A stretch of DNA of 64,000 bases from Naegleria gruberi (taxonomy: Eukaryota), in the NCBI GenBank assembly GCA_000004985.1, contig GG738874.1, one strand, 5' to 3'. Each line of letters begins with the position of its first letter. Positions within the stretch are counted from its first letter, which is position 1. The notes beneath the pieces were generated by a model. It was not told where the DNA came from, made no database searches, and worked only from the letters and a program-made list of their open reading frames with translations. Positions 1 through 64,000 of this stretch are shown here, one piece after another. A program made the position numbers and the translations under genes.

Positions 1-119
1 ATCATGAAGCTGTTCAAAGGGAGAAGAGGTATGAAAGATATAAAAAAGAGAAGAAAGCAGGAGGAAATTATATTGCATCTGGTGATTTTAAACCAACAGA
101 TGTTTTACCATTCGATGAT

Positions 120-485
120 TTGAAACGGATAGTGGTTAAAAATCAAGAAATATTCAAAGAAACCACAGAGAGGGTACTCACACCCCAACCAACCTTAACC
201 AGTGTAAATTCCAATAGATCCCTACTCAGTGTAAAATCAGATTCATTTAGAAGAAGTAGAACACCATCTCCTTCACTACATTCATCACAATCTGTAAAAT
301 ACTTTAGAGACCAACCTTCAAGGTCTGATTCACGAATGAGTTTGGCTGATGTTGCTACTGTTTTTGAAAATTATTTATCGAGGACTTCATCATTTAGTAC
401 AGTAAGCAGTTCAAGTTCGAATAGTAACAGCCCAACAGGTTTAAAGAAAGGTGCATCATTTTCGAGAAGAATTGTCAATCAATGA
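120..485 (+). CDS. partial Ser-rich hypothetical protein (3' fragment; begins at TTG not ATG, so probably joined to exons upstream of or at the window edge)
   Basis: ORF track 120..485 with no ATG start. Frame 1 from base 1 is open to about 118, suggesting coding sequence enters from upstream. Low-complexity S/T-rich tail. Confidence 0.25.
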   Translation: MKRIVVKNQEIFKETTERVLTPQPTLTSVNSNRSLLSVKSDSFRRSRTPSPSLHSSQSVKYFRDQPSRSDSRMSLADVATVFENYLSRTSSFSTVSSSSSNSNSPTGLKKGASFSRRIVNQ

Positions 486-731
486 CAATTCTAATAAAAT
501 TGAATTTAATTTTTCTACATCATTGCTAAATATTTGTATTGAGGTTGTATTATATAAGGATAAGGGTTGAACAAGAGTTGTTGCTTGTCTCTTTCAAGAA
601 TGGTCGTAGTTTATCCGTTGAGGGTTCTAAAACTTCATCGAATGGAGTTGGTTACTTTTTAAATTTCCCTCCAATTTTCAAACCCGTAACGGATGGAGAT
701 TTGTAAAATCAAAAAAAAATAAAGCTATTGA

Positions 732-3700
732 ATGGAGGAAACACAACAAACACCTCAGCCAGAAGAAGAATCACGAACACAATCATCAAATATTGAGGAA
801 GAAATTTCAACATCAGTCAATGAAGTTGTAAATTCTCAACCATCTGATGAGGCCTCAACAGCACTTCAACAAACTGAAGAACATCAAGATATTTCCAGTA
901 AGGAACAACATGATGATGTTGATCACCAAGAAAACAACAATGAGAAGCCTCAAGAAAATGATACCTTAGTAGTTGAAGAAAATCCAGAAAATCATATGGA
1001 AGAAGAATACACCAGTGTTGGTCATTCTGTCAAAACAACCAATGATGAGAAGGAGGCTATTAGTGAAGAGATTTTAGAAACAACAAATAACGAGTTAATA
1101 TCTATTTCCCAAGCCTTGAATTACACTGCCGAAGGATTACATGAAAGTCATGAATACATTAACACTCTTACAGAACAAATTGAGGCAAAGAATAATGAAA
1201 TCCAGAAAGTAATGGAGGTATTAGAGGAACACAAATCAATTATTACTCAAAAGGATGACGAAATCTCAACAATTACTCAAGAATCCGAAAATACTAAAAA
1301 GTTATTGGGGCAGACAACATCTCAGATGAATACAATTTCCGAGAATTTGGCCAATGCTTTGGAGGAACTTTTAGAATCAGATCTCAAGTTGAAGGGGATT
1401 ACTAAGGAACTAACAGTCTCAAAGGAAGAAATTGAAAATTTGTCCAAAAGCATTTCAGAGAAAGAATCATTGATCGAAGAGCTCAACAATAATCTTGGTT
1501 CAGCAAAGGCAGAATTGGAAGCATCTAAGGAAGATGTTTCTTTAAAGAGTGCTATTATTGAACAATTAACTAGTGAGATTAATGTTGGAAAGGAAGCAAT
1601 TCAAAAATTAGAAGACAATGTCAATGAAAAGAGTCAAGAGGTTGATTCTTTAAGGTTGATTATTGAAGAAAAAGCTTCACTTAATGAACTATTGAAACAA
1701 CAAGTCGATGAAACAAAACAATCTCTTGAAGAAACTTTGAATAATTTAACAAAAGCAAAGGAAGAAATAGAAAGCGTAGAAAATTCTCTTAAGGAAACAA
1801 CTCAAAAGTTAGAAGAAACAAATACGCAACTCACATCATTGTCAAGCCAAGTTGAGCAAGACAAAGATGAGTTAAAACAGATTAGTGAAGAGCTTGAAAC
1901 TGTGAAAGAAAACTGTAGTCAAAAATCAGCTGAACTGGAGAAGACCATTTCAGAACTGAAAGAAACATCTGACAATTTGGAGGATCAAAAGAAAGTGCTT
2001 GAAGAAAAAACTCAAGAATTAACTTCCACAACAGAAGAGCTCTCTAAAACGAAATCATTATTGGAAAGCACTACCACTGAATTCAACGAAAAATTAAAAA
2101 TTGCTTCCGATAGTTTGCAAATAACTACCCAAGAACTCGAAGAAACCAAAGGAAAATTAGAACAAACCCAACAACAATTGGATAAAATGAGCTCTGAATT
2201 GGAAATTAAGACACAGGATCTTTCTCAGGCAATTGAAACTTTAGATCTCACAAATATCGAATTAAGTGAACTCAAAGAAACCATGTCAAATACTACCATT
2301 GAACTTGATAAAACGAAGGAGATTTTAAAGTCCACAAACGAAGAACTTTTGGCAACAAAAGAATCCCTTGAAACAACCAGTGAAGAATTGTCTACAACTA
2401 AAGACACGCTTGCAACAACAACCGAGGAGTTTTCTTTTACAATGGAACAATTAGATAATACTAAAAAAGAACTCTCTGAAACAACCACCAAATTAGAGGA
2501 AACATCTGCTGAATTGGTTTCTATTAAGGAGGATCTTTCCGACACAAGACAAAAGCTTGAATCTACTTGCGGTTTATTGTCTGAAACTCAAACCAAATTA
2601 GAAGAATCTAACAAAAATCTTGAAGATGCAAACTGTACAATCAAAACTACTGAAGATGAATTATCTAGTGTTAAGGGTGAACTTGAATCCACAGCAAAAA
2701 ATCTGGTTGACACCAAGCAAGAGCTTTCAGAAACTATTTCTGACTTGCAACAGACAAAAGAGAGTTTGTCAGAAACTAAGGAAACACTTGCAAGCACTGA
2801 GGATAACCTGCACAAAATAGAGGACGAGTTATCTCAATCAAGAACAACTTTATCAGAGACATCAGAAGAACTTATTGAGACAAAAAATAGGTTGACTGCC
2901 ACCTTGGATGAGCTTTCCACTACCAAAGAAGACCTTAGAAACACAGAAAAAGATCTTTCCCAAAGAACAAGCGATTTGGGAATGACTTCAATGGAATTAA
3001 TAAGCACAAAGGAAGAGCTTACAGAAACAAAACAAACACTCTCTCAAACTTCTGAAAATTTAGAAACTACAAAAACAACATTGGAAGAAACATCTTCCGA
3101 TCTTGAGAAAACAAAAGAAGAACTTGCAAAGAAAACTGAAAATCTGGAAGACACTACCAAAAATCTAGAGAGTACAAAAAGAACATTGGAGGAAACTTGC
3201 AAAGAACTTGAAGCAACAAACAACACACTTCTTAGTACTAGTGAAGAGCTAACTACAACAAAGACTGACCTCGAAAACACAAGGCAAACCCTAGTTGAGA
3301 CATGCTCTAACTTGGAAAACACTAAAGCAAAACTTCAAGATACTGAAATTACACTCACCGAAACAATCAATGTTCTTAATTCAACAAAGCAAGAGTTAGA
3401 TAGTACAAACGAAGAACTCTCAAATACCAAGAATTCTTTGAAAGCCACTGAGCTTGAATTGAGTGATACAAAGGAAAATCTTTCTAAAACTGGTGAAGAA
3501 CTTGTTCAAACTAAATTAACTCTTTCCTCAACTTCTGATGAATTAAGCAACACGAAACAAGCTTTATCTGCAACTACGGAAGATCTCAACAGTACAAGAG
3601 ACGTTCTGAAAAGTACTGAGAATGAGCTTTCTCAAAGAACAAGCGATTTGGGAATGACATCTATGGAATTAATAAGCACAAAGGAAGAGCTTACAGAGAC

Positions 3701-6170
3701 AAAACAAACACTCTCTCAAACCCGCGATACATTAAGATCCACTCAACAGTATTTAGAAGATACTAACACTTCACTGAACTCTGCAAATGAAACCATACGA
3801 ATTACAACAAAAGAACTTGAGAAAACTCAATCCGAACTCGATTTGACAAAGAAAAATCTTGACGTCACAACAACAGAATTACAAGACACAAAGGAGGCAT
3901 TTACCACAACCAAGTCAGATTTAGAGTCAAAACTTTCAGAAACCACTAACCAATTGAATAATACAACTGCCACTCTGAACGAAACTCAAACAACTCTTAC
4001 TCTAACTCAACAAACTCTTTCGTCAATCGAATCAGATTTAAATGGTACTAGAGAAACCCTAAACAAAACAAAGAATAATTTAGATGGCATGACTGACTCT
4101 TACGAATCAACTTTATCTGCTCTCAATCATACAAAACAAGTCTTACAAGAAACTGAAGAAAAGCTATCCGAAACTTGTAAAACTCTTGATGAACGAGTAT
4201 ATGAATTGAGTACTACTTCACAGATTCTTAAAAATACAAGAGACCTTCTTCAAAACACTGAAGAAAAGTTGAAGAGTAAAACTGAGGAATGGGAACTTTT
4301 GTTGGTGGTAAGATCTGAATTGGAGAAGGAACTTGAAGAAATGACCAACAAAAACACCAAAAATGAAGAAGAAATCAAAGAGTTACTCCACATCAAATCT
4401 GATCTCACTGCTGAACGAAATAAGTTGATTGAGAATCTCAACCAAACTACCTCTAATCTGAAGCAAACAGAACACACTCTTGAAGAAACAACTCAAAAAC
4501 TTAACATCACTGAAAATGTTCTTCAAGAAACCTCTATCACCCTTAAAGCAACAACAGAGGATCTGAATTGTAAAAATGAAAGATTGGAGCAAGCAGAAAA
4601 TTCTTTGGAGAGTTTGAGACAAAAATATGACACCTCTGTTAAAGAGTTGAAGGCAGCTCACATTACCATAGATCAAGCAAATGTTTTGGTATTGGAACAA
4701 CAAGAATCCCTCGCAGAAAGGCAGAGAAGCATTGATAAACTTGAGAATACAGTTGTTGAGCTTAATAAGATCATTAGTGAAAGGGATGAAACCATAAAAC
4801 AAAGAGATTCAACAATTAAGAGCCTTGAACAAGTCGTTGCAGAAAAAATAGGAATAATCAACGATAGAGATCAAGAAATAAGTGAAAGAATCGACAACCA
4901 CAACCAATTGTTCGCCGAGAAAACTAATCTTGATAGTGAAATAGCAAACTTGAAGTCTGAATATCAAAAACTGGATGAAATTTGTAATTTTAAGAAAGAA
5001 CAGCTTATCAAATCCCAAGTTATCATTACTAGTTGGATTGAAGAGAATAATGTCAAAGCCAAAACTATCGCACAACTTTACGAAATAGTCAATAAGAAGG
5101 ATTCAGAGATTGAAAATCTTTTCACTTCGGGCAATAAGATCATGGAAGGACTTAGTCTAGAAATTAAACAACTTGAAATCAAATTACAAGAAGCAAACAC
5201 TAATATACAATCATTAACTGATAAGGATAATGAAAATATGGATCAAATTCGTCAACTTTGGGAAAAGATTAAAGACAGAGACAATATAATCGAGGAGCAA
5301 ACAAGAGAAAGCATTAGAGTTGAGGAAGAAAAGAGATCCTCAGATGGTAAATTCAGAAAAGAGATTGAAAGACTCACAATGGTTGAAATGGATCTTGAAT
5401 ATGCTGTAAAGGAACGTGAAGATTCTTTGTTTGATATCAAGAAAGAAAATGAAAATCTTACACAACAACACATTGCCATCGATTTAGAAAACAAACAACT
5501 CAAACAACAATTCCAAATCAAACAAAAGAAAATTGAAGAGCTTAACCTTAAATTGGTTATGGAACAAAAAAGAAATGAAAGAAATGAGAAGGCCAAGTCA
5601 AGCTTTGTTAGAAATATAAGAGATAGAACTCTTGGTGCAACAACAGATGTAGATCAAAAGAATTTGTTGGTCATTCAAGATCTTGGAAAGAAGTATGACG
5701 ACCTCGCTCAAAAATATGAATTGCTTGTTACTGAAAGAAATGATTTAAAGAAATTGTGTAAATCTTTACAATATGCACTTGACAAGAAAGATGGTGAAGA
5801 TGGCAAGAGAATTCAAACATTAGAAAGCAAGTTGCAACAAGAACAAACAGAAAAGAATATCTTCAGAAACGAAAAGAAGGAAATTGAAAAAAAGATGGAA
5901 ACCATTTCAACAGAAAATAAGCAACTCAATTTGAACATGAATAGACTTCACAATACCACCACTCAAATGTTGAGAAAACAAGAAAAGATTACAACTTATT
6001 TGGACAACAATAACGAAGTAGTTTCTTCGTTTGCACTTTCACCAAGAGTTAAACCAACAACAAATATTCCATCAAATGTAGGAGCCAATTCTTTAGTTAG
6101 TCCAAGAAACTTAACTGGTGTCTCTAAACCATCAACACCAAGAATTGCTTCAACCAGATCAACCAAATAA
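732..6170 (+). CDS. giant intronless coiled-coil protein (1812 aa), repetitive T-K-E-E-L / S-x-T-x-x-x-L heptad-like units; myosin-tail/golgin-like, function unknown
   Basis: Single 5.4-kb ORF from ATG to TAA with an acidic N-terminus. There are hundreds of E/L/K/T-rich repeats (…TKEELTETKQTLSQT…) typical of alpha-helical coiled coil. An internal near-identical duplication lies at 2949–3050 vs 3638–3740. Antisense ORFs inside are low-complexity artefacts. Confidence 0.8.
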   Translation: MEETQQTPQPEEESRTQSSNIEEEISTSVNEVVNSQPSDEASTALQQTEEHQDISSKEQHDDVDHQENNNEKPQENDTLVVEENPENHMEEEYTSVGHSVKTTNDEKEAISEEILETTNNELISISQALNYTAEGLHESHEYINTLTEQIEAKNNEIQKVMEVLEEHKSIITQKDDEISTITQESENTKKLLGQTTSQMNTISENLANALEELLESDLKLKGITKELTVSKEEIENLSKSISEKESLIEELNNNLGSAKAELEASKEDVSLKSAIIEQLTSEINVGKEAIQKLEDNVNEKSQEVDSLRLIIEEKASLNELLKQQVDETKQSLEETLNNLTKAKEEIESVENSLKETTQKLEETNTQLTSLSSQVEQDKDELKQISEELETVKENCSQKSAELEKTISELKETSDNLEDQKKVLEEKTQELTSTTEELSKTKSLLESTTTEFNEKLKIASDSLQITTQELEETKGKLEQTQQQLDKMSSELEIKTQDLSQAIETLDLTNIELSELKETMSNTTIELDKTKEILKSTNEELLATKESLETTSEELSTTKDTLATTTEEFSFTMEQLDNTKKELSETTTKLEETSAELVSIKEDLSDTRQKLESTCGLLSETQTKLEESNKNLEDANCTIKTTEDELSSVKGELESTAKNLVDTKQELSETISDLQQTKESLSETKETLASTEDNLHKIEDELSQSRTTLSETSEELIETKNRLTATLDELSTTKEDLRNTEKDLSQRTSDLGMTSMELISTKEELTETKQTLSQTSENLETTKTTLEETSSDLEKTKEELAKKTENLEDTTKNLESTKRTLEETCKELEATNNTLLSTSEELTTTKTDLENTRQTLVETCSNLENTKAKLQDTEITLTETINVLNSTKQELDSTNEELSNTKNSLKATELELSDTKENLSKTGEELVQTKLTLSSTSDELSNTKQALSATTEDLNSTRDVLKSTENELSQRTSDLGMTSMELISTKEELTETKQTLSQTRDTLRSTQQYLEDTNTSLNSANETIRITTKELEKTQSELDLTKKNLDVTTTELQDTKEAFTTTKSDLESKLSETTNQLNNTTATLNETQTTLTLTQQTLSSIESDLNGTRETLNKTKNNLDGMTDSYESTLSALNHTKQVLQETEEKLSETCKTLDERVYELSTTSQILKNTRDLLQNTEEKLKSKTEEWELLLVVRSELEKELEEMTNKNTKNEEEIKELLHIKSDLTAERNKLIENLNQTTSNLKQTEHTLEETTQKLNITENVLQETSITLKATTEDLNCKNERLEQAENSLESLRQKYDTSVKELKAAHITIDQANVLVLEQQESLAERQRSIDKLENTVVELNKIISERDETIKQRDSTIKSLEQVVAEKIGIINDRDQEISERIDNHNQLFAEKTNLDSEIANLKSEYQKLDEICNFKKEQLIKSQVIITSWIEENNVKAKTIAQLYEIVNKKDSEIENLFTSGNKIMEGLSLEIKQLEIKLQEANTNIQSLTDKDNENMDQIRQLWEKIKDRDNIIEEQTRESIRVEEEKRSSDGKFRKEIERLTMVEMDLEYAVKEREDSLFDIKKENENLTQQHIAIDLENKQLKQQFQIKQKKIEELNLKLVMEQKRNERNEKAKSSFVRNIRDRTLGATTDVDQKNLLVIQDLGKKYDDLAQKYELLVTERNDLKKLCKSLQYALDKKDGEDGKRIQTLESKLQQEQTEKNIFRNEKKEIEKKMETISTENKQLNLNMNRLHNTTTQMLRKQEKITTYLDNNNEVVSSFALSPRVKPTTNIPSNVGANSLVSPRNLTGVSKPSTPRIASTRSTK
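3638..3740 (+). repeat. about 100-nt internal segmental duplication of 2949–3050 (about 95% identical) within the coiled-coil CDS
   Basis: The protein segment LSQRTSDLGMTSMELISTKEELTETKQTLSQT occurs twice. The DNA copies differ at only a few positions. Confidence 0.8.
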
Positions 6171-6193
6171 TAATAAAATTAAATACAAAAAAA

Positions 6194-6781
6194 ATGGGCA
6201 AACGAAAGGATAGATCGGAAAAGAAGGAAAAATCAAAAAAGAAAAAGTATGAATATGAAGAGGATTCAAATGTATTACCTCTTGATACAATGTTTGCAAC
6301 ATTAATTAAAAATTATCCAAAAGATGTAAATAACTTCCGAGATTTATTACAAAATTTAGATGATGGATATTATGTTGATATTTCGGAATTAGAGGATCGT
6401 TCAGTTAAAAATATACTCACTGATATGTTTAAAGAACATTTTAATTTAAAACGTGATAAAGAAACTAGAGAATATAAGAAAAGATCATCACAAAAGGATG
6501 AATCATTGGTAAAGATATTCGAAGATTTTACAGAAAATTATAAGCCCGAAACAACTCAACCAAAATCTTTATTGGAAGCACATACACAAAAATTTAATAG
6601 TAGTCAACCAGAAGTGGAAAGGAGAAATTTAGAAAGCAGAGGATATATGACTTGGAATAGAGATCGTGATATGGAAAATCCTTGTTTAGCAGTAGATAAG
6701 AAAAGATTAATGGATACTGTTAATAATGCAGCAAAATTCTCTCAAAAGTTCAATTCTACGACAGAATACAAATTTATGTAG
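6194..6781 (+). CDS. hypothetical Lys/Glu-rich protein (195 aa)
   Basis: ATG-initiated ORF 24 nt downstream of the coiled-coil gene stop. The N-terminus is basic (MGKRKDRSEKKEKSKKKK). No family recognised. Confidence 0.45.
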   Translation: MGKRKDRSEKKEKSKKKKYEYEEDSNVLPLDTMFATLIKNYPKDVNNFRDLLQNLDDGYYVDISELEDRSVKNILTDMFKEHFNLKRDKETREYKKRSSQKDESLVKIFEDFTENYKPETTQPKSLLEAHTQKFNSSQPEVERRNLESRGYMTWNRDRDMENPCLAVDKKRLMDTVNNAAKFSQKFNSTTEYKFM

Positions 6782-6782
6782 A

Positions 6783-7477
6783 TTATTTCTTTTCACGTTT
6801 TTCCCTTTTGATTGTATCTGCTAACATATTTGCTATTTCAGATAATCTCTTATTTAACATTCCACTATTGGACGTTCCACCTAATATTGGAATAGAATAG
6901 GAAAATTGAACAGAGCTTTCTTTTGATTTTTTTAGTAATACATCCGAAGGAGCATTCAAAATTGGATCATAAAATAGTGGTGGAAGATTATCATCATCAA
7001 CTGTTGTTGCTTTCTTTGATGTTTTAGGCTTTGATCCCTTTGTTTTTTTCCTATTATTAAATCTTTCTATANAAATCATCCAATCCTAAANNNNNNNNNN
7101 NNNNNNNNNNNNNNNNNNNNNNNNNNNNNNNNNNNNNNNNGNATATGACACATAATAAACCATTTGATTAACAAGGAATGCAATGTCACTTAATTCCGAA
7201 TTAATATCTGGCAAAACAACATCAGTATCATAGGTTCCTCCAAAATTACAAAAGTTTCATCCTTAGGATCTCCAACAGACATTAAATCATATCGTTTTGT
7301 TGATGTGACTGTATAGAAAGGACTTCTCGGTATTGTTCGTTTTATTAATGTAAGTGAGGCTCTACTATTTTTTTGTGCAGCCAATTGTTGTTGTTGAAGT
7401 TGCTGCTGTTGTTGCAGGAGTAATTGTTGTTTGATTAATGAACTCATTTTTTTATGTAGTTTGTTTTGGCGGTTCAA
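6783..7477 (-). CDS. hypothetical protein interrupted by assembly gap (two ORF pieces, 7190–7477 and 6783–7079, with a poly-Q stretch at the N-terminus)
   Basis: Two minus-strand ORFs flank the N-run at 7091–7140. The upstream piece starts MSSLIKQQLLLQQQQQLQQQQ. Frame continuity across the gap cannot be verified. Confidence 0.3.
7091..7140. other. assembly gap (50 N; additional single N at 7072 and 7142)
   Basis: Literal n characters in the sequence. Confidence 0.95.
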
Positions 7478-7492
7478 AAATTGTAAACCTTT

Positions 7493-9106
7493 TTATTTCC
7501 AATTATCAAAATTGAATTGATCAGAACTGTTAGAATTATTGGAAGTTTCTTTTCTGATTGGAATTATTGATGAAGGTATAATAGAAGAGGAATTGGAAGT
7601 ACTCTTTAAATTTAAATATTTTCCAACTTTGGATTGAGTGGCGGTGGTGGCAGGATTTTGTTCAATTCCAGACGGATTAGAAAACCAATTACCAAACTTT
7701 TCCTTATCTTCATTAGAAACTACTTGTGTTCTTTCTTCCTTATCCTTTTGTCTCTTTTCATCCTCAGTGAATGGATTGTAAAATATAGAGATATTTTCAA
7801 TTTGTACATCTTCCAATGGTTTATCTTCATCATCTACTGGAATATTTTCAATCTTTTGAAGTAATTTTAATCCACCGACTAATTTTCCAAATACTGTATG
7901 CTTATTATCCAAATGAGGAGTTTCCTTGAATGTAATGAAAAATTGGCTAGAATTAGTATTTGGTCCCTTATTAGCCATACTTAGAGTTCCAATTGTGTCA
8001 TGACGAAGTTTTGGTGAGATTTCATCCTTAAACTCACCTCCCCAAATACTCTTCCCTCCTCTACCTGTTCCAGTTGGATCACCTCCTTGAATCATAAATC
8101 CTTTAATGAGTCTATGAAATTTAACTCCATTGTAATATCCTCTTGAACACAAACTCAGGAAATTATCACATGTTTGTGGACAAAGATATGGATAAAGTTC
8201 AACATTTAAATCGCCTAGGTTTGTGTGTAATGATACAAATGATTTCTTATTTTTAAACTCTTTCCTTATTCTATCATATTGTTCCAATTTCTGTTTCCAA
8301 TATTGTTCAGTAATTTTCTCAGTTTCATGACTTTTAGTTCTCACATTCATAACAGAAGAAGTTAATGAAGATGATTTAGTGTCACTACTCAAAACTCCAA
8401 AACTTTGTTCTCCACTTCTCAAAGAAGAGCTTGTAAGTGCCACTTCTTCTTCTCCACTTTCAATTTTCTTTTTCTTTCTCTTTTCCATTTCTTCCAAAAC
8501 TTTTGAAGTTGCACTATTTAAATTAATCTTTTCACTAGCTCTTTCCAAAACAGAATCATCTTCATTCTTTCTTTTTTTATCTCGTTGTTCAATTTCATGT
8601 TGTATTGTTTTAATATCTCTTGGATGTAATGGATCTTGTAATGAAATAATATCTTCCTTTGTAAATTCTGTATGATCCAATAAATCATACATAATTTCTC
8701 CTTCCTTTAAATTTATTCTTTCAATTGCACTATATGCATAGACATTTCCTGTTTTTGCAATACAAACAATATGTGACTGATCGGTAAATATTTTGCGTGA
8801 GACTGGACAGTATGGTTTTCCTTCATCATTGGTTGCAATTTTTAATCTAATAATATCTTTAAAATCCAAAGGATTACCAGTGATTGGATGTATTTTATGT
8901 TTTCTAATCCATGGCATTATATTTAATATATCAAACATGTAACCATCTCTTGTTGTAACTGCTTCTCCTTTAATAGGTTGAAGAGAGAAGGCACAATGAT
9001 TAAAAGCAAGGGAAACTCCTTGTTTTTGTTCTACTTGTGTCTTGTTACGTGATGATAATTCCGATGCTCTGATGAATAAGTGACCATTCTTTTTAGAGTG
9101 AGACAT
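7493..9106 (-). CDS. PPIL2: peptidyl-prolyl cis-trans isomerase-like 2 (U-box + cyclophilin domain; Cyp60/PPIL2 family)
   Basis: 537-aa intronless ORF. The N-terminal U-box-like region (…CPVSRKIFTDQSHIVCIAKTGNVYAYSAIERINLKEG…) is followed by a C-terminal cyclophilin domain (HTNLGDLNVELYPYLCPQTCDNFLSLCSRGYYNGVKFHRLIKGFMIQGGDPTGTGRGGKSIWG…SMANKGPNTNSSQFFIT…HTVFGKLVGG). Confidence 0.85.
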   Translation of the reverse strand: MSHSKKNGHLFIRASELSSRNKTQVEQKQGVSLAFNHCAFSLQPIKGEAVTTRDGYMFDILNIMPWIRKHKIHPITGNPLDFKDIIRLKIATNDEGKPYCPVSRKIFTDQSHIVCIAKTGNVYAYSAIERINLKEGEIMYDLLDHTEFTKEDIISLQDPLHPRDIKTIQHEIEQRDKKRKNEDDSVLERASEKINLNSATSKVLEEMEKRKKKKIESGEEEVALTSSSLRSGEQSFGVLSSDTKSSSLTSSVMNVRTKSHETEKITEQYWKQKLEQYDRIRKEFKNKKSFVSLHTNLGDLNVELYPYLCPQTCDNFLSLCSRGYYNGVKFHRLIKGFMIQGGDPTGTGRGGKSIWGGEFKDEISPKLRHDTIGTLSMANKGPNTNSSQFFITFKETPHLDNKHTVFGKLVGGLKLLQKIENIPVDDEDKPLEDVQIENISIFYNPFTEDEKRQKDKEERTQVVSNEDKEKFGNWFSNPSGIEQNPATTATQSKVGKYLNLKSTSNSSSIIPSSIIPIRKETSNNSNSSDQFNFDNWK

Positions 9107-9307
9107 TTTTTTTGATATTTAAATCTAATAATACTGTTGTTGGAATGAATAAATTGAAGATGAATCATTGGATAAATTTTCAGCTTATTTACTGATAGAA
9201 CATGATAATTGAAAATAATATGTAGGGGTAATCATTATTTATTAAAGAAATCATTGAATTCTCTCTCTAGATAATATATAGTACACTCAACTGTTACAAG
9301 ATCAAAA

Positions 9308-10262
9308 TTATTTCTTGAGCTTTGAACTCACGTTTGGAAGAAGACTGAGAATAACATCAACTGTATTAATTTCAAGTCGTTAATATTATGAATTTTCAAA
9401 GATAATATATTACATACCCATTGGTTCGACTTCCTTCTTTGAAACAAGGTCAAATTCAAAGACAAATAAACAGAAATGCTAAAATAAACATGTAAATATA
9501 TGTGTCACAAACTATTTCACTTACTTTAAAAGCAGTATTCAAGTGAGCTTCTTCACCCAATTTCTTAACTTCTTCAAAGTGAGAGTGATAAATGTGAGCA
9601 TAAACTCTGAACAATCGTTTAAAGATTTGCTTGACTTCAGATTTAAAGTTTGTTGGGAAAGGAACATCTGGAGAAGGTGGGAACAATTGTTCATTGTTAA
9701 CCCTGGATTCAATCCAACCCATCAAAAATTCCATATATTGTGGAGCACTGACACGAATTGGCTTGGTAATGTTATCTTCAGGATTCATCCACAAATATTC
9801 ATATTCTACAAGTTGTGTGTAAACATTCAAAGAAGGAAATAATTATTACATACCAGCACCAGCACACATGACAGGGCATGAAGAAGCAGTACAGAATTCA
9901 GAAATACTTCCGTACAATAAATTGGTTGTATTGAAGAAATCAACAGCTAAATAGATCCATATTATGTATCAAATTTCATCATAAACACTTACTATGGACA
10001 GCTAGTAAATCGTAAATAACAAAAGATCATAATATTACTAGTACTTACCCAACCATTCGTTCAATTCTTCACCTTGTGGGAGTTTAACTGCTTGGCTCAA
10101 ATCACCACTTCCAAGAGTAGCTGTGTTAGAATAAATTTTGTTATTTGACACAATTCAATTAATGATCTTACCTTTAGCTGCTTTGTGTAATTCCTTTCTC
10201 TTTCCTCCGTGAGATTTCTTTGGACGAAAAGTGTTGCTATTCTTGTTTCCGCTATGATTGTA
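9308..10262 (-). CDS. MOB1: MOB1 kinase activator (Mps-one-binder), 6 exons with micro-introns; 5' start codon not located
   Basis: Translated exons match MOB1 end to end. Exon A reads …[25 protein letters not shown]. Exon 2 [24 protein letters not shown] spans about 10047–10124. Exon 3 [31 protein letters not shown] spans about 9846–9950. Exon 4, [94 protein letters not shown], spans about 9531–9806. Exon 5 [20 protein letters not shown] spans about 9424–9486. The terminal exon ends at TAA at 9308. Donors are GTAAGT/GTATGT. No in-frame ATG lies upstream of exon A (a TGA is in frame), so a 5' micro-exon is probably missing from my model. Confidence 0.8.
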
Positions 10263-10553
10263 TCAAAGCCAAAAACAAGTCATCAAGAGATTTTGATGAT
10301 GAATATTTTCAAAATAAGAAAAATAATCCAAGTGGTGAATCAATTAACAAATTTATAATAGAGACGATAATAGTTATTCATCATCATCATCAATAAGAAT
10401 AAAAAGGCTGATGATTAAAATCAAGAGAATATTATTTCTAAACGTACAAAATTCCTAACAATGGCATTTTTTTGTTGTTTTATTTGATTCCCAAGACATT
10501 TCGAGTTGTGAGTGATGGAAGAAGATTTAGTTCCTTATGGATTGATAATGTCA

Positions 10554-12062
10554 TTAATAGAGAGGAAAGTTCGTATCTACTTGTTGTCTCCATGAGTTGA
10601 TTCCTCCATCAATATTCTTAACATTGGTAAATCCATTTTGAATGAGAAGTTTAGTTGCTGAGACAGATGCTATTCCTCTACGACACATGACATAAATAGG
10701 GAAATCATTGATTGAGGATGATTTTTTTGAAATTTCATCCTTAATTGCTTGAATGGTTTCTGGTTTCTCCATCTTTTTAAGTGGGAAATTTACAGCATGT
10801 GGAACAGATGCAATATTATATTGAATATTTTCTCTTACATCCAATAGTATGTGATTGCTATTAGAGCTATCTTTCAATATAATTTGTTCAAATTCCTTGG
10901 CTGTTATTCTATTTTCTGATTGTAAGGAATCAGATGGAGTTGAGGCAATCTTATCAGTACATACTAATGATTGACCTTCTGGAATTAAACTGGTAATGAC
11001 TGGATTTTCTCCACAAACCTTACAACCTACTTGTCTTCCTCTAATTTTTGCACATCGGAAAGAGCAAGTCTTGGCATTGAAGAGTAACATTTTTTGTACA
11101 AGTAATTCACAATTATTCTTTACAGATTCCTCATCGTCCATTTCCATAAGCAATTTTTGAGCTTCCAAAGCTTGTAAACATCCAATAATTCCAGGAACAA
11201 TTCCCAAAACACCTCCATCTGAACAGCTCGTTACAGTTGCTGCTGGTGGAGGCTCAGGATAGAGGCATCTATAGCATGGTCCCTTAGTTTCTCCCCTTCT
11301 ATAGTTATATATTGTCAATTGACCCTCAAATTTAACAGCACTTCCACTCACTAATGGTTTTCCAGCTAATACACAAGCATCATTAACTAAATAACGAGTT
11401 GTGACATTATCGCTGCAATCCATAACTACATCATATTGTTTAACTAATTCCAATCCATTCAATTCTGAGAAAGGAGTATTATAACACTCAACTTGGACAT
11501 TGTGATTCATAAGTTGACACGACATTTTGGCTGAAACAGTTTTGAGTAGTCCAGTACGATGTTCATTGTGAATAACTTGTCTATGTAAATTACTACTGTC
11601 AACCACGTCAAAATCAACAAAACCCAATTTACCAACACCTGCAGCAGCAAGATATAAAGCAGCAGGCGAACCCAATCCACCAGCGCCGACAAGTAATATA
11701 CTTCCCTTACAAAGCTTTGATTGTCTCTTAACACCAATTTCTGGTAATAATAAATGTCTACTGAAACGAGCAATTTGGTCATTTGTCAACTCCTTATTCA
11801 TTTCATCATAAATATATGGAAGTGTTTTCTTTAATTCATCACCACCACTATTATTTGCATTACTATCAATACTAGTATTATCAACCAATGACACTTGTTG
11901 ACCATTCGTTTCAATTCCACTCAATTTTTCTTCCAATTTTCTAATATGTTCTCTCAAATGCTCATTCTCCTCAGTGAGTCTTTTAATAATCTCCTCCGAT
12001 GAAGAAGAGGCAGTGGAACAACATTCAAAGCCTTCTTCTGTTGCTGGTTGCTTGTTCAACAT
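10554..12062 (-). CDS. UBA4: adenylyltransferase and sulfurtransferase UBA4/MOCS3 (ThiF/MoeB E1-like domain + C-terminal rhodanese)
   Basis: 502-aa ORF. The ThiF nucleotide-binding motif is LLVGAGGLGSPAALYLAAAGVGKLGFVDFDVVDSSNLHRQ. CxxC pairs are present (CYRC…, CKVCG). The C-terminal rhodanese carries an active-site Cys (PIYVMCRRGIASVSATKLLIQNGFTNVKNIDGGINSW). Confidence 0.85.
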   Translation of the reverse strand: MLNKQPATEEGFECCSTASSSSEEIIKRLTEENEHLREHIRKLEEKLSGIETNGQQVSLVDNTSIDSNANNSGGDELKKTLPYIYDEMNKELTNDQIARFSRHLLLPEIGVKRQSKLCKGSILLVGAGGLGSPAALYLAAAGVGKLGFVDFDVVDSSNLHRQVIHNEHRTGLLKTVSAKMSCQLMNHNVQVECYNTPFSELNGLELVKQYDVVMDCSDNVTTRYLVNDACVLAGKPLVSGSAVKFEGQLTIYNYRRGETKGPCYRCLYPEPPPAATVTSCSDGGVLGIVPGIIGCLQALEAQKLLMEMDDEESVKNNCELLVQKMLLFNAKTCSFRCAKIRGRQVGCKVCGENPVITSLIPEGQSLVCTDKIASTPSDSLQSENRITAKEFEQIILKDSSNSNHILLDVRENIQYNIASVPHAVNFPLKKMEKPETIQAIKDEISKKSSSINDFPIYVMCRRGIASVSATKLLIQNGFTNVKNIDGGINSWRQQVDTNFPLY

Positions 12063-12516
12063 TTTTTTGAGTGCGTTTTAATTAAATTTTAAAAACGAAC
12101 CAAAACAACCCCAATAAAATAATGCTAAGAAATTGAGGAGGAAAAAATAAGCTATTCAATTTCGTTCTATGTTGAACATAATGTTAGATGGGAAATAGGG
12201 AAGTGATATGAATGGTACAATCTTGATGATGATTGTGTTTAAATAGGTGAACAATCTCTGAAAAGTCGCTGATTACAAATTAAACGCTAGACAGTAACTG
12301 ATGAAGCATTGTACAATATCACTCAATTCTTTTTTTCATTCAATCCCATTCATACTCTTTTGATTCTCACTGTTGTAATTATTTATAATTGAGAATCAAA
12401 ATTTCCGTTTCATAGATTTGAGGAAGGCAATATCATCAATTAAATAATACTTCCGATAATTCCTCATCCGATCAAGTCAATGAAACCAATGGTGAAACAA
12501 ATTAAAGAGAAAAAAA

Positions 12517-13592
12517 ATGCAAGTCTTTAAAATTGTTAGACAATGCACGTTGGTGTTTTCCATTTGTCTCTTTTGTGCCATAATGACTGTTGGCTTGGTA
12601 TTATTAACACCATTATCAATGTTCGGATATGGTAATTTTGTGTTTAAAGTTTATTGCTTGTGGGCAGGAAGAGGATATTGGAGTTTTATTTTCTTATTGG
12701 AAAAGCTTGATCAAGTAGAATTGGTTTGGTACGGAGACAAGATTCCAAAATATGAAAATAGTATTTGTATTTCTAATCATGTGGCTGATACTGATTTTAT
12801 TGTTATTCAAACTTTCGGAATGAGAAAAGGTATGCTTGGTCATACTAAGTTTATGATGAAGGAAATTATCAAGTATGTAATTATTGTTGTTACATAGATT
12901 GTTTTAAAGTATTATTATTATAATAATTATCTATTTAATTTTGTAATCAATTCGGATTTTTAACAAATTGACTAATTTATTAATGATGACGATCAATAAT
13001 TTAAAGATATATTCCTGGAGTTGGATGGGGATGTTATTTATTAAATCACATTATGATGGCTAGAAATTGGACAAAGGATAAGGAATCTATTGAGAGGACT
13101 TTCGGAAATATTAAATCAAAGAAGATACCAGTTTGGATTATTTCATTCCTGGAAGGAACAAGATTCACTCCTCAAAAATTGGAAGCTTGTAAAAAGTTCT
13201 GTGAGGAAAAGGGAATTAAACCAACTGAACGTGTTTTGACTCCAAGAGTTAAAGGATTCAAGGCAACTGTTTCCAATTTTGCCAATTCACACATTGAATA
13301 CGTTTATGATTTCACTATTGCCTATGAAGATGGTCCAATCTCTGTCATGCAACTCATGAAAATGCCATTTACTGGTAGAAAGATCCACGTACACGTAAAG
13401 AGAATTCCAATTAAGGATGTTCCATATGAAAGTGATGAAAAAATTGAAAAATGGGTCTATGATCGTTTCTATGAAAAGGATAGATTGTTGAAACAATTTG
13501 CAGAAACCAAATCATTTGGTCCAATTGTTGAAGAACCATACAATTATGAAGATTTCATTACTGAACCAATGAAGAGAATGTCCAAATTGTAA
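12517..13592 (+). CDS. lysophospholipid/1-acyl-sn-glycerol-3-phosphate acyltransferase-family protein (AGPAT/LCLAT-like), 2 exons (12517–12872, 13007–13592)
   Basis: Acyltransferase block I is NHVADTDF (HX4D). Block II, KYIPGVGW, is created by splicing AA|GTATGT…TTAAAG|A (134-nt intron). Block III is FLEGTRF. An N-terminal TM segment is present. The track shows the two exons as separate ORFs. Confidence 0.7.
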
Positions 13593-13613
13593 AATGATTG
13601 TAAAAAATAAATA

Positions 13614-14169
13614 TTATTTAACCTTGAACTCTCTATAATATTTGAAACACATTAAACTGTCCGTCTCGTAATACTTTTTAACTTCAGTAACACCTCTCGA
13701 ATTATCTTTATACCATTCCTCCACTTTTTCCTCAACTTCTGAAGAGGTTGAATCATTATCGAAGGGAGTAGAGAGCCCTTCTCTTTCCAATTGTTTTTGT
13801 TTCTTTCTGATTTTTTTCTTTGATTTGGTTGCACACCACTCTTCAAACTTTTCATTTTGGTGTTTTTGTTTGGCGTTATGTTTAGATTCATGTTTAGCTT
13901 CTTCCAATTCCTTTAAATCTTGAGTTCTATTTGATAATTTAATTTGTAATTCAATTTGAGTATCTGTCATTGTATGTGTTTTCCAATATTTTTGATCTCT
14001 TGCTGGAAATTGAGTTTCCAAGTCGAGTTTATTTTCTTTTCCTGTTTGTCCAAAAATTCCACGAACTTTCTTTCTGTGGGCCTTTCGGGAGTAGGTTCTA
14101 GCTTCTGTCGTGGCAAATTCATCACTCAAGCATTCCATTGCCCCATTTTTATTTTTGCTTCTTGCCATT
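13614..14169 (-). CDS. hypothetical Lys-rich protein (about 185 aa, starts MARSKNKNG)
   Basis: Longest ATG-initiated reading within the 13614..14375 minus-strand ORF. Basic and coiled-coil-like, with no recognisable family. Confidence 0.4.
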
Positions 14170-14491
14170 TTTTTTAAAGATCTAGTGTGTGAAATTGAAG
14201 AATCACAAAAGATTGAAATCAATGAAATTTTTCTTAATCGGATTGTCATGCTTAAGGTTTTAAATGGATAATGGACTTGGAAGTGCCGAATAATCAAATT
14301 ACTAGCGAGGATGCATTTTGAAAGATTTGACATCCATCCGTATTTATCTGTCAAATACATTCGATTAAAAATCATTGTTTTGAAATGCCCTCACTAGTTA
14401 GACCATATCGATTTTGATAGAAATCCTATGCTCAGCAGTGATTCGTTTAAGATTATTTGAAAAGGGCTACAAATATTCTGAATAAATATAA

Positions 14492-15487
14492 CTATTTCCA
14501 TGTTGAAAAGTAATAAGGTAGTGACATGGTAACTTTTTCCATAACATAATATTCATCTACTCCTATACGTGTTGATTGAAAATAGATAAGAGGATCTAAC
14601 AGTTTCAAAAATAAATGCTTATAAATAGACTCTTTTGAATCGATTTTTCTCTCAGTTTCCTTCTCAATTTCATTCCACAATTCTTCCTTTCTCTGGAAAA
14701 TATCCTCAACTATTCCAGTTAAGAATTCAGTATTAATATTTTTCATTTTGAATACATCTTCATTGTAATTCCATTCAAATATATTAGTACCATTAACAGT
14801 AGTAGAAAGTGAACTCTCCACATAATTTCCACTTCTCACTGAAATATTAAATAATTTGGAATTAACATGTATTGGATAACCACAATCCATATAAATAGTA
14901 TAATCAATATTCAAAGTATGTGAACTTGAATTAAAATAACATGAATTATTATAATCCAATCGATGTACTTGAACATCTACCTTCTCCAATTCCAACAATT
15001 TTTTCACATGTTGAGACTTGATAATTAGTCCAGTATCATCCTCAAATTTCTTTACACAAAAATCCTTTGCCAACAAGACAGAAAATTGTTTTTTAAGATT
15101 AATATCTTTCTTGGTGTAATTAGTAATCCAACCAAATCCAGACATTGATCCTCCTTGAATATTGTTGTCCATATAATAACTATCCAATAAACAATCTCTC
15201 AATAATTTACAAAATGGTTTTGATTCAATCTTTCTCTTCTTGGTAGGTTCCTTTTCTTCTTTAGTTTTGTAGCAAATTGAATGTTGGGAAATCTTTTCCT
15301 TCAAATCAATTAATTGTGATGAGGAAAGTGATTTGTAATTTGCATAATAACTTTCAGCAAATCTCTCACAAGTCATTACTTGATGAAATGTTCTACTAAT
15401 AACAAATGGAAAGCAACATTTCCAATCTCGATGATTGAGAAAGAGTAAAACTTCATGTACAATATCTGCTTGATCAAAGACTGACAT
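14492..15487 (-). CDS. hypothetical protein (331 aa), possible F-box-like N-terminus
   Basis: ATG ORF. The N-terminal segment DIVHEVLLFLNHRDW resembles F-box helix 1. The rest is unrecognised. Confidence 0.45.
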   Translation of the reverse strand: MSVFDQADIVHEVLLFLNHRDWKCCFPFVISRTFHQVMTCERFAESYYANYKSLSSSQLIDLKEKISQHSICYKTKEEKEPTKKRKIESKPFCKLLRDCLLDSYYMDNNIQGGSMSGFGWITNYTKKDINLKKQFSVLLAKDFCVKKFEDDTGLIIKSQHVKKLLELEKVDVQVHRLDYNNSCYFNSSSHTLNIDYTIYMDCGYPIHVNSKLFNISVRSGNYVESSLSTTVNGTNIFEWNYNEDVFKMKNINTEFLTGIVEDIFQRKEELWNEIEKETERKIDSKESIYKHLFLKLLDPLIYFQSTRIGVDEYYVMEKVTMSLPYYFSTWK

Positions 15488-15687
15488 TTTTTATTAGGTA
15501 ATTCATTAAATTTTGAAAGTGATAAGATTATTTTCTTTACAATTTAGAGTTTCAAAGAAACATCATCAAGCCTAATTATTCATCAACCCAATATTAATTC
15601 CGCCATAACATTCTGTTGCTTCTTCCCTCCTTGCAGCAAGTCCATTCAATCAAATAAAATTTAATTTTCAAATTGAAAAAATAAAAA

Positions 15688-16044
15688 ATGTTCCGTCTTG
15701 TTGCTAAGCCATCCATCAAGTCTGCTGCTACTCTCTTCGCTAGACCAAGCTTCAATAGATATTACTCTGTTAATGCTGCTGCTCAAGGTTCTTTCCTCTC
15801 AAAGGATGAAGTCACTGAACGTATTATTAATGTCTTGAAGAAGCACGAAAAGGTCGACCCAACCAAGGTTGCCCCATCCTCTCACTTTGTTAATGATTTG
15901 GCTTTGGATTCATTGGACTCAACAGAAGTTGTTATGGAAGTTGAAAATGAATTTGGAATTGAAATCCCTGATGAAGAAGCTTTCAAGTTGCAAAGCGTTG
16001 AAGATTGCATTAAATACATTTCATCCAATCCAATGGCCAAATAA
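15688..16044 (+). CDS. ACP1: mitochondrial acyl carrier protein
   Basis: 118 aa with an N-terminal presequence-like basic/hydroxylated leader. The ACP core is DLALDSLDSTEVVMEVENEFGIEIPDEEA, with the phosphopantetheine Ser in the DSLD motif. Confidence 0.85.
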   Translation: MFRLVAKPSIKSAATLFARPSFNRYYSVNAAAQGSFLSKDEVTERIINVLKKHEKVDPTKVAPSSHFVNDLALDSLDSTEVVMEVENEFGIEIPDEEAFKLQSVEDCIKYISSNPMAK

Positions 16045-16326
16045 ATAATTAAAAACAAATAGTAATATATTCAAAAGAACAAGATGTAAGGTGTAATACT
16101 ATTATTATTGGGAAACAAGTCATCAGAGGACATTTAAACAATAATTTGGAAAATAAAAATCATCAAGCTTGATTTGGTTCATCCTATCCGATTTTACTAG
16201 TAATACTGTAATTATTATGTTTGAAACTGTTTAGTCAATACGTTGATGGTAAATTATCAACTATTATTAAACATTAGAATATCTTCAACACTTATAATTT
16301 AAATTATTTAAATAATAGATGAAAAA

Positions 16327-16999
16327 ATGTCTTTGAATAATTGGAAGCTTTTAGAACAAAGACCAGTAGTTAAAACCAAATGGGTGAGCGTTTATGAGGA
16401 AAAATTGGATACTGGCAATGGAATAATTGATCCATTCTTTGCCATCCATTATCAGAATTGGTGTCTGGTCATTGCCATCACACCCTCTAAAAAAGTTTTA
16501 ATTAATCAACAATATAGAAGAGGATGTGATAGAGTAATAAAGGAATTTCCAACAGGAGCCCGAGAGGAAGGAGAAGATCCTAAACCAACAGCACTCAGAG
16601 AATTATTGGAAGAGGTGAGTTTCGGAATGTAATTGTCAATCTTATATGAAAATAATAATTCGGAATTAGACTGGATATGAATTATTGAACAATGATGAAA
16701 ATGCTGATGTCTTTGAATTATATTCAACACTTCACGAAGATGCCAATAGAAATCCATGTATTTGTAATGCTTACTTGATGATGGTGAAGGAAGAACCAAC
16801 TCACAAACAATCATTGGATCAACATGAACAAATTCTCGTATCCAAAGAAAGCCTTGAACAAGTAAGAAAGTGGTGTTTTGATGGAACCATGCAGAGTGGA
16901 CTTCATATTGCCATGTTTTTCAGAGGAGTCAAATTACTTCACAAATTGGGTCACATTGATGGAGCTGCCTTATTATTCAATGATGATGACCAAGAATAA
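16327..16999 (+). CDS. Nudix hydrolase (ADP-ribose pyrophosphatase-like), 2 exons (16327–16614, 16670–16999)
   Basis: The Nudix box GAREEGEDPKPTALRELLEE|TGY is completed only after removing a 55-nt intron (GAG|GTGAGT…AATTAG|ACTGGATAT). The track shows the two exons as separate ORFs. Confidence 0.7.
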
Positions 17000-17195
17000 T
17001 TGTAGATAAATGTAAATGCCTTAAAGTAGTACCAAGCTGATCATTATATATAATAGTATTAATAATAATAATAGAGAAATTGAACTCGTGAGGTGCCTAA
17101 TGACAAATGATCAGCAGTTTAGTAGTTAACCGTTTCCAAATCTTAAACTTTTATTAATATGGCGCCAAAATAATTACGTTATTCTTTCAAAGAAA

Positions 17196-18275
17196 ATGTC
17201 TCAACGTTTTCCAGTCTATAAACCGCTTGGAGGATCATCACAAAAGAACCTAAGCAATGCTAGTTTTAACTCTGAGAGGAGACCTTCATCAGCTACTTTG
17301 CAAAGACCTACATTAAGGAAATCAAACTCACACAACATGGATGATTCAATAGCAATGATCAGAGGAGGTGGTACGCAATCAAATGTTCCATCTTTTCATT
17401 CATCAACAAATAGACCATCTTCTGCATACGGAAGATATAAGGATGTAGATAATACAACAAATGTACATAATAATAATAATAGAATAGGAGACTATAATCC
17501 AACAACTTCCAAAAGGCCTCAATCATCATACTCTCGAACAACTCCCACTTTTAATAGTAATAATCATAACAACAATTATCAGCAACGAAGTAATTCTAGT
17601 AATGAGTATGTTCCAAAGAATTATCTTAAGAAAAATAGCAGGCAAGATATGTTGGGTTCATTCCCAACCGAGGAGGATATGAAGAAATCAATTACAGGAA
17701 GAAAAAATTCTGTAAAAAGGATCCAGAAATACCAGGAGGAATATCTCCCTCCTCATACATGTAATGTGTTTTATCAGCAAGGAAGACATGCTGTTAAGAA
17801 TACACAATGCAAAAGATGCTCAATGGCATTCAGACAGCAGCAACCAAAAAAACCAACACCTAAACCAAAGAAACCTCAACTAATTGAAAGACCTCCAAGC
17901 CCAGAAGGAATATTTATGGTTAAGGAAAATGTGAATAATGCTCCAATGTACATAGATCCAGCACAAAATCTCAGTGAAACGAAACAATTACTCAAGGATA
18001 ATATCAAACAATTACTTTATCATTATAGAGACGAGAAAGATAAGCTTTATAATCTTTCAAAAGGTGTACAGACAGGTTATCTCGATGAGCCTTACATTGA
18101 TTATTCAGTATCTGTAAAACCAAATCGAGTGAGATCTCAAAAGGAATTTAATGACTATGTCTCTAGAGGAAAGAGAATTGAACTCTTTGATGATGACGAA
18201 TACCTTAGACTAATGAAAGAATATGGAGTTGATTGCGAGCCAAACTGTTTTCAAATAGAGGGAAGACAATGTTAA
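17196..18275 (+). CDS. hypothetical Ser/Asn-rich protein (359 aa)
   Basis: ATG ORF. The N-terminal half is low-complexity and the C-terminal half is more ordered. No family recognised. Confidence 0.4.
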   Translation: MSQRFPVYKPLGGSSQKNLSNASFNSERRPSSATLQRPTLRKSNSHNMDDSIAMIRGGGTQSNVPSFHSSTNRPSSAYGRYKDVDNTTNVHNNNNRIGDYNPTTSKRPQSSYSRTTPTFNSNNHNNNYQQRSNSSNEYVPKNYLKKNSRQDMLGSFPTEEDMKKSITGRKNSVKRIQKYQEEYLPPHTCNVFYQQGRHAVKNTQCKRCSMAFRQQQPKKPTPKPKKPQLIERPPSPEGIFMVKENVNNAPMYIDPAQNLSETKQLLKDNIKQLLYHYRDEKDKLYNLSKGVQTGYLDEPYIDYSVSVKPNRVRSQKEFNDYVSRGKRIELFDDDEYLRLMKEYGVDCEPNCFQIEGRQC

Positions 18276-18490
18276 TTCATTTTCAATACCTCACAATAAT
18301 ACATTAATTTATTTTTAATTCACATTGATAAACTGAATGAAGAATATTCATGTTGTTGTAGTATACGACCAACAATTTTTGGTATCGCCCTGGGCTTTAA
18401 ACGTTGTACAATTTATTTAAACACTTGACTTTCCAATTTCAGTTTTTCATTTTCCGCTATACATTTTAGTTCTGACATTCAAGAAAAAAA

Positions 18491-20134
18491 ATGCCATTAC
18501 CCAACATCCTTCCTACACCAAATACATCGAGAAAACAGTCTGTACACAATAATAACAACCAAGCACAACAACCATCATCCAAGAATGTCAATAACACTAA
18601 TAATACAACCAGTACAACTCCATCCCATATAACCAACACCAACACCACAACCACCACTGCTACTGCTACTGCTACCACTCAACTAACCAATCAACAAACA
18701 ACAAACATGTCAAAATCACCACCTAATGATTCAAGCCTTCATCCTTCATCAGCAACAACGTCACAAAAGAGAGGAAAAGTTTTGGGAATGATATCAATGT
18801 TTGAAAATTTGAATCCTGACAAGACAAGTAAACCAACAACAACAACAAGTGAGAAAATAGCACTTTCGAATGCTCTTCAAGATGAAGAAAAGAAGAAGAG
18901 ATTTAGAGCTAGAAGTAATTCATTTGATTTAAATTCTCCATCGACAGCATCGGTAGTAACAACCAATTCCACAAATATTACCAACACTGCTAATATTTCT
19001 TCTCAAGTTTCGAATAATCAAAAAACTAATCCACCACCTAATATTTTCCATAATATTTCAAAGAATATCTATAATAATATTAATACACAATTAAATACTA
19101 ATAACACTAATAATACCAATGTGAATAATAATACTACTCATCACAATACAGCAGTTAATAATATTAAAGAAAATGAAGAAGAAGAAAAGAGCCGATTGAC
19201 TAGAACACCATCAATGGTTCAAGGATTAAAAGCTAGATTTGAAAAGTTACAATTTAGTGTATTAGAACAACTTAAAAAAGAAGAGGAATGGATGCAAAAG
19301 AAAAAAGAACGTCAATTAACTGCCAGAAGTCATGGTGATAATCATCAAAGTTCACATAGAAGTGATACTTCATCATGTGAATCCGAAACTAATCATAGAA
19401 ATTCTGTAGAATTAAGTTCTCACAATCAAAAACACAATGATTCCATGCTAATGTATGATCATGATATTATTTCAACCGATGATGAATATTCAGAGGAGGA
19501 TGAACAAGAAATTCATCAAATGATGGAAACAGAGAATGACTATCATCAACATCATTCAATGGATGAAAACAAGAGAAGATCACAAGAGGAAAGAATTCAT
19601 CAACATGTTTTTGATACTCTCATGATTTCACCTCCTCCACAAATTGTTGCAGGAATGGCAGCTCAAAGTAGACAATCATTGTTTTATCATGAACTGTATG
19701 GTGAAACAGCTAGTTCTTCAACACCTTCTCCAATGGATGTTACAGATCCTTCAAGTACTTCTTCAATGAATAATGATGATTGGCTTGAATCTCAAATGAA
19801 TAGACATCAAAGATATAACATTTCAGATTTGGATTTATTGACAGCTTATAGACATAAATCTCAATTATATCAAATGCAAAATCCAGCAAATGTAATGATG
19901 AATCCATTCATTCAAGATTCTCAAGTTGTTTTAGGTAGTGATGCTGAAGAGGAGGATTACGCAGAAGATGGTGGTGAATATCTTTCATCTGACAATGATC
20001 AAACAGATATTGACCCAGAACATAGAAGATCAAGTGTAGATATGATTGGTGGAGTTTTGGATCGACAAAGTGAAGAAGAATTCACAAGTTGGGAAAAACA
20101 AATGGAAGAATTTGGAAAAGCTCTCGTCATTTGA
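18491..20134 (+). CDS. hypothetical low-complexity (N/T/S-rich) protein (547 aa) with acidic C-terminus
   Basis: ATG ORF. Poly-Asn/Thr tracts are typical of AT-rich genomes. The antisense ORF 18466..18678 is an artefact of the poly-T/A codons. Confidence 0.4.
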   Translation: MPLPNILPTPNTSRKQSVHNNNNQAQQPSSKNVNNTNNTTSTTPSHITNTNTTTTTATATATTQLTNQQTTNMSKSPPNDSSLHPSSATTSQKRGKVLGMISMFENLNPDKTSKPTTTTSEKIALSNALQDEEKKKRFRARSNSFDLNSPSTASVVTTNSTNITNTANISSQVSNNQKTNPPPNIFHNISKNIYNNINTQLNTNNTNNTNVNNNTTHHNTAVNNIKENEEEEKSRLTRTPSMVQGLKARFEKLQFSVLEQLKKEEEWMQKKKERQLTARSHGDNHQSSHRSDTSSCESETNHRNSVELSSHNQKHNDSMLMYDHDIISTDDEYSEEDEQEIHQMMETENDYHQHHSMDENKRRSQEERIHQHVFDTLMISPPPQIVAGMAAQSRQSLFYHELYGETASSSTPSPMDVTDPSSTSSMNNDDWLESQMNRHQRYNISDLDLLTAYRHKSQLYQMQNPANVMMNPFIQDSQVVLGSDAEEEDYAEDGGEYLSSDNDQTDIDPEHRRSSVDMIGGVLDRQSEEEFTSWEKQMEEFGKALVI

Positions 20135-20781
20135 GGAGATCAACAACCACTTGATGAATCAGCCTCGAGTCAACATATTTTCCAATTTATTCAACAACAA
20201 TCACCAATAATTTTGTAAAGAACATAACACAATTTTGTAAAATAAAGTTTAATCCTATCCAATCTAATGGATACTTGAAATTTTGAACTATTTACAATTC
20301 AGATTACGATTTGTTATGGATTAAAGTTTTTCTGTTGACTTTCCTTCTTAACAACAGAAAAGATAATCTATTGACTCATCATTTGCCATAGACAGAAAAT
20401 ATGTGAAGTCACAACTTTGAAGTTAATATTTCACTTTTCTTAATCTTTTATTGTTCAACCACAAGTTTCTCTTTCTAAATTGATCAAATTCAAAGGTGAT
20501 AAATAGATGGTCATGTTGCTATCTTTTCTAAACAATAACTTACTGAACCAACAATCAATAGATTAGTTGCCTTCACTGTTCATACAGTCAAAGACTGTAG
20601 CGGGATTGTCGCCATATTCCTGGCAGGCTTCCCGTCTAAATTATTAAATGAAAACAAATAATTAAATTATTTATTAAAATAATACTAATTCATTTTCACA
20701 ACATATGACTGTGCAGATTAAGAAGGAGCAAAAAGCCAAATATGGAGTGAGTCTGTTTATGATTATTATTTTGATATAGTG

Positions 20782-20902
20782 AATGGCTACGGCCATATCA
20801 CGATGAATGCACCTCATCCCGTCCGATTTGAGAAGTTAAGCATCGTCGAGCCACATCAGTACTGAGGTTGGAGACAACTTGGGAACCTGTGGTGCTGTAG
20901 TC
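20782..20902 (+). rRNA. 5S ribosomal RNA gene (solitary, not inside an rDNA unit within this window)
   Basis: …GGCTACGGCCATATCACGATGAATGCACCTCATCCCGTCCGATTTGAGAAGTTAAGCATCGTCGAGCC…GGGAACCTGTGGTGCTGTAGTC matches the universal 5S landmarks (GGCCATA, CCCGTCCGAT, AGTTAAGC, GGGAA, GGTGCTGTAG). It is followed immediately by a T5 run. Confidence 0.8.
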
Positions 20903-20907
20903 TTTTT
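20903..20907 (+). terminator. Pol III oligo-T terminator of the 5S gene
   Basis: TTTTT lies directly 3' of the 5S end. Confidence 0.45.
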
Positions 20908-21173
20908 GATTTTGCGCCACTTTTTTTACAAACTTACGTTAGACAGTAGGACATTTCTTCAACTGATTCATGATTCTTTGTCTATGAGGATGAACAACAT
21001 GCTCAATTATTACAAAACATGAACCAAGTTTGTGTCCAGAAACAAAAATCAGTTCATGATAGAATTTCTTTTGCAACTTTCTAAAAATATACATCTCCAT
21101 CAAATAAGAATAAAAAACAAAGCAGCTGAAATCAAGAAAAACAATTCAACAAGTAAAAAAAACAACCAACATA

Positions 21174-21635
21174 ATGCAATTATTTGTCAAGACACTCACT
21201 GGAAAAACAATCACTTTGGAAGTTGAATCAAATGATTCAATTGAAAATGTCAAGTCAAAGATTCAAGAAAAGGAAGGAATTTCACCAGATCAACAAAGAC
21301 TCATCTTTGGTGGAAAACAATTGGAAGATGGAAGAACTATTAATGATTACAACATTCAAAAAGATTCAACTCTTCATTTGGTGTTGAGATTAAGAGGAGG
21401 AATGCAACTCTTTGTAAAAACCTTAACTGGAAAAACAATTACTATTGAAATGGAAGCGAATGATACTATTGAGAATATGAAACAAAAGATATTTGATAAG
21501 GAAGGCATTCCTTCAGATCAACAACGATTGATTTATGCAGGAAAACAATTAGAAGATGGAAGAACAATTAGTGATTACAACCTTCAAAAGGATTCTACTG
21601 TGCATTTGGTGTTGAGATTGAGAGGAGGTGGTTAA
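21174..21635 (+). CDS. di-ubiquitin-like protein: two tandem ubiquitin-fold repeats, divergent from canonical ubiquitin, ending RLRGGG
   Basis: Repeat 1 is [76 protein letters not shown], differing at 11 of 76 positions from invariant eukaryotic ubiquitin. Repeat 2 is [76 protein letters not shown], differing at 15 of 76 positions. There is a single extra C-terminal G. Confidence 0.8.
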
Positions 21636-21799
21636 ATAAACATTGTATCATAAATTCTCCCAATTCTCAAATCGGGAGAAGATTCAAGAATTAGTCACTG
21701 GTTGACCGGTGCGAATGAAATTTGGCCTTTGAACTTCGGATACTCGAAAAATCAGATATCTTATTGATATTGTAATCTTCAAAATTTTTGTTAAAAAAA

Positions 21800-23494
21800 A
21801 TGACACAACAGCCACCTCACATTCCACCAGAAATTCTTTCTCTCATAAAAAGTTATTTTTGTCATGGACGTGAATGGGAATTTTTAATGACAAGTTTTAG
21901 ATTTGTTTGCAATGATTGGTATCAAGTTTATTGTCATGATAAGGTGAATCGTATTCGCATAGAATTAACTTCAAATTCTATCACTACATTGGGGAGATCT
22001 AATATTGAAAAATTATGTATGGAGGGCAATAGTTGTTTATTAGGAGTTGATAAAATACAATTTTGCAATGTTGGTACACAAGAATTGCAAGCTATATTGA
22101 ATTGTAATAATTTTACGAATTTAGAGCATTTATTTATTTCTGGGCATTTTGATGTAAAAGTTTTTGAAGAAATTGTAACGAGCGAACCTAATTTATTTAT
22201 TTATAATTTAAAATATTTCTATATATATCATTTGACACCTAACATAGAGGAAATGGTTAGAGTTTTTCAAAAATGTGTTTCAATATCTAATCATCCTTCC
22301 TTTTATTATTTAATATTTATATTAAATACTAATATTATATATTTAAAAAGAGCTGTCGAATTAAATTATTTACCAGCCATTACGAGAATGAAAGAATTAA
22401 CAACGAATGAAAATGAAAAAGTGGAATTGATGATTAAAGGAGCTCAATTGGGTGATTATACTATGCAATTTGATTTGGCTAATTATTATAAAACTAGTGA
22501 ACAACATTCGGAGGCAATACAATGGTTTTTGAAAGCACTAGCTCACAATAACAAAAAAGAAAATCTCACTATTTATAATTATTTAGGAAACTGTTATTTG
22601 GAAGGATCTGGTCTTGAAAAAGATATTAAAAAGGCCCAATATTGGTTTGAAAAAAGTGCACTGAAAGGAAATGCATATGGTCAATTCGGTGTTGCATCCT
22701 GTCATGATGAAAATCATTCTTATACCAAAGCATTTGAATGGTATAAAAAAGCAGCAGACCATGGGGACTCTAATGCTTTATTCAATGTTGCTTATTGTTA
22801 TGAATGGGGTGAGGGTGTTGAAAAGGATCTCTCCAAATCATTTGAATGGTTCCTAAAGTCTGCTGAAAAAGGAGATGCTGAAGCTCAGTATCGTATTGGT
22901 ATGCGTTATACAATGGGAAAAGGAGTTGAAAGAGATTTATATAAGGCATTCAATTGGTATTATAAATCCTCCAAAAACGGATATATAAATTCCATGTTTC
23001 AACTTGGATATATGTATGCTAGTGGTAAAGGAACATCGTTTGATGGAGCTAAATCATTGAAATGGCTAAGTAGGGCAAGTGAAGGTTACGAACATGCTAA
23101 AACAGTTATTGGATTTTTAAATCATTTTGGATTGAATTCAATGAGCAAGGAACTCAATTATGCTGATCAAATGAATATTTCAGAATCAATTAAGAAGAAT
23201 ACAATTGAATCTCTTCGCAAGTGTGGTGCTTGTGATAATATTTGCAAGGGATTTTTCAAATCAACTTTAGATGGCGGATTATCTTTTAATGTTTGTAATG
23301 ATTGTTTAAAATGTATGGATTTGGAACAGATCAAGGAAAAATTTAAATCTGAAATTGGAGACAGAATACTGTATCACACTCATTACCTTGCAAATTTCCT
23401 TCCTCTCATCATTTATTGTAGAGATGAGAATAAGGTTGTTAATTCAAACCTGGAGAGTTTTATTACACAACTGGAAGATTGTGCCAAAGAATAA
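21800..23494 (+). CDS. Sel1-like repeat (SLR/TPR-like) protein with C-terminal Cys-rich zinc-finger-like segment
   Basis: At least six Sel1 repeats are present (…AQYWFEKSALKGNAYGQFGVASCH…AFEWYKKAADHGDSNALFNVAYCYEWGEGVEKDLSKSFEWFLKSAEKGDAEAQYRIGMRYTMGKGVERDLYKAFNWYYKSSKNGYINSMFQLGYMYASGKG…). The C-terminus reads CGACDNIC…CNDCLKC. The true ATG is at 21800; the track start at 21788 is a TTG. Confidence 0.7.
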   Translation: MTQQPPHIPPEILSLIKSYFCHGREWEFLMTSFRFVCNDWYQVYCHDKVNRIRIELTSNSITTLGRSNIEKLCMEGNSCLLGVDKIQFCNVGTQELQAILNCNNFTNLEHLFISGHFDVKVFEEIVTSEPNLFIYNLKYFYIYHLTPNIEEMVRVFQKCVSISNHPSFYYLIFILNTNIIYLKRAVELNYLPAITRMKELTTNENEKVELMIKGAQLGDYTMQFDLANYYKTSEQHSEAIQWFLKALAHNNKKENLTIYNYLGNCYLEGSGLEKDIKKAQYWFEKSALKGNAYGQFGVASCHDENHSYTKAFEWYKKAADHGDSNALFNVAYCYEWGEGVEKDLSKSFEWFLKSAEKGDAEAQYRIGMRYTMGKGVERDLYKAFNWYYKSSKNGYINSMFQLGYMYASGKGTSFDGAKSLKWLSRASEGYEHAKTVIGFLNHFGLNSMSKELNYADQMNISESIKKNTIESLRKCGACDNICKGFFKSTLDGGLSFNVCNDCLKCMDLEQIKEKFKSEIGDRILYHTHYLANFLPLIIYCRDENKVVNSNLESFITQLEDCAKE

Positions 23495-23920
23495 TATTAG
23501 GATATTAAGCAAATTACACCAATCATTAGATTAACCCAAATATAAAATATTACATTTTTTAATTGCTTCAACCTTAATGAACTTGTCGCAAATAATTGAC
23601 AAGTTCAGGTTCATGTGAAATAATGACCGAAGAATTCAAGAAGTTTTCAATCTCTGGAAAAATCACCTCAGAAAACAACCATTGACTCTAATCTCAAAAT
23701 TTTCAAATAGGAACACGAAACTACGTGCACGTCCCAACACACATCTTAATCAGAACCGAATTCCTAAATAAACCATTTAGAACTTTCGAAGAAACAAGCG
23801 AACATTGAATGACCTTAATAGACAAGTTCTACAGTGCGTTCCTGACTGTTCTATAAAGCGAATAACAACTGGCAATAAATTCAATTTTTCACACATCTTT
23901 TAGAAATTAAATTCACAACT

Positions 23921-25011
23921 ATGTCTTCCTCAACAAATCAATCAAGCTACTCCACTACCGAGTGTATTTCAGAATCGGCAATTACCTTTGAATGCAACTA
24001 TTTATTTGACTCATGTGATGAGGAATGTCAATATGGTCCATCATTATCACATCATCAGAATTCAATACCGAATGTTGCTTCAATTCTATCATTGGATGAT
24101 TTGACCAATCTTTCAATTCAACATACTTCAAGAAACAGCTATGAAGATTTGTCAATTCTCAGTGATTCCGAAGGTGATGATGAAGATTGGATGAATCTCT
24201 TGTTTCATGATGGTTTGAGAATGCTTAATCACAATTCAAGGGAATGGATTATTGAACAGGTTAATTTTGATCATGATTGTAAGATTGTTAATGGAAAGAG
24301 GGATCTACCTCTTGAAAAGACTAATATTTCAATGAATATTAAGAATTTGGGTGAATTTATTGATATGAAGGAATGTGATCAATTTGGAACCTTGAATAAG
24401 TCAACATGTAAATTTGTCAAATCATCTGGTAATTATCACTATTATAGACCATCTCAATCATTAAGGAAAGCAAACTTAGAAAGACGTTGCTTGACTTGTT
24501 TTCATCGGAAAACTTTGGAATTACCTCCATGATGATTTCTCCTCCTTTGATGTTAGCTCACTGGTATGCTGTTTACCAAAAGAAAAGCATTGAACTGAAC
24601 AGTGCCAAATATTTGGAGTCTGAATGGATCTTCAATAATAGAGAACAATGTTTGGAATCAGTTGAATTGTTGCAAAGATATCCCAAGTCAATTCAAAAGA
24701 ACTTGAAGAGATATTCACAGGAAGAATTGGATCTTGTTTTCCCTAAAAAGATTGTTTGGAGAAGAATTTCATTCAGTACTATTCAGAAACATGGATTTAA
24801 CCTGCAAAGAGTTGAATCAAAAAGTGCTTCAGGCTCTCCTACCTATTCTATCAAGTGTGGATCTGAAACACTGCTTGAATTCATATCCTCATTAGAGTTT
24901 TGTTCCAATATTGTCAAGTTACTGACTCTTGTGTCTGTATCGGTCTTTTCTAGAACAATGGATCTTCCAGTTGACAATCTATGTGATCAATTGAAATTGA
25001 CTTTGAGATGA
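23921..25011 (+). CDS. hypothetical protein encoded in two overlapping frames (23921–24532 and 24487–25011), with a frameshift or unrecognised intron
   Basis: Two same-strand ORFs overlap by 46 nt in different frames. A 71-nt GT…AG segment with a weak GTTGCT donor would join them in frame. No family recognised. Confidence 0.35.
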
Positions 25012-25287
25012 TAAAATATTTGCCCTCATCACCAGATGGACAAGCAGTTCTTTATTTCAACTAAATAAAACCACATGTCAATGAGAATGTTTTTATTTTA
25101 TCCCCATGTATCCTAAAATGACATTCTGAAACCCAATGTTCAAATTTAGTGGACAACTTCTAATAGTGATAATTAGGTTCAGATTTGGTTGGATTTTAGG
25201 TAGTTGATTCTTAATAAATGCAAGTTTACTAAGGTTTCCATTTATGGAAGGGTATTTTTCGCCAAACTGATATTTTAACATGTGAAA

Positions 25288-25357
25288 TCGGGTGTGGTAT
25301 GTGGTAGCATTCCAGATTGTCACTCTGGCGACCCGGGTTCAATTCCCGGCACTCGAG
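25288..25357 (+). tRNA. tRNA-Asp (anticodon GTC), compact D-arm
   Basis: The acceptor TCGGGTG/CACTCGA pairs with one G·U. The anticodon arm is CCAGA-TTGTCAC-TCTGG (GTC). The T-arm is CCGGG-TTCAATT-CCCGG and the discriminator is G. A 3-bp D-stem ATG/CAT is present, and a T5 run lies 6 nt downstream. No scan was run. Confidence 0.55.
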
Positions 25358-25554
25358 ATTAATTTTTGACTTGATTCTTTATTTTTAACAAACAATGACT
25401 TTATAACTTCAAGACATATATCTGATCTACCTACTTCTCAATTTTTGTGAAATAAAGAATTGAAACCATCGAGAAAATAAGTTCAACTCTATTCGTTAAT
25501 TTTATTGCTAAAAAATTAGTTGAGTTAGATATTCAATGTACAAACTTGTATAAA

Positions 25555-26763
25555 TCAAGATCTGTTTTGCCATTTAGAAGATTCAATTCCCATTTCTACA
25601 GCATATTTCATGAAACGAAGAACATGATTTTTCTGGATGAGGGACAGAATTCCACTTTCATCATCAATGAATTTCTTTCTATTTTCATCACTACGATTAA
25701 TAATTGGAAAGACAACGCCATTCTTAAATGTTTGGGTAATTAACTGTTCAATATTTGTAAACTCTGGACTTGTTGCAAGGTTGGCAAATAAGTGCCCATT
25801 TTCTGCCACAGTTGTGAATTTGGAGTCCTTCCACAATAAGGCAACACCATCAAATGCCAAATAACGATCTGACAAGTTGTCAAATTTGGTCAACACAAAC
25901 ATGTAATTAATCTTGTGATCTTCAACGCACATCTTAGTATACTTGGCAAACAATGGCTTCAATTCTTCAAGTGTCTTGATGTGAGTCACGTCAATTGTAA
26001 AAATTACCAATTGAATTCGAAATTCCTCTTCGTATTGATTTGGAACAGTATTACATCCTTCAAATGGACCACTATTTGGTGGAATTAATCCTCTCAACAA
26101 GTGTTGGAAATAATTCTTTGCAGGTTCCCTTTCTACAACTCCTTTTTGTTTAGTTTCGTAAAATCCTGGCACATTCCACAAACGAATCTCAGCTCCATTT
26201 CTTATAGGAATAACACCAACTTCAGAAGATTTTGTAACAGAGTGATCAGAATCAGTAGCTTCAAAGAAACGTCCCGATTGAAATGTAATATTATCACATC
26301 CCAAAGCTTGTGCAATATTATTAAGGAGTCCGCTCTTTCCATCTCCTAAAGCTCCGAAACAAACAACATTTAAGGATTTGGTTTTCTTGCTTTCAAAGTG
26401 AATGGCCATCTTGTGGTGGATTTCTTCAAATAAGGTGATGGTAAGATCTGGATCTTTGAGGTTGAAACGTGGAATTTTGTGTTTCATTTCGAATCTGCCA
26501 GTCCAATTAGTTTTGGTGTTTTTGTTATTGGAAACTGTGACCCAGGCATCAAGAGAAAGATTGACATTCTGATCAGAAATTAAAACAAGTTGTGGTTTTT
26601 TGGTTGGATTCAATGTCAACAATGTTGTTTTTCCAGTTTCGTAATTGTAAACCGAAATGTTTTTGATTTCTTTTTCGAGACCTTTCAATTGAAAATGGTG
26701 CAAGTCGAGGAAGTTTGGAGTTTCTCCCGCTTCGTTTGGAATTGGAGAACTTGAGTTACCCAT
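25555..26763 (-). CDS. N-myristoylated P-loop GTPase, IRG/IIGP-like (immunity-related-GTPase-like architecture)
   Basis: The N-terminus is MGNSSS (MGxxxS myristoylation consensus). The Walker A motif is VVCFGALGDGKSGLLNNIAQALG, and a downstream LWNVPGF lies in the G3 position. The overall layout resembles Irga6 (MGQLFSS…GETGSGKSSFINTLRG…FWDLPG). The assignment is by eye only. Confidence 0.55.
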   Translation of the reverse strand: MGNSSSPIPNEAGETPNFLDLHHFQLKGLEKEIKNISVYNYETGKTTLLTLNPTKKPQLVLISDQNVNLSLDAWVTVSNNKNTKTNWTGRFEMKHKIPRFNLKDPDLTITLFEEIHHKMAIHFESKKTKSLNVVCFGALGDGKSGLLNNIAQALGCDNITFQSGRFFEATDSDHSVTKSSEVGVIPIRNGAEIRLWNVPGFYETKQKGVVEREPAKNYFQHLLRGLIPPNSGPFEGCNTVPNQYEEEFRIQLVIFTIDVTHIKTLEELKPLFAKYTKMCVEDHKINYMFVLTKFDNLSDRYLAFDGVALLWKDSKFTTVAENGHLFANLATSPEFTNIEQLITQTFKNGVVFPIINRSDENRKKFIDDESGILSLIQKNHVLRFMKYAVEMGIESSKWQNRS

Positions 26764-26966
26764 AGTTTTGTTTTTTTATTATTGTTTAACTAAGCTGAAT
26801 GTTTCGAATATTAATTATTAGCAGGAAGATGTACAATTCACGTTTCAAAATCACGTTTTGAAAAGATCTAAAATGAAACATGACAGATACGAAACGTGAT
26901 CAGAACCTAATCCATTATAAAATTATTGAATCCAAATTCATTACAATAATCCAATCTTGAAAAAAA
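26764..26966. promoter_or_regulatory. about 200-bp bidirectional promoter region between two divergently transcribed MG-initiated genes
   Basis: Intergenic AT-rich segment between the ATG at 26763 (minus) and the ATG at 26967 (plus). Confidence 0.3.
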
Positions 26967-27908
26967 ATGGGAAACTTGTCTTCCAACAATATTGAATTCT
27001 ATTCACCAGAAGAACACTATAAAAAAATTACCAAAGAAATTCCGAATAATGCTTTCCATCTATTAGAACGATATTTATCTCAAAAAGATAAACCAATTCG
27101 TCTCCATAGAATTTTCGATTATCCTAGCGATTCTACAACTTTCACTATTCGATACTTTACTTACTTGTCAAGAGCTCAAGAATCAACAGTTTCAGAAACT
27201 ATTGAACCAGGATTGAAATATATTTACTTTTATCTTCATGGATCTGACATGTCAGGTATTCTTGCCAAATTGCCAAATAATGTTTGTGCCATTTCGTTTA
27301 ATGCAGATGGAATTAAGGATATTCATAATGAAGATTTATTATCTTTTAAGAGTGAATCAAGTACGTTGGTTATCTGTCTATTGAAATATGTATTGATTCT
27401 TTTATTTTCTTTACTTTTGGTAGTGTTGTCAATGTTTTATTTGCCAAATCAAGGCAATAAAAAACCACAACAAATTGGAAGCAAATATATTGAGATAACA
27501 AGTCAAAACTATAGTAATGGGAAAGGCACAATTCAATTGACTTTTGATATGAAATACTGTCGTACTGTTGAACAACAACTTCTAAAACTTGGAGTTACAC
27601 TGAACATTCCTCCAGAAGATAGTATAAGATATTCAGACAAAAAGCTTGTGAGTCAGGATCAAGACAAGATAACAAGCACAAACATTGTTTCTCCAACATT
27701 AAATGAAAAAATTGAAGAAAGTCATGATACTGAGTTAGTTCAAGCTAAACAGGATGAAAGTCAAGCTCCAATAGAATCTACTTATGATATTCAGAACAGT
27801 AGACAAGAAAATCCTAACTCACAAGATTCAGCTATTTCCAACACCAATATGCAACAAGAATTGAGTGGTGTAGCGTTTGAAAATGAAAATATTGATAAGA
27901 TAGAATAA
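26967..27908 (+). CDS. hypothetical N-myristoylation-motif (MGNLSS) protein with one internal TM helix and Q/S-rich tail (313 aa)
   Basis: ATG ORF with MGNLSS at the N-terminus and a hydrophobic segment LVICLLKYVLILLFSLLLVVLSMFYL. No family recognised. Confidence 0.5.
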   Translation: MGNLSSNNIEFYSPEEHYKKITKEIPNNAFHLLERYLSQKDKPIRLHRIFDYPSDSTTFTIRYFTYLSRAQESTVSETIEPGLKYIYFYLHGSDMSGILAKLPNNVCAISFNADGIKDIHNEDLLSFKSESSTLVICLLKYVLILLFSLLLVVLSMFYLPNQGNKKPQQIGSKYIEITSQNYSNGKGTIQLTFDMKYCRTVEQQLLKLGVTLNIPPEDSIRYSDKKLVSQDQDKITSTNIVSPTLNEKIEESHDTELVQAKQDESQAPIESTYDIQNSRQENPNSQDSAISNTNMQQELSGVAFENENIDKIE

Positions 27909-27909
27909 A

Positions 27910-28987
27910 TTATTTTTTGCTTGTTATTATAATTTTACATAATCTTGCCAAGAGTGCTGTAAGTTGAAGAGGTGTATCAACACCATCACTTATCCTTAAA
28001 TGACAATCACCAATCTCTTTGATAAATTGTAATTGAGCATATTCAGGCATTTGGACAGCTCCACTTCTAACAACTTTGGAAAGAGTAGAAATTACATCTT
28101 GAGAACTGTATCCCTCACCCATTAATTTAGTAAGCTCTTTTTGAGAACTCATTAAATCACCTTGAATACATGATCCAATAATTGTTTGAATAGCAACTGG
28201 ATGAGGTTGATCACAAACTTTGAAAACATTAGTGGCATTTACAATTCCAAAACCTTGATAGGTAGCTTGTAAACTATTAATTGCATTTCTCATGTCACCG
28301 TCTGAAGTATAGAGAATTGATTCCAAACCATCCTCTGTTTTTTGGACATGTTCTAATTCACAAATAACAATTAATCTGGTCAAGAGTTCAGCATCTGTCA
28401 GCCTCTTATATCTGACGAGAGCACATCTTGATTGAATTGGTTCAATAATTTTAGAGCTATCATTGCAAGCAAGAGCAAATCTAGTTGTTGAAGAATAAAT
28501 TTCCATAATACGTCTCATAGCTTGTTGAGCAGCTGATGTCATTGAATCAGCTTCATCCAAAATAACTATTTTGTGTCTATTTGGTGGAAGATTAACTTTC
28601 TTTTGAGCAAATTGTTTAATTTTGTTTCTCACAACATCAAGTGTTCTTTCATCAGAAGCGTTCAATTCTAAAACAGCTTCTTTATATACTTCCTTTCCCA
28701 ATAATGATCTAGCTAAACACATTATACTCGTTGTTTTACCAGTACCTATTATAAATCAATGGTGTGATCATCACAACTCCTATTTAATAAATTAAAATTA
28801 AAAACCTACCTGGTGGTCCAGACAAAATCAGATTCGGCATATTACCTTCCTCAGCAATAACTCTAAGTCTCATGACAGCCTCTTCGTTTCCGACAATATC
28901 ATCCATATCAATGGGACGATATCTTTCAACCCAAGGTCTGTCCATTTCTGTTGGCACACCTGAAGAAGAAGAATTTGATGCAATCAT
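27910..28987 (-). CDS. RFC2: replication factor C small subunit (RFC2/RFC4 family AAA+ clamp-loader subunit), 2 exons (28808–28987, 27910–28747)
   Basis: Exon 1 is [60 protein letters not shown]. An intron (G|GTAGGT…TAATAG) joins the Walker A motif to [20 protein letters not shown]-box-like DEADSM, SRC (SRCALVRY) and sensor-2 motifs are present. Confidence 0.85.
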
Positions 28988-29043
28988 TTTTTTTGAATTT
29001 AAAAAAGTGGAATATTTTTGGCGGCAAGTTTAAAAAAAATAAG

Positions 29044-30747
29044 ATGCTTGCTTCCAACTTGATGAAAAGCCTGACGAAGGAGAAGGGCAATCTTTCCGAT
29101 CATTCATCATCACACAAAGGACAGCATCATCAGCAAGATAGTCATCATGTTGATCATGATGGACCACTTCAATTTAAATTTCAAAATACAACAAATAATT
29201 GGGATGAATCTCCGAGTCTAAATAATAGTCTTCCTTCATCACCAATAATTAGATCTCCTGTAAAACCAAAAAGAAGTAGAGCAAATCAACAACATGACAA
29301 TAATCAGCATTCGAGTAGTAGTGGCAATTTATTGGATAATTCACCTTTTCAAAATTTATCAGTTGTTCAAAACTTTTCATTTCCTGATTTCTTACATAGA
29401 CAATCCATATTTTGGACAATATTAGTATTAACTTTAGGATATTTATTGGGTAGATGGGAGTTGTCATTATCTTGGTTTTTAGTTTTTACTATTGTAGTTT
29501 ATTCACTTTCTTCTAGAATTGCTAGAGATTCTTCAAGAACAATTAACGATTTATTGCGAGTTAAAAAATTAAAAGAGTGGAAGCAGTGGAGAGAGAATCA
29601 TCTTCCAAAGTATCTCACTTCGAATAATAGTGGGAAATTATTTACAAACACAACTGGAGACCAAACTGAAAACACAAAAAGAGATGCAACTCTTGCATGT
29701 GTAAATATTATAATGGATCAATTGTGGAGAGGATTCAATTCTGAATTTATTGTAAAAATGGCGAATGATTGGCTTAAAGAAAATCCAATAGCTTCCAACT
29801 TTGATATTCAAGTTTCATTTCTTGATATAGATAACGATAATCCCCCTTTCTTTACAATGATACACTGCTCAGAAAACACACCGAAGAAAACTGTAATTGA
29901 TGGCTGTTTGGAATACCATGGAGAGTTATTACTCCAATGGTTTGTAAAATTGTTGATTCCTATCCAATTTTTATTGAAAGATGTTTCTGCCAAGGTTAAA
30001 TCTAGAATTAGCATCGAATATTCTGACAATTTGGAGGAATTTGGAAGAACTATATCCAAGGTTGATTTTTGTTTTATGGAGTATCCTGAATTTAATGTAT
30101 CAGTTCAAATGTTCAATTCTTTAGATTTAACTGGATCCATTCCATCTCTTCAAAATCAATTGAAGCTAGGGTTTGAAAAAGCTCTTTTGAACTTTGTCTA
30201 TCCAAAATTTATTACCGTCTATCAATTTGGTGAAGGAAACTCTCCAGGATTAAATTTGGAAATTGATAAGATTGTTGTGGAAGGATTGGAGGATGAGATA
30301 AAGAGTAATTTATTTAACATTAATCAATTACTCAAAGCAATTAACAAATCATCAGGAGAAAGTAAGGAAAGTATCAAAACTGAAGTTTGTAACAATATTC
30401 TAACTCTCCTTTTCCAAGCAAGAGAACCAGGTAAAATTCCAATAGGAATGACAGAAACCATTAGAAATGGATTTCAAATTCTCAACATGTTGGCTTTTGA
30501 AGAAACTGAAAATGGTGAAGCCAATGAAAAGATTATGGAATTATTGTTAAAGACTGAAAACTTGATATTCATTGCTGATGTTGTTAGGAAATGTACTCTT
30601 GCCGATGAACTCGTAATGAACATATTATTCAAAGTTAAGAATACTTCACTTAAAAACCAAATCAATAAGAGGTTCCAAGAATTGGAATTGGCAGATATTC
30701 TTTTCCTAGTAGTTGGCAGAAATGATAGACCAAAATCCAACAATTAA
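29044..30747 (+). CDS. membrane protein with possible SMP (synaptotagmin-like mitochondrial-lipid-binding) domain, Tex2/Nvj2-like; tentative
   Basis: The ATG is at 29044; the track starts earlier at a non-ATG. One TM segment (IFWTILVLTLGYLLGRWEL) is followed by LACVNIIMDQLWRGFNSEFIVKMANDWLKENP, which resembles the SMP start motif (…N-x-h-h-x-x-h-W…). The remainder is unassigned. Confidence 0.45.
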   Translation: MLASNLMKSLTKEKGNLSDHSSSHKGQHHQQDSHHVDHDGPLQFKFQNTTNNWDESPSLNNSLPSSPIIRSPVKPKRSRANQQHDNNQHSSSSGNLLDNSPFQNLSVVQNFSFPDFLHRQSIFWTILVLTLGYLLGRWELSLSWFLVFTIVVYSLSSRIARDSSRTINDLLRVKKLKEWKQWRENHLPKYLTSNNSGKLFTNTTGDQTENTKRDATLACVNIIMDQLWRGFNSEFIVKMANDWLKENPIASNFDIQVSFLDIDNDNPPFFTMIHCSENTPKKTVIDGCLEYHGELLLQWFVKLLIPIQFLLKDVSAKVKSRISIEYSDNLEEFGRTISKVDFCFMEYPEFNVSVQMFNSLDLTGSIPSLQNQLKLGFEKALLNFVYPKFITVYQFGEGNSPGLNLEIDKIVVEGLEDEIKSNLFNINQLLKAINKSSGESKESIKTEVCNNILTLLFQAREPGKIPIGMTETIRNGFQILNMLAFEETENGEANEKIMELLLKTENLIFIADVVRKCTLADELVMNILFKVKNTSLKNQINKRFQELELADILFLVVGRNDRPKSNN

Positions 30748-31264
30748 CATGTTAATTCACACAATATTAATTTTAAACATGGCGTGTATGGTACACTTCC
30801 AACTGTAATAACAATACTCGCTTATACGGTTTTTACTGCCCATAACGATTCCTCAACTTGACCGCGTTACCCATCACACATTGTTACAATATGTTTTTTG
30901 TGTTGGTTTTTTTTGCATCGTCTTTTGATTGGCCAGTTTGGGGCACGTCCATTTCACAAGGTGGTCACAAAAAACAAGCACGCAAAAAATAAAAACTGCT
31001 ACATCATCTCTTACCGCGCTCTTCTCTGAGATTCAACAAATAAGAAACCTCTGTTGACGTCAACTTTTTGTGATAACAATTTTATTGTATAAAGGTTTGT
31101 CGGCCCTCGAGAAGAAATTTTGAATCGGAAGACATTGTAAATAATATCTACTATCAACATTAAATTATCATCATCATCAGCATATCACTGCTGCAATAAG
31201 AGTGATATCATAATCCTAGATTTCTACAGCAAGAGCATTTAGAACAATAACAACAATAATAATA

Positions 31265-33988
31265 ATGGAGCAACAACCTCAAATGCCACCATCAGCAAAT
31301 GGCATCAATCAGCAAGTCAAACCACACCCTTCTCAAACACAACATATATCCCCAAGTGTCAATGGAGGTGTGATGGATGGTTTACCACCGGGATCAGGTC
31401 AAGCTTTTGTTCAACCAGCACACCCTCACGTCCATTATCATCATGTTGATCCAAATATGCAAAGAAAACAAGTGATCCCTCCACAAGTAATAACCCAAAC
31501 AGGAACACAAATGCCATCTTACTATTATCCACAACAACCATATTATGCTGTACCTGGACAACCATATGGTATGTCACCACAATCATTTCCATATGCACCT
31601 TATGGTTATCAATATCCATATGGTGCACAAACAGCATATCCACCATATCCACACCAAGGACACCAACCTCATACAGTTCCTCCTATCCCTAATCAACCTC
31701 AAGTTACACAAGTTGTTGCTAAACCTGCAACACCATCAACCACTCCTAAACAGAAAAAAAAGAAATCTAAACCTGTTAACCAATCTAATGCTATTTTCCC
31801 TAGTCAATCTAAATCGATATGTCCAACTGATTCATTCAATGTTGGAAGAAAGAATGAAATTCTCTATTTGGTGGAGGGGTTTACAATGGATAGAGTTTTA
31901 CAAAATATTAATGTGCATATCCAATCAGGAAATGAGGTCACTATATCAGAAAAGCAAGTTTTGAAAATAGATATTTCATCCCTGGAAGGAAAGGCCCTCA
32001 AAATTCAAATTTATATTTGTCAGCTCAATGTGGACAAAATTCAAGACACAACAATACCATTACATTTATTTATGGAATATCCAGTCAATAGTGAAGAATT
32101 AGAATTCCAAGATTTATCGTTTACTTACCAACCAAATCTCTCCAACGCAAGATCTCTCTATTTTTTGAGATTTGTCCTTTTGGAAACTGTGGATAAGGTT
32201 GATAAGGTTGTAAATTTCTGTGACAGCTGTAATTTTATGATAGTATCTCCAAGTAACAAGAAGAAGAAGAGTACTTCTTCACAACCAACACCTACAATTC
32301 AGCACAATACTACTATACCGCCTGCTACTTCGACAACACCAACACTTCCTTCTCTCCCTCAAAATAATGTTTCATCCTTAACAAAACCCCCATCTAAGGG
32401 AGGTGAGGCCCCAACTGTAGAATTCTTGAAGCGATTAATTTCCACAGCGCCTAAAAAAGAACATTTGAGCCATTGGAATAATTTCATGGTTACTCTTGAT
32501 CAATTGAATGTGTATGATGGAAACTTTTTAAAGAAAGCTGAGGACATTTCTGACAGCATCAAGAGGGGAGGAAGATTCTCTGTATATCCTTGCATTGAGC
32601 AATGCTGCCCTTCTTTTGGACCAATCAGAGGAGGAATACAAGTTAGCATTAACGTGAAAGATTTAGATGTTTATGATGAAGATGATTTATCAATTTTTAT
32701 TGATGATATCAAGATTTCAAAGAAGGATATCACTTCTATACGACCAACTAAAATAGAATTTTATTTACCTGCACTGAAAGGATCACGTATTCCAGGCCAA
32801 GTAGATGTTTCTATTTCTGTAGATAATGGATTTGAATGCTATTCTCATGTATTGTACAATTCTTTTGAATACGTCCTTGATGAGGAATTTGAAAAGAGGA
32901 AGGGTACTATTCCTATGAAGGAAAGATCAGCTACTGGTCTTGTACAAGTTGTTACTATCAAGCCAATCAATGGTACAGCAGAAACTAATGAAGAAGAATA
33001 CGGAGATATCAACGAAAAAATGGATATCTATAATGGAGAATCTTGTCAATACAGTTCATGTATCCACTTTGAACGTGGATATTTGGATAGCTCAAAGTTA
33101 GATCCAAAACAAAGGTTCATGTGGGTTCTTCGCAGAGCTGATTCTGAGAGTCTCTATGGTTCTCAAGTTGCTAATGAAGATCACGCAGGTGTAATATTGA
33201 GAGGTGAAGCGATACTTAACAAGACAAAGATGGCAGACATTTTGGAAATGTGTTTTGAAATTGATAGAAGAATATCAAGTGAAAAGCTTGGAGTTGCAAT
33301 GAGTTTGCAACTTTTTGATAGAGAGACAAAGAAATACCTGTATACATCTAAGGCACTTCACATTCTTACCAGACCACCAAAGCCAGTCCAATACAGCAGT
33401 TTCAATGAAGACGAACGTGTTCTTCAACTTTTAGATAAGATCAAAACAAGAAAGAGAAGACGTGGCAGAAATGCTATTGCCTTTGATCCTAACTTGAACT
33501 CCCTAGGCCAGCCAATGACACATGCACTCTGCCTTTCAGATAATGAAGTTGAAATTCAAAAATCATTCCAACAATTCCATTTGGAAGTGAATGACCAATT
33601 TTCCAGAAGTCCTTTCCACTTGGCTTTTGCTGCAGGAAATTTGAATGCTGTAAAATTCTTTATGGAAAAGATTGCAGTCTCTCCTCACATTTATTTATTC
33701 CAGAGAGATTGTTATAATCAAACACCTTTCCATCTTGCGTTCAAGTTTTACAGGACTAAATTCCTGGTTGAGTGTTGCGCATTCCTTAAAGAAAAACTTG
33801 ATAAGTCAACAAATAGGAATGAAAATTCTCAAAATGTTGATATCTCTCCAACTGTCCAACAGAAACAAGATAAAAAGAGAAAAACACCTTCATCATCCAA
33901 TGAAACAACCAAACGAACCAAAGTTGAAGTCATCAGTTCCTCTGACGATGAGGAAGAAACCAGTCTCCACCTGCAAGATGATGAATAA
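31265..33988 (+). CDS. IPT/TIG-domain + ankyrin-repeat protein with prion-like Q/P/Y-rich N-terminus (SPT23/MGA2- or CAMTA-like architecture, no TM anchor)
   Basis: 907-aa ORF. The N-terminal 150 aa are rich in P/Q/Y. The central IPT/TIG-like beta-sandwich is IRGGIQVSINVKDLDVYDEDDLSIFIDDIKISKKDITSIRPTKIEFYLPALKGSRIPGQVDVSISVDNG. The C-terminal ankyrin-like repeats are SPFHLAFAAGNLNAVKFFMEK…TPFHLAFKFYRTKFLVECC, and the tail is acidic. Confidence 0.5.
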   Translation: MEQQPQMPPSANGINQQVKPHPSQTQHISPSVNGGVMDGLPPGSGQAFVQPAHPHVHYHHVDPNMQRKQVIPPQVITQTGTQMPSYYYPQQPYYAVPGQPYGMSPQSFPYAPYGYQYPYGAQTAYPPYPHQGHQPHTVPPIPNQPQVTQVVAKPATPSTTPKQKKKKSKPVNQSNAIFPSQSKSICPTDSFNVGRKNEILYLVEGFTMDRVLQNINVHIQSGNEVTISEKQVLKIDISSLEGKALKIQIYICQLNVDKIQDTTIPLHLFMEYPVNSEELEFQDLSFTYQPNLSNARSLYFLRFVLLETVDKVDKVVNFCDSCNFMIVSPSNKKKKSTSSQPTPTIQHNTTIPPATSTTPTLPSLPQNNVSSLTKPPSKGGEAPTVEFLKRLISTAPKKEHLSHWNNFMVTLDQLNVYDGNFLKKAEDISDSIKRGGRFSVYPCIEQCCPSFGPIRGGIQVSINVKDLDVYDEDDLSIFIDDIKISKKDITSIRPTKIEFYLPALKGSRIPGQVDVSISVDNGFECYSHVLYNSFEYVLDEEFEKRKGTIPMKERSATGLVQVVTIKPINGTAETNEEEYGDINEKMDIYNGESCQYSSCIHFERGYLDSSKLDPKQRFMWVLRRADSESLYGSQVANEDHAGVILRGEAILNKTKMADILEMCFEIDRRISSEKLGVAMSLQLFDRETKKYLYTSKALHILTRPPKPVQYSSFNEDERVLQLLDKIKTRKRRRGRNAIAFDPNLNSLGQPMTHALCLSDNEVEIQKSFQQFHLEVNDQFSRSPFHLAFAAGNLNAVKFFMEKIAVSPHIYLFQRDCYNQTPFHLAFKFYRTKFLVECCAFLKEKLDKSTNRNENSQNVDISPTVQQKQDKKRKTPSSSNETTKRTKVEVISSSDDEEETSLHLQDDE

Positions 33989-34075
33989 ATCTTTAATTGT
34001 TTTTTGAATAAACTAGTATTGATTCACATAAACATATTATTGTAGTAAAGAGTTCAAATATTTAGTGGAAAAAAA

Positions 34076-35452
34076 TTGCGCCAACTCTCATTTTCGTTCC
34101 CAAAAAAATTGATTTCTTTTTGCTTGCGTTTTGTTGAAGAGGAAAAGAATTTTTCTTCGGAGATGATCAATCAACCAAACGCTATTGAAAATTTAATGGT
34201 AATTCGAAAGGATGATGATGACGCCAGTCTCCTGTACAATAACAATAAGGAAAATAATTTATTTCATTCATCAAAGAATAGAGAAATATTACCCACTACG
34301 AGTACGAGTACTTTTAATTCAACAACAAATTCAATAATTGTGAAGCGAAGTGATGAAGCGTGCAATGTTGTGAGTAAGAACGGAGAGGAAAGAATTCCAC
34401 TCTCTGAATTAAATGTAAATACACTGAAGAGATTAAATAGTACTATCGAGTCTTCAAGTCAATTGCCTTTGGAAAAGAAGAAGAAATGTCAGCATGTTAA
34501 AGATGATATAGATTCTACAAGAAGAAAGGCCGAATCGATATGTGGTACTTCCTCTTCTTCAATAGAGATTACTAAATTATCGGAATTTAGTTTCCTATTG
34601 GAAAGAGAGAAAAAGCAAAATAATGTTTATTATTTCAACTCGAATGACAATACCCAAAACTCAATTCTCACAACCATGTACGAGAGTATCGTTCATAGCA
34701 TGTGTGAATTTCACCAAAATTGTAAATACATACATTTGAGATATTGTACAGAACAAAACTCTGATATTTGTAGATATTGTTACACAAACGAACATGTTTT
34801 TAGTATGGTATGTAGTAGTTTTAATTGTTTTGAAATTAATTTCGAATTGTAGAGCTATATGTTTGCGAGAAGACTTTGTTTTAGTTGTAGCTCATCCTCG
34901 AAAATTGCCCAGACTGTAACCAAAGTTAAGGGCGAGAATCAAACAAAACAATTTTTTAAATTAATGGCCTCCTCCTTATATAGAATTGCACTCAAAGTAG
35001 CAGATCTATGTTTTCCTCTTCCAACTCAAAATACCTTTTCGAAATACATCTCAAAAGAAAGTTATGCTGCAACAGCACTTCCAAATATGGAACTACAAAT
35101 TCTTAATTTATTTAATTATGATCATTTACTTGCAACAACTCCTGTGAGTTTTTTGTCTGTATTGATGAATGGTTCAATGTGTTGCGATGATGCATTGACA
35201 AATATGTTATTCAGAATGAAAATAGAGGAAAGAGTTATTGAGCTCTTTACAAAGTTTGAATTTCTTACAAAACTGGAAGCATTTAATATCCCACCTTCAA
35301 AATTATGTTGTGGCGCATTGTCTCTCGCAAGAAAGGAGCTCGACTTACCTTCTTGGTCGGAACCCTTACAACAATTAACGACCTATCAATTGAGTGATTT
35401 TGAAGATGTCATTTCCTTCTTTTCCAAATATTCAAACACCTCCAATAATTAA
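34076..35452 (+). CDS. cyclin-like protein (tentative), two exons joined by an in-frame 45-nt intron (34808–34852)
   Basis: Track ORFs 34076..34852 and 34859..35452 share a frame and are separated only by the TAG inside GTATGT…TTGTAG. The C-terminal part has a cyclin-box-like helix (MELQILNLFNYDHLLATTPVSFL). The true start may be the ATG at 34163. Confidence 0.4.
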
Positions 35453-35487
35453 AACAAATCATTCTAATATTTTACAATTGAATTTAT

Positions 35488-36210
35488 TTAGAAAAGAATG
35501 TAACGCAACAAAATTAAGAAAATCAAGATACCAAGAATGATAAGTGGTATCTTGTACTTTTTCCATAAAGTTAATTTGGCCAGTTCTGTTGCACCAGTTT
35601 TGAACTTTTTAGCTCCATCCAGTATTTCATTACTCATATTACTCATTTGATTTAATTCTTCTCCTCTTCCAATAACATCCGAAAGATTCTTCTTAATAAT
35701 TTGGTGTACATCATTTAATTCATCTTTAAGAGTTTGAATATTTCTCTTTGTACGAGAATCAGTATAGATTCTTCTTGTTTTTTGAATAAAGGTATCAAAT
35801 TTCATAAAGGCATATGGTCTTTCCACTTTGTGCACTTCAGAACTATAAAGTTGTTCAAATTCCTTCTTTAATTCTTCCAAGAAATTGTAAGCCATTTGTG
35901 AACTGTACGATTTTTCACAAAGAGTCATATATATTACACCCATACTTGTTAAACTATGGAAAACCATTGAACCACTATCAATACTAATCTTTTCATTTGA
36001 ATTTGATCCAAAAAGTGATAACTGTTCCATAATTTTTTTACGTTGATTCTTGTATTGTTCAAAAGCATCAGGTTGATTCTTCTTATTTGCATTATTAGCA
36101 CCACTTGGATTTACTTTTACATTAATTTCATCATCACCTTCCTTTTCATCAATAGATTCAGCCAACGGAAGTGAATCAGAAATACGAGCAATATAGGTAA
36201 GCTTGAGCAT
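35488..36210 (-). CDS. SEC22: R-SNARE Sec22 (longin domain + SNARE motif + C-terminal TM)
   Basis: MLKLTYIARISDSLPLAESIDEKE… aligns with the Sec22 N-terminus (MIKSTLIYREDGLPLCTSVD). The SNARE heptads are NIQTLKDELNDVHQIIKKNLSDVIGRGEELNQMSNMSNEILDGAKKF with the conserved R. The TM segment is IPLIILGILIFLILL. Confidence 0.8.
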   Translation of the reverse strand: MLKLTYIARISDSLPLAESIDEKEGDDEINVKVNPSGANNANKKNQPDAFEQYKNQRKKIMEQLSLFGSNSNEKISIDSGSMVFHSLTSMGVIYMTLCEKSYSSQMAYNFLEELKKEFEQLYSSEVHKVERPYAFMKFDTFIQKTRRIYTDSRTKRNIQTLKDELNDVHQIIKKNLSDVIGRGEELNQMSNMSNEILDGAKKFKTGATELAKLTLWKKYKIPLIILGILIFLILLRYILF

Positions 36211-36454
36211 CTCTAGAGTTTCGGATTTGTATTAAACAGAAAAAAAGTCCTCCGTATAATGATGAGGTATTTTTTTTAATAGATTTTGTGATGACGTCGT
36301 TTGTTTTTTCTACCGCTCATCATCTTCGTCATCACCCGATATTTAATTTTAATTCGTAGGATGATGATGAAAAGGAGTTCAACGTATGCGGTGAGTCATC
36401 ACATGATTTCAACAGAGTTCATTTATCTGTATATTTCAAAGAAGATTGGGAGAG

Positions 36455-37081
36455 TTAAAGTAAATGAGGATTTTGTTGAAGTTTTTCGAATAGAATGTCT
36501 GCAATTCGATCATAACCATCTGGAGTGAAATGAATTGGATCATCCCAATATTTGGATTGTTCCTCTTCTGTGCATTTACAAAAATTCAATTCTTCCATTA
36601 AATCAATGAACAATAGTTTCGGATTTTTAGATTTTTCAACAAATTCTCTAAGGGCATTGTTGATTTTTGATTTCTTATTGAGATATTCAGATTTTACATC
36701 AAATGCACTTGATGGAATGGAGCAAGCTACCACGAATCTGAAATGATTATATTGTAAACATCTTTCATACATTTCAATCAAGTTTCCAATAGTATCATCC
36801 GATTCACAAGATATTAAATCATTTGTTCCTGCAATGATAATGACACCGTCAAAGGATTCAGGTGGATAATAATTGAATATTTGATCAAGACGAATTTTCA
36901 TCCTATCAGTCCTTTCACCACTCAATCCGAAAGGTTCAACATGATATGGAATATTCTTTAAATTTGAAAGTAATTTAGAAAGTCTAGTTGAGTATGGATG
37001 AAATTTGAGACCATTACAGTAGAAACCTGCAGTGATTGAAGCTCCAAGTGCCATGATATTGATGGGTTCCATTTCTTGCAT
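36455..37081 (-). CDS. SGNH/GDSL-family hydrolase (IAH1/PAF-acetylhydrolase-like esterase)
   Basis: 208 aa. Block I is IMALGASIT (GDS-like with the nucleophile Ser). Block III is GTND-like (IIAGTNDL). The C-terminal DxxH is DDPIHFTPDGYDRIA. Confidence 0.55.
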   Translation of the reverse strand: MQEMEPINIMALGASITAGFYCNGLKFHPYSTRLSKLLSNLKNIPYHVEPFGLSGERTDRMKIRLDQIFNYYPPESFDGVIIIAGTNDLISCESDDTIGNLIEMYERCLQYNHFRFVVACSIPSSAFDVKSEYLNKKSKINNALREFVEKSKNPKLLFIDLMEELNFCKCTEEEQSKYWDDPIHFTPDGYDRIADILFEKLQQNPHLL

Positions 37082-37297
37082 TTTTATTTAAATTGTGTTA
37101 GAATCATTACAAAGTTTTATCCAGTTCCAAAACATTTGATTTTTATCAATTCCACATCAAGATTTTAACTTTATTGCTGGTTTGGGTTATTGTTATGAAT
37201 TTAATAATGGTATGTCTACATTCGCATTCGTTAGGAGTTGCATTATATTAAATATTTAATAAATTATTTAAAAACCCATGACAAACCCACCTTCTGG

Positions 37298-38035
37298 TTA
37301 ATCTTTGGACTTTTTATATTCAAAAGGAATAATCCAATCCTGTATATCATAATCACCTTGCTTCCAAATTCCTCTTTTAACAAAAGTAAATCCACATTCT
37401 TCATCCTCAATATCATATAGAACTTTCTGCTTTCCATCTTTTTTCAAATCGGGAACCACAAAGTAATAATAAGGTTGCTCATTGATAACGTAAGACACGC
37501 CACAATTACAAAAGTAAAGCTTATGCTGTCTATTATTGACATAAATTTTTCTTTCTGCAAATACATGCTTGTCAACTTGAGTGACAGCATGCTTTGGACA
37601 GTCGATTGGTCTCACAATTTCAAAGTATTCCTCAAAGTAAACATCCGTATCTTCCTCATCCTCCTCTTCTTCTTCCAGCAATACTTTCGGTAACATTATT
37701 CTATCCAGTCTTTCCCCTAAGAAAAACAATCTGTTTTCTTCATCAGTCAATTTGCATTCCAAGATTCTTGTCATGATTCCTTTAAGTTGTGTGAACATAT
37801 TTTGAAATGATTTCTTAATGCCATTTAACTCTTGAGGAGAGAGATTAACATCATCAGAACGAGCGTCCTTTTTCGATAATTTCATAACCTTTACCTTAGT
37901 ATTCACCAATTTTGAAAGACATCTCTTGTAATCGTATTGGGCCAGAATTTTCTTGACCATATATTTTGGAACAATATCATATTCAATAATGTCTCTAATC
38001 AATATGTGAGCACATGTATGAGGTGAATGAATCAA
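37298..38035 (-). CDS. hypothetical protein (245 aa) with acidic linker
   Basis: ATG ORF. No motif recognised. Confidence 0.4.
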   Translation of the reverse strand: MIHSPHTCAHILIRDIIEYDIVPKYMVKKILAQYDYKRCLSKLVNTKVKVMKLSKKDARSDDVNLSPQELNGIKKSFQNMFTQLKGIMTRILECKLTDEENRLFFLGERLDRIMLPKVLLEEEEEDEEDTDVYFEEYFEIVRPIDCPKHAVTQVDKHVFAERKIYVNNRQHKLYFCNCGVSYVINEQPYYYFVVPDLKKDGKQKVLYDIEDEECGFTFVKRGIWKQGDYDIQDWIIPFEYKKSKD

Positions 38036-38420
38036 TTCGTGATGATATTTATCCAGAACAGCAAAGGTACGGGAGTTTTAGTGGACAGGTTAGCAGCATT
38101 CTTATTCTTCATGTATAACACCGATTCACGAGAAGATGATAGTAGTTTGTATTTTTTAAAATATGCCAGGTTTTGAGATAATGGTGGGCTTAGAATTTAA
38201 CGAAAATGGTTTGCCTGTTGTTTGCCTTCTTGATGTGTTTTGAAGCACTACAATTTCCTTTTTGCTTAATTTTATCTCAAAACGCGGCATTAATAAGCTT
38301 GTTCAAATGAACTTGTCGGGCTATAAAGGATAATAAATACTATGAGATGTGTTTACTGTGTGAGGTGAGGTTAATTCTATTTACATGACTATAATTGTGC
38401 GTGCCTAGGATGATGAAGTT

Positions 38421-39940
38421 TTAATTCTTAGTTTTCTTTTTTGATGAGGATTGTTGGTCTTTAGTGGATGGCTTTTTCCTCTTTTTTGGATCGTTCTCTC
38501 CTTGTACTGCTTGTTGTTGGGAGGAACTTTGTTGAGGTGGAATTGAGGATTGTTGCTGCGGAGGGACTGTAGGTTGATGCTGGTGTGAATGATGATGTGT
38601 TCGTTGGTGTGTATTGTTTGGATTATTTGGAGGAATTGGTTGCTGAGCATTAATGGGAGCCTGATTTTGAACTGGACGATCTGCATGAATGGTTTGATCA
38701 GGATAATTGTATTGTCTTTTTTCAAAACAGCTATTCCAATAATTATTTTTCATTTTCTTTTTAAAATATACTTACTAGGAATAATTCTTATTCTGTTCAA
38801 AGAGTCGATGTTTAAGGGCTTCAGATGCTGTTATTCTTTTTGATGGATCATAACACAATAGTTGTTTCAATAAATCCATCTCTGGTGAGTCAGGTGGTAG
38901 CTCTGTATGATTTTCCAAATTTGGTGTATATTTTGGTATAGTTCCAATCATTTGATAAAAATCCAAATCCTTAATTGTTGGCCAGTCTGCCTCTGTTGGA
39001 GTTCCAAGAACTGAAAATATTTTCTCCAATTGATCTCTTTGAAATTGTTCCTTATTGTTCTCTCTGCCTTCAAATATTGGTTTGGTAGTAATGAGCTCAT
39101 TAAAAATACATCCCAAACTCCAAATATCCACAGCTGGAGTGTAATGCTTAGCTCCAAGTAATAATTCAGGAGCTCTAATACATAGAATATTAATATTAAT
39201 ATCGAGTATCACATGAACACATACCTATACCAAATGGTGACAACAGGTCCATCATCTGCCAATTTCCTGAGTGGATCTTTAAATACACGAGCCAATCCAA
39301 AGTCAGCAATTTTTATAACACCTCTGTCATTACCTTCATCATGTATCAATATGTTTGCAGGTTTCTTTTCAAAATAAGTGTAAACTTCATTAATATAACT
39401 TACCAAATCTCTGTGTATCACCTAATTGAGATTAATAGAATATTCCACATTCTAACTTACCCATGCTTTGTGTAAATAATCCAATCCACATAGCATTTGA
39501 TACAATATTGACCTCACAACTCCTTTATCCAATTTAGGGTGTAGTCGTTTGTTATTCATATCCGTAATTTGTTTCTTATGATAATGCAATAATTTCTCCA
39601 AATCCAATTTACAATAAGGTGTTACCATGTAGAACAACCCATCAGATTTATCCAAAACAATATCTTTAACTTTTAGAATGTTGGGATGATCCAATTCCTT
39701 CAATAACTATAAAATTTAATCCAAATTGCCAACAACTGTTTTAACACTTACATTGATTTCTCTACAGATCGAGAAGGGAATACCTTCACTCTCTCTTGCC
39801 AATTTTAATTTGAATGATTTGATGGCCACTCTGTGACTTGTTGGAATTTCTTTTATATTTGATTAGTAACGAGATCCGATCGGAAATACCTACCTCTGGC
39901 CAATTTTACAATCTAACCCCATCATTAATATATTAAACAT
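38421..39940 (-). CDS. CDK8: cyclin-dependent kinase 8 (Mediator kinase module), 7 exons: 39895–39940, 39752–39837, 39461–39706, 39404–39421, 39225–39364, 38776–39178, 38421–38730
   Basis: The CDK8-specific signature is [18 protein letters not shown] (human SMSACREIALLRELKHPNV). HRDL|KPANIL is split by a 39-nt in-frame GTAAGT…AAAAG intron. The activation segment [35 protein letters not shown]|[12 protein letters not shown] matches human [47 protein letters not shown]. The C-terminus is Q/P-rich. Introns are 38–57 nt, and the track shows the pieces as separate ORFs. The first coding exon and glycine loop are not fully resolved. Confidence 0.8.
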
Positions 39941-40198
39941 TTAACTGATTTTACGTACACCATCTGTTAGCAAAAATTATTACAACAATAACATCGGAAC
40001 ACTCTACTTACAAGCTCCTTCACCGATTCTATATCACAATAAAATTATCAATTTAATTATCAAAACACATACTTTCCAACCAACTCATAACGTTGATCCA
40101 ATGTTTTATACTTTTTAAATGTTTTGTCTTTCAACCGACTTGTCATTTTTTTTTGATTAAATGTAACGGAAATTTTGTTGTTTTGACAAAATTGGTTT

Positions 40199-42364
40199 TT
40201 AATATTTGACAACAACCTTTTGTTGGTTGGCTGGGTTGATTGAATCCTTTTGCTGTTTCATTTGTTCGGATTTGAAAGTTGTCTTTAAGGTCTTCTTCAT
40301 TTCTCTCTTTTGTTGTTTTAATTCTTTCATCTTTTGCTTTCTTTCCTTCTTTTCTTCTTTGGTTTCTCCCTTCTTTCTTGCTTCACCAAGGTTTTGAACT
40401 TCTTCAAAATCATCTTCATCAATTTCTTCTTCATTAAGGTCAACCTGTTGTTTACCAACAACGCCAATTGGCATACCTGACTTTTCTGAGAGAACAATCT
40501 TTTTCTTTCTTCCAGGTCTGTCATCAATAATTGAAGGATGGTTATAAATGTTCGAATAGCTTGTTAAAATAGTTTCACAATCCCATCTATTATCTTTTTC
40601 AGGTATCGTTATTACTTCAGTTTCACCCTTTGATTCGTCCTTTTCTTGTCTATCGAGTTGTCTAAGAGCCATCTTTAATCGTTCTTCCTTTGGCAATTCA
40701 TTCAATTTTTCTAAATCTTCTCTACGATAAACCTTCATATCTGATGGGAGATTAGCTTCAATTTCTCTTAATTCTTCATCTGTTATTTCATTACTTCTCT
40801 TGAATTCACCAGCTCCAAACTTTCTTCTTTGTTCTGTAAAGAAATCTTCCAATAAATCATTCATCTTCTTTGGATCGTATTCAGTTCCTTCCCTAAGTTT
40901 TTGATTATCATCGTCGAGTTCACCAATTTGATCGTCAGAATAAGCATTCTTATAGAATGATTCAAAATCTTGATCGAATTGTTTTCTATTTTCTGATACA
41001 GTATATGCATGATCTTCTTTGTCATCCTCTTCTTCTTCGTCACCTTCCTCATCTACATCTTCCCAATCTCCACCATCTTCGCCATCATCATCTTCCCAGT
41101 CTTCATCATCGTCATCTCCTTCTTCATCCACAAAAGTAACCTTCTTTTGTGAAGTTGTTTTTGATGATTTTGTTGTGGCAGGTGTAGCTTTCGATTTTGT
41201 TGTTGGTGCTGATGGTTTTGTGGCAACAGCAGTTTTACCTCCCTTCTTCTTTTTAGCTTCCTCTTCCTCAATTAATAATAATTCCTCACGTGGTAAGAAC
41301 TTCTTTAATAAATCCAATGGAAGTTCTGCATCGTTATCAAATTGATAAACTTTAGCTCCATCCACATCCTCATACATATCATCATCTTCTTCGGCTTGTT
41401 CCTTCAAATCTTGAACAAGTTCTCCAAAGAAATCATCATAATCATCACCATACTTTTCCAAAGGATCATCCTTTTTACCTTCTGTTTCATCCTCTTCTGG
41501 TTTATCTTCTTCTTCCAACAATGTTTCAATTTCTCTATCAAGTTTACCAGAACCATACTTATCTAAACCGTAGGCTTTAAAATCGGTTTTCAATTTAAAT
41601 GGTTCATCCATAGCTTTCTTCTTTTGTTCCTCTTCTTCTTCAAGATCAATTTCTTCAGCATCTGCACCTTTACGAGAAATAAGTTCTTCCAATGTTGGTT
41701 TTTGTTTTTCTGATGATTTTGTTGTTGTTGTTTGAGATGTTACTACAGGTTTAGTTGGCTTCTTAACTGGTTCTTCCTCTTCCCCATCATCATCTTCATA
41801 ATCCTCATCATCATCAACATCTTCATAGTCTCCGTCATCGTCTTCATCAGAAAAAACAGGTTCTTCTGCTTGACTTTCAGAATAAAGAAGTGTGGATGGT
41901 TGTAACGAATTTTGGCCAAAAGCACTCATATAAGTACCACCACCAATATTTCGGATATGTTTTGAATAATCGTAGCCATCATCAGGGAAGAGAAAACCAA
42001 CAGTTTTACGTTGCTTTTCCTTTTTCATGTCTTCGGTTTCTTCATCACCAATTTCATCTTCATCTTCGTCGTCATAGTCACCATCTTCATCATCTTCGTC
42101 ATCTTCATCATTCATATCAATCATTTGTTGAAGACCGTACATAACTTTTGGTTCCTCTTCATCTTCTTCCTCCTCTTCAATAGCATCTCCAAGTGTTTGT
42201 TTAATTTGTTCATATGTTTCCTTTGCTTTTTCACTTTGTTCTTCCAAGTTAGTTGGTACCCAGACTGTGGTTTTACCATCGTTACCTCCTTGGAACAATC
42301 TGAAGGTGATACTATTCTTCTTGTCGATCTTTTTAGACTTTGGTGGCATTTTTTTGAAGTTCAA
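40199..42364 (-). CDS. LTV1: ribosome biogenesis factor LTV1 homolog, expanded by long acidic (D/E-rich) insertions (721 aa)
   Basis: The N-terminus MPPKSKKIDKKNSITFRLFQ matches the LTV1 start (MPKKKFIDKKNSQTFRLVHRSQRD). The C-terminal motif DNRWDCETILTSYSNIYNHPSII matches LTV1 (NRWDCESILSTYSNLYNHP). The middle is poly-D/E low complexity, which explains the antisense ORF artefacts. Confidence 0.7.
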   Translation of the reverse strand: MNFKKMPPKSKKIDKKNSITFRLFQGGNDGKTTVWVPTNLEEQSEKAKETYEQIKQTLGDAIEEEEEDEEEPKVMYGLQQMIDMNDEDDEDDEDGDYDDEDEDEIGDEETEDMKKEKQRKTVGFLFPDDGYDYSKHIRNIGGGTYMSAFGQNSLQPSTLLYSESQAEEPVFSDEDDDGDYEDVDDDEDYEDDDGEEEEPVKKPTKPVVTSQTTTTKSSEKQKPTLEELISRKGADAEEIDLEEEEEQKKKAMDEPFKLKTDFKAYGLDKYGSGKLDREIETLLEEEDKPEEDETEGKKDDPLEKYGDDYDDFFGELVQDLKEQAEEDDDMYEDVDGAKVYQFDNDAELPLDLLKKFLPREELLLIEEEEAKKKKGGKTAVATKPSAPTTKSKATPATTKSSKTTSQKKVTFVDEEGDDDDEDWEDDDGEDGGDWEDVDEEGDEEEEDDKEDHAYTVSENRKQFDQDFESFYKNAYSDDQIGELDDDNQKLREGTEYDPKKMNDLLEDFFTEQRRKFGAGEFKRSNEITDEELREIEANLPSDMKVYRREDLEKLNELPKEERLKMALRQLDRQEKDESKGETEVITIPEKDNRWDCETILTSYSNIYNHPSIIDDRPGRKKKIVLSEKSGMPIGVVGKQQVDLNEEEIDEDDFEEVQNLGEARKKGETKEEKKERKQKMKELKQQKREMKKTLKTTFKSEQMKQQKDSINPANQQKVVVKY

Positions 42365-42485
42365 TTTTTAAATGTAAAATTAACTCACATAAGAGAATTG
42401 ACTATTGCATTTCTCAATTATTAAACAAAAAGAAAATGTTTAAAGTATTATTATTAATAAACAAATAAATAAGAGATTGGTTTTT

Positions 42486-45400
42486 TTACTTTTCTTCTGT
42501 CATGACAGTTTCATCTTGCTTGGAATCTTCAGAGGATGATTGTTGGTTCTTTTCCTTATTGAGATTTGGTCGTCTGAATCTTGATGATTTAGATTGATTG
42601 GCTGATTCCTCTTCCCTATCATTCGATTCCTCTTCATCAGTTTTAACTTTCTTATTTGGCCTTTCAATATCTGTACTCGATGGTGTAACAGCTTGATTAT
42701 CTTCGGAATTTTCGTTTTCATCATTCTTAAATTCGTCAATTGAACGTTTTCCTGTGAATTTTTCATCTTCTTGAGAACTTGATTGAGCAGGAGTAGTATT
42801 TACATTAGAAGTGGTAGCAGTAGGATTTACAGTTGTTGATTCAGAGGTAGAAGGTGAGGCTGAGGATGAAGCAACAGGTGGAGTTACAACAGGTTTGATT
42901 TGAAGTAAGAGTTGTGCACGAAGACTTTCCTTCACCTTTTCAGCAGCACTCTTCTTTTCTTCATCCTTTTTACGAAGCTCTTCCTTCTTTCGTTCCTCTT
43001 CTTTCTTACGAGCCTCTTCTTCTCTCTTTCGTTCTTCCTCCTTCTTTCGTTCTTCTTCCCTTCTTGTGGCTTCCTCCTTCTTTCGTTCTTCCTCCTTTTT
43101 ACGCTCCTCTTCTTTCTTTCTTTCTTCTTCCTTCTTTCGTTCTTCTTCTTTCTTTCTTTCTTCCTCTTTCTTTTTTTCTTCTTCATCATCTTGTTTTATG
43201 GATTCTTCCTTAGGTGGTTCATCTCTAGTGCTTGGAGAAACACTTTGCTCACCAACAGATTCAGTATTCTTAAGTTTTTCTTCCAATGCCGATTTTTCAT
43301 TCTTTAATGTTTCAATCTTGGCCTTTTGATTACGAAGAATATCCATCATCTTGTCTTTCTTTTCCAATAATTGAGTCTTTTCCTTTTCTAGCTCTGAATG
43401 TTCGGATGACAATTTTGAAAATTTAGACTCTGACTCAGAGTTCTTAGTTTCCAAAGAATTAATCTTTGTCTTGAAAGTGGAAATTTGAATGTTGAGATTT
43501 TGAATATCAATCTTAAGCTGTTTAACCTTTTGAACTTCTGTATTGTACAACTCTTCCTTTTCTTTGACAGATTCTTCAAGAGATGACTTTTCTTTCACCA
43601 ATCTATCATGAACCTCTGGGTCAATTTGCTTGAATTTTTCAACCAAGTGTTGAGCCTTATTTTGATACTTGATAACATCTTCTCTAAGAGTAGATATTTC
43701 CTCTTCCCTCATTTCCTTTTCCTTCCTAAGTTCAATGATAGTTTGATTCATTGGAGCCATTTGCTTTCTAACATCAGTGAGATCTTCTCTTGTTTGATTC
43801 AACATTCTGTTGAGTTGATCATTTTGCTGTCTTAATGAAATATTACTTTCCTTAAAGACTTGGACTTGCTCTTGAAGATCGGCAATTTGTTGTCCAGTAC
43901 GATCTTGCTCTTTGGTATGATTTTGGGCCTTTTCTCTTTCAGTTGATAGCTCTGCTTGGGCATTTGCAAGTTCCTTATAGGCATGCTCTAACTTTTGTTT
44001 AGTATTTTTGAGCTCTTGTTCTGAAATAGCGAGTTTAGATCTTAACATTTCCTTCTCCCTTCTTATGAAAGAAATTGTTTCTTGGAGGCCTAGTACTTCT
44101 TGTGCATTCTCGTGAGAAACATTGTCAGATGAAGATGGAATTGTATTATCTTGCACCTTCTTGAGTTGAATATTTAAAGTTTCAACTCTAGAGAAGGAAA
44201 TTTCCAATTGTCTTTCTAAGTCCTTAACTCTTTGCTCAATTTCGTCTTTTTGTTTGATCAAATCTTCGTTTTGAGTTGTGAGAAGTCCAACTTTTCTCTC
44301 TGTTTCAGTTTCTTGATTTTTAACTGTGTGGTTAGCAGTTTCGAGTGATGCTTGAAGATTTTTAATCTCCTCTTTCTTCTCTTTCAATACTTCGACAGTG
44401 GCAGCATGTCTCATGAGTTCTTGTTCATAATTTTCTTGGGAATCTTTCCAGAGTTGAGTGTGTCTTCTCAAATCTTCTTTCAAAACTTCGATTCTCTTTT
44501 CATAAGTTTCAGCATTAGTCTTATTTTCGTGACCAGTATTTTCGAGAAGTTGCTTTTCCTTCTTATTTTGTTCAATAGATTCATTAAGATCGTGCTTCAA
44601 CTTTTCAATATCATCTTCTCTTTGTTTGAGAGTATGTCTAAGTGAGTCGATTTCTTGCTTGAGATTGGAAATTTCTGATATAAGAGTTTGAGCCTTGGAT
44701 TCAGTTGAATGCTTGAATTTGTCATAAGTTTCTGTCATCTCCTTCAGAGATTGTTCGTTGCTTTCAGCAAGTTCCTTCATTGTTTGAACTTTGGATTTTT
44801 CGTTTTCAAGAGAATCCTTGAGATACTCGTTTTCGTTTTGAAGCTTTGTGAATTGTAATTGAAGCTCAGAAATATCTGTAGAGGCAGTTTCAACGGTAGA
44901 TAAACCTATCATCTTCTTTTCCAAAATCTTGTTTAATCTATCTTCAGCTGCATTCAACTTTTGTTGAAGATTAGTACACTTTTCCATTTCGAATTCATAA
45001 TTAGTTCTCAATCTAGTGACTTCATCCTTCAGCTTTTGTAATTCAGAAATCTTCTTTTCTAACTTTTCATTGCTTTCTTGCTCTTGCAATTCAAGTTGAA
45101 CTCTGAGTTCTTTAGAAAGTACTCTTTCATCATCAAGAGTATGTTTAAGTTGGCTAATTTCTGATTTAGCTGATTCAAGCTCTTGTTGAGTTCTCTTTCT
45201 ATCATTGTCGTCCTTTTGCTCAAGACCTACTTGGATCTTTTGTAAACTAGAATAGAATTCATCGCTTCTTTGCAGTTGTACTTTCAATCCTTCAATTTCA
45301 GAATTCAATCTCTCGGTTCTTTGCTCGTGATATAATTTTTCAGATCTAAGTTGGATAATTTCTCTTTCCAAGTTTCTTATTTGATCATCCTTTGCTTCAT

Positions 45401-47590
45401 ACAAAACTCTTTGCTTATCCATACTATTTTGAAGTGAAGAAATTGTTTTTGTCAGAGAATCATTAATATCTCTAACTCTATTCAACTCTTTCATACTATA
45501 ATCCCTTTCCATAGAAGTGCTTTGATTACTTTCCTTTAAAAATTCAACTTCAGAAGTTAAACGAGCAACACTAGAGTGGAGAGTTGTGATCTTATCATTC
45601 TTGAAAGCAATTTCATCTTGGAGAGCCTTCTTCTCTCTAGCAACTTCTTGTTGAAGCTCTCTAAAGTCTTTCAAGTTCATGAATTCTCTGTTTACATCTT
45701 GTGAAGCATTGGAAGATTTTTGGACAGGTTCTGGAGTTGAAGAGGATGTTGCACTCTTTTCTTCCAACAGTGATTTAAGAATATCTCTTTGTTTGATAAG
45801 AGCTTGAGTTTTTTCTTCTTGGCGTTTGCTTTCTCGTTTTAATTCCTCAACCTGTTTGAGAGCTTCAAGAATCTTTTCTTGGAAGTCTGCTGCCAATAGT
45901 TCTTGGGCATTCTTGGCTTCTTCTTCTTTTCTTGTGGCAAGATCTCTTATTGTGCCAAGGAGTTCTACATTTCTCTTTTGCAATTCATCAATATTATCAA
46001 AAGGTACTAATCTTTGAGTAATTACAGCATTAGCATCCATGTGAGAAGCAGATTCAACACTATAGTGATTTTCTCTCAATAAAGTTCTTACTTGTACAGA
46101 TAAATCTTCAGTAACTTTTTGAGCAGTAGTGAGAGACTTTTTAAGTTTATCCCTTTCGTTTCTAATGTCTATTAATTCGTCCTTCATAGATTGACATGTT
46201 TGAATGAGTTCTTGCTTTTGTTTTGTTAAAATAGTATATGAAGATCTAAGTTGTTCGTATTCCTCTCTCTGAGCTTGCATTATTGGAGCCTTTTCTTCTA
46301 AATCCTTTAATATTCCAGAAAGCACTTCATTTAATCTCTTGTTTTCATTTCTGGACTTTAGTAATTCATCACTAGTTTTTACAAACTTGGTGTAAATATC
46401 ACTAGGGCTAATACCTTGGTTAACTAGGGTTGATGCACGAAGTTGGGCATTTTGCTCCAAGTCGCGATTATGCTTGTTAATTTGTTCTTCCAATTGACGG
46501 ATTTTATCCTTTGATTGTCTTAGTTCTTGAGATATTTCTTCTCTTTCAGTTTCAAAGGTTTGATCCATTCTTTGTTTAGAATCCTTAAGTGTGGAAAGTT
46601 GTTTTTCAAGCTCTTTGATTTTATCTTCCAAATCCTCATGTCTATTTTTGTATAAATCGGATAACCTCTTTTCATTAGAAAGTTCCTCTTTTAACCTATC
46701 AATTTCTTCAAGGTGATTATTCTTACACTCTCTAATCTCGGTTATCTTTTGTTGGTACTTTTGTTGATATTCCTTGTTTGATTGTTCCAAAGAATTCAAT
46801 TTCTCAGTTAAACTAGTTATAGTTTCACTGTCTTTTGTTGCTTGTATTTGGAGGTCATTCAATTGAAGGATGTAATCCGATTTAAGCTTTGTATTTTGTT
46901 CTTGTTTTGATGAAAGCTCCGAGTTAAACCATTGATTTTGCTTTTCTAATGATTCCTTCTCTTGTTGTAGCTTCTCAATAGTAAACTTGAGAGGTAACAA
47001 AGATGAAGAAGTTTCTTGAAGCTTTTCCTCTAGTTCCTTTTTAGATTTAAAATGTTCAGTAATTTTTTGGTTAAGTGACTCGATATGTGCTGTATAGAAT
47101 ATACCAATCAATTAACTATTTAACATACAATTTAGATCATCAACTTCTTTAGTTTTCTTTTCTAATAGTGATGTTAATCTAGATTTTTCAATCTTTAGAT
47201 CTTCATTCTGGGTATTAGCTTGGTCCAACTCCATCCTTTGCTCGTGCCACCTCTTTTCCGCATCTTTAATTTGTTTTGTAAGATGGTCCAATTGTTCCTG
47301 GTAACTTTTGTTTTCGCTCTTGAAATGTTCAATCCTTTCCTTGAGAAGCTGACTATCTTCAAGTTTAGAATTTTCTTGTTGCTCAAATTTGTTCATCAGA
47401 GACTCGTTGGCGAGTCTGATTGTTTTAATTTCCTCTCTACATTCCAAAAGTTCATCGTCCTTTTTAGAAATATATTCTTGGGCCTTTTTAATAATTTCAA
47501 GAGGATTATTGCCGATTTGCTCTAGCTCCTCAGCTGTGAGAAAAGAAAGTTTGGATACTTCATCAGCAAGCGAGCGATCAACTATCGACA
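42486..47590 (-). CDS. TPR: nuclear-pore basket protein TPR/Mlp1-like giant coiled-coil protein (about 1700 aa), 2 exons joined by a 39-nt intron (47090–47128)
   Basis: Segments match human TPR: KAPIMQAQREEYEQLRSSYTILTKQKQEL vs [28 protein letters not shown], and ISFIRREKEMLRSKLAISEQEL vs [22 protein letters not shown]. The N-terminal exon (47129–47590, MSIVDRSLADE…) is joined through CTAAATT|GTATGT…TATACAG|CACAT, which restores the frame. The C-terminus is an (KKEEER)n tract followed by an S/T-rich and acidic tail. Confidence 0.75.
42955..43190 (-). repeat. coding tandem repeat (about 15-nt unit, about 14 copies) encoding an (E-E-R-K-K)n / ER-K-rich single-alpha-helix-like tract in the TPR-like protein
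   Basis: The plus strand shows a reiterated ttcttcc(t)tctttcg unit. The protein reads KKEEERKKEEERKKEEERKKEEERKKEEERKKEEATRREEERKKEEERKREEEARKKEEERKKEELRKKDEEKK. Confidence 0.75.
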
Positions 47591-48427
47591 TTTTTTTAAT
47601 GTGTTGTAAGATGATGAAGAATATTCTCATACAAGCATGGTACAAGTAATACAATCACATTGGATTGCCTATTATCATCAAATTGATTCTATCATTTTCA
47701 TTATTGAAGACGAAGGAAGTATTCATAACTGCCAGGAGGTCAAAGTTTTGCAACAACAACAACAAGACGAAACAGTCATGCTGATGTTAAAAATAACAAG
47801 ACAAACAAAAACAATCCGATTTTATTTAAAAAAATTTAGAAATAATTTTTCAATTTTTAATCAAATTTGGCTTTTCCGATATCATATTCCTTTCTCGTCC
47901 TCAATAAATTCAAGTCTTACCAGCAAGGAAAACTAGATTTTTCTTAAAAATCCAACCAAGAACCCAACTTTACTCAACAGTCATACTCGTTTGTTCATTT
48001 CAAGTTTATAATCTCTCCTGCAATTTGGTAGCAAAAACTCATTTTTGAAAAAAGCAGTTTACGCTCAAGCAAAACAACTATCATCAAGATTTAGCTTGAA
48101 AGCGTTCAAACAGCAAGCAAAACAATCATCTTCACCAAACAAACGGAAGAACCAGATTCCGCAACGCACCAAGTAGTAGATTATCAACCATTCTATTTGG
48201 ACTGTATTATAGTAGTAATAATAGTAGTAGTGGTGATTAATCATTGTTTTTCAAGTCTGTCTTGCTTTTTGAAATAATTTAAAGAGAATATTGTTAGCAG
48301 AAGGAATTTAAATATTGGGGAATCTGTATATACAAGATAATTGTACAATTAATTGATGAATCATCATTAGCCTTTGTAAATCTTCCAAACAATTTGTTTG
48401 TAAATTAATAATTATTAATCAATCATC

Positions 48428-50908
48428 ATGAAATCACAAAAAACCATTAGTATTCCCACTCCAACTCCAAAACGATCATCAAGAAATACCTCATCCGATG
48501 ATGACGATGATGATGATTCGGATTCATTGACTTTTAGTAGAAATCGTAATTATGGACCAACATCATCCTCACTCAACTCTTCCCTTTTCAAAAACACCTT
48601 ACTCAATAATAGAGAAGCCTATCAAAAACACAAATTACCTTCCCTTACCACCACAACAGCTCCCTCTCTTCCCAAAACACAACAAAAAACCACCAGATCT
48701 GCCTCAATAACAACCAACAATAGAAAACCATCTCCTTCCCTTCTTCAACCTCCTATTTCTTCGAGTTTGCTCACTCCAAACTTTCTAAGCAATACCAATA
48801 ATTTAAAAGACAGCGAGAAGTTATTACTTGATTTTGTTCAAGTATATGAAAAACAACAATCTCTCAAAAGTGCAAGTAGTGCCTCTAATTCATCAGATAA
48901 ATTGAGTGATGATGAAGATCCTTATTTAATTCTTTCTTCATCATTCAATCAAGGTGGATGGGAACACAGCTATTCAAAATTAGAAGAAGAAATATTAGAA
49001 AGTCCAACAATTACTGATCCAGGAAATTATAGTCAGAGCTTTCATTCAATTTCTGAAATTTCTAAAAACAAGCAAAATAAGAGAAATTGGTTCAGATTCA
49101 TGAAAATGGAAGGTGATTCACTTGAAGATTGTTCTGATGATGAATCATCTGCTCCACAAGTTGACAAAAAGGAGATTCTTCTTTTATTCTTGCTTCAACA
49201 TGCTGCCAATCAGTTAAATCCTGATATGGGATTCTTTGTATCATTATGTAAACATTTGACACATCTAGGATACTTTTCAAATAGAATGACAGACGAATCA
49301 TTCATCAAAACTCTATGTAAAGATTTCATGGAAGATATTACAAACATTTTCCCAGTATCAGCACTTGAGGTAGAAGAAACTAATAGAGGCATAGTTAGAT
49401 CAGAAAGTTATTCTTCCTATCTATCTGATATTCCTCATTCTCCAGGTGCAAATAGAGAGTTCTTTGGAGCTCTTGAAAGCTCACCAGTTATTGATTCCAT
49501 GTTTTATAATGCAAAGAGATTAGAATCTGATTATCATCATTTTCAAAAACTTGGAAAGGAGAAACCATACTCTTCTGTAATTAAAGCCATCCATAAGATA
49601 GATGGAAGAGCCTATGCCATCAAGAAGGTTAAATTTCACTTTTCAAATACTTTTGAGCTGGAACATGTGTATTCATATGTTGTAAATGAGATCAAAAATC
49701 TTGCTAAATTAGATAACGAGAATATTATTAGATATAACTCTGCTTGGTTCGAACCTTATAGAGACAACTCTTTACCATCACCCAGTGAGAAGAATTTATC
49801 ATGTTCTCATCCAGAATGTGGTTCTCCAATATGGAGTGATTCATATGTAAATAGTCTTAATATAGAAAATGACTTGAAAAATGAAAGTTTGGAATCCAAG
49901 GGTAAGAAGACGGATGTCGAGTTTGAGTTTACTCCAAAGAGAAAACCAGATATACCACCATCTCCTCCTCCTTCAATGTCCTACTTTGAATTTGCTCTCA
50001 AGAGAGGAAAAGAAACCTCAAAAAGAAAGAGTGAAAGTATTGATAGTACTACACGAGATATAACATCTAATGTAAAGTCAATGCTTCACGAAATGTTCAA
50101 TGTGAATAATCACTTTGAAATGGTACTTTATATTGTTATGCAACTTTGTGAAGGAACAACTCTTGAGAATTGGCTATTGCAGTCAGAAAAGAAAAAGAAT
50201 AGAAAGACCAACCTTATTGACATTTTGAAAATATTCAAAAGAATTGTCAAGGGAGTCTGTCACATTCACGAAAGAGGTCTTGTTCATAATAATTTGAAAC
50301 CAAACAATATCTTTGTAGCTTCAAATCATAGAATCAAAATTGCTGACTTTGGTGTTGCCAAATACTTACAGGAATGCTTGCTTAACCACAAGAAATGTAA
50401 GAACAAAGAATCTTCACCAAATAGAAAGAGATCTCATACATTTAGCGAGCAAGGATCTCTTTATGCCAGTCCAGAACAAATCTTCAATCAAAAATTTGAT
50501 CAAAAGGGAGATATTTATTCATTGGGAGTTATACTTTTTGAGTTGATATCTCCTCCATTTGTAACTACTACAGAGCGAGTTCATGTTCTTTCACAACTTA
50601 GAAAACGAGAAATATCAGAAGAAATGCTCAAATCTTTCCCAAGAGAAATTGAGATAATTAAGCAATGTTTAGACAAACCTAACAATAGGCCAACTGCTCC
50701 TGAACTCCTTCAGAAGGTAACAAGATTGATCAAAGCTTACAAGATTGAAGGTAGATTCTCCTCCTCGGGAGTATTTAAACACACAAATTCTAGCAGTAAT
50801 TTGCACTTTCCTTCTTTTGATACCATACGAGAAAAGAACAAAATTATTGAAGAGCAACAACGACAAATTGAGTTACTGAAAGAACAATTAAGAAAACAAC
50901 AACAATAA
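48428..50908 (+). CDS. eIF2-alpha kinase family (HRI/GCN2-like) kinase-domain homolog with catalytic-loop HRD to HNN substitution and degenerate Gly-loop (predicted pseudokinase), plus long S/T/D-rich N-terminal region
   Basis: 826 aa. The kinase core is LGKEKPYSSVIKAIHKIDGRAYAIKKV…(long insert)…MVLYIVMQLCEGTTLENWL…GLVHNNLKPNNIFVASNHRIKIADFGVAKYL…LYASPEQIFNQKFDQKGDIYSLGVILFELISPPF…ERVHVLSQLRKREI…FP. The insert and the ASPEQ, LGV and ERxxVLxxLR motifs are characteristic of eIF2AK (HRI) kinases. Confidence 0.65.
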   Translation: MKSQKTISIPTPTPKRSSRNTSSDDDDDDDSDSLTFSRNRNYGPTSSSLNSSLFKNTLLNNREAYQKHKLPSLTTTTAPSLPKTQQKTTRSASITTNNRKPSPSLLQPPISSSLLTPNFLSNTNNLKDSEKLLLDFVQVYEKQQSLKSASSASNSSDKLSDDEDPYLILSSSFNQGGWEHSYSKLEEEILESPTITDPGNYSQSFHSISEISKNKQNKRNWFRFMKMEGDSLEDCSDDESSAPQVDKKEILLLFLLQHAANQLNPDMGFFVSLCKHLTHLGYFSNRMTDESFIKTLCKDFMEDITNIFPVSALEVEETNRGIVRSESYSSYLSDIPHSPGANREFFGALESSPVIDSMFYNAKRLESDYHHFQKLGKEKPYSSVIKAIHKIDGRAYAIKKVKFHFSNTFELEHVYSYVVNEIKNLAKLDNENIIRYNSAWFEPYRDNSLPSPSEKNLSCSHPECGSPIWSDSYVNSLNIENDLKNESLESKGKKTDVEFEFTPKRKPDIPPSPPPSMSYFEFALKRGKETSKRKSESIDSTTRDITSNVKSMLHEMFNVNNHFEMVLYIVMQLCEGTTLENWLLQSEKKKNRKTNLIDILKIFKRIVKGVCHIHERGLVHNNLKPNNIFVASNHRIKIADFGVAKYLQECLLNHKKCKNKESSPNRKRSHTFSEQGSLYASPEQIFNQKFDQKGDIYSLGVILFELISPPFVTTTERVHVLSQLRKREISEEMLKSFPREIEIIKQCLDKPNNRPTAPELLQKVTRLIKAYKIEGRFSSSGVFKHTNSSSNLHFPSFDTIREKNKIIEEQQRQIELLKEQLRKQQQ

Positions 50909-50941
50909 TAATACAGGTCATTATTTTAATGGTAAACAAGT

Positions 50942-52011
50942 TTAATCTTTCTTTTCTTTTCTTTCAATAAATTCACAACACAAAATGAACTTTAAAATTC
51001 TGAGAACGAATACTAAAATTACAATAGCAATCCACAAACCAAGTGATGCCAAATATCCAACAATATACTTGGTTGGATAGTATTCACAATCTTTGTAACT
51101 GTAATTGAATCCATCAGCAGACTTTTCAATTTCAAACAAACCAACATTACCACCAAAATCACCTTGAATTGATTTAACTGTAAATTCTTGAGCTCCTTCC
51201 TTGTGTGTATATTTACAACCAAAGTGATCATGACCATTGAAAATATATTTTGGTTTGAGTTGAGTAAGGATAACTTGTGATGTCTTTGGAGTTAAAAAGT
51301 TTTGCTCAATTGNNNNNNNNNNNNNNNNNNNNNNNNNNNNNNNNNNNNNNNNNNNNNNNNNNCCATACTGTTAATGGTTACAGCCAAAACCTTCCTATTT
51401 CCATTTTCATAAATGATATCTTTTCTATTTTGAACTCCAAAACTAGCAATAAATCTTTGAATTCTAAAGAAATTAGCTTCAAAACCATAACCAATATCAT
51501 GATTACCAGTTAAATTAACCAAATATGGGAAGTTTAAATTACGTAAATCAGAAGAACCTCTCTCTTTTACCATTCTTTGTTCTTCATGTAAATCTCCACT
51601 TCTCATCTTGAATATTCTATTCACAAAACCAAACATTCCAGAAAAGATTGAATTAAATCTATCAACTCTCAAATAAAATTCCTGATTAGAAACGTGTTGA
51701 GATGAGAATAAATCACCCAACATGTAAATTGCATCCGGTCTCAACAAGTAATGAATATTTTGGAATACCAATTTAAAATAATAATCGTTAAAGTAATTAT
51801 TGAGCAATCCATAATTTCCCTGATGATAAACTTTTGTATCTCCTTCCATTTGTGGATCCGCAATCATGGCAATTCTTCTTGAATTACTTTTTGACCAATG
51901 ACAACTCAATGGTGAAAAAGCCATATAACTTGTCATGTACATTAGAGACAAGCAATAAATTAAAGAAACAATCAGGATAAATTTAAAGCATCCCGAAGTT
52001 GTTGTTGACAT
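50942..52011 (-). CDS. Cdc1/Ted1/MPPE1(PGAP5)-like membrane metallophosphoesterase (GPI-anchor remodelling family), interrupted by assembly gap with apparent frame change
   Basis: An N-terminal signal/TM segment is followed by IAMIADPQMEGD (ADPQ motif), LTGNHDIGYG (GNHD) and, after the gap, NGHDHFGCKY (GHDH) and a C-terminal TM segment (LGLWIAIVILVFVL). The 5' piece 51292–52011 and the 3' piece 50942–51291 are in different frames on either side of the 50-N gap. Confidence 0.6.
51313..51362. other. assembly gap (50 N) inside the metallophosphoesterase gene
   Basis: Literal n characters. The X run in the track translation corresponds to this. Confidence 0.95.
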
Positions 52012-52288
52012 TTTTTTTTCTTGATTGTTTAAAGTTGCTTGATGATCAAGTGATGAATCAGAGAGTCAAGTTCGGAAGTGAAATCAATCTGTCAACACAG
52101 ATCGGAATGATTTTTAACACGTGTGTTTCAATATTGAGTATTTCATTGTTGTGAAATTCGAAAGGATGTTATTATTAATGGAATATTGATTTTAATAAAT
52201 TATTTTGTTGTGAAATATAAATTACAGGTTTGATGCTAGAAGAATTCAGTGTGAGTTTTTAACATCTTGTGAAAAAATGTTTACAAAA

Positions 52289-54266
52289 CTATTGTTGTTT
52301 GGAGTGTGTGGATTCTTCAGTTGGATCGGTAAGACATGGATTATTAACAATCTTTCTTCCATTCTTAACCAACAAGAAATAAATAATAACAGTAAGAGCA
52401 ATGTAAATTAAGAGATTAAGAAGACCACCTAAAAATTATAAATTTCGTTTCATTAATATATAGTGCACAACTATGGAAATTTACATACCCGATGTAGTTG
52501 CCTTTGAAGCACTGGCAGCAACCATGAATAAGGAAACAAAGAATCCATATTTAAGAACTGAGAAGAAGACATTGGATTGATTTTCTTGTTCAAATGGAGA
52601 CTTGGCATTGGATTTAACAGCATATTTACCCAAAAGCAAGTTGACAGAGTCTTGCTTGATACCATCCTTAAAGTTATTCAAATAATATCTAGTAGCAGAG
52701 TTGATACCATCGTTCAAGAGACCGTTGAGTGTTCTCTTTCCTGTTCTGGTAAAATCTGCCTTAATAGCTCCAGTACCAGCATAAATGAAACTGATTCTAT
52801 CACCATTATCAGCCCAAACTATTAATCAAATATATATCTGGGTTAATTTTAACTAGAAAACTTACTGTTTTGGAATGTATAGTTCAATGACTTTTGATCA
52901 GCAACTTTTTGACTAGATGGCATAACATTCAAACTAGTCAATTGAGTAGCCAAAACAATCTTGGCAAAAATGCTTTGACAAACGTTGGTTCTATCCAAAC
53001 AGTCAATACAATTAGAACGAATAATACCAGTTTGTTCTGAGAGAATTTGACCAGTTGAAACGTTCATTTGGAAATATCCATGTTGCTTCAAAGATGGTTC
53101 TACTTGATCAGTCAATTCAGAAATAGCAGAATAGTTCATTGATTTACACTTATTGTGGAAATCAAAAGCAATATACTTGAGGTCAGAGTTCTTTGGATAT
53201 GACTTGTATTGAACTTCGTATTCATCAGCCAAAACCTTTTCAGATCCCTTTTGATTGATCAAGTTGACAATAGCAATATTTTGATAACGTGGCAAAACTC
53301 CATCAAAGTGCTTTTCGAATGACTTTCCTTCCTTCTTCAAATAAGTTGGTGGCTTGTATTGAATGTTGGCCTTTTGAGTCCAAAGCAATGGAATACTACC
53401 ACGAAGTTGCATGAATGAAATAAAGTTATTGTTATATTCAATGATTTGTTCAGTTTCAACAAAGTTAGCAACGTTACCCAAGAAATCAGCACCTCTCATA
53501 TTGTATCTGGTACCAACTCTCTTGCATCCCAATCTAGACAAAATAGTCAAATTGAAAGATTTATCTTCAACTTTAGCTTCCTTGGTTTCAACAACTAAAG
53601 ATCAAAATTATAAATCCACACACACAAAATTTCACAACTTACATCCACGAATAGTTGGAACAAACCATCCTTGAGCAGCTTCCTTTCCAGTGAAATCTCT
53701 AGTTAAGAAACCATTCCACAAGAAATGATCATCGGACTTATATTATATTAAAATCCTCTAATAATTCCTTCAGAGAAACCTACCTTTTCACCAACAACAT
53801 TCAAAGTTGAAGCTTGTTTAAACCAATTTTGAGTGGAAACAGTAGCATCATAAGAGTAAGAGAAATAGAAAGTTCCATCATTCAAAATTGTTGTCAAGAG
53901 TTCCAAATATCTACTTTCATCGGCTTGGTGTTGAGTAGGAACAGGCTTTTGATAATATGGAATGATCTTAACTTCGCCAATAGAATTAATTGTATGAACC
54001 TTATCAATAGTGGCAACAGGAGTACTTGATTTAACAACAACCAAATAAAAACCAGCCAACAATTCAATAGATCCCAAAACTGCACTCAATTTTTGAGAAG
54101 AAATCTTCTTTACTGATGATGCATCAAAATCAGCTCCGAGTGATTTAATTGAATTATTTGAACGATTAATCTCAAGTGATGATGCTTCACCTTCCCTATT
54201 CTTTCCTTGGAGAATAAAACTTTCAGCAGTTTCGATCAATTCAATTTGTTGGTAACAAGTTTTCAT
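52289..54266 (-). CDS. SAC1: phosphoinositide phosphatase SAC1, 5 exons: 53784–54266, 53643–53736, 52856–53594, 52489–52817, 52289–52429
   Basis: An N-terminal Sac domain (exon 1) and …[12 protein letters not shown]… (exon 2) are present. The catalytic CX5R(T/S) motif [16 protein letters not shown] is in exon 3. Exon 4 reads [49 protein letters not shown] (yeast [28 protein letters not shown]…). Exon 5 holds the C-terminal TM segment. Intron phases check out, donors are GTAAGT/GTAGGT/GTATGT, and introns are 38–59 nt. Confidence 0.8.
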
Positions 54267-54588
54267 TTTTTTTAATAATAATTTTTTTTAAAAATTGAAA
54301 AGATCAAAGTCCAATTTCCCGTCTCGGTTTTTCGGATTTTTCAAAGCCTTGATGTTGATGATAATATCTTAATGTTTTTAAAAGAAGTGAAAGAACTTTT
54401 TTGTACTATGGATATTAAGACTTAGAATGAAAAATTACTGTGATCATGTGATAAACATTAGAAGATATTCAAAGAAGAAGAAGAAAATTGAAGAAGGAAC
54501 AACACGTGTTTAATTCCGAACAAGATTGAGTTAATTTCAAAAACCTACATCATAGAATAACTCCAAAGCATTTAATTATTATCAGAAC

Positions 54589-56265
54589 ATGATAGAAAAT
54601 TACAAAAAAATGTTACAATCAAAAGGCAGTGATTATAGAAGAGGCCATGATGAGCCACCCTTCTCCGATGATGTTTGTTTTCTCATATTAGAATATTTGG
54701 ATTGGAGAGAAATTATCAAAACTTGCTCTTTGATATCTTTGCAGTTTTATACGATTTGTGGAAGAATGAAATATCGAGTTTCTCTGCCTAGATTTAAACT
54801 CACAAGTGATGAGGTAATTAATATGGGAACGTGTAGAACAATTCAAAATGCTACATTTTTGGACATTTCTGGTAACAGTGGTGCCAATGATGAAGCAATT
54901 TCAAAAATCAAATTGGAAGAATTGAAAATATTGAATTTATCATTCAATCCTATTCAAAATCCAGGAATTATATTTGAAAAATTCAAAAACTTGGTTGATT
55001 TGGATATGAGAGGAATAGCACTCGATAGGGAATGTGTCGAAATTATTTCAAAATGTGATGAGTTAAAACTCTCTACATTTAGCTTTCAAAAATGTGATAA
55101 TGTTGATGATATTAATCTTTTGTCAAGCAAGGCAATGAAAAATATTACGAGTATCTATTGTGGACCCATTTCAAACGAAGCAATAACTGCCATGTGTCAA
55201 AATATGCGTCTAAAAAAGCTCAAAATATATGGAATCACCAATGCTTCCATTCAAATAATTTCAGAATCAGAAAATATGTCACTTCTTGAAACTTTAGTTT
55301 TATTGAATAATAGGATCGATGGAACAGGACTCCTTTCTATTGCAAACAGCAAATTTTTGAACAATTTAACTGAACTGAATATAGCTGCATGTAATCCAGT
55401 GTTGGATCCTTTCAAAGAATTAATGAAAAGTGAAAATCTGAAAAAATTGAAAACTCTGCAGATCAATAACACCCTTCTCACAAATGAACATGTTAAAGCC
55501 ATTGCACAAAATTTGAGTGAATTAACATGCTTGGAGGTGCATGGCTCAAAGATTAGACAGAATGATATTAAGACCATTTCACAAAGTCCTGCAATGAGAA
55601 ATCTTACTGAATTACGTGTTACCTCTAATAATATTGGTGATGAAGGACTGATATCACTAGCCAATAGCGATAATATAACTGAACTTAGAAGCTTACTATG
55701 TTTTGGAAGCATAATAACCACCGATGCAATTGCTACCATGTGCCTTAGTACTAATTTTGCCAACTTGACAGATATTAGCCTTTCAGAAGTTTCTAATGAT
55801 GGAGTACGATGTCTCACCCAATCCAAACATATTACCAAGCTAGAGAAGTTATATCTATGCAAAGGATCAATTGATGTAAATGGTTGTGAAATGTTATCCA
55901 TGTGTGAAAATTTGGTTAATTTAAAGTTCTTACTCATTGGAAGTAATCCTCTTGGAGATGAAGGTGTTTATGCACTTGTTAATAGCCCATATATTACCAA
56001 ACTCCTTGACTTGGACCTATTCTCTGTTGGTTTGACAGATGAAGGTGTTAAATCAATTGTTCAAAGCAATAATCTAATCCATCTCGAAAAGTTATTTCTT
56101 GCATCCAACAATATAACTGATATTGGTGCTGAGCTACTTGCTGTAGCCTCAAACTTGAAAAAATTGAAAGGACTACATTTCACAAACAATCCAATTACAC
56201 AAGTAGGAAAGGATGCCCTCACTAATAGTATTTCTCTCAAGAGGTGCAATATTAAAGTTCAGTAA
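54589..56265 (+). CDS. F-box-like / leucine-rich-repeat (RNI-like LRR) protein (558 aa)
   Basis: N-terminal DDVCFLILEYLDWREIIKTCSLISLQF is F-box-like. It is followed by at least 12 LRR units of RNI type (…NLTELNIAACN…, …LKTLQINNTLLTNEHVKAIAQNLSELTCLEVHGSKI…). Confidence 0.55.
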   Translation: MIENYKKMLQSKGSDYRRGHDEPPFSDDVCFLILEYLDWREIIKTCSLISLQFYTICGRMKYRVSLPRFKLTSDEVINMGTCRTIQNATFLDISGNSGANDEAISKIKLEELKILNLSFNPIQNPGIIFEKFKNLVDLDMRGIALDRECVEIISKCDELKLSTFSFQKCDNVDDINLLSSKAMKNITSIYCGPISNEAITAMCQNMRLKKLKIYGITNASIQIISESENMSLLETLVLLNNRIDGTGLLSIANSKFLNNLTELNIAACNPVLDPFKELMKSENLKKLKTLQINNTLLTNEHVKAIAQNLSELTCLEVHGSKIRQNDIKTISQSPAMRNLTELRVTSNNIGDEGLISLANSDNITELRSLLCFGSIITTDAIATMCLSTNFANLTDISLSEVSNDGVRCLTQSKHITKLEKLYLCKGSIDVNGCEMLSMCENLVNLKFLLIGSNPLGDEGVYALVNSPYITKLLDLDLFSVGLTDEGVKSIVQSNNLIHLEKLFLASNNITDIGAELLAVASNLKKLKGLHFTNNPITQVGKDALTNSISLKRCNIKVQ

Positions 56266-56342
56266 ACAACAAGATAACACTAAAATGACGGTTGACAGTT
56301 TTTTGATTCTTTTTTTAAAAGTCGAAAATCATCAATTAAAAA

Positions 56343-56849
56343 ATGGAGCCAAGTACTGTCATCCCTGAAATCAACGACAAGAATTTTAATGAAAGTTTAC
56401 TTGGACAAATTTCCGAGCCATCAATTTCTAACAATAATCTGGATATTGGAAATGTTTTACCAACATCTGTACCATCAAATTTTCCACAACAAGTTTCTTC
56501 AGCAGTTAACACTACTAATAATAACATCGAGCAAGCCCTAAGAAATCCAATAACACTATTAGTGAAATATATTGATTTGGTCAGTGGAAAGGAATTATAT
56601 TGTACTTTTATGAAAGTGGAAAAGACAACCAATAATATTGAAAATTTGCATGAAACTCTGTTACAGAGATGGAGTGTTAAAGTAGAAGGAAACAATGAGA
56701 GTTCAAATTTTGTCAAGAGAGAAAACATAAGGAAGGTACAACTTAAAGTTGCAGACCGATTCAATCAAGTAACAAACATTGACTTGGATAATCACTTTCT
56801 TAAAGATTATTCCCTTCAAGATTCCGACATGATTCTAGTGCACTTGTAA
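56343..56849 (+). CDS. hypothetical protein (168 aa), possible ubiquitin-fold/PB1-like C-terminal domain
   Basis: ATG ORF. The C-terminal stretch …LVKYIDLVSGKELYCTFMKVEK…QLKVADRF…DSDMILVHL is beta-grasp-like. Weak. Confidence 0.35.
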   Translation: MEPSTVIPEINDKNFNESLLGQISEPSISNNNLDIGNVLPTSVPSNFPQQVSSAVNTTNNNIEQALRNPITLLVKYIDLVSGKELYCTFMKVEKTTNNIENLHETLLQRWSVKVEGNNESSNFVKRENIRKVQLKVADRFNQVTNIDLDNHFLKDYSLQDSDMILVHL

Positions 56850-56901
56850 AATAAATAGTTATTGTTTGTTTTATGAATTTTTTTGTTTATAGGAAAGAAA
56901 T

Positions 56902-57462
56902 TTAAGCACTGATAATCAACTTTGGCTTAGTGGCAGTGAATCTGGTCTTTTGTTGCTTGGCAACCTTCTTCTTCTTCCAGATAGGTGGGAATTGAACATC
57001 AGGAGCAGAGAAAGTGACAATGTGTTCTCTCTTTGGTTCAACAACTTGTTCAGCCTTTCTAACGTGGATGGAGAAGAATCTAGCCATGTGTCTAGAAGCC
57101 ATTTCGTCGTACATTTGCTTGACAGCACCAGAGACGGTAACATCACGATATTCCTTGTACATGTTTCTAATGTTAGATCTGCTGTTATATCTGAGCCAGA
57201 CACCGAAGTTCTTAACCTTTTCTGGGTTGGTTTCCTTGACTTCCTTCATGGAGACGATTTCACCGTTAGCCTTCTTCAACTTGTTGATTCTGCTCATGAA
57301 ATACCAGAAACGAGATCTAGCAATGACCTTGTTTGGAGCAAAGATGTTCATTCTGAAGAGTGGTGGTTTTTCAGAAGAGTTGCTTGGGAGCTTTCTAGCG
57401 ATGATTTCAAAGTGTTGGATTTGAACCTTAGCACCAGAATTGACAACAGATGATTTAGCCAT
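56902..57462 (-). CDS. RPL18A: 60S ribosomal protein eL20 (RPL18A/yeast Rpl20)
   Basis: MAKSSVVNSGAKVQIQHFEIIARKLP…PLFRMNIFAPNKVIARSRFWYFMSRINKLKKANGEIV…VKNFGVWLRYNSRSNIRNMYKEYRDVTVSGAVKQMYDEMASRHMARFFSIH aligns with human RPL18A along its length. The ATG is at 57460–57462. Confidence 0.85.
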   Translation of the reverse strand: MAKSSVVNSGAKVQIQHFEIIARKLPSNSSEKPPLFRMNIFAPNKVIARSRFWYFMSRINKLKKANGEIVSMKEVKETNPEKVKNFGVWLRYNSRSNIRNMYKEYRDVTVSGAVKQMYDEMASRHMARFFSIHVRKAEQVVEPKREHIVTFSAPDVQFPPIWKKKKVAKQQKTRFTATKPKLIISA

Positions 57463-57734
57463 TGTTTTCGACGATTTTTTTTTCAACAAAATTTTTCAAG
57501 TTGTCCACCAAAATAGAATTTTTACAATGGAAATTTTTTACATCAACAATAAAGAAAATTCTTCATTTCTTCCTTTGAACACTTGTTACCGAACATTGCT
57601 ATTTTACATCTTCATCTCAAAATAATGATTACAGATTGTAGAATAAACCATCCAACAACAACAATACATCGGGATGGAAATAGTAGTTGAAAATTAATAG
57701 TAACAATTTATTAGCCCCAACAACAATAACAATT

Positions 57735-58853
57735 TTAATTCTTCTTCTTTTGTTGAACATTGATGAAAGCATGATCTGGATGCTTCCAACCTAATAAGCC
57801 TCTCCAAATCCACTTGTACAAGTACGGCAACACAAGATATGGCTGATGACATCAATATGACAATTAAATATTAATAATAATTATCATCATACAGGAAGAA
57901 AGAATTTAAATATTAAATTATTGTTAATAATACACTTACCACAGAGATCAAGCACCAATAAGACCAAATCTCATGGAAAACACCAATACTAACCGAGACA
58001 ACCAAACTAATTAACCATCCACTCAAAACACCAATTCCTAACACTCTATTGGAGATGAACCAATCCTTATCATCATGAACTCTAAAGAAGTGAGGCAATA
58101 CTGTAATAAGCAACCAAGTTCCCCAGTGAGGCAAATAACCCCACAGTTGATGATATGGGAACATCCCTATTATCATTTCAATGATCCAAGAAGTAATAAG
58201 AAGTTATGATAAATTTGGAATCTTAGTAAAACCAATTAATTTGAATAATACTTACAGTACAAGTGATTTGGACCTTGATAGGAACACATTGATGATCCAA
58301 CATTTTGAATTGGAATATTATTCACCCTAGATTCAGTTCCATAACCATCGGAAGTAATTTCAACAGATTTTGGAGAGGTACCAAACTTTGTTAATAATTC
58401 ATTGGCACTCATATGATTAGTATTTGGGCCATGTCCCATCATTTGATTGTAACCCATATACAAGGCAATTGTAGAAATAATAAGACAAATCAGGGATGCA
58501 ACAATGGCAAATCTAAAGACCGATCTAGATTTTAAAGTATGGTTAAGACACCAATAGTTTTGAACCAATGGTTGAATCCAAACTAAAAAGTGAGCAACAA
58601 TGGTTAAATTCTTATTACTTTCACTATTACAGGAATCGACTAAACCATAGTAATATTGGAAAAATTGGAGTGCTTCCATGAGAGCATAAGTCAAGTAGAG
58701 GAACACTTGAGAAAGTTGAGCAACTTTCGATTTAGCAGAAGGCAATCTTCTCAACTGGTCCATGGTCATGATAAAACCAAGACATGAGAAGGTAAACGAG
58801 CTTTTCATAGACCAACACATTTTTTCTTTTATTGAAGTAATAAGCATAATCAT
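57735..58853 (-). CDS. multi-pass membrane protein, 3 exons (58256–58853, 57940–58166, 57735–57842); family unassigned (Frag1/DRAM/Sfk1- or CREST-like possible)
   Basis: Hydrophobic helices run throughout (FLYLTYALMEALQFF, FAIVASLICLIISTIALYMGY, WLLITVLPHFF, LGIGVLSGWLISLVVSVSIGVFHEIW). Splice junctions TACT|GTAAGT…AATAG|GG and GTG|GTAAGTG…CATCAG|CC keep the frame, and the terminal exon ends …GWKHPDHAFINVQQKKKN*. Confidence 0.45.
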
Positions 58854-59337
58854 GCATCTTCATGAACCTTATCAAATAATCGTTTAGGAAAAGAATTGCT
58901 TATTTATAGATCTTGATTTTACGTTGCATAGCATTTTCATTACCATACTAGATGTTTTAACAGACCTTAAATGTACCATTCAAAATGTTAAAGTTGTCCA
59001 AATGTGATCTTTGTATTATACCGCAAAAAGATACGTTAGTTGCATGTTAACGAAACTGTTGGGAGAGCTTATTGAGGGTCTTAATTATCCAACTAATGCA
59101 AATTCGAAAAAGAACAAACCATTTCTTTGAACCATAATATTATCCTTATTACTAATACACTCTTTAATGAAGGAGGCCCAATAATATTTGGATAAGTGAC
59201 CTCCCAGCAATCAACCCTTGGTTTTCGAAAGTTCGATTCTTTCTCTTCGTTGGCTTGTGTCTGCAAAGATGCAAGTTAATGGAGAACATGGTTACTGTCT
59301 CAAATAATCTTTTTTTTGCATACAATAAATAGTTTAT

Positions 59338-60439
59338 TTAGTTTTTGAAACAATTGAATGAGGAAGCAAGAGCATCATTTCTTCCCAAATTTCCTAATTG
59401 GAAATTATCTTCAATGGTTCTCAAAAGAGAGAAATGGTTATAAGTATTCTTGTCAACTCCTCCAGGTTGAACCATATCACCAATAGCAACAGCATAGATA
59501 TGATTACGGAACATGTAGTCATCTTCATCGAATGTGATGAAAATAAGAGTGCCTTTCATGAATTTTGGATTATTCAATTTAGGTGGCAACCATTGAGCTA
59601 AGTAACTGTACAAATGTTAAATGATTGAACTAGCGGTTGTCAAACTTACTTGTTGGCATAATCGAGTCCAGTATTGTGAGCATCATTATCAATATTTGGA
59701 GTGTAATACATCAAGTTTGGTAAATTTCCAGAAGCAATATCCAAATCCAATTGATCAGAACTGACAATATTCTTACATCTATTTGGATTATTTCTAATAT
59801 TATCAAAGGTCATGAATGGATTGTGTTTTCTATAATACTTCTTATCAGTGCTATATTGAGCAATGAAGCAATTTCCAGTTCCAGAATTTTCCTTTGGATA
59901 ATTTTCTTGATATGATTTCCAAGTCAATCCCTTTAAATTATTTCAGAATGTGAAATATTCCACATCAAAACAACAACATTCGAATAAAAAACTTCAATCA
60001 ATATACAAACCTTTGCTTCCAACAAATCAACAATAGTTGTGGCATTAACATTGACATTACTGTCAGTATTATGTTTAAAATAATCACCAGCAATTTGTGA
60101 TAAATAATTTGGTTGAGAAGGATGAGTAACTCCATAATATTCAGACAACAAGGTTCCAATCTTGGTAGCCACTTGACGGAAATATTCATGCATCATGGTC
60201 AATTCTAATGGTTGATTTTCAAAATTAACAACAAGAATTCTTTCAAAAGTACCAGGCTTTGTTCCATTAGTAGCCTTCACTGATGATGATGATGAAGCAG
60301 CAGCAGAGGCTCCTCTCATCTGAACAGCTCCGTCCACTACCATCATCATCATCATTGCAACCATCAAACAACCAATGATCGCAAAAATAAGTGATTGACG
60401 CATTTTTGGGATGTTTTGCATTTTTTTTTGAATCTTCAT
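59338..60439 (-). CDS. secreted phosphoesterase-family protein (acid phosphatase / non-haemolytic phospholipase C family, HPSQPNY signature), 3 exons: 60011–60439, 59650–59930, 59338–59605
   Basis: A signal peptide (LIFAIIGCLMVAMMMMMVVDGA) is present. The family signature is GVTHPSQPNYLSQIAGDYF, with downstream …KHNPFMTFDNI… and …FITFDEDD…. Introns of 80 and 44 nt carry GTTTGT/GTAAGT donors and phases are consistent. Confidence 0.65.
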
Positions 60440-60854
60440 TTTTGTCCTACATTGATTGGATAATTGAGGTGTAGACTTGAAAATTGTTGATGAAGATATG
60501 ATAGTGGATTAGTTGAGGGTGTTTGATTGAAGAAAATGTTAATATTGTTGTTGGATGGAGGTGGAGGGAAGAGGATTGTTCAAATTTGATGATTTGAAAT
60601 TTGGAAGTATAGATTTTTATATTAATCATTTGCACATTTAGTCTTCAGTTATTGAACTATCGAATGTGAATATATTATTAAATTTTGTAAAGAATTGCAC
60701 TAAGGGTTACACATCATTGAAATGGAATACAAAGTCCGCCCTGATTTCACAAAATTGGTCAACAGTTTTAATTTGGAATTTGTTGACAATTTTTCAATCT
60801 CATTTGGTTTAAGTCTCACACGGGTTCACCATTCAAAAAAATATTCGAAACCCA

Positions 60855-61964
60855 ATGTTCAGGTTTTTGTTGATCTTGACTCTTTTCCTCGTCATCATCC
60901 AACAAGCTTTACTTGTTTCAGCTGATTCTTCTTCCATTTCGTCTATCAGTTTCGTCCCAACAAGAGAAGAAACTCTCAAAGAATACACCTTTCCAACACA
61001 ACAACAACCAACATCATCATCCAACACACCACCATTCTTCACTCTTTCACCAACTTCCCAACAACAATGCTCCTGTTCTCAATGTTATTGCAATAATGGT
61101 GGATCATGTCCAAAATCAATTCCAGCTCTTGGCTTTACAATTCTTGCAGCAGAGGAAAATTGTGGCAACAGAAATCAAGTTCCAAGTATTGGTCTCATCA
61201 ATATTCAATCTACATCCGATAGTAATGGATTTAAATACTATCTTGTCGATGAGAATAATAAGAATAAGGCAATGAATCTTCAATCATTTCAGTATTCATC
61301 TTATAAGAGTGAAGATAGAGCAATGACATGTGTTACTGATAATTTGGCACCTGTTAGATATCCTTCAACATTGCCAGGAAAAGCATATTTACTTGTATCG
61401 AGTACAAATTTAGTATTGAATACTGAAGTGAGATATAATATTCAAATGTCATGTGCAGTGCCAGAAGCCAAAACTGTTAAAGTTACTGCTGTGAGTCGTG
61501 ATGGTTCAAAGTATTATGTTGGTAAAAAGATGTCATTTAGATTTGAATTCAAAAATGTTTATGACAATATTGACACTTGGCAGAAAGGAACTTTGAGTTT
61601 TGGTGGATTTACTGGACAAGTCAATCAAGGAGTGGGTAATCTAGATTTTACACCATCTAGTGAGGGTTCTATTTCTCTATCAGTTCTTTATACTCCAGAT
61701 ACTTCTGTTTATGGAAGTGCAAATACCTATAATACTCCTACCATTCAAGTTTCTCAAGCTCCTGTTCCAGATGCAGTTTGGTCTTTATGGGATTGGATTA
61801 TTAGTAATCAGAGGAATGCAATTTTTGCAATTATCATTTTGTGTGGTATTGTAATTGGTGTCGTATTGACATGTTGCATTTGTACATGTATTATTTGTAG
61901 AAGAAGAAGAAATAGAGCTAATAGTGAGGAGAGAGGAATTAAATTGCAAGATGAGGAGGCATAA
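60855..61964 (+). CDS. type I membrane protein: signal peptide, Cys-containing ectodomain, single TM, short basic cytoplasmic tail (369 aa)
   Basis: The signal peptide is MFRFLLILTLFLVIIQQALLVSADS. The C-terminal TM segment is AIFAIIILCGIVIGVVLTCCICTCIIC, followed by RRRRNRANSEERG. No family recognised. Confidence 0.5.
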   Translation: MFRFLLILTLFLVIIQQALLVSADSSSISSISFVPTREETLKEYTFPTQQQPTSSSNTPPFFTLSPTSQQQCSCSQCYCNNGGSCPKSIPALGFTILAAEENCGNRNQVPSIGLINIQSTSDSNGFKYYLVDENNKNKAMNLQSFQYSSYKSEDRAMTCVTDNLAPVRYPSTLPGKAYLLVSSTNLVLNTEVRYNIQMSCAVPEAKTVKVTAVSRDGSKYYVGKKMSFRFEFKNVYDNIDTWQKGTLSFGGFTGQVNQGVGNLDFTPSSEGSISLSVLYTPDTSVYGSANTYNTPTIQVSQAPVPDAVWSLWDWIISNQRNAIFAIIILCGIVIGVVLTCCICTCIICRRRRNRANSEERGIKLQDEEA

Positions 61965-62093
61965 TAATATGTAGGATGAAATAAAGATATCTATTCGAAT
62001 GTATCTTTGAGATTGTGTTGAACTATTAATAAGTTAAACTTTGACCAAGTTCAATAGTTCTTTACAAAGTTCAAAAAAAAAAACACAAAACGA

Positions 62094-62330
62094 ATGCCTC
62101 AACAATTATTTATTAAAACCTTGACCGGAAAGACACTCTCTGTTGTAGTTGAATCACATGATACAGTTGAGAATATGAAATTTCAACTTGAAGAAAATGA
62201 GGGAATTTGCTGGGATGCTCAACGATTAATTTGGTTAGGAAAGGAGTTGGAGCATGGAGTACCGGTTAGGGATATTAATTTTAGCAAAGAAACTACCTTG
62301 CATTTGGTTTTATCTCTGTGGGGTGGTTAA
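62094..62330 (+). CDS. highly divergent ubiquitin-like protein, single ubiquitin-fold domain ending …LSLWGG
   Basis: [78 protein letters not shown] retains the Ub beta1 ([10 protein letters not shown]), DQQRLI-like, GK and HLVL…GG landmarks. The stop follows directly after GG. Confidence 0.65.
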
Positions 62331-62426
62331 AATGTTGGTGACAATTTTCTATTCGAAACCTTTCCTCCATGAACTTGTTCTTTGTTGTAAACCAATAAAA
62401 AAAATAGCAAACACATCCCATGGTAA

Positions 62427-62663
62427 ATGCCTCACCAATTGTTCATTAAAACTCTGACTGGCAAACTCATCACCATTGCTGTGGATATGAACGATACAGT
62501 GGAAAATGTCAAGTTACAAATTCAAGATCGGGAAGGAATTTATTGGGATCAGCAAAGGTTGATTTATGCTGGAAAGGATATGGAACATGGTACAACAATG
62601 GGACAATACTGTTTTTATAAAGAAATTTGTATTCATTTGGTGTTGAGATTGAGAGGAGGATAA
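62427..62663 (+). CDS. highly divergent ubiquitin-like protein, single ubiquitin-fold domain ending …RLRGG
   Basis: [78 protein letters not shown]. It is a tandem paralog of 62094–62330, 96 nt downstream of it, with the stop right after GG. Confidence 0.65.
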
Positions 62664-62786
62664 GTGTTTTCATCACGAATATGTGGAAGTGCATTAGTTT
62701 TCATTGTGTGAATATTTCAATCAAAGAATTTGGAGAACGAGTTGCTTTTCGAAAATGAAATCATTTGAAATAGTTCATGTTGTAAA

Positions 62787-63452
62787 ATGTTGAATTTGTA
62801 TAAAAAAATGAGTGAATTAGATACAGAGCCGGTAATGATGCCACTGCTCACTCCAATCGGGGAATGTGATTTTGTGATAGAGAAGAGTAAATTGGGGATG
62901 AAGATTATTAATTTATTAGCAGATTTTTCAGAGAGTTTTGTGTATGGAGGATTTGTGAGGGATTTTCTTGTTCGGAGGGAAAAGTTTAATGATTTGGATT
63001 TATTTATTAAAAATTCAAATATTGGTGATGGTGATGATATGGAAAATAATCATAGAGATTCGAAAATTCTAAAAATTAGAAATGAATTTGAGAATAGACT
63101 GAGAGATTGTGAAATGGAAATTGTTTCAATGAAGAATAATAGAGAAACAGTTGACTACTTAATTAAATTTGAAGGGGATTTATTGGAATTGAATGTAATT
63201 TATGAGGATATTGAGAATGATGTTCCAGATTTTGATGTAAATAATTTAAAATTTCAAAATGGAAACATTTCTCAAAGAATTCCTATGGAAAATTGTACAG
63301 TAAATGGAATAGTGGAAAATATTATGAAGAAACAGTGTATTTTATTGGATGAAACATTGGTGAAAGATGAAACTAATTACTACATTAGAAGGAGAATTAA
63401 AAAGATGCAAAAGAAGGGCTGGTTGGTAATGAACATTCCAAACACTAATTAG
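62787..63452 (+). CDS. small stand-alone nucleotidyltransferase-fold protein (CCA-adding/poly(A)-polymerase 'head'-type GGxVRD…DxD motif), 221 aa
   Basis: FVYGGFVRDFLVRREKFNDLDLFI matches the Pol-beta NTase signature of the tRNA-NT/PAP head domain (GGAVRDxLLG…DxD). No recognisable tRNA-NT body domain follows, and the protein is too short for a CCA enzyme. Confidence 0.45.
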   Translation: MLNLYKKMSELDTEPVMMPLLTPIGECDFVIEKSKLGMKIINLLADFSESFVYGGFVRDFLVRREKFNDLDLFIKNSNIGDGDDMENNHRDSKILKIRNEFENRLRDCEMEIVSMKNNRETVDYLIKFEGDLLELNVIYEDIENDVPDFDVNNLKFQNGNISQRIPMENCTVNGIVENIMKKQCILLDETLVKDETNYYIRRRIKKMQKKGWLVMNIPNTN

Positions 63453-63867
63453 AGAGATTGGAAAGAGTGATCTCCTCAAACTAATGTGGTTAGCAATTTA
63501 TTCTTTGACAATTATTTACCATCAAATTGTGTCAAACCAAACAAAACACCTTCAATTTAAAAGCCTTCTAAAAGTACTGTGTCAATTCAATATTAATCAA
63601 CTCTATTTTCAATGAAAACAAATGGTATTTCTTGATGTAAAATTTTGTAATTGTTATTTGAATGGAAAGACAGCTTCCGATTTCCGTTGTTGTAACCAAA
63701 TCTTACTGCCACCTTATTAAAACACGTGTTTAAAACATTGTTAGGTGCAACATTGAGATGAACATTTATTCGATTACTTTGAAGAAATTCAAAAGTTCCC
63801 AAAACTAATTTAAAAATTCATTATTGACTAAAAAAAATAAACACCAAGTTCCCATTCTGAAAAAAAA

Positions 63868-64000
63868 ATGCCAGAAAATAGTATTGATAGCACTCGTCTT
63901 GTTACCCTTCTCTTGGATGACTTTAATGATGAGAACAAGAATAATTATTTATTTTCCAAATTGAAGGAAACAATGCAGAGAAAACTTTTATTGTCAACCG
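63868..64000 (+). CDS. 5' end of a gene running off the window (MPENSIDSTRLVTLLLDDFNDENKNNYLFSKLKETMQRKLLLST…)
   Basis: The ATG at 63868 is preceded by an A-run. It is open to the window end. Confidence 0.25.
   Translation, partial: MPENSIDSTRLVTLLLDDFNDENKNNYLFSKLKETMQRKLLLST

Follow-up and report, generated by a model that had tools for sequence, protein, structure and literature searches.

A divergent di-ubiquitin gene of Naegleria gruberi as a probable member of a Naegleria-specific family of precursors for ubiquitin variants

Ubiquitin is the textbook unchanging protein, and a gene in the 64-kb stretch of Naegleria gruberi DNA analysed here (the window, G+C content 33%) encodes two ubiquitin units that both depart from it. 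Is this gene the ordinary ubiquitin of the species, a separate two-domain modifier like ISG15 or FAT10, a redundant duplicate, or a precursor of ubiquitin variants that function beside the canonical protein? We consider it fairly probable that the gene belongs to a Naegleria-specific multigene family and is a polyubiquitin-type precursor yielding two ubiquitin variants.

The gene is an uninterrupted open reading frame (ORF) running from ATG to TAA, and its product comprises two 76-residue ubiquitin units and a single extra glycine. Its parts are the following.

21174..21635, plus strand: complete di-ubiquitin ORF, 153 codons plus stop, a member of the Naegleria two-repeat ubiquitin-variant family, annotated "polyubiquitin" (XP_002676006.1)
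21174..21401, plus strand: repeat 1 (r1-type ubiquitin variant), 76 codons, LRLRGG end
21402..21629, plus strand: repeat 2 (r2-type ubiquitin variant), 76 codons, Met immediately after the GG of repeat 1
21630..21632, plus strand: cap codon Gly153, between the last GG and the stop

The extra glycine after the second GG had been claimed in a first-pass annotation of this DNA and is encoded by the codon directly before the stop. Two Pfam ubiquitin matches cover the protein (PF00240 twice, E = 4.9e-60). The exact protein is on record as GenBank EFC43262.1 / XP_002676006.1 and UniProt D2VIG2, "polyubiquitin [Naegleria gruberi]", from a 401,612-bp scaffold, and the ORF is therefore a real gene and no chance feature. 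The gene is already annotated, and its kind, polyubiquitin-derived genes for ubiquitin variants, is known.

Aligned with universal (human) ubiquitin, r1 is changed at 11 of its 76 positions (I3L, P19S, S20N, T22S, A28S, D32E, P37S, A46G, L56I, S57N and E64D) and r2 at 14 of 76 (I3L, L15I, V17M, P19A, S20N, V26M, A28Q, Q31F, P38S, F45Y, L56I, I61L, E64D and L67V). Earlier counts of 11 and about 15 deviations thus stand for r1 and need lowering for r2. Ubiquitin proper is near-invariant, typically with no more than 3-4 substitutions, and both repeats lie outside this range. Between the two repeats there are 15 residue differences (79% DNA identity), and four r1 residues (A46G, D32E, S28 and I30) are particular to the window copy. 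Unchanged in both repeats are M1 and all seven lysines (K6, K11, K27, K29, K33, K48 and K63), together with L8, I36, R42, I44, H68, V70 and the tail L71-RLRGG76, so that the retention of K48, K63, the I44 patch and the RLRGG tail noted on first inspection holds for r1 and r2 alike.

The location of the substitutions supports the reading of the gene as a precursor of ubiquitin variants. The features that we take to be read by E1, E2 and E3 enzymes and by receptors (R42, R72, LRLRGG, L8/I44/H68/V70, I36, the seven lysines and M1) are all kept and, by alignment, all known interaction hot-spots are untouched in r1 and r2. Seven conservative swaps in r2 fall at positions 3, 15, 17, 26, 56, 61 and 67, which belong to the buried core, and the remaining substitutions lie on the helix face and in loops (19-22, 28-32, 37-39, 45-46, 57 and 64). 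A46G of r1 and F45Y of r2 adjoin the I44 patch. We predict that the gene is translated into a 153-residue head-to-tail precursor. Cleavage behind G76 and G152 by ordinary ubiquitin C-terminal hydrolases would then remove the Gly153 cap and release two unlike 76-residue variants, one r1-type and one r2-type. We expect that the ubiquitin E1 can charge both variants and that chains can include them, and both would most likely join the general conjugation pool beside canonical ubiquitin. The changed helix and loop surfaces, together with the re-packed core of r2, could bias some binders or deubiquitinases.

In normal polyubiquitin genes all repeats encode an identical protein. Like such canonical genes (yeast UBI4, human UBB/UBC and N. 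fowleri 5VIX), the Naegleria gene consists of spacerless head-to-tail repeats, with LRLRGG followed by Met at the junction and a cap after the last repeat, and its product has the ubiquitin fold and all the lysines. It differs from them in having just two repeats, which are unlike proteins at 11-14 substitutions from ubiquitin, and in belonging to a family of dispersed copies.

This family was collected with a query of 89 residues, consisting of the r1 tail and r2; a whole-protein query was swamped by the summed scores of 3-repeat polyubiquitins, and the query was shortened because the matches listed never exceeded about 1.75 times its length. The search returned 10 N. gruberi di-ubiquitin proteins of 152-153 residues, namely the window gene and nine paralogs, with nine distinct longest-contig sizes. 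It also matched two variants of the same family in the European Nucleotide Archive (ENA), from a metagenome with Naegleria-like contigs, as well as two proteins of N. fowleri (155 and 156 residues) and one of N. lovaniensis (153 residues). Naegleria sequences ranked above every non-Naegleria match, save for two ENA clusters that scored above the N. lovaniensis protein. A search with the 76 residues of r1 added two more N. gruberi members, which are shorter and have internal deletions. The family thus has at least 12 dispersed clusters in N. gruberi, two in N. fowleri and at least one in N. lovaniensis. An earlier suggestion that the window holds a radiation of GG-terminated ubiquitin-like proteins is borne out on a larger scale, with at least 12 N. 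gruberi paralogs and two further species, and the radiation is genome-wide and not local. A literature search on the gene and its family returned no expression, processing or conjugation data, and nothing on a multicopy genus-wide Naegleria family, on strong selection acting on it or on a fixed heterotypic repeat pair.

Family members are recognisable by common residues. I3L is present in all repeats, S19, N20 and E64D are each missing from just one repeat, T22S and F45Y occur in the majority, and I61L and L67V/I are found in the r2 repeats of all three species. The junction reads LRLRGG / MQLF in all full-length members except P0136, in which r1 ends LVWRLIGG. What follows the final GG is variable (G, Y, C, none, A, TLCI or VDL). 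The difference between r1 and r2 is kept in all paralogs and in the three species. A neighbour-joining tree separates all family members from canonical ubiquitin and places all r2 repeats together with bootstrap values of 20-31%; although the topology agrees with r1/r2 orthology across species, these values lead us to regard it as suggestive that the split between the two repeat types is older than speciation within the genus.

To estimate selection, paralog DNA was obtained for four N. gruberi-type loci and two N. fowleri genes (five contigs), drawn from an ENA metagenome, one NCBI contig, N. fowleri assemblies (NCBI and ENA) and one Logan contig. Ratios of nonsynonymous to synonymous substitution were calculated by the Nei-Gojobori method (NG86), with the following results.

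Window r1 against N. gruberi-type paralogs: dN/dS 0.07-0.21, dS 0.18-0.71
Window r2 against N. gruberi-type paralogs: dN/dS 0.02-0.06, dS 0.39-0.87
L001 against L002, two loci encoding an identical protein: dN/dS 0 (dN = 0), dS 0.21-0.28, synonymous changes only
r1 against r2 within genes: dN/dS 0.04-0.14, dS near saturation

The comparison of the two repeats, which had been proposed as a check on the gene, thus indicates constraint, with the reservation that dS is near saturation. Between N. gruberi and N. fowleri the r2 pairs are saturated at synonymous sites (pS > 0.75) and are given without dN/dS. As judged from these substitution patterns, the compared loci are old duplicates under purifying selection on the protein, neither recently homogenised nor decaying.

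The upstream regions are conserved as well. About 190 bp 5' of the ATG of the window gene can be aligned to L001 and L002, the nearest paralogs, and two elements are kept even where the remaining flank of the five N. gruberi-type loci has diverged.

21029..21056, plus strand: upstream motif TTTGTGTCCAGAAACAAAAATCAGTTCA, at a distance of about 120-145 bp from the ATG, kept in 5 of 5 N. gruberi-type loci
21080..21089, plus strand: TATA-like element TCTAAAAATA, invariant across five aligned paralog upstream regions

The consensus of the longer motif across the five loci is TTTGTG.C..GAAACAAAA....GTTCA, and the 64-kb window has a single copy of it, where chance would give 0.02. The motif is presumed to be a promoter element common to the family and, together with the presence of both elements in five loci, its single occurrence points to common regulation of the members. 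The motif carries GAAAC...GTTCA with a long spacer. Inspection of the conserved upstream block by eye revealed no convincing heat-shock element (nGAAnnTTCn), and in this respect too the family differs from canonical polyubiquitin genes.

The retention of two unlike repeat types would not be explained by a pure supply of ubiquitin, and leaves room for specialised recognition. A bolder proposal, which we regard as unlikely though worth stating, is that r1 and r2 constitute a Naegleria-specific second "ubiquitin code", delivered by a co-regulated family of 12 or more genes either as two variants or as an uncleaved linear hetero-di-ubiquitin, with a readout distinct from that of canonical ubiquitin, for instance in stress or in amoeba-flagellate differentiation. 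Such a code would account for two repeat identities being strongly conserved by purifying selection throughout the genus.

The first-pass annotation instead saw in this gene a distinct modifier analogous to ISG15 or FAT10. In this case the protein would remain uncleaved and be conjugated as a two-domain tag, or would act as an encoded linear di-ubiquitin signal. ISG15 and FAT10 have about 30% identity to ubiquitin, against 82-86% for the Naegleria protein, and are served by dedicated E1 enzymes of UBA7 or UBA6 type; their N-terminal domain is not known to have a cleavable di-Gly end. The Naegleria protein resembles them in combining two beta-grasp domains in one chain of about 150-165 residues with a C-terminal GG, a size and layout like those of ISG15, which is itself among the structural matches. 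Moreover, the unlike repeats are under purifying selection in three species and have not been homogenised, and separate identities of r1 and r2 would make more sense in a pair that acts as a unit. The structural comparison is less favourable. An AF2 model computed from the alignment of the family comprises two beta-grasp domains (pLDDT about 90; mean pLDDT 88.4) with a pTM of 0.52 and a dip in confidence at residues 71-80, where the hinge has a pLDDT of about 70. The low pTM and the low-confidence hinge suggest that the domains have no defined packing against each other, and hence no fixed inter-domain arrangement is predicted. Foldseek ranks 1-33 were filled by linear ubiquitin chains of two, three or four units (81-86% identity) and by four Affilins, which are engineered di-ubiquitin binders (66-68%), whereas ISG15 entered the list at rank 36 with 27-32% identity and E-values about ten orders weaker. 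The junction between the repeats, intact in all full-length members but P0136, is a perfect internal processing site of the type that serves as a substrate of precursor-processing deubiquitinases, and a C-terminal cap that varies or is missing is a polyubiquitin feature. On these grounds (the LRLRGG / Met junction, the cap, and the AF2 and Foldseek results) the analogy fails, and we give an uncleaved two-domain modifier little credence.

Could the gene simply be a normal polyubiquitin locus, and its product the ordinary ubiquitin of N. gruberi, with the same substitutions carried by the ubiquitin-ribosomal fusions? All members of the family are annotated as polyubiquitin or ubiquitin, they are numerous, and no canonical N. 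gruberi ubiquitin was found among the homolog matches listed or by exact look-ups of one to four tandem units of the reconstructed Naegleria canonical ubiquitin described below. The homolog lists are, however, flooded by long polyubiquitins, and single-ubiquitin fusions score below the listing threshold; with the 76-residue r1 query, partial 1.5-repeat fragments extended down to 173 bits, above any score that a single-ubiquitin fusion could reach. Furthermore, r1 and r2 are 15 residues apart, and therefore cannot both be "the" ubiquitin of the species. The staining of N. gruberi centrioles by antibodies against ubiquitin, K48 linkages and K63 linkages (PMC11772885) also speaks against this explanation.

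A further objection comes from N. fowleri, for which the SSGCID structure paper lists a "polyubiquitin with 3 ub domains" (PDB 5VIX) with 96% identity to human tri-ubiquitin (PMC7990177). Its sequence was inferred from phmmer scores and not read directly. The 5vix_A entry scored 282.6, 311.3 and 317.0 bits with three queries, local phmmer runs matched the scores of human di-ubiquitin exactly, and all combinations of up to three substitutions per repeat were searched exhaustively. One solution, human ubiquitin with P19S, S20N and A28S, reproduced all three scores to 0.1 bit. The reconstructed protein is identical to human ubiquitin at 73 of 76 positions (96%) and is predicted to match the window protein at 131 of 152 (86%), which equals the Foldseek value. 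Relative to this near-canonical ubiquitin r1 has 8 differences and r2 has 13. S19 and N20 are common to the family and the canonical N. fowleri protein, as is S28 in the case of r1, and on the strength of these shared residues the di-ubiquitin family is to be derived from Naegleria's own ubiquitin. N. fowleri holds both a canonical 3-repeat polyubiquitin and two divergent di-ubiquitin genes, a coexistence seen in this species only, and the earlier proposal of a diverged, polyubiquitin-derived paralog is thereby supported at the level of the genus. That the di-ubiquitin genes are merely the ordinary ubiquitin of N. gruberi we therefore judge to be quite improbable. A tri-ubiquitin with S19, N20 and A57 (P0022) is present on a 1.9-Mb ENA contig.

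It is also very unlikely, in our view, that the window copy is a redundant, drifting duplicate in a birth-and-death family, barely functional or functionless in itself and with an ORF left open by youth or chance, despite some features that would fit such a fate. No other N. gruberi r1 is as divergent as that of the window copy, which has the unique changes A46G and D32E and the top dN/dS of the set (up to 0.21), and some relatives look damaged: besides the altered r1 end of P0136, P0270 and P0360 carry internal deletions, which suggests that part of the family may be decaying. The window ORF, by contrast, is intact and retains all functional residues, conservation extends to its promoter motif and to some 190 bp upstream, and its dN/dS is far below 1 at a dS of 0.18-0.42 to the nearest available paralogs, indicating that the copy has long been under constraint.

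The reading that we prefer, a polyubiquitin-type precursor of two ubiquitin variants, has parallels elsewhere. Viral ubiquitins such as baculovirus v-ubi have about 76% identity to ubiquitin, are conjugation-competent and coexist with the ubiquitin of the host. They resemble the Naegleria genes as diverged ubiquitin copies beside a canonical one, but the Naegleria genes are cellular genes present in multiple copies and, given that S19 and N20 are common to them and the host ubiquitin, give no sign of a viral origin. In Arabidopsis, Callis et al. in 1995 reportedly described the polyubiquitin-like genes UBQ8 and UBQ9. In humans, the polyubiquitin-derived variant UbKEKS, encoded by UBBP4, has four substitutions and becomes attached to particular targets, with differing outcomes (PMC7066184). 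UBBP4/UbKEKS, UBQ8/UBQ9 and the Naegleria genes have in common a derivation from polyubiquitin, substituted repeats and a conserved GG end, and as with UBBP4 there is canonical ubiquitin beside the Naegleria variants, the coexistence being seen in N. fowleri. The Naegleria case differs from UbKEKS in that its family spans the genus, pairs r1 with r2 in a fixed manner, carries 11-14 substitutions compared with four, shows clear purifying selection and has a conserved promoter.

If true, the combination of a near-canonical ubiquitin (as in N. fowleri) with about a dozen expressed-looking variant genes would be a natural experiment on which parts of ubiquitin can vary, these lying chiefly in the core and on the helix face, with the receptor-binding patches, lysines and tail untouched. 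It would also provide a protist precedent for the idea, raised by UbKEKS, of ubiquitin variants as a separate signalling layer. In practice, at least three ubiquitin species would be lumped together under the annotation "polyubiquitin" and in ubiquitin-remnant proteomics of Naegleria, the pathogen N. fowleri included. If the variants are a mere extra supply of ubiquitin, the family would be an ordinary lineage-specific gene-family expansion.

The window holds two further ubiquitin-like ORFs, at the location (62.1-62.7 kb) where the first-pass annotation had placed them.

62094..62330, plus strand: ubiquitin-like ORF, 78 residues, beginning MPQQLF and ending LSLWGG; PF00240 at 1e-15, 57% identical to ubiquitin, absent as such from the annotated proteome
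62427..62663, plus strand: ubiquitin-like ORF, 78 residues, beginning MPHQLF and ending LRLRGG; PF00240 at 1.6e-18, 63% identical to ubiquitin, predicted protein XP_002676015.1

Both begin MP.QLF, with the I3L of the di-ubiquitin family, and contain a family-like TVENMK or TVENVK, and the second also has the F45Y of the family. Their DNA aligns with the di-ubiquitin gene at 67-76% identity. Among representative sequences, a homolog search with the 62-kb ubiquitin-like protein listed nothing but long polyubiquitins. K29 and K33 are lost in both, in the first as K29Q and K33N, which is accompanied there by R72S and R74W in the tail. From these residues and alignments, the two ORFs look like further-diverged offshoots of the di-ubiquitin family.

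Around the di-ubiquitin gene itself, the window contains these features.

18491..20134: low-complexity ORF, upstream of the di-ubiquitin gene
20785..20903, plus strand: 5S rRNA gene, 270 bp upstream of the di-ubiquitin gene
21800..23491: Sel1-repeat protein gene, downstream of the di-ubiquitin gene
25288..25357: tRNA-Asp

A 5S rRNA gene adjoins a di-ubiquitin gene at two of the loci. A linkage of 5S rRNA and ubiquitin genes may also occur in Tetrahymena, although a literature search returned no support for it.

The di-ubiquitin gene of the window (ORF 21174-21635, plus strand) shares two conserved upstream elements with its four N. gruberi-type paralogs, both being common to five of five loci:

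21029-21056, conserved upstream block, TTTGTG.C..GAAACAAAA....GTTCA
21080-21089, second conserved element, TCTAAAAATA

The block lies at 533-550 in paralog locus L001, 55-72 in L002 and 875-892 in L004, and occurs only once within the 64-kb window. Together, the two elements form a candidate promoter element specific to the family of N. gruberi-type di-ubiquitin genes. The N. fowleri orthologs have an inverted TATTTTTAG in place of the block, at a comparable distance upstream.

Two of the di-ubiquitin loci also adjoin a 5S rRNA gene:

20785-20903, plus strand, 5S rRNA gene of the window (Rfam, 105 bits)
1293-1403 of the L001 ENA contig, minus strand, 5S rRNA gene 99% identical to that of the window

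The first is located 270 bp upstream of the di-ubiquitin ATG, and the second ∼160 bp downstream of the L001 paralog on the opposite strand. This amounts to 2/4 or 2/5 of the N. gruberi-type loci with enough flanking sequence, and the association in N. gruberi may be non-random. The N. fowleri orthologs have no 5S gene closer than 5 kb.

Other neighboring genes include the following:

21800-23491 of the window, plus strand, Sel1-repeat protein of 564 aa (Pfam, 2.9e-42), downstream neighbor of the di-ubiquitin gene
25288-25357 of the window, plus strand, tRNA-Asp (GTC) gene
777-3065 of locus L003, minus strand, ClpB/Hsp104-type AAA+ chaperone gene

The Sel1-repeat protein read from the ATG at 21800 has no exact match in the protein collection, suggesting that the public gene model is probably different. 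At L003, the di-ubiquitin paralog P0124 is arranged tail-to-tail with the chaperone gene, with 19 bp between them, a possible stress-gene neighborhood.

The di-ubiquitin family also appears to have given rise to a tandem pair of separate ubiquitin-like ORFs, 96 bp apart:

62094-62330, plus strand, ubiquitin-like ORF of 78 aa
62427-62663, plus strand, ubiquitin-like ORF of 78 aa

Both carry Trp at the ubiquitin P38 position (ICWD and IYWD), and neither retains K29 or K33. Between the two, pN is 0.27 and pS is 0.78 (saturated). The first ends in LSLWGG and has no entry in the annotated proteome.

Three family members on other N. gruberi scaffolds appear damaged: the first repeat of P0136 ends in LVWRLIGG, and in P0270 and P0360 internal deletions extend across the repeat junction. 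Either these copies are decaying, or their gene models contain false introns.

Mass spectrometry of immunogenic bands identified two different N. fowleri “Ubiquitin (Fragment)” UniProt entries, Q25558 and Q25559 (PMC7350353). P0022, a tri-ubiquitin encoded on a 1.88-Mb ENA contig, has S19, N20, and A57 in its repeats. The S19/N20 pair is also present in Naegleria ubiquitin, and P0022 could derive from another heterolobosean.

What the first reader, a model, noticed from the sequence alone, without database searches (positions are those of the whole stretch)
25555..27908. IRG/IIGP-like N-myristoylated P-loop GTPase divergently paired with a second MGxxxS-initiated membrane protein
The minus-strand gene encodes a 402-aa protein beginning MGNSSS with a Walker A motif GALGDGKSGLLNNIAQALG, and its overall layout is reminiscent of Irga6. 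Irga6 belongs to the immunity-related GTPases, which are myristoylated, load onto pathogen vacuoles and are classically vertebrate. The adjacent divergently transcribed gene (26967–27908) also starts MGNLSS and has an internal TM helix. The two share a roughly 200-bp intergenic region, suggesting co-regulation. This may be a membrane-targeted GTPase pair, possibly a cell-autonomous defence or membrane-remodelling module, in a non-vertebrate lineage.
Basis: partly seen in the sequence, partly recalled or inferred. Interest (0 to 1): 0.6.

Follow-up and report, generated by a model that had tools for sequence, protein, structure and literature searches.

The report
Orphan Naegleria GTPase-like gene pair
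The two genes are real, but the first is a highly divergent, nearly orphan GTPase-like protein of the amoeba Naegleria gruberi, not a member of the vertebrate IRG immunity family, and its neighbour is an unannotated orphan membrane protein with no shown functional link to it.

Summary
ORF 25555-26763(-) encodes a 402-aa protein (MGNSSS…, P-loop GALGDGKS) identical to Naegleria gruberi NAEGRDRAFT_58312. ORF 26967-27908(+) encodes a 313-aa protein (MGNLSS…) with one strong TM helix. They are separated by 203 bp. Comparison with a 98%-identical strain shows purifying selection on both. ORF2 is missing from the reference protein set.

The IRG reading is not supported. There is no IIGP Pfam hit, the domain layout differs, and no IRG appears among the fold matches. 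No paralog expansion was found: only one paralog fragment and one environmental homolog among 1.84 billion representatives.

Motifs, a low-confidence AlphaFold model and its fold matches indicate a TRAFAC-class G domain. It has G1, an atypical G3 (NxxG instead of DxxG, conserved in the homolog), G4 TKFD and a G5-like Ser. Weak, sub-threshold signals point to the septin/Toc34/AIG1/Era-EngB group.

Both N-termini fit positions 2-6 of the NMT motif. However, ORF1 has Pro7, the homolog's N-terminus is ambiguous, and ORF2's charge distribution argues against a cytosolic N-terminus.

The gene pairing is not seen at the homolog's locus. Verdict: a new divergent variant of a known fold; defence function unsupported; moderate-low interest.

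The parts
25555..26763 (-). ORF1, 402 aa, N. gruberi NAEGRDRAFT_58312. N-terminal ~125-aa domain of unknown fold, a divergent TRAFAC-type G domain, and a C-terminal helix.
   Evidence: identity to XP_002676097.1. (family of only 3 other entries). (GTPase fold).
26743..26763 (-). N-terminus MGNSSSP. It fits NMT motif positions 2-6, but Pro at position 7 violates the PROSITE PS00008 rule.
   Evidence: Motif as quoted in PMC9018777.
26332..26355 (-). G1 / Walker A GALGDGKS (residues 137-144).
   Evidence: Conserved as GQQGVGKS in homolog P0003.
26164..26175 (-). Atypical G3 NVPG (residues 197-200), with Asn in place of the canonical Asp and Phe after the Gly (no catalytic Gln).
   Evidence: NTFG in P0003. 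Aligned to the septin IDTPGF and to WDSPG of an IRG-like G domain. Lies at the end of predicted strand beta3.
25879..25890 (-). G4 TKFD (residues 292-295).
   Evidence: T292 and D295 are invariant in the three family sequences (TKFD, TRVD, TKFD). Follows predicted beta5.
25690..25728 (-). Most conserved family block, FKNGVVFPIINRS (residues 346-358). It covers predicted beta6 and a G5-like invariant Ser358.
26764..26966 (.). 203-bp divergent spacer (putative bidirectional promoter) with three copies of TCACGTTT (26838+, 26851+, 26892-).
   Evidence: 6 copies in the window against 1.5 expected; 3 are here.. All three are intact in the second strain.
26967..27908 (+). ORF2, 313 aa, MGNLSS…. Orphan single-pass membrane protein with an acidic, S/E/Q/N-rich tail. 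Absent from the reference annotation.
   Evidence: only hit is a 98%-identical environmental copy. (purifying selection).
27363..27446 (+). TM helix of ORF2 (residues 133-160).
   Evidence: Flank charges.

Best explanation
ORF1 (NAEGRDRAFT_58312) is a lineage-restricted, very divergent GTPase-like protein of Naegleria gruberi. It has a TRAFAC-class (Ras-like topology) G domain preceded by a family-specific domain of about 125 aa and followed by a single long helix.

Shown: the P-loop, an [NT]KxD-type G4 and a G5-like Ser are conserved across the tiny family. The G3 Asp is replaced by Asn, and no catalytic Gln follows G3.

Inferred: it most likely binds guanine nucleotide and acts as a slow switch, or one that depends on dimerisation or a partner. 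This would resemble the hydrophobic-substituted GTPases of the septin / Toc34 / AIG1 / Era-EngB group, which are its weak nearest neighbours. It may sit peripherally on membranes through an N-terminal myristate.

It is not a member of the IRG/IIGP family.

ORF2 is a genuine but unannotated orphan gene for a single-pass membrane protein. The two genes share a 203-bp divergent spacer and could be co-transcribed from a bidirectional promoter. A functional partnership is not demonstrated.
For: Identity and rarity:
- ORF1 is 100% identical to the N. gruberi protein.
- Exhaustive phmmer against 1.84e9 representatives finds only three things: itself, a 123-aa N. gruberi paralog fragment (61% identity), and one environmental 401-aa homolog (25% identity over residues 59-394, E=5e-9).
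- A fourth hit (P0004) is an artefact of four repeated P-loop segments, each scoring 12.6 bits or less.

Motifs:
- G1, NxxG, T[KR]xD and the FKNGVVFP…S block are conserved.

Fold:
- The AlphaFold2 model of residues 119-402 (pLDDT 49.8, pTM 0.53) has the order b1-Ploop-a1-b2-b3-a2-b4-a3-b5-a4-b6-a5.
- Foldseek against PDB gives 41 hits with E<=1e-3, essentially all GTPases, led by Toc34 and followed by EngB, Era and septins.
- Against BFVD the top hit is an AIG1-family protein, followed by dynamin and Ras-like GTPases.

Sequence profiles:
- The top PDB hit of the family profile is the septin Cdc10, aligned from G1 to G3 (E=0.026).
- Pfam gives sub-threshold MMR_HSR1, RsgA, Septin and IIGP matches.

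Reality of both genes.
Against: - No match to any curated family reaches its threshold.
- The G3 Asp that holds the Mg2+-bound water is missing, so GTP binding or hydrolysis may be impaired.
- Homolog P0003 has Arg in place of the G4 Lys.
- P0003 also gives a sub-threshold hit to a P-loop ATPase family (NF047389, E=2.4e-5, 23.7 bits against a 75-bit cut-off).
- Myristoylation is uncertain. ORF1 has Pro7. Neither protein has K/R at position 7, a nearby Cys or a basic patch. The homolog reads MGNKPF and has an in-frame ATG 12 codons upstream.
- The flank charges of ORF2's TM helix predict an N-out topology.
- The pairing is absent at the homolog's locus.
Confidence: 0.6

Rival explanations
1. 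ORF1 is a true, very divergent homolog of the vertebrate immunity-related GTPases (IIGP family). It would act in cell-autonomous defence by loading onto pathogen-containing vacuoles through its myristoylated N-terminus.
For: - Similar overall length and an MG N-terminus.
- Local motif resemblance: G4 context FVLTKFD against FVRTKID of Irgb6, and the P-loop context. The family profile hits Irgb6 at E=0.07.
- hhalign against an IRG-like G domain gives 43.8% probability over G1-G3.
- IIGP is among the sub-threshold Pfam hits of homolog P0003 (E=1.4e-3).
Against: - No PF05049 hit for ORF1. The P0003 hit covers 30 P-loop residues and is below the cut-off.
- The intact IRG-like G domain of P0004 scores only 7.6 bits against ORF1.
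- The layout differs: P-loop at 137, only 107 aa after G4, and one C-terminal helix instead of a large helical domain.
- There is no paralog expansion.
- The same motifs occur throughout the septin/AIG1/dynamin-type GTPases.
Confidence: 0.05
2. ORF1 is a pseudo-GTPase. It keeps the fold but has lost productive Mg2+/GTP binding or hydrolysis, and serves as a scaffold.
For: - The G3 Asp is replaced by Asn in both full-length family members.
- There is no catalytic Gln.
- G2 is not clearly definable.
- P0003 has Arg instead of the G4 Lys.
Against: - The P-loop GxxGxGKS, the G4 Thr and Asp, and the G5-like Ser are all retained under divergence to 25% identity. That pattern argues for selection on nucleotide binding.
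- Asn can still hydrogen-bond a Mg-bound water (inference from general GTPase chemistry).
Confidence: 0.2
3. ORF1 is a P-loop NTPase of another class (ATPase of STAND, AAA or Sll1717 type), not a GTPase.
For: P0003 gives sub-threshold hits to NF047389 'P-loop ATPase Sll1717 family' (E=2.4e-5), AAA_16, NACHT and ATPase_2.
Against: - These hits centre on the P-loop and lie far below their cut-offs.
- ORF1 itself gives none of them except weak FtsK, TsaE and cobW matches.
- A conserved T[KR]xD lies at the end of beta5.
- All fold-search hits with E<=1e-3 are GTPases.
Confidence: 0.08
4. ORF1 and ORF2 form a co-regulated functional module: a myristoylated GTPase together with its myristoylated transmembrane partner or receptor.
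For: - Divergent arrangement with a 203-bp spacer.
- Both N-termini read MGN-x-SS, and they are the only two such N-termini among the 38 large ORFs of the window.
- Three TCACGTTT copies sit in the spacer, 3 of the 6 in the window against 1.5 expected for the whole window. All three are intact in a second strain.
Against: - No ORF2 relative lies next to the only known homolog, and there is no synteny.
- ORF2 has no homolog outside N. gruberi strains.
- ORF2's TM flank charges predict a non-cytosolic N-terminus.
- Divergent gene pairs are common in this compact genome.
- No expression data are available.
Confidence: 0.2

Closest known systems
Septins (Pfam PF00735)
   Same: - P-loop GxxGxGKS.
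- G1-to-G3 region alignable (Cdc10 is the best PDB sequence hit, E=0.026).
- Hydrophobic residue after the G3 Gly.
- Pfam Septin is the second-best hit of homolog P0003 (E=3.4e-4).
   Different: - Below the Pfam cut-off (20.4 against 26.2 bits for P0003; no hit for ORF1).
- G3 is NVPG rather than DTPG, and G4 is TKFD rather than AKAD.
- No identifiable septin unique element, polybasic region or coiled coil.
- A ~125-aa N-terminal domain that septins do not have.
Toc34/Toc159 and AIG1/GIMAP GTPases (PF04548)
   Same: - Toc34 is the top Foldseek hit in PDB (E=8e-5).
- An AIG1-family protein is the top hit in BFVD (E=7e-5).
- Toc33 is among the profile hits.
- These are membrane-associated GTPases that work by dimerisation and lack a catalytic Gln (established knowledge).
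   Different: - Pfam AIG1 gives only 12.8 bits against a 27-bit cut-off for P0003, and nothing for ORF1.
- TM-scores are about 0.28.
- No C-terminal TM anchor.
- G3 Asp replaced by Asn.
Immunity-related GTPases, IRG/IIGP (PF05049)
   Same: - About 400 aa with an MG N-terminus.
- G1 GxxGxGKS, a W-x-x-PG type G3 context and a TKxD G4.
   Different: - No family-level sequence or fold match.
- The G domain is shifted about 60 residues towards the C-terminus.
- No large C-terminal helical domain.
- No gene-family expansion.
- Found in a protist rather than a vertebrate.
Era / EngB (YihA) / MMR_HSR1-type GTPases (PF01926)
   Same: - Best Pfam hit of ORF1 (E=0.003, residues 133-258).
- The beta4 strand ends in hhhhhD (LVIFTID).
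   Different: - 18.1 bits against the 21.9-bit cut-off.
- No KH or other ribosome-binding module.
- No orthologs, so this is not a conserved housekeeping GTPase.
- G4 is TKxD rather than NKxD.

Membership tests
IRG / IIGP (PF05049) | Match to the Pfam IIGP profile at or above the gathering score (24 bits). | tested here: not met
   ORF1 gives no IIGP hit at E<=1. Homolog P0003 gives 18.2 bits, over residues 108-137 only.
IRG / IIGP (PF05049) | Layout: short helical N-terminal region, a G domain starting near residue 70, and a large helical C-terminal domain. | tested here: not met
   In ORF1 the P-loop is at 137-144, G4 is at 292-295 and only 107 aa follow. In Irgb6 the P-loop aligns at about chain residue 70-78 and G4 at about 180 of 417. 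The model shows a single long helix after beta6 (low confidence).
IRG / IIGP (PF05049) | Canonical G1, G3 (DxxG) and G4 (TKxD) motifs. | tested here: inconclusive
   G1 and G4 are present. G3 is NVPG in ORF1 and NTFG in the homolog. These motifs are not specific to IRGs.
IRG / IIGP (PF05049) | Structural similarity to Irga6, Irgb6 or Irgb10. | tested here: not met
IRG / IIGP (PF05049) | Multigene family with lineage expansion. | tested here: not met
   Only one paralog fragment (NAEGRDRAFT_70565) was recovered from 1.84e9 representatives.
Septin (PF00735) | Pfam Septin profile at or above 26.2 bits, with G3 DTPG and G4 AKAD. | tested here: not met
   P0003 scores 20.4 bits over residues 116-190 and ORF1 gives no hit. 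The motifs are NVPG and TKFD.
Septin (PF00735) | Septin unique element C-terminal to the G domain. | tested here: inconclusive
AIG1 / GIMAP / Toc34 (PF04548) | Pfam AIG1 profile at or above 27 bits. | tested here: not met
   P0003 scores 12.8 bits and ORF1 gives no hit. Toc34 and a viral AIG1 protein top the Foldseek lists, but with TM-scores of about 0.28.
MMR_HSR1 (PF01926) | Pfam profile at or above 21.9 bits. | tested here: not met
   18.1 bits for both ORF1 and P0003.
TRAFAC-class P-loop GTPase (superfamily level) | Walker A GxxxxGK[ST]. | tested here: met
   GALGDGKS at residues 137-144, and GQQGVGKS in the homolog.
TRAFAC-class P-loop GTPase (superfamily level) | Guanine-specificity motif [NT]KxD after beta5. 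| tested here: met
   TKFD in ORF1, TKFD in the paralog and TRVD in the homolog. Thr and Asp are invariant. The motif follows predicted beta5.
TRAFAC-class P-loop GTPase (superfamily level) | Walker B / G3 DxxG. | tested here: not met
   NVPG and NTFG: the Gly is conserved but Asp is replaced by Asn in both full-length members.
TRAFAC-class P-loop GTPase (superfamily level) | Ras-like strand and helix order, and fold matches to GTPases. | tested here: met
   The element order in the AF2 model is Ras-like. There are 41 PDB and 13 BFVD Foldseek hits with E<=1e-3, essentially all GTPases. The model is of low confidence.
N-myristoylated proteins | Gly at position 2 of the real N-terminus. | tested here: met
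   In-frame stops lie 5 and 3 codons upstream. The NCBI model of ORF1 is identical. The Gly2 codon of ORF2 carries a synonymous change in the second strain.
N-myristoylated proteins | NMT recognition motif MG[^DEFRWY]X[^DEKR][ACGST][KR], from Castrec 2018 as quoted in PMC9018777, and PROSITE PS00008. | tested here: inconclusive
   Both proteins fit positions 2-6 and neither has K/R at position 7. ORF1 has Pro7, which PS00008 forbids, while ORF2 passes PS00008. Homolog P0003 has Phe6 and an alternative upstream ATG.
N-myristoylated proteins | Actual attachment of myristate. | not testable with these tools
   This needs metabolic labelling or mass spectrometry.

The most novel reading that the evidence does not exclude
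ORF1 founds a previously undescribed protist family of membrane-anchored GTPases of the septin/AIG1/IRG type. The family would have a conserved Asn-for-Asp G3 and its own N-terminal domain. ORF1 would act together with its co-regulated, divergently transcribed transmembrane neighbour as a membrane-remodelling or phagosome-defence module in a free-living amoeba.
Probability: 0.08. Interest if true: 0.6.

Novelty: new variant of a known kind. Interest (0 to 1): 0.3.

Why it matters
If ORF1 is a working GTPase, it shows that the TRAFAC G domain tolerates a conserved Asn in place of the Mg2+-organising G3 Asp. It would also add a tiny protist-restricted family to the septin/AIG1/Toc-like GTPases. 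The practical gains are modest. An uncharacterised N. gruberi protein gets a fold-level assignment. An unannotated but selected gene (ORF2) is identified. The suggestion that IRG-type immunity GTPases exist in Heterolobosea can be set aside.

Tried and rejected
- **Word-indexed homolog searches:** the search with ORF1 returned only itself, and the search with the family alignment returned only itself and P0003.
- **Exhaustive phmmer:** it gave four hits. One of them (P0004, an IRG-like multi-P-loop protein) looked like a bridge to the IRGs. It proved to be an artefact of four near-identical repeats. Its intact G domain scores 7.6 bits, E about 1e5.
- **Collection scans:** scans of metagenome contigs and viral contigs with the family alignment found no relatives.
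- **Structure prediction:** single-sequence AlphaFold of the full protein was useless (pLDDT 33.5).
- **AFDB fold search:** the afdb50 library was unavailable.
- **Other protein libraries:** NCBIfam and PADLOC gave nothing for ORF1 or ORF2.
- **Genomic context of ORF1 and its paralog:** look-ups for NAEGRDRAFT_58312 and NAEGRDRAFT_70565 found no record. The paralog's neighbourhood could therefore not be checked.
- **Literature:** searches for the locus tag, for Naegleria with IRG/septin/GIMAP, and for Sll1717 gave nothing relevant.
- **ORF2 relative or synteny at the homolog loci L001/L003:** none found.
- **Inverted repeat near both ATGs:** an 8-nt repeat (ATTATTGT/ACAATAAT) was dismissed, because it is mutated in the second strain and is expected by chance in AT-rich DNA.
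Full report
**Origin and observation**

The window is nuclear DNA of the heterolobosean amoeba Naegleria gruberi. The 402-aa product of ORF 25555-26763(-) is 100% identical to the hypothetical protein NAEGRDRAFT_58312 (XP_002676097.1, UniProt D2VIG5), which lies on a 401.6-kb scaffold. GC content is about 33% throughout the window. The neighbouring RFC small-subunit gene has a 64-nt GT..AG intron.

- ORF1 starts MGNSSSP and carries GALGDGKSGLLNNIAQALG at residues 137-155.
- ORF 26967-27908(+) encodes 313 aa starting MGNLSSN.
- ORF2 has one strongly hydrophobic segment at residues 133-160 (Kyte-Doolittle 2.9).
- The two ATGs are 203 bp apart.
- In-frame stops lie 5 and 3 codons upstream of the ATGs, so Gly is residue 2 in both unless an unseen upstream exon exists. 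The NCBI model of ORF1 has no such exon.

**Are both genes real?**

ORF2 is not in the reference protein set. Its exact sequence is absent. The only database hit is a 98%-identical protein from an ENA metagenome contig (L002) that is colinear with window 26079-29079 at 98.3% nucleotide identity.

That second strain gives a small selection test:

| Region | Substitutions | Indels | Synonymous : non-synonymous |
|---|---|---|---|
| 203-bp spacer | 11 (5.4%) | two of 1 bp | not applicable |
| ORF1 (685 bp covered) | 7 (1.0%) | none | 4:3 (binomial p=0.04) |
| ORF2 | 9 (1.0%) | in-frame only, 6 and 9 bp | 7:2 (binomial p=3e-4) |

The difference between the spacer and the coding sequence has Fisher p=6e-5. 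Both ORFs are therefore real protein-coding genes, and ORF2 is an annotation gap.

**How isolated ORF1 is**

The word-indexed search of 5.8e9 clusters found only the protein itself. The exhaustive phmmer search of 1.84e9 representatives found four entries:
- ORF1 itself.
- P0002, which is N. gruberi NAEGRDRAFT_70565. It is a 123-aa model, 61% identical to residues 288-401, so a paralog or paralog fragment.
- P0003, a 401-aa environmental protein from a JGI metagenome. It is also found on a 16-kb ENA contig and in a Logan assembly. It is 25% identical over residues 59-394, E=5e-9.
- P0004, an 869-aa protein whose single intact G domain is IRG-like (Irgb10 E=7e-8).

The P0004 hit looked like support for the IRG idea but is an artefact. 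The 44.7 bits are the sum of four near-identical P-loop repeats of at most 12.6 bits each. The intact G domain alone scores 7.6 bits, E about 1e5.

A second word-indexed search with the family alignment, and scans of metagenome and viral contigs, added nothing. The family is therefore tiny and shows no expansion.

**What the protein is**

Curated libraries give only sub-threshold, P-loop-centred matches:
- For ORF1: MMR_HSR1 at 18.1 bits (cut-off 21.9), and no IIGP hit at E<=1.
- For P0003: RsgA, Septin (20.4 against 26.2 bits), IIGP (18.2 against 24 bits, 30 residues only), MMR_HSR1, Roc, Ras, Dynamin_N and AIG1.
- NCBIfam and PADLOC give nothing for ORF1.

The family alignment shows which residues are kept at 25% identity:
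- G1: GxxGxGKS.
- G3 position: N-x-x-G, read as LWNVPGF in ORF1 and VINTFGV in P0003.
- A beta4-like hhhhID stretch.
- G4: MFV[LI]T[KR]xD, with Thr292 and Asp295 invariant.
- The block FKN[GS]VVFP…S358, which fits beta6 plus G5.

HMMER aligns the NxxG segment to the IDTPGF of the septin Cdc10. hhalign aligns it to the WDSPG of an IRG-like domain (43.8% probability). This confirms it as G3 with Asn in place of the canonical Asp. The residue after the Gly is Phe or Val, so there is no catalytic Gln. That is typical of the Era/EngB/septin/AIG1/IRG type of GTPase (established knowledge).

**Fold**

Full-length single-sequence AlphaFold failed (pLDDT 33.5). With the three-sequence alignment, residues 119-402 gave pLDDT 49.8 and pTM 0.53. 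The element order was b1-Ploop-a1-b2-b3-a2-b4-a3-b5-(hairpin)-a4-b6-a5-long helix, which is the Ras-like/TRAFAC order.

The model is poor, so scores are low, but the matches are consistent:
- Foldseek against PDB gives 41 hits with E<=1e-3, essentially all GTPases. Toc34 is first, followed by RhoC, RF3, EngB, Era, septins and Gtr1.
- BFVD ranks an AIG1-family protein first, then dynamin and Ras-like GTPases.
- No IRG chain appears in the top lists, although IRG structures are in the library.

I conclude that a TRAFAC-class G domain is well supported. Placement near the septin/Toc34/AIG1/Era-EngB group is tentative. Membership of any curated family is not shown.

**Why it is not an IRG**

Beyond the failed profile and fold tests, the layout differs. 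The P-loop is at residue 137, against about 75 in Irgb6. G1 to G4 spans about 155 residues, against about 105. Only 107 residues follow G4, against about 235. The region before the G domain is a family-specific segment of about 125 aa with no recognised fold.

The resemblances are a length of about 400 aa, an MG start, W-x-x-PG and TKxD. These are shared widely among GTPases of this type.

**Myristoylation**

Both N-termini satisfy positions 2-6 of the NMT motif MG[^DEFRWY]X[^DEKR][ACGST][KR], as quoted from Castrec et al. 2018 in PMC9018777. Several points weaken the case:
- Neither has K/R at position 7.
- ORF1 has Pro7, which the older PROSITE rule excludes. ORF2 passes that rule.
- Neither has a nearby Cys or basic patch as a second membrane signal (read directly from the sequence).
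- The homolog reads MGNKPF (Phe6) and has an in-frame ATG 12 codons upstream, so conservation of the signal is unclear.
- For ORF2, the TM flanks carry 1 K/R and 4 D/E on the N side, against 3 K/R and 0 D/E on the C side. By the positive-inside rule this predicts a non-cytosolic N-terminus, which would be incompatible with myristoylation.

Myristoylation is plausible for ORF1, doubtful for ORF2, and untested for both.

**The pairing**

Among 38 ATG-ORFs of at least 150 aa in the window, only these two adjacent genes have such N-termini. The spacer holds three of the window's six TCACGTTT octamers, two direct and one inverted, against 1.5 expected for the whole window. All three are intact in the second strain even though the spacer is the most diverged segment. 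This is compatible with a shared bidirectional promoter.

Against a functional module:
- The loci of the only homolog (L001, L003) contain no ORF2 relative and show no synteny with the window.
- ORF2 has no homologs outside N. gruberi strains.
- No expression data are available.

I rate a functional module at about 0.2.

**Mechanism**

Shown: conserved G1, G4 and G5-like residues on a GTPase-type fold; G3 Asp replaced by Asn; no catalytic Gln; no TM segment in ORF1.

Inferred: ORF1 binds guanine nucleotide. It hydrolyses slowly, or only on dimerisation or partner binding, like the septin, Toc and GIMAP GTPases. It may associate peripherally with membranes. A dead pseudo-GTPase remains a real alternative (0.2). 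An ATPase of another class is unlikely (0.08).

**Verdict**

IRG membership, a 'GTPase pair' and a defence role are not supported. This is a new, very divergent variant of a known fold with an unusual G3, in a nearly orphan family. Interest is moderate-low.

Noticed in passing
window 26967-27908 (+): ORF2 is absent from the NCBI N. gruberi protein set, but it is intact and under purifying selection in a second strain. It is an unannotated gene.
   Followed up: yes
window 27906-27912: The stop codon of ORF2 (27906-27908, + strand) and the stop codon of the RFC subunit gene (27910-27912, - strand) are 1 nt apart. The 3' UTRs of these convergent genes must therefore overlap.
   Followed up: partly
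window 27910-28987 (-): Replication factor C small-subunit gene with a 64-nt GT..AG intron (28746-28809) that splits the P-loop codon (GPPG|TGKT). Between the two strains the 813-bp exon 2 ORF segment (27910-28722) carries a single, synonymous substitution.
   Followed up: partly
window 26838-26899: Three copies of TCACGTTT (two direct, one inverted) lie in the 203-bp divergent spacer. The window holds six in all, against 1.5 expected. All three are intact in the second strain. This is a possible cis-regulatory box.
   Followed up: partly
window 23921-25011 (+): Two ORFs that overlap in different frames (23921-24532 and 24487-25011). They probably form one gene interrupted by an intron or a frameshift. 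No Pfam domain was found.
   Followed up: no
L003 1584-3312: The environmental homolog of ORF1 also has a divergently oriented upstream neighbour, a 124-aa ORF with a hydrophobic stretch, about 110-150 bp away. It shows no detectable similarity to ORF2.
   Followed up: partly
window 21174-21635, 21800-23494, 42486-46568, 48428-50908: Ordinary eukaryotic genes nearby: di-ubiquitin, a Sel1-repeat protein, a TPR/Mlp nuclear-basket protein and a protein kinase. Several other large ORFs (for example 732-6170 and 31265-33988) have no Pfam domain.
   Followed up: no
P0004 (ENA metagenome protein, not in window): An 869-aa protein with three truncated copies and one complete copy of an IRG-like G-domain N-terminus. 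Repeats of this kind inflate whole-sequence HMMER E-values and can mimic a significant remote hit.
   Followed up: yes

Follow-up and report, generated by a model that had tools for sequence, protein, structure and literature searches.

Results

A CDK8-type gene with nine very short introns

The window, as we call the whole stretch of 64,000 nucleotides of Naegleria gruberi DNA (contig GG738874.1, assembly GCA_000004985.1) that was analyzed, is AT-rich, with a GC content of about 33%. Six of its long open reading frames correspond exactly to proteins of N. gruberi NEG-M from a 401,612-bp scaffold. Reconstruction from the sequence placed on its minus strand, at 38421-40146, a CDK8-family gene of 10 exons and 9 introns, with all exons open and a predicted product of 441 amino acids. 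All nine introns conform to GTANGT...(T/C/A)AG, and the features are, from 5' to 3':

Exon 1, 40073..40146, minus strand: 74 nt, ATG at 40146, MTSRLKDKTFKKYKTLDQRYELVG(K); N-terminus (MTSRLKEK...) collinear with Willaertia, L008 and L009
Intron 1, 40029..40072, minus strand: 44 nt, phase 2, GTATGT..TAG; N. gruberi lineage only
Exon 2, 40012..40028, minus strand: 17-nt micro-exon, (K)IGEGA(Y)
Intron 2, 39964..40011, minus strand: 48 nt, phase 1, length a multiple of three (3n) with stops, GTAAGT..CAG; N. gruberi lineage only
Exon 3, 39959..39963, minus strand: 5-nt micro-exon ATGGT, predicted to complete Tyr and encode the third Gly of GEGAYG
Intron 3, 39913..39958, minus strand: 46 nt, phase 0, GTACGT..TAG; position common to N. 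lovaniensis, L008 and L009
Exon 4, 39894..39912, minus strand: 19-nt micro-exon, IVKLAR(E); same 19-nt exon in N. lovaniensis, L008 and L009
Intron 4, 39850..39893, minus strand: 44 nt, phase 1, GTAGGT..AAG; conserved position
Exon 5, 39752..39849, minus strand: 98 nt, ending ...ICREIN; equal length in the three orthologues
Intron 5, 39707..39751, minus strand: 45 nt, phase 0, 3n with stops, REIN|LL; most widely conserved position, including Willaertia and Acrasis
Exon 6, 39461..39706, minus strand: 246 nt
Intron 6, 39422..39460, minus strand: 39 nt, phase 0, 3n, in-frame TAG stops, KAW|VIHRDL; starts GTA AGT TAG
Exon 7, 39404..39421, minus strand: 18-nt micro-exon VIHRDL, between two 39-nt introns
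Intron 7 (the intron flagged initially), 39365..39403, minus strand: 39 nt, phase 0, 3n, no in-frame stop, GTAAGT..AAG, HRDL|KPANIL
Exon 8, 39225..39364, minus strand: 140 nt, KPANIL...DFG...TIWY(R)
Intron 8, 39175..39224, minus strand: 50 nt, phase 2; position common to L009 and Willaertia P0002
Exon 9, 38776..39174, minus strand: 399 nt, C-lobe; its three strain SNPs all synonymous
Intron 9, 38731..38775, minus strand: 45 nt, phase 2, 3n with a stop; conserved position
Exon 10, 38421..38730, minus strand: 310 nt, Q/P/H-rich tail and basic C-terminus; stop TAA at 38421-38423

An initial annotation of this DNA had described a CDK8 gene full of micro-introns, a description that holds, the best PDB match being human CDK8 and the nine introns measuring 39-50 nt. 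Where that annotation outlined seven exons and introns spanning 38-57 nt, the sequence calls for the 10-exon model: the start codon lies 206 nt upstream of the start it had placed at 39940, and its 57-nt intron is actually 44 nt long, with the AAG acceptor at 39850 and not at 39837.

The 441-aa model is collinear with its orthologues. It matched the Pfam Pkinase profile (PF00069) over positions 1-263 of 263 with E=4.6e-67, and the motifs GxGxxG, VAIK, HRDLKPxN, DFG and APE are all present in the translation. Its top PDB match was human CDK8 (271 bits, E=1.5e-79), matches to CDK1/2/3 being weaker (229-234 bits, ~1e-66 to 3e-68). Database relatives were, best first, N. lovaniensis CDK8 (76% identity), proteins from Willaertia and Acrasis, and then plant CDKE-1, the named top matches being CDK8/CDKE-1. 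Judged by these matches, 38421-40146 is a gene for a CDK8-family (Mediator-type) kinase, nearer to CDK8 than to other CDK subfamilies.

The protein shares with CDK8/CDK19, Ssn3/Srb10 and CDKE;1 a full kinase domain and a Q/P-rich tail. In CDK8-type kinases the aC helix carries S-x-S-A-C-R-E-I in place of PSTAIRE; the corresponding motif is PFSICREI in the window protein and SMSACREI in human CDK8. Alignment with the human enzyme showed a T-loop that is likewise long and devoid of the phospho-acceptor Thr, with zero Ser/Thr from DFG to PVV, and a common C-terminal CF..(x)YP motif, CFEKRxxxYPDQ being aligned with human CDK8 and the orthologues.

In a neighbor-joining tree, the window gene grouped with those of L009, L008 and N. 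lovaniensis with 98% bootstrap support, its sister group being a pair of Willaertia genes. The N. gruberi protein named CDK8 (P0007), encoded on another scaffold, instead formed, together with P0006 of N. fowleri, a paralogue group of its own (100% bootstrap). Naegleria has two CDK8 paralogues, and the window gene is the second such gene of N. gruberi, less divergent than the protein currently named CDK8. In being one of two paralogues it differs from the known Mediator kinases. A role as Mediator kinase, in which it would bind cyclin C and join Med12/Med13, is predicted here from sequence; Med13 has been reported in N. gruberi (PMC3702460).

From the accessions of the neighboring genes, EFC43357 and EFC43359, the existence of one model, EFC43358/D2VIH3, at this locus can be deduced. 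Eleven candidate protein models, namely the correct 441-aa product and ten alternatives including versions with intron 7 retained, were searched for and not found in the queried protein collection. Likewise, no N. gruberi protein for this locus was among the homology matches listed by a word-indexed, non-exhaustive search, and no literature describing splicing of a Naegleria CDK8 or citing the locus accession was found.

The gene is intact and under purifying selection

A contig (L007) from a sister strain with 99% identity to the window allowed a comparison within the lineage. Across the ~1.7-kb gene the two strains differ by 5 substitutions plus indels. All four exonic SNPs (4/4) are synonymous and the indels fall in introns only, intron 6 being 2 nt longer (41 nt) and intron 8 being 6 nt shorter in the sister strain, which directly supports the assignment of introns 6 and 8. 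Tolerance of a 2-nt indel in intron 6 is what would be expected of non-coding sequence.

The gene is intact and its exons are under purifying selection. A different reading, in which it would be a decaying redundant paralogue whose odd structure lacks functional meaning, could draw on the existence of the paralogue P0007 and on the absence of the correct 441-aa model from the queried protein collection. Such a pseudogene is highly improbable, however, since the frame is open through 10 exons, the catalytic motifs are intact, indels are confined to introns and the four exonic strain differences are synonymous; further against it are the 76% identity to the N. lovaniensis orthologue and the position of the gene in the less divergent paralogue clade.

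A predicted 5-nt exon in the glycine loop

The initial annotation had noted a glycine loop that looked truncated and had suspected a missing micro-exon. This suspicion proved right: three exons of 74, 17 and 5 nt had been missed at the 5' end. In the sequence of the window strain two in-frame 5' solutions are possible. The first, the 10-exon model, contains the exon ATGGT, which is the only in-frame canonical GT-AG path that keeps GxGxxG (as GEGAYG), and sets the third Gly and the Lys of VAIK at the canonical 17-residue spacing. Extension of exon 2 or exon 4 in place of ATGGT meets stops immediately. The 5' model given initially, and a variant that skips the 5-nt exon by use of a CAAG acceptor, are likewise in frame in this strain.

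Comparison with orthologues, the check that had been proposed for the 5' exon and glycine loop, settled the GEGAYG|IV reading. The sequence IGEGAYG(I/V)V(R/K)xA...VA(V/I)K is common to N. lovaniensis, L008, L009 and Willaertia. In addition, the substitution C39898T in the sister strain is synonymous in the frame of the 10-exon model (GCC->GCT), but generates a TAG both in the frame used initially and in that of the variant skipping the 5-nt exon. Because the orthologues read GEGAYGIV and the sister strain carries this TAG, both the skipping variant and the N-terminal reading IGQ[S/R]HRVAIK given initially, which is out of frame, were rejected. That ATGGT is a genuine coding exon is well supported by these sequence comparisons.

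The exon structure around the glycine loop varies among relatives. N. lovaniensis and L008 have exons of 11, 19 and 98 nt at this place, their upstream intron lying 6 nt further 5' and so delimiting the 11-nt exon. This upstream intron is absent from L009, in which the same GTACGT donor as in the window directly follows ...GAYG and is succeeded by the same 19-nt exon. The 5-nt form of the exon is known only from the window and from the sister strain.

Intron 7 splits the catalytic loop

The segment at 39365-39403 had been singled out as a 39-nt intron, in frame and stop-free, splitting HRDL|KPANIL, and the analysis confirmed these properties and the exact position. Also confirmed was the read-through of the segment in an open reading frame, giving 13 residues between HRDL and KPANIL; a metagenome gene caller reads through it in the sister-strain contig as well. 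The second 39-nt intron proposed, at 39422-39460, was equally correct in position and does contain in-frame TAG stops.

Among 19 introns of the window, GTAAGT is the commonest donor (10/19) and AAG a minority acceptor (3/19). The length of intron 7 is within the local class, GTANGT introns in other genes of the window measuring 39-102 nt. Its GC content is 0.21, whereas exons average 0.36; just 1.4% of exon windows have a value so low. By contrast, its in-frame codon-usage log-odds are exon-like and not distinguishable from those of exon windows. HRDLKPANIL or HRDLKPSNIL is uninterrupted in every homologue compared, and removal of intron 7 restores collinearity. On these grounds 39365-39403 is, by its signals and composition, a U2-type GT-AG intron, and we infer that it is constitutively removed. 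Exact matches to the exon 7-8 junction and to the exon 2-3-4 junction were sought in public metagenome and metatranscriptome contigs and none was found (0 in each case). RNA-seq data from N. gruberi were generated by Grau-Bove et al. (PRJEB23822; PMC6142364).

Were the 39 nt constitutively coding, the N. gruberi kinase would carry a 13-residue insertion in its catalytic loop and no intron would exist here. The open frame, the exon-like codon-usage score and the read-through by prokaryote-style gene callers fit this possibility. It is nevertheless barely credible in view of the perfect GTAAGT...AAG frame, of an intron-typical GC content below that of 98.6% of exon windows, and of the separation of the catalytic Asp from the Lys/Asn that it would impose on a motif, HRDLKPxN, that is unbroken in every homologue, all this in a gene whose remainder is under purifying selection.

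Intron 7 is restricted to N. gruberi among the homologues compared

The introns of eight homologous genes were mapped on one alignment, for which annotated proteins were threaded exactly through their loci or models were built by hand; the three Naegleria orthologues compared were those of N. lovaniensis, L008 and L009. An intron at HRDL|KPAN was found only in the window and in the sister strain. It is absent from 7/7 homologues of other species, namely those of N. lovaniensis, L008 and L009, two Willaertia genes, the Acrasis gene and the N. fowleri paralogue. A splicing switch conserved throughout the genus is consequently excluded on the sequences compared. By parsimony, the lineage-specific intron 7 was probably gained on the branch leading to N. 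gruberi; the alternative would be loss of several introns in other lineages, the relevant node of the tree having only 54% bootstrap support.

Closely related Naegleria lineages vary strongly in where introns interrupt this gene, indicating rapid turnover. The position of intron 6, for instance, is also occupied in the N. fowleri paralogue. Two possible sources of the lineage-specific introns were considered and rejected. An introner or repeat origin was not favored by pairwise comparison, in which 2/36 intron pairs reached p<0.05, the number due to chance, and the window contained no further copies of these introns. An origin by tandem duplication (AGGT) was discarded as introns 1, 2, 6 and 7 lack similarity to their flanking exons.

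The stop-free state of intron 7 is at chance level

A null model was constructed from the 19 introns of the window. Stop-free intron-by-frame combinations amounted to 12% among them, and the probability of being stop-free given the length, phase and donor of intron 7 was 0.12. The stop-free fraction among 39-nt phase-0 introns is 38% when the acceptor is AAG and zero when it is TAG. Given actual lengths, phases and donors, 0.5-0.56 introns that are 3n and stop-free would be expected in the gene and 1 was observed, the probability of at least one being ~0.4. Across the eight genes compared, 3/43 introns are 3n and stop-free, at three unrelated positions, comparable ones being found in the N. 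lovaniensis and Willaertia homologues. Intron 7 owes its stop-free state largely to its phase (0), to its acceptor being AAG and not TAG, and to chance; its 3n stop-free state is a chance property and not beyond expectation. Three further 3n stop-free GTANGT..AG matches within long open reading frames (31569-31634 on the plus strand, 45230-45195 and 10964-10896 on the minus strand) had exon-like GC and were dismissed as chance matches.

Discussion

The combined evidence makes it likely that the locus is an intact CDK8 paralogue with nine micro-introns, and that intron 7 is an ordinary, young intron whose 3n stop-free state arose by chance and which is not a designed switch. In the productive mRNA, removal of intron 7 would restore the invariant HRDLKPANIL catalytic loop, and the glycine loop would have to be assembled from a run of three micro-exons (17, 5 and 19 nt). 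Occasional retention of intron 7 would generate an in-frame insertion of 13 residues between the catalytic Asp and the Lys/Asn of HRDLKPxN. From established kinase biochemistry, splitting these residues should abolish activity, and catalysis by the retained form would probably be killed, while nonsense-mediated decay (NMD) would presumably be blind to the transcript. Such retention would represent splicing noise rather than a designed switch.

The initial annotation had proposed for this intron a splicing-level on/off switch of the Mediator kinase. In its developed form, retention of intron 7 in a regulated fraction of the mRNAs would produce a kinase-dead CDK8, invisible to NMD, which would tune Mediator kinase activity or shut it off, perhaps as a dominant-negative partner of cyclin C. 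The intron is indeed 3n, stop-free and located in the catalytic loop, uses the minority AAG acceptor, which could mean inefficient splicing, and is identical in sequence in the two strains, although the gene as a whole differs by just 5 substitutions plus indels. Against regulation stand the absence of the intron from orthologues and paralogues of other species, owing to which any switch would have arisen recently in N. gruberi, the chance level of its 3n stop-free state, the occurrence of similar introns at unrelated positions in homologues, the existence of a second CDK8 paralogue, and the lack of matches in the two junction scans. A lineage-specific intron, absent in 7/7 homologous genes and with chance-level statistics, does not support the switch, and we consider regulated retention very unlikely.

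A more speculative scenario, which we would rate as a long shot, combines the peculiarities of the gene. Intron 7, recently gained and weakly spliced through its AAG acceptor, would on retention give a catalytically dead CDK8 that escapes NMD yet keeps its binding to cyclin C and Mediator, affording lineage-specific dominant-negative control of one of two Mediator kinases, e.g. in the amoeba-to-flagellate transition; the same gene, with a constitutive 5-nt exon between introns of less than 50 nt, would be an extreme case of intron definition.

A splicing switch in a Mediator kinase would be important if it existed, yet the evidence favors the ordinary, recently acquired intron described above. 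More noteworthy than intron 7 are the 5-nt exon and the fast turnover of intron positions. The exon makes the gene a demanding test case for gene-prediction programs and for models of how neighboring introns, both shorter than 50 nt, are spliced, and the gene is also a convenient locus for the study of intron gain and loss in Heterolobosea. As to the kinase, a second CDK8-type enzyme in N. gruberi, its correct 441-aa product is absent from the queried protein collection.

Comparison with known systems

Exitrons are alternatively spliced internal parts of coding exons, and intron 7 resembles them in being 3n, stop-free and flanked by coding sequence, so that its retention would keep the frame. 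They are reportedly exon-like in base composition, having arisen from sequence that was ancestrally coding. Intron 7, unlike them, is intron-like (GC 0.21) and matches no residues in any homologue compared.

A further likeness is to genomes with short introns, in which 3n introns are generally underrepresented and in-frame stops within them overrepresented (PMC5014332, citing Jaillon 2008; PMC2911113). Intron 7 is, like the introns concerned in Paramecium, other ciliates and Yarrowia, short, 3n and stop-free, and ribosomes would read through it, unnoticed by NMD, if it were retained (PMC5014332, PMC2911113). Since the short-intron genomes examined to date tend to purge 3n stop-free introns (PMC5014332), each survivor constitutes a mild anomaly, and intron 7 belongs to this known, mildly disfavored class. 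The difference is that in ciliates and Yarrowia the class is statistically depleted, whereas intron 7 occurs at the frequency expected without selection, as judged from a window sample of 19 introns.

Ultra-short micro-exons, of 15 nt or less, are often misannotated in plants (PMC8831610), and exons of 1 nt are on record (PMC4674806, PMC12940212). ATGGT shares with them that it would encode conserved residues, be essential for the frame and have canonical flanking sites, and that the correct model was not in the queried collection. It differs from the known cases in the shortness of its two flanking introns (48 and 46 nt), in belonging to a heterolobosean protist and in being predicted from sequence. 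A length of 5 nt is seen in N. gruberi only; its relatives have an 11-nt exon or none.

CDK8 paralogues and gene models

Two CDK8 paralogues are present in Naegleria: the window gene (38421-40146, minus strand) and P0007, a 340-aa protein encoded on another N. gruberi scaffold, which currently carries the "CDK8" label in this species. Of the pair, P0007 has diverged further. In the tree, the window gene clustered with N. lovaniensis P0001 and the orthologues at loci L008 and L009 (98% bootstrap), and P0007 with the N. fowleri paralogue P0006 (100% bootstrap). Willaertia has a separate duplicated pair.

GenBank numbering of the neighbouring genes (EFC43357 at 37298.. and EFC43359 at 40199..) indicated a single reference model, EFC43358/D2VIH3, at window 38036-40198 (minus strand). 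Neither the correct 441-aa product nor any of ten alternatives to it occurs in the protein collection queried. Upstream on the same strand lies EFC43359, an acidic 716-aa protein, separated from the kinase by a short gap:

40147-40198, minus strand: intergenic gap of 52 nt, EFC43359 stop codon to CDK8 start codon

A 3' UTR, promoter and 5' UTR could hardly all be accommodated in so short a spacer. In the L009 lineage, a Cyclin_C-domain ORF (L009 407-949) and the CDK8 orthologue flank a longin/synaptobrevin gene, the ORF lying ca. 0.9 kb upstream of the kinase; CDK8 also adjoins a longin/synaptobrevin gene in N. lovaniensis and L008, and such a neighbour is not obvious in the N. gruberi window.

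The ubiquitin-kinase fusion annotated for P0001 (L001 3001-3400) is probably an artefact. At this locus the ubiquitin-like ORF terminates (RIQGGW-stop) shortly beyond the donor site of the annotation. The 145-nt intron of that annotation has at its end an ATG belonging to the kinase itself (MTSRLKEK), and L008, arranged in the same way, has two separate genes.

Micro-introns in the window and in homologues

With nine introns in 1.7 kb, the CDK8 gene is unusual for the region, where most genes carry 0-3. Ten more candidate micro-introns of 39-102 nt link ORF pieces of other genes.

Candidate GTANGT...AG micro-introns (window, minus strand)
59606-59649
53737-53783
53595-53642
52819-52865
52429-52488
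47090-47128
28746-28809
9947-10048
9806-9853
9479-9524

Besides CDK8 intron 7 (39365-39403), two further introns of a length multiple of three and devoid of in-frame stops were found in homologues, at unrelated positions:

L001 3867-3947: 81 nt, N. lovaniensis, FYM|VTPYCK, GC 0.37 (exon-like)
L003 2820-2870: 51 nt, Willaertia P0003, GC 0.18

The former may be a doubtful annotation, given its exon-like GC and its absence from the close relative L008.

Intron 8 carries an internal repeat or palindrome:

39175-39224, minus strand: intron 8, with the AT-rich internal element ATATTAATATTAATAT

Here L007, a sister-strain contig, shows a 6-nt deletion (ATATTA) relative to the window, which looks like microsatellite-type slippage inside the intron.

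Intron positions in the Gly-loop and at KAW|VIH and WIM|HRD

Phase-1 introns interrupt the Gly-loop at three adjacent codons in three lineages (alignment columns 99-101; window 39964-40028 region):

GE|G: N. lovaniensis and L008
G|A: Willaertia P0002
A|Y: N. gruberi

Phase-0 introns are likewise close-set at KAW|VIH and WIM|HRD. Such neighbouring positions, in the Gly-loop and at KAW|VIH versus WIM|HRD, suggest that introns have slid or, alternatively, that a hotspot has received insertions more than once.

What the first reader, a model, noticed from the sequence alone, without database searches (positions are those of the whole stretch)
48428..50908. HRI-like eIF2α-kinase homolog predicted to be catalytically dead (HRD to HNN, degenerate Gly-loop)
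The C-terminal half carries eIF2AK-specific features: a kinase insert between subdomains IV and V, LYASPEQ instead of APE, and ERVHVLSQLRK…FP near the C-terminus. However, the glycine loop is LGKEKPYSSV instead of GxGxxG, and the catalytic loop is HNNLKPNN instead of HRDLKPxN, so the catalytic Asp is lost. VAIK-Lys, αC-Glu and DFG are retained. This pattern is typical of pseudokinases that still bind substrate or ATP. It could act as a regulatory or decoy paralog in the integrated stress response, for example by competing for eIF2α or dimerising with an active eIF2AK. The long S/T/D-rich N-terminal region has no recognisable sensor domain (no haem-binding, RWD, HisRS-like or dsRBD).
Basis: partly seen in the sequence, partly recalled or inferred. 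Interest (0 to 1): 0.55.

Follow-up and report, generated by a model that had tools for sequence, protein, structure and literature searches.

The report
Dead HRI-type eIF2α kinase paralogue
This Naegleria gruberi gene encodes a full-length copy of a stress-sensing eIF2α kinase that has lost its catalytic residues yet is strongly conserved next to an intact sister gene, so it most likely regulates that sister kinase rather than acting as an enzyme.

Summary
ORF 48428-50908 (+) is Naegleria gruberi XP_002676012.1, annotated 'eIF2-alpha kinase'. It reads HNNLKPNN where active kinases read HRDLKPxN, and LGKEKPYSSV where they read GxGxxG.

The Asp-to-Asn change is neither an alignment artefact nor a sequencing error. 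N. lovaniensis, N. fowleri and a fourth Naegleria-clade sequence read HKN, HKN and HRN, each in an uninterrupted ORF. The same change made experimentally in yeast GCN2 (D835N, PDB 1zxe) is titled 'inactivating'.

New findings:
- An intact paralogue exists in N. gruberi (XP_002673550.1), N. fowleri and Willaertia magna. The duplication predates the Naegleria/Willaertia split.
- The Willaertia orthologue keeps HRD but has lost DFG, so catalysis is not what selection preserves.
- The gene is under strong purifying selection (dN/dS 0.07 overall, 0.005 in the N-lobe).
The protein also has a C-terminal coiled coil, giving the full HRI architecture.

The dimer salt bridge, the eIF2α-docking helix αG and the regulatory motifs are retained. 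The best reading is a non-catalytic partner or competitor of the active paralogue. That mechanism is inferred, not shown.

The parts
48428..50908 (+). Complete single-exon ORF, 826 aa plus stop. It is N. gruberi XP_002676012.1 / EFC43268.1 / UniProt D2VIH6.
   Evidence: ORF listed. 100% identity and coverage to the NCBI protein.
48428..49162 (+). Low-complexity S/T/D-rich N-terminal tail (aa 1-245), predicted disordered and poorly conserved.
   Evidence: pLDDT below 50. About 25% identity between Naegleria species. The first 202 aa show dN/dS 0.13 in the close pair.
49163..49348 (+). HRI2_3H-like helical domain (aa 246-307). H258, C297 and K298 are invariant in the pseudokinase and active paralogues.
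   Evidence: Helices at 247-263, 267-279 and 290-307. hhalign against 20 HRI2_3H domains (13 of them checked against Pfam): probability 95.7%, E 9e-9. hhalign against the active-paralogue N-terminal domain: 99.9%, E 4e-31. Invariant sites.
49391..49426 (+). Conserved linker motif IVRSESYSSYLS (aa 322-333), shared with the active paralogues.
   Evidence: R324, S325, E326, S327 and S330 are invariant in all 12 pseudokinase and active sequences.
49490..49762 (+). Kinase N-lobe (aa 355-445). It contains R364/D368 (dimer salt-bridge positions), K399 (beta3 Lys) and E421 (alphaC Glu).
   Evidence: Alignments. dN/dS 0.005.
49550..49579 (+). Degenerate glycine-rich loop LGKEKPYSSV. Only the first Gly is kept, and there is a one-residue insertion.
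49763..50107 (+). Kinase insert (aa 446-560). It is mostly disordered but holds the conserved motif SPPPSMSYFEFAL.
50108..50752 (+). Kinase C-lobe (aa 561-775).
   Evidence: Foldseek top hits are GCN2 and PERK, with target-normalised TM-scores of 0.79-0.87.
50285..50308 (+). Catalytic loop HNNLKPNN (aa 620-627). The catalytic Asp is replaced by N622 (AAT, 50291-50293). K624 and N627 are kept.
   Evidence: Equivalent to GCN2 D835N.
50345..50353 (+). DFG motif (aa 640-642). It is retained in Naegleria but is GFE in the Willaertia orthologue.
50441..50482 (+). End of the activation segment and P+1 loop, FSEQGSLYASPEQI. The family motif HTxGVGTxxYASPEQ is replaced, with a one-residue deletion. E674 and Q675 are invariant within Naegleria.
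50552..50602 (+). alphaF-alphaG linker and helix alphaG, PPFVTTTERVHVLSQLR. T713, E716 and R717 are retained. This is the eIF2α-docking region of eIF2α kinases.
   Evidence: T713 and E716 are invariant and at least 90% conserved. The role of the equivalent PKR Thr487 is described in PMC11556786.
50816..50905 (+). C-terminal coiled-coil helix (aa 797-826).
   Evidence: AF2 helix 797-825 with pLDDT 83-92. It aligns with the C-terminal helices of the active paralogues and of HRI-type kinases. A coiled coil is part of the HRI architecture (PMC13181343).

Best explanation
The gene encodes a stand-alone, full-length pseudokinase derived from an HRI-type eIF2α kinase.

Origin. In the common ancestor of Naegleria and Willaertia, an active HRI-like kinase gene duplicated. 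That ancestral architecture was a disordered tail, an HRI2_3H helical domain, a split kinase domain with an insert, and a C-terminal coiled coil. One copy stayed catalytically canonical (in N. gruberi, XP_002673550.1 / NAEGRDRAFT_58976).

Decay of the other copy. It first lost the second and third Gly-loop glycines and the activation-loop Thr/GVGT motif. It then lost a catalytic Asp independently in each lineage: the HRD Asp in Naegleria (H[N/K/R]N) and the DFG Asp in Willaertia.

What purifying selection has kept is everything needed to be recognised as an HRI-type protomer:
- the N-terminal helical domain;
- the RSES linker motif and the insert motif;
- the N-lobe back-to-back dimer positions (R364/D368, D392/Y396);
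- the eIF2α-docking helix alphaG (T713/E716/R717);
- the coiled coil.

Most likely mechanism (inferred). The protein pairs with the active paralogue, or competes with it, for the same dimer interface, the same upstream ligands and eIF2α. This would set the gain of eIF2α phosphorylation. A damping, dominant-negative-like effect is the more likely direction. An allosteric activating role, as in HER3 or the GCN2 pseudokinase domain, cannot be excluded.

Shown here: homology, architecture, lesions, their conservation, the paralogue, the timing of the duplication, and purifying selection.
Inferred: loss of activity, heterodimerisation or competition, and the direction of the effect.
For: Family placement. 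The best PDB hits are HRI, GCN2, PERK and PKR (E 6.5e-37 to 1.8e-27), against about 4e-16 for other kinases. Foldseek top hits are the GCN2 and PERK kinase domains.

Lesions.
- HNN/HKN/HKN/HRN in four Naegleria-clade sequences.
- Gly loop GK[E/S/A]KP[Y/F]S.
- HTxGVGT is lost in all five pseudokinase orthologues.
- PDB 1zxe, titled 'GCN2 D835N Inactivating Mutant', reads HRNLKP where the wild type reads HRDLKP.
- A PKR deep mutational scan names Gly276, Gly277, Gly450 and Thr451 among the few highly constrained sites (PMC11556786). Those are the positions altered here.

Paralogue and history.
- An exhaustive HMMER search finds canonical relatives in N. gruberi, N. fowleri, W. magna and Acrasis kona.
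- In an NJ tree (510 columns, 100 bootstraps), the pseudokinase clade has 100% support. The clade of pseudokinases plus Naegleria/Willaertia active copies also has 100%, with Acrasis outside.
- The Willaertia orthologue keeps HRD but has GFE for DFG and no Gly loop.

Selection.
- dN/dS between N. lovaniensis and the N. fowleri-type sequence is 0.074 overall, 0.005 in the N-lobe, 0.052 in the C-lobe and 0.063 across residues 203-340, which contain the helical domain, at dS 0.77.
- N. gruberi versus N. fowleri identity in the C-lobe is 0.75, against 0.74 for the active paralogue.

Retained surfaces. R364, D368, D392, Y396, K399, E421, K624, N627, E716 and R717 are invariant across the pseudokinase and active sets. 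T713 is invariant. The R262-D266 salt bridge of PKR is described as strictly conserved and needed for dimerisation (PMC6467004).

Architecture. The HRI2_3H-like domain is supported, and the coiled coil. Both match the HRI domain plan in PMC13181343.
Against: - No experiment or expression data were available.
- In the four Naegleria proteins the beta3 Lys, alphaC Glu, catalytic-loop Asn and DFG Asp are all retained. Nucleotide binding, and some residual HER3-like activity, therefore cannot be excluded.
- Heterodimerisation with the active paralogue is inferred from shared interface residues only. No complex was modelled, because the tools predict single chains and return no coordinates.
- The pseudokinase evolves faster than the active copy between Naegleria and Willaertia (about 50% against 72% identity in the C-lobe). 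This could mean it has moved to a new function.
- The mapping of R364/D368 to PKR R262/D266 rests on my own count from the remembered PKR sequence.
- I did not verify that Naegleria eIF2α keeps Ser51.
Confidence: 0.6

Rival explanations
1. It is still an enzyme: a low-activity or mechanistically atypical kinase, as reported for HER3 (HRN) or JAK2 JH2 (HGN). It would phosphorylate eIF2α or itself using the retained Lys, Glu, Asn and DFG residues.
For: K399, E421, K624, N627 and D640 are conserved in all four Naegleria-clade sequences. The N-lobe, including the altered Gly loop, is under extreme constraint (dN/dS 0.005). That is compatible with a preserved nucleotide pocket.
Against: The identical substitution inactivates GCN2. 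The Gly loop carries a Pro insertion and lacks two glycines. The activation-loop Thr and the GT motif are gone. The Willaertia orthologue has lost the DFG Asp instead, so no single catalytic residue set is conserved across the clade.
Confidence: 0.13
2. It is a pure substrate decoy. It binds and sequesters eIF2α through helix alphaG, independently of the active paralogue, much as viral K3L shields eIF2α kinases from their substrate but acting from the kinase side.
For: T713, E716 and R717 of the alphaG region, and the SPEQ P+1 motif, are retained in all five pseudokinase orthologues.
Against: eIF2α is very abundant, so stoichiometric sequestration by a signalling-level protein is unlikely (general knowledge). 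The dimer positions, N-terminal domain, linker and insert motifs and coiled coil are equally conserved. That is not explained by a substrate-only role.
Confidence: 0.12
3. It has been neofunctionalised as a scaffold outside the eIF2α pathway. The kinase fold would be reused as an interaction module for unrelated partners.
For: The stem branch is long, and divergence between Naegleria and Willaertia is faster than for the active copy. Six sites are fixed differently in the pseudokinase and active clades.
Against: The family-specific regulatory elements and the eIF2α-docking residues remain invariant. A scaffold that had left the pathway would be expected to lose them.
Confidence: 0.12
4. It is a decaying pseudogene, an assembly error, or a mis-annotated gene whose real mRNA splices in an HRD-containing exon.
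For: A single G-to-A change would turn GAT into the observed AAT. The genome does have short introns.
Against: Uninterrupted ORFs of 826-877 aa occur in four Naegleria-clade assemblies, three checked in conserved synteny, plus an 843-aa Willaertia orthologue annotated in NCBI. Asn codons are present in three other assemblies. dN/dS is 0.074. No HRD-type loop is encoded in any frame of the window. The alignment to homologues is gap-free through the catalytic loop.
Confidence: 0.02

Closest known systems
HRI (EIF2AK1) and fungal or protist HRI-type kinases (S. pombe Hri1/Hri2; Pfam HRI2_3H plus Pkinase)
   Same: The domain plan is the same: an N-terminal helical (HRI2_3H) domain, a split kinase domain with a long insert, and a C-terminal coiled coil. 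HRI is the best PDB sequence hit. The N-lobe dimer positions and the alphaG Thr/Glu/Arg are conserved.
   Different: The catalytic Asp, two Gly-loop glycines and the activation-loop Thr (human T488) are absent. There are no CP haem-regulatory motifs. The mammalian haem ligands H119/H120 are not conserved. The helix1-helix2 loop of the three-helix domain is four residues shorter. Pfam's own HRI2_3H model does not reach threshold on this protein.
The intact paralogue in the same genome (N. gruberi XP_002673550.1; N. fowleri XP_044558044.1; W. magna KAL9648782.1)
   Same: It shares the N-terminal domain (hhalign 99.9%, E 4e-31), the RSES linker motif, the insert motif, the coiled coil and 91 invariant positions. 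It is the sister clade with 100% bootstrap support.
   Different: The paralogue has the canonical IG[R/K]GAFG, HRDLKPSN, DFG and HTxGVGT motifs. It is about 47-48% identical to the pseudokinase in both kinase lobes.
Pseudokinase domain of GCN2
   Same: It is a catalytically inactive kinase-fold module of the eIF2α-kinase world that regulates an active eIF2α kinase domain (PMC12867742, PMC4014428).
   Different: The GCN2 pseudokinase domain sits inside the same polypeptide as the active domain, next to RWD and HisRS-like domains. Here the pseudokinase is a separate gene with HRI-type architecture. Its kinase domain aligns with the active GCN2 domain (110.5 bits) and not with the pseudokinase domain (9.5 bits).
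Baculovirus PK2
   Same: It is a catalytically inert eIF2α-kinase homologue that inhibits an HRI-like kinase by binding it directly (bioRxiv 10.1101/2025.02.05.636571; PMC6467004).
   Different: PK2 is viral, is a C-lobe-only mimic with an N-terminal extension, and does not bind eIF2α. The Naegleria protein is cellular and full length, with an N-lobe, a sensor-type domain and a coiled coil.
Pseudokinase partners of active paralogues with an HxN catalytic loop (HER3 with EGFR/HER2; JAK JH2 with JH1)
   Same: The catalytic Asp is replaced by Asn while Lys and DFG are retained. The function is exerted through dimerisation with an active relative (general knowledge).
   Different: These belong to unrelated kinase families in metazoans and keep largely intact Gly loops. 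No evidence yet shows that the Naegleria protein activates its partner.

Membership tests
Eukaryotic protein kinase superfamily (Pfam PF00069) | Significant match to the protein kinase domain profile and a bilobal kinase fold | tested here: met
   Pkinase E 4.6e-36, 125 bits against a cut-off of 31.7. The AF2 model superposes on GCN2 and PERK kinase domains with target-normalised TM-scores of 0.79-0.87.
eIF2α kinase (PEK) family | Kinase domain closest in sequence to HRI, GCN2, PERK and PKR rather than to other kinase families | tested here: met
   E 6.5e-37 to 1.8e-27 for the four eIF2α kinases, against about 4e-16 for the next family.
eIF2α kinase (PEK) family | Insert between beta4 and beta5 of the N-lobe | tested here: met
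   Residues 446-560 are an insert relative to PDB kinase cores, and the region is disordered in AF2.
eIF2α kinase (PEK) family | [quoted passage not shown] | tested here: met
   R364 and D368 are invariant in all relatives aligned. The feature is described in PMC6467004. The positional equivalence comes from my own count of the PKR sequence.
eIF2α kinase (PEK) family | Helix alphaG Thr (PKR Thr487) and the ER motif used for eIF2α recognition | tested here: met
   T713, E716 and R717 are conserved. The role of Thr487 is described in PMC11556786.
eIF2α kinase (PEK) family | Catalytic competence: GxGxxG, the HRD Asp, and the activation-loop Thr and GT motif | tested here: not met
   The motifs read GKEKPYS, HNN and EQGS-LY. 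The protein is therefore a member by descent but not by enzymatic definition.
eIF2α kinase (PEK) family | Phosphorylates eIF2α on Ser51 | not testable with these tools
   This needs a biochemical assay.
HRI subfamily | N-terminal HRI2_3H helical domain (core of the haem-binding domain) | tested here: met
   hhalign of the five pseudokinase N-terminal domains against 20 HRI2_3H domains gives probability 95.7%, E 9e-9, over 62 columns. Ten of the 20 were confirmed by Pfam and three. Family member P0024 passes Pfam's own threshold (27.9 bits). Caveat: Pfam hmmscan on this protein alone finds nothing.
HRI subfamily | C-terminal coiled coil | tested here: met
   A helix at 797-825 with pLDDT 83-92 aligns with the C-terminal helices of HRI-type hits. 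The feature is listed in PMC13181343.
HRI subfamily | Haem ligands (human H75, H119/H120) and CP haem-regulatory motifs | tested here: inconclusive
   H258 occupies the column where many HRI2_3H domains have His. By my memory of the human sequence this is human H75. The H119/H120 columns hold C297/K298. No CP motif exists in any pseudokinase or conserved in the active paralogues.
HRI subfamily | Haem binding and haem-regulated activity | not testable with these tools
   This needs spectroscopy or biochemistry.
Pseudokinase (operational class) | Kinase fold lacking at least one of the beta3 Lys, the HRD Asp or the DFG Asp | tested here: met
   The HRD Asp is replaced by Asn in four Naegleria-clade sequences. 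The DFG Asp is replaced in the Willaertia orthologue.
GCN2 pseudokinase domain | Lies within a GCN2 polypeptide between the RWD domain and the active kinase domain | tested here: not met
   Pfam finds no RWD or HisRS-like domain. The match to the GCN2 pseudokinase domain scores only 9.5 bits, against 110.5 bits for the active domain.
Baculovirus PK2-type mimic | C-lobe-only eIF2α-kinase mimic with an N-terminal extension | tested here: not met
   A full N-lobe with beta3 Lys and alphaC Glu is present. The PK2 architecture is described.

The most novel reading that the evidence does not exclude
This would be the first stand-alone cellular pseudokinase of the eIF2α-kinase family. It would act as an obligate or conditional regulatory subunit that heterodimerises with the active HRI-type paralogue. 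The contacts would be the N-lobe back-to-back interface, the three-helix domain and the coiled coil. It would set the threshold of the integrated stress response in Naegleria and Willaertia, including the pathogen N. fowleri. The pair would be a natural dead/live eIF2α-kinase dimer, and so a ready-made system for asking whether activation of this kinase family works in cis or in trans.
Probability: 0.4. Interest if true: 0.6.

Novelty: new variant of a known kind. Interest (0 to 1): 0.42.

Why it matters
- **A new kind of inactive relative.** eIF2α kinases are the entry points of the integrated stress response. The non-catalytic relatives I am aware of in this family are the internal pseudokinase domain of GCN2 and the viral C-lobe mimic PK2. 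A full-length cellular HRI-type pseudokinase, kept under strong selection beside its active sister, would add a third mode of regulation.
- **A natural experiment on activation.** The dead/live pair could show whether dimer-driven activation of this family is allosteric or works by trans-phosphorylation. It could also address HRI regulation, which a 2026 review describes as still poorly understood (PMC13181343).
- **Pathogen relevance.** The gene is present in the pathogen N. fowleri, where stress and encystment pathways are of practical interest.
- **Annotation.** The database name 'eIF2-alpha kinase' over-states the function of this protein.

Tried and rejected
- **Pfam on the N-terminal region.** hmmscan of the whole protein and of the isolated region from three species found no HRI2_3H match. 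A first hhalign with only four against three sequences gave a correctly placed but weak match (probability 7%, E 0.005). The homology became clear only after the exhaustive search supplied diverse relatives.
- **AlphaFold database.** The afdb50 library was not available. A structural comparison with HRI N-terminal models could not be done.
- **Selection using the N. gruberi sequence.** dS is saturated in nearly every pairwise comparison that includes N. gruberi, and the few finite values are unreliable. Only the N. lovaniensis / N. fowleri-type pair is informative.
- **Literature.** Searches for Naegleria eIF2 kinases, GCN2, pseudokinases and the gene or protein identifiers found nothing on this protein.
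- **Rejected explanations.** A hidden HRD exon or frame, a sequencing error, a pseudogene, and membership of the GCN2 pseudokinase domain or PK2 groups.
- **Not attempted.** Active-site geometry, because the structure tool returns no coordinates. An inventory of other eIF2α kinases (GCN2- or PERK-type) in N. gruberi. A check of Ser51 in Naegleria eIF2α.
Full report
**Observation.** The window carries one uninterrupted 826-codon ORF at 48428-50908 on the + strand.
- LGKEKPYSSV, nt 49550-49579.
- YAIKK, with K399.
- VVNEIK, with E421.
- LVHNNLKPNNIF. The HNN codons are CAT AAT AAT, and N622 lies at 50291-50293.
- IADFGV.
- SLYASPEQ.
- TTTERVHVLSQLRK.

Pfam's protein kinase model matches at E 4.6e-36. 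Against all PDB chains the best hits are HRI (6.5e-37), GCN2, PERK and PKR. After these there is a gap of about eleven orders of magnitude to the next kinase families. HMMER aligns HNN under the HRD of HRI and GCN2, and LGKEKPYSS under LGKG-GYGR.

[quoted passage not shown] Orthologues occur in N. lovaniensis (P0002), in N. fowleri (XP_044565002.1, in the 90% cluster of P0003) and in an environmental Naegleria-clade contig (P0004). All are single uninterrupted ORFs. The same neighbours are present: a large TPR/Mlp1-type gene lies upstream on the opposite strand.

**The lesions are real and conserved.**
- The four Naegleria-clade sequences read HNN, HKN, HKN and HRN. The Asn codons are AAT, AAT, AAT and AAC in independent assemblies.
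- The Gly loop is GK[E/S/A]KP[Y/F]S. Only the first glycine is kept and one residue is inserted.
- The family-wide activation-segment motif HTxGVGTxxYASPEQ is replaced by EQ[G/S/A]S-LYASPEQ, with a one-residue deletion.
- No other frame and no other place in the window encodes an HRD-type loop. The alignment runs gap-free through the catalytic loop.
- The PDB holds yeast GCN2 with this same substitution. Entry 1zxe is titled 'D835N Inactivating Mutant' and reads IIHRNLKPMN where the wild type reads IIHRDLKPMN.
- A deep mutational scan of PKR lists Gly276/Gly277 (Gly loop) and Gly450/Thr451 (activation loop) among the few highly constrained positions (PMC11556786). By alignment these are the positions altered here.

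Still present are K399, E421, K624, N627, D640-F-G and the SPE motif.

- AF2 predicts three to four helices at 247-307 and a long C-terminal helix at 797-825.
- Pfam does not recognise the N-terminal helices directly.
- An exhaustive HMMER search with the Naegleria profile recovered a graded family that shares the motif K[K/R]E.L.LFLLQH..RQ.NPDP.FF..C..L...GYL.
- One member of that family (P0024) passes Pfam's threshold for PF22949, HRI2_3H, the 'Heme-regulated eIF-2-alpha kinase, helical domain' (27.9 bits).
- I compared the five pseudokinase N-terminal domains with 20 HRI2_3H domains by profile-profile alignment. The result was probability 95.7%, E 9e-9, over 62 columns. Thirteen of the 20 domains were checked against Pfam.
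- Against the N-terminal domain of the active paralogues the result was 99.9%, E 4e-31.

A 2026 review gives the HRI plan as a haem-binding domain, N-lobe, insert, C-lobe and coiled coil, forming an obligate dimer, with an essential activation-loop Thr488 (PMC13181343). The Naegleria protein has every module but lacks the Thr.

Haem regulation should not be assumed. There are no CP motifs, and the mammalian H119/H120 columns hold C297/K298. H258 does sit in a column where many HRI domains have His. By my recollection of the human sequence, that column is H75.

**Evolution.** The top hits of the exhaustive search include canonical relatives with intact GxGxFG, HRD, DFG and HTxGVGT motifs:
- N. 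gruberi XP_002673550.1 (NAEGRDRAFT_58976, 931 aa).
- N. fowleri XP_044558044.1.
- Willaertia magna KAL9648782.1.
- Acrasis kona KAL0486766.1.

I built a neighbour-joining tree on 510 columns with 100 bootstraps.
- The pseudokinase clade (four Naegleria sequences plus W. magna KAL9653862.1) has 100% support.
- Its union with the Naegleria and Willaertia active copies also has 100% support.
- Acrasis and environmental relatives fall outside.

The duplication therefore predates the Naegleria/Willaertia split.

The Willaertia pseudokinase orthologue keeps HRD but reads GFE for DFG and has no Gly loop at all. The lesions shared by all five orthologues are the loss of the Gly-loop glycines and of HTxGVGT. 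These probably came first, and the catalytic Asp residues were then lost independently. That pattern is what one expects when catalysis is no longer under selection.

**The gene is not decaying.**
- Between N. lovaniensis and the N. fowleri-type sequence (dS 0.77), dN/dS is 0.074 overall, 0.005 in the N-lobe, 0.052 in the C-lobe and 0.063 across residues 203-340, which contain the helical domain.
- Within Naegleria the pseudokinase C-lobe is as conserved as that of the active paralogue (0.75 against 0.74 identity).
- Ninety-one positions are invariant across five pseudokinase and seven active sequences. They include:
  - R364/D368. By spacing from the first Gly-loop glycine these match the PKR R262-D266 salt bridge, which is called strictly conserved and required for dimerisation in PMC6467004.
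  - D392/Y396. From memory, these correspond to PKR D289/Y293 of the same interface.
  - E716/R717 in the alphaG region. The neighbouring T713 is also conserved.
  - H258, C297 and K298 in the N-terminal domain.
  - A linker motif, RSES..S.
  - Residues of an insert motif, SP....Y.

**Mechanism (inferred).** The protein has kept what lets an HRI-type protomer be recognised by ligands or partners of the N-terminal domain, by a dimer partner, and by eIF2α. It has lost what lets such a protomer catalyse. The simplest model is a non-catalytic partner or competitor of the active paralogue.

Kinase-dead eIF2α-kinase mutants are classically dominant negative (general knowledge). I therefore favour damping of eIF2α phosphorylation. 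An activating allosteric role, as for HER3 or the GCN2 pseudokinase domain, is not excluded.

My confidence that this is a selected, catalytically impaired pseudokinase paralogue of an HRI-type kinase is about 0.85. My confidence in the specific partner/competitor mechanism is about 0.45.

**Rivals.**
- Residual atypical activity. The retained Lys, Glu, Asn and DFG in Naegleria speak for it. GCN2 D835N and the different lesion in Willaertia speak against it.
- A pure eIF2α decoy.
- A scaffold that has left the pathway.
- A pseudogene or artefact, which refute.

**Comparison with known systems.** By descent and architecture the protein belongs to the HRI-type branch of the eIF2α-kinase family. 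By the enzymatic definition it fails (see the membership table). It is not the GCN2 pseudokinase domain: it is a separate gene, has no RWD or HisRS-like domains, and aligns with the active GCN2 domain. It is not PK2-like either, because PK2 is viral and C-lobe only. I found no paper on this protein or on a stand-alone eIF2α-kinase pseudokinase in the searchable library. That is absence of evidence only.

**Assessment.** This is a sound and somewhat extended finding: a new variant (catalytically dead, stand-alone, conserved) of a well-known kind. Pseudokinases are common, about a tenth of many kinomes by general knowledge. A specialist would be interested rather than astonished. The value lies in the natural dead/live HRI-type pair and its presence in N. 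fowleri.

**Limits.**
- There are no expression data, no coordinates for active-site geometry and no complex modelling.
- The tree is distance-based.
- Some residue equivalences (PKR and human HRI numbering) rest on my memory of those sequences.
- I made no inventory of other eIF2α kinases and did not check eIF2α Ser51 in Naegleria.

Noticed in passing
window 42486-47654 (-): A TPR/Mlp1-type nuclear-basket nucleoporin gene appears as two abutting ORFs of 180 and 1541 aa. They are separated by a roughly 41-nt GTATGT...ACAG intron near 47075-47115 that carries the in-frame stop. The orthologous gene in N. lovaniensis has Pfam TPR_MLP1_2 hits.
   Followed up: partly
window 51292-52011 (-), N run 51313-51362; also 7072-7142: A 50-N assembly gap interrupts the downstream ORF, which is metallophosphatase-like in the N. 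lovaniensis locus L003. Further N runs lie at 7072, 7091-7140 and 7142.
   Followed up: no
window 38775-39212 (-): This is an exon-like ORF encoding a CDK/MAPK-like kinase C-lobe ([24 protein letters not shown]...). It is unrelated to the eIF2α-kinase family and is the only other kinase similarity in the window.
   Followed up: no
window 49391-49426 and about 49961-49999 (+): Two short motifs outside the kinase core contain residues invariant in both the pseudokinase and the active paralogues. They are IVRSESYSSYLS (linker, aa 322-333) and SPPPSMSYFEFAL (kinase insert, aa 512-524). They are candidate docking or phosphorylation sites shared by both proteins.
   Followed up: partly
P0015 (Willaertia magna KAL9653862.1): The Willaertia orthologue of the pseudokinase has a different set of lesions. 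HRD is intact, DFG reads GFE, and the Gly loop is replaced by INPSKQVPLHPSS.
   Followed up: yes
P0017 (N. gruberi XP_002673550.1): The active paralogue of N. gruberi reads YASLEQ where every other family member reads YASPEQ. This may be a real substitution in the APE-equivalent motif or an error in that gene model.
   Followed up: no
window 49199-49201 (H258) and 49316-49321 (C297-K298): H258, C297 and K298 of the three-helix domain are invariant in all 12 pseudokinase and active sequences. H258 lies in the column where many HRI domains have His. C297/K298 lie, by my recollection of the human sequence, where human HRI has the haem ligands H119/H120. No CP motifs are present. This may hint at a ligand site different from that of mammalian HRI.
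   Followed up: partly
P0019-P0035, P0055 (metagenome and Logan contigs): Many unnamed environmental proteins share the heterolobosean-type N-terminal domain, with its four-residue-shorter loop, together with canonical kinase motifs. This suggests a broad, undescribed protist branch of HRI-type kinases.
   Followed up: partly

Follow-up and report, generated by a model that had tools for sequence, protein, structure and literature searches.

Ubiquitin is nearly invariant across eukaryotes, usually at 95% identity or more, and it is synthesised as a fusion or a poly-precursor. Published work on ubiquitin and its E1 enzyme (Uba1) established that Arg42, Arg54 and Arg72 matter for recognition by the E1, and Ala72 is a hallmark of NEDD8. 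Class II nucleotidyltransferases (NTases) of the Pol-beta fold include bacterial poly(A) polymerase (PAP) and the CCA-adding enzymes (PF01743 head; PDB 3aql, 3h37 and 1miv), and Pol-beta-fold NTases are paired with ubiquitin-like proteins (UBLs) in OASL and the ISG15-OAS axis and in the CBASS and Bil systems. In Pandoraviruses, the proteins of 'cluster 7', about 900 aa long, combine BTB with a class II NTase (bioRxiv 10.1101/2023.12.02.569716).

We analysed a window of 64,000 nucleotides from a Naegleria gruberi scaffold, in which an initial annotation had recorded two UBL genes followed by a minimal NTase gene. The ORF list and direct reading of the sequence confirmed three ORFs at these coordinates, all on the plus strand: UBL1 (62094..62330, +; 78 aa), UBL2 (62427..62663, +; 78 aa) and the NTase (62787..63452, +; 221 aa). 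Spacers of 96 bp (62331..62426, +) and 123 bp (62664..62786, +), both read directly, separate them. An A-run followed by a CACA-type element is found in the first spacer and also upstream of UBL1, and these elements are inferred to be putative promoter sequences. No RNA family was found by Rfam in 60000-64000, which includes both spacers. The locus does not differ in GC content (0.31-0.34) from the remainder of the window, and the 16 kb upstream encodes a kinase, a SacI phosphatase, an LRR protein, ribosomal protein L18A, a DUF5765 protein, a TM protein and one ORF without a Pfam match. A third ubiquitin-family gene lies elsewhere in the window, at 21174-21635. Our preferred reading, which is probably correct, is that the locus consists of three separate intronless genes, all of known kinds and restricted to the N. 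gruberi lineage, and that their adjacency is a lineage-specific arrangement.

Both UBLs belong to the ubiquitin family. The Pfam ubiquitin model (PF00240, cut-off 25.4) matched UBL1 with 57.6 bits over profile positions 1-70 of 72 and UBL2 with 66.6 bits over positions 1-72 of 72, and phmmer against PDB gave E-values of about 1e-23 to ubiquitin. Identity to ubiquitin amounts to 57% for UBL1 and 63% for UBL2, which corrects the earlier estimate of 35–45%, and the two share 56% identity with each other. Once a two-residue N-terminal insert relative to ubiquitin is allowed for, the alignment shows that both retain the hydrophobic core, the L8/I44/H68/V70 patch and K6/K11/K27/K48/K63; the earlier claims that K48 was kept in the second UBL only and K63 lost in both are thus corrected. 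About 40% of the residues are substituted. The derived surface residues common to both are Trp at Ub-38 and His at Ub-52, together with an MPxQ N-terminus (MPQQ in UBL1, MPHQ in UBL2). The nearest relative of each is ordinary ubiquitin, with none closer, and viral ubiquitins are no nearer than cellular ubiquitin. An identity as NEDD8 was rejected, as ubiquitin is closer (57% and 63% versus 42% for UBL1 and 46% for UBL2) and position 72 is Ser in UBL1 and Arg in UBL2. Ubiquitin sensu stricto was likewise excluded, given the 57% and 63% identity and the single ORFs ending in Gly-Gly and a stop. The UBLs therefore resemble canonical ubiquitin in fold family, I44 patch, lysines and C-terminal Gly-Gly, and differ from it in being single free genes with the insert and the Trp and His surface residues.

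Between UBL1 and UBL2, pN is 0.27 and pS is 0.78, so that synonymous sites are saturated while non-synonymous change is restrained. The two genes are old tandem duplicates under purifying selection, and these values together with the conserved hydrophobic core argue against decay of the pair. UBL2 corresponds exactly to XP_002676015.1 (NAEGRDRAFT_34389), annotated as 78 aa. The exact sequence of UBL1 was absent from the collection of 15 billion public proteins that was searched, and its gene is for this reason apparently unannotated. A fused di-UBL of the ISG15 or FAT10 type was rejected because the two ORFs, separated by 96 bp, each start with an ATG and end with a stop of their own. One candidate GT...AG splice pair from UBL1 to UBL2, found by eye, does not bring the frame into UBL2. 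The separate start and stop codons and the 78-aa annotation of UBL2 also speak against the possibility, raised in the initial annotation, that the UBLs are N-terminal exons of larger genes.

The C-termini read directly from the sequence are LSLWGG-TAA in UBL1 and LRLRGG-TAA in UBL2, which bears out the view that these are free-standing genes ending in Gly-Gly. As the Gly-Gly end is exposed at translation in both, no precursor processing is needed. UBL2 keeps R42, R72 and R74 and has the exact LRLRGG tail of ubiquitin, from which it would most likely be activated by the ordinary ubiquitin E1 and then conjugated as a ubiquitin variant. UBL1 keeps R42 only, with Arg54 replaced by Val, Arg72 by Ser and Arg74 by Trp, and its LSLWGG tail is unlike that of canonical ubiquitin. 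Because these three arginines are lost, UBL1 should be recognised less well by Uba1 and would probably rely on another activator or act non-covalently. The derived surface residues that the UBLs share may point to a surface for a specialised partner.

The third protein is a genuine Pol-beta-fold NTase of class II, with a CCA-adding/poly(A)-polymerase type head (plus neck), and stands alone without a body or tail domain, as the initial annotation had described. Its annotated model, NAEGRDRAFT_80093, begins at Met8 (62808) and has 214 aa instead of the 221 aa of the ORF. Motif A reads G54G55xxR58D59...D69xD71 and agrees with the Pol-beta signature hG[GS]x9-13Dh[DE]h. A motif-B-like stretch, D148-F-D150-VNNL, follows, in which P-DFD stands where class II enzymes have RRD, and the C-terminus carries R203...K210-G-W212. 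The match to PF01743 was 17.0 bits, below the cut-off of 23; with the same model, the cores of 5 of 16 family members produced no more than weak matches. DUF5769 matched the C-terminal 28 residues only, with 20.4 bits against a cut-off of 26.1, and PHROGs gave one weak 'nucleotidyltransferase' match. The structure was modelled from a multiple sequence alignment, as the single-sequence AF2 model (pLDDT 44) was discarded; matches to TRPA1 in the single-sequence phmmer search of PDB were spurious. The nearest fold of the head is that of the CCA-adding and poly(A)-polymerase enzymes and not that of OAS or cGAS, so the suggested OAS fold was not upheld. Unlike class II enzymes, the protein lacks the tRNA-binding body and tail, stopping at residue 221, and has the family-specific R...KGW; no EDxxR motif was identified in its sequence. 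The likeliest activity would be metal-dependent, untemplated transfer of nucleotides to the 3' end of an RNA, or at the least binding of NTP or RNA; RNA as the substrate is inferred from the fold class and the domain fusions of relatives only.

A candidate position for the third catalytic acidic residue, which the initial annotation had proposed to locate, lies in the 'xDxV' strand: Asp or Glu occupies it in 19 of 23 family members, and Asn135 in the N. gruberi protein. E112 sits on a strand that corresponds in the alignment to the EVATFR strand of E. coli PAP but is not conserved in the family. Since Asn135 replaces the usual acidic residue, the protein may be catalytically weakened or a purely binding module. 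Non-acidic residues at the equivalent position also occur in other family members and in the Pandoravirus family. By their description, the 'cluster 7' proteins share with the N. gruberi NTase a minimal class II head, a conserved motif A, DFD in place of RRD and a non-acidic third-carboxylate residue (Gln in those proteins, Asn135 in N. gruberi) some 13-15 positions before DFD. They differ in having an N-terminal BTB and a further C-terminal domain, whereas the Naegleria protein is cellular and stand-alone.

The Asn, together with scores below the Pfam cut-offs, could mean that the NTase is decaying, and a similar argument could be made for UBL1, which is unannotated, has an aberrant tail without Arg72 and Arg74 and could be untranscribed. 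It is nevertheless highly improbable that one or more of the ORFs is a decaying pseudogene or an unexpressed duplicate, or that the NTase is a truncated housekeeping CCA-adding enzyme. None of the three frames is disrupted, the UBL pair combines synonymous saturation with restrained non-synonymous change and fully conserved core hydrophobic positions, and the family members and Pandoravirus proteins just mentioned also dispense with the acidic residue. A truncated CCA enzyme, which had been named as a possible refutation of the original interpretation, was rejected: the NTase shares only 13-18% identity with CCA/PAP enzymes, and its similarity, including R...KGW, extends over the full length of a family of similar-sized domains, so it is not a fragment of a housekeeping enzyme.

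This NTase family is sparse and without experimental characterisation, and its members come from giant viruses and a small number of protists. Its homologues were found by exhaustive phmmer, whereas a word-indexed search returned the self match only. The family signature is GGxVRD..DxD..DFDVNNL..R..KGW, in this order, within a domain of about 170-200 aa, and the N. gruberi protein contains all of it, including the invariant residues G54, G55, R58, D59, D69, D71, D148 and R203. The closest homologue (P0006) is 39% identical and passes the DUF5769 cut-off (29.3 bits versus 26.1), which indicates that the relationship is real even though the model covers the N. gruberi NTase poorly. Giant-virus homologues gave phmmer E-values of 1e-5 to 1e-9; they have a homologous NTase core, and the NTase-RING proteins among them differ in carrying a RING, which the N. 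gruberi protein lacks in its cellular context. RING fusions were found in at least five database members and in further viral ORFs, and some protist members are fused to RNA helicase/KH modules. BFVD structural matches include RING-type proteins of Klosneuvirus and Fadolivirus, with F-box, RING and ankyrin annotations among the relatives. The family is linked indirectly to the ubiquitin system, because relatives are fused to RING or BTB or carry F-box or ankyrin annotations. In viral relatives the NTase domain is coupled to E3-ligase modules (RING, and F-box and BTB by annotation or literature); substrate recognition would occur in cis in relatives through helicase, KH or OB modules, and in trans in N. 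gruberi. The literature on DUF5769, the locus tags and NTase plus RING in Mimiviridae yielded nothing specific.

The distribution of the family raises the question of whether a giant-virus insertion or gene transfer, for example from a Klosneuvirinae-like virus, left the NTase gene, and perhaps all three genes, behind as a remnant. In BFVD, proteins of giant viruses (Cedratvirus, Moumouvirus, Hokovirus and Klosneuvirus) are the best relatives by structure, and most family members with a readable context are on giant-virus contigs. The weak DUF5769 match of the NTase is accompanied by a nearby gene matching DUF5765, the protein collection searched held no NTase homologue from other Naegleria species, and a Klosneuvirinae virus infecting Naegleria is reported to have been isolated (PMC11043551). 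However, the GC content of the locus fits the rest of the window and its neighbours are ordinary cellular genes, among them the kinase, SacI phosphatase, LRR protein and ribosomal protein L18A. The closest homologue and several others come from eukaryotic contigs that also carry introns and cellular genes, the neighbour-joining distance tree of the family has a star-like shape from which no direction of transfer can be read, and the UBLs show no affinity to viral ubiquitins over cellular ones. A viral origin is thus very unlikely. A scan of viral contigs with the N. gruberi protein as the first sequence confirmed no locus, and a viral-centred alignment gave four loci.

Co-regulation may explain why the UBL and NTase genes are adjacent, or the arrangement may be genuinely tied in function to ubiquitin-type conjugation; that the genes form a functional module is possible, though unproven. 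In such a module, the NTase would mark or sense an RNA or nucleotide signal coupled to UBL conjugation, or would nucleotidylate the UBLs or their targets, and it may have a role in the stress response or in defence against Naegleria-infecting giant viruses. The three genes directly follow one another on one strand. Spacers as short as 96 and 123 bp could be a sign of co-transcription, and co-transcription would make a module more likely than simple proximity. The derived surface residues common to both UBLs are kept under selection, and ubiquitin-ligase modules recur as fusion partners of the NTase family (RING, F-box by annotation, and BTB in Pandoraviruses). On one giant-virus contig, additional RING genes and a ubiquitin gene also lie no more than 4 kb from an NTase-RING array. 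On the other hand, the adjacency is not conserved. We examined 12 other NTase loci with flanks of 2.7-10 kb per side (shorter at contig ends), and the three-gene arrangement was found at none; 11 lacked any ubiquitin-family ORF in these flanks, including that of the closest homologue, and the ORF at the remaining one is 4 kb away, truncated and without Gly-Gly. Close to the homologue on L002, a gene of 78 aa that was considered as a possible UBL is in fact a PTEN exon. RING, F-box, BTB and ankyrin domains are promiscuous in giant-virus fusions, which makes the fusions weak evidence, and ubiquitin-family genes are common in the window, so that accidental adjacency is likelier. No E1, E2, JAB/DUB or E3 gene was detected by Pfam among the genes of the 16 kb upstream. 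We therefore regard a dedicated module as a tentative and rather unlikely explanation; of the two proposals made earlier, lineage specificity of the locus stands and a conserved UBL plus NTase module does not.

The same observations bear on the analogies that had been drawn with OASL, the ISG15-OAS axis and CBASS. All that the locus has in common with these systems and Bil is that, in a general way, ubiquitin-like proteins are paired with an NTase of the Pol-beta fold. Unlike in OASL, the UBLs are separate genes, fused neither to the NTase nor to each other. The NTase is of class II, unlike OAS, cGAS and the CD-NTases, and the E1/E2 (Cap2-like) and JAB/DUB genes of CBASS and Bil operons were not among the upstream genes. 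PADLOC had no match for the NTase or UBL1 and a single weak match of UBL2 to the DpdH model (E 0.004). These analogies were accordingly abandoned.

In the broadest form of the idea, the minimal class II NTase would be a dedicated partner of ubiquitin conjugation, acting with E3s in cis in viruses and with two UBLs in trans in N. gruberi, as a eukaryotic module for RNA or nucleotide sensing and UBL conjugation, perhaps shaped by an arms race with giant viruses. We consider this quite unlikely; if true, it would couple nucleotidyl transfer to ubiquitin-like tagging, a coupling not described before. Should the UBLs and the NTase cooperate, a new eukaryotic link between nucleotide transfer and ubiquitin-like conjugation would be established; otherwise the locus amounts to an ordinary lineage-specific neighbourhood. 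The analysis has revealed UBL1 as a previously unannotated gene, and the UBL pair is a clear case in which the near-frozen ubiquitin was duplicated and diverged under selection into free, processing-independent variants. The NTase offers a cellular point of entry to an uncharacterised family whose members have multiplied in giant viruses and have there been joined repeatedly to ubiquitin-ligase modules. As N. gruberi is culturable and a giant virus is known (PMC11043551), it could serve as a host system for studying the function of the viral NTase family.

This locus on a Naegleria gruberi scaffold is made up of two free ubiquitin variants and a stand-alone nucleotidyltransferase (NTase), all of them lineage-specific representatives of known kinds; the NTase belongs to an uncharacterised class II family of giant viruses and protists. 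The three ORFs proposed in the initial annotation were all found on the + strand: UBL1 (62094-62330, 78 aa), UBL2 (62427-62663, 78 aa), and the NTase ORF (62787-63452, 221 aa), which contains VYGGFVRD...FNDLDLF. That annotation was largely right about the ORFs and their families and mistaken about the divergence and key lysines of the ubiquitin-like proteins. UBL2 exactly matches XP_002676015.1 (NAEGRDRAFT_34389, "predicted protein"), and the upstream membrane protein (60855-61964) exactly matches XP_002676014.1. The public gene model of the NTase ORF, NAEGRDRAFT_80093, starts at Met8 (214 aa) and has the UniRef name "Poly A polymerase head domain-". UBL1 was absent from a 15-billion-protein collection and from the profile-search matches, where it would itself have topped the ranking, so it is probably a gene missed in the N. 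gruberi annotation, although its neighbor UBL2 was annotated. The GC content of the locus (0.31-0.34) was no different from that of the remainder of the window, and Rfam gave no match in 60000-64000. Elsewhere in the window, a tRNA-Asp (GTC) gene (25288-25357, +) lies between protein-coding genes.

The top PDB matches of both UBLs were ubiquitin itself, and the Pfam ubiquitin model scored UBL1 at 57.6 bits and UBL2 at 66.6 bits (cut-off, 25.4). Global alignment gave 57% (UBL1) and 63% (UBL2) identity to ubiquitin, so the 35-45% estimated earlier was too low; the two proteins are 56% identical to each other and 42-46% identical to NEDD8. Both carry a 2-residue N-terminal insert (MPQQ/MPHQ vs MQ in ubiquitin) that shifts the numbering by 2. 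Because raw numbering ignored this insert, K48 had been assigned to UBL2 only and K63 reported as lost in both. In the alignment, both UBLs keep the equivalents of K6, K11, K27, K48 (K50), and K63 (K65), and the only lysines lost are K29, replaced by Gln in both, and K33, replaced by Asn/Arg. The L8/I44/H68/V70 patch and every core hydrophobic position are likewise retained, and Trp at Ub-38 and His at Ub-52 are derived residues common to both proteins. The metagenomic ubiquitins P0076 and P0044 also begin with MPQQ or MPYQ and are otherwise near-canonical, so the insert may predate the UBL1/UBL2 divergence, in some protist lineage.

As first described, both UBLs are free proteins with GG directly before the stop codon (LSLWGG-TAA in UBL1 and LRLRGG-TAA in UBL2). 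Ubiquitin recognition by E1 involves Arg42/54/72. UBL2 retains R42, R72, R74, and the LRLRGG tail, and in UBL1 positions Ub-54, Ub-72, and Ub-74 are occupied by Val, Ser, and Trp, respectively; from these residues, UBL2 should remain a Uba1 substrate, and UBL1 should be a poor one. The possibility that the UBLs are N-terminal exons of larger genes was rejected, as both reading frames run from a separate ATG to a separate stop and UBL2 is annotated as exactly that protein. One candidate GT...AG pair for UBL1-UBL2 splicing, checked by eye, did not join the frames. Between the two coding sequences, 78% of synonymous sites (saturated) and 27% of non-synonymous sites differ, and both 78-codon frames are intact; the pair is an old duplication with purifying selection on both copies. 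The pair is lineage-specific, since among 5.8 billion protein clusters none surpassed ordinary ubiquitin in similarity (about 60% identity at best), and giant-virus ubiquitins were no nearer (56-60%).

Direct searches with the NTase gave weak matches: DUF5769 (E 4.6e-4) and PolyA_pol head (E 0.008) in Pfam, both under the cut-off, and a single "nucleotidyltransferase" family in PHROGs (E 7.8e-4). PADLOC gave no match, and phmmer against the PDB gave spurious matches only. Searched exhaustively with phmmer, 1.84 billion representatives yielded 13 distant homologues (26-39% identity), and a profile search added ten more. In this family G54, G55, R58, D59, D69, D71, D148, and R203 are invariant, and a K-G-W near the C-terminus is conserved. 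The AlphaFold2 model built from the family alignment was confident (pLDDT 83, pTM 0.79). Its matches included the CCA-adding enzymes 3h37 (10.5), 4wby (10.2), 3wfo (9.7), 9kma (9.0), and 1miv (8.7), and in an alignment of the family profile with E. coli PAP, GGxVRD...DxD fell on motif A and DFDVNNL fell on motif B, RRDFTINSL. On the strength of this ranking and alignment, the protein is a bona fide Pol-beta-fold protein with a class II-type head and part of the neck. It has no tRNA-binding body or tail, which agrees with the original description of a minimal NTase of the CCA/poly(A)-polymerase kind. A truncated housekeeping CCA enzyme was rejected because identity to CCA enzymes is 13-18%, whereas similarity to family domains of similar size spans the full length, C-terminal motif included. 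The proposed analogies with OASL, ISG15-OAS, and CBASS were not supported, as OAS1 (8.1), a cGAS-like receptor (7.1), and CdnE (6.6-6.8) rank below the CCA-adding enzymes.

The "xDxV" strand carries Asp/Glu in 19 of 23 family members; exceptions include Asn135 in N. gruberi, Ser in P0010, and Gln in P0032. In Pandoravirus hypothetical proteins, a BTB domain is joined to a class II NTase head in which motif A is conserved, "DFD" replaces RRD, and Gln occupies the third-carboxylate position some 15 residues before DFD; a role in tRNA maturation was proposed for them (bioRxiv 10.1101/2023.12.02.569716). This arrangement matches N135...D148-F-D150, and the Pandoravirus domain appears to be of the same kind as that of N. 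gruberi. Since class II CCA enzymes reportedly need only the two motif-A carboxylates (evidence cited in bioRxiv 10.1101/2023.12.02.569716) and the Pandoravirus Gln parallels N135, catalytic competence of the N. gruberi protein is plausible but uncertain.

Structural relatives in BFVD were mostly from giant viruses (Cedratvirus, Moumouvirus, Hokovirus, Klosneuvirus, Fadolivirus, Pithovirus, and Bodo saltans virus), several with RING-type, F-box, or ankyrin annotation, together with small stand-alone phage "poly A polymerase head domain" proteins. Giant-virus-like contigs carrying family members include L004 (Rpb5, RNR small subunit, and WLM genes), L006 (eIF-1a, cupredoxin, and UFD1 genes), L008 (Erv1 and RecQ genes), the IMG/VR contigs L014-L017, and L018 (22% GC). 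L018 encodes two adjacent proteins (466-2535 and 2635-4407, +), each with two copies of the NTase domain, an N-terminal degenerate one (YGDFVKD or YGNIVKD) and a C-terminal intact one (YGGFVRD...DID), a layout that resembles a pseudoenzyme-enzyme pair. Clearly eukaryotic contigs are L002 (PTEN, bromodomain, and BUB1 genes), L003 (Ras GTPases), home of the closest homologue P0006 (39% identity), and L019 (64% GC), where the gene is split by introns; another member came from a foraminiferan transcriptome. The NTase domain is C-terminal both in the protist protein P0030, after OB_NTP_bind and KH domains, and in a protein of >1,900 aa on L002 (15700-21188, +) with Macro and DEAD-helicase domains, architectures that hint at RNA surveillance or conflict systems. 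From such fusions to RNA-handling proteins and the fold class, we infer an RNA-directed activity. The distance tree was star-like, with the N. gruberi protein grouping only with P0006; therefore, no direction of virus-host transfer can be read from it.

Whether UBL1, UBL2, and the NTase form a true functional module was weighed on this family. They directly adjoin on the same strand with spacers of only 96 and 123 bp, and fusions of the NTase domain to E3-ligase modules recur: RING in this analysis, F-box by annotation, and BTB in the literature. A C-terminal RING was above the Pfam cut-off in P0016, P0018, P0026, P0027, and P0029 and weak in P0014; RING motifs also end the NTase ORFs of L014 and L016, and on L004 three NTase-RING paralogues stand in tandem (6946-10135, +); the third, from which GG, RD, and DxD have been lost, keeps the RING and is probably an inactive enzyme. 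L004 also encodes a small RING protein (5086-5415, +). However, in giant viruses the fusion partners of RING, F-box, BTB, and ankyrin modules are many and varied, and the pairing is not conserved. In flanks of 2.7-10 kb per side (less at contig ends), a ubiquitin-family ORF occurred at 1 of 12 other NTase-family loci, L004, where it lies 4 kb from the NTase (3890-4102, -) and stops before the LRLRGG tail, ending ...LHLE; the P0006 locus had none. The suggested check for partner E1/E2 genes found no E1, E2, E3, or DUB in the 16 kb upstream, which hold genes for a kinase, a SacI phosphatase, an LRR protein, ribosomal protein L18A, a DUF5765 protein, and the membrane protein, plus an ORF without a Pfam match (59933-60439). 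On balance, a functional module is unlikely. The DUF5765 ORF (58236-58853, -, 205 aa; 42.6 bits, E 7e-11, above cut-off) is a second nearby match to a DUF family of unknown function: it lies less than 5 kb from the NTase, which itself matches DUF5769 weakly.

Ubiquitin-family genes are, moreover, frequent in the window: a third, a variant di-ubiquitin (21174-21635, +, 153 aa), ends in RGGG, and its two repeats share only 86% and 82% identity with canonical ubiquitin, so such genes are not rare locally. Odd N. gruberi ubiquitin models of similar kind, P0040 and P0049, lie on other scaffolds, which together with the di-ubiquitin suggests an expanded and diverging ubiquitin gene family in this species. 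The main lead is the repeated coupling of the NTase family to ubiquitin-ligase modules, for which N. gruberi is a possible cellular study system.
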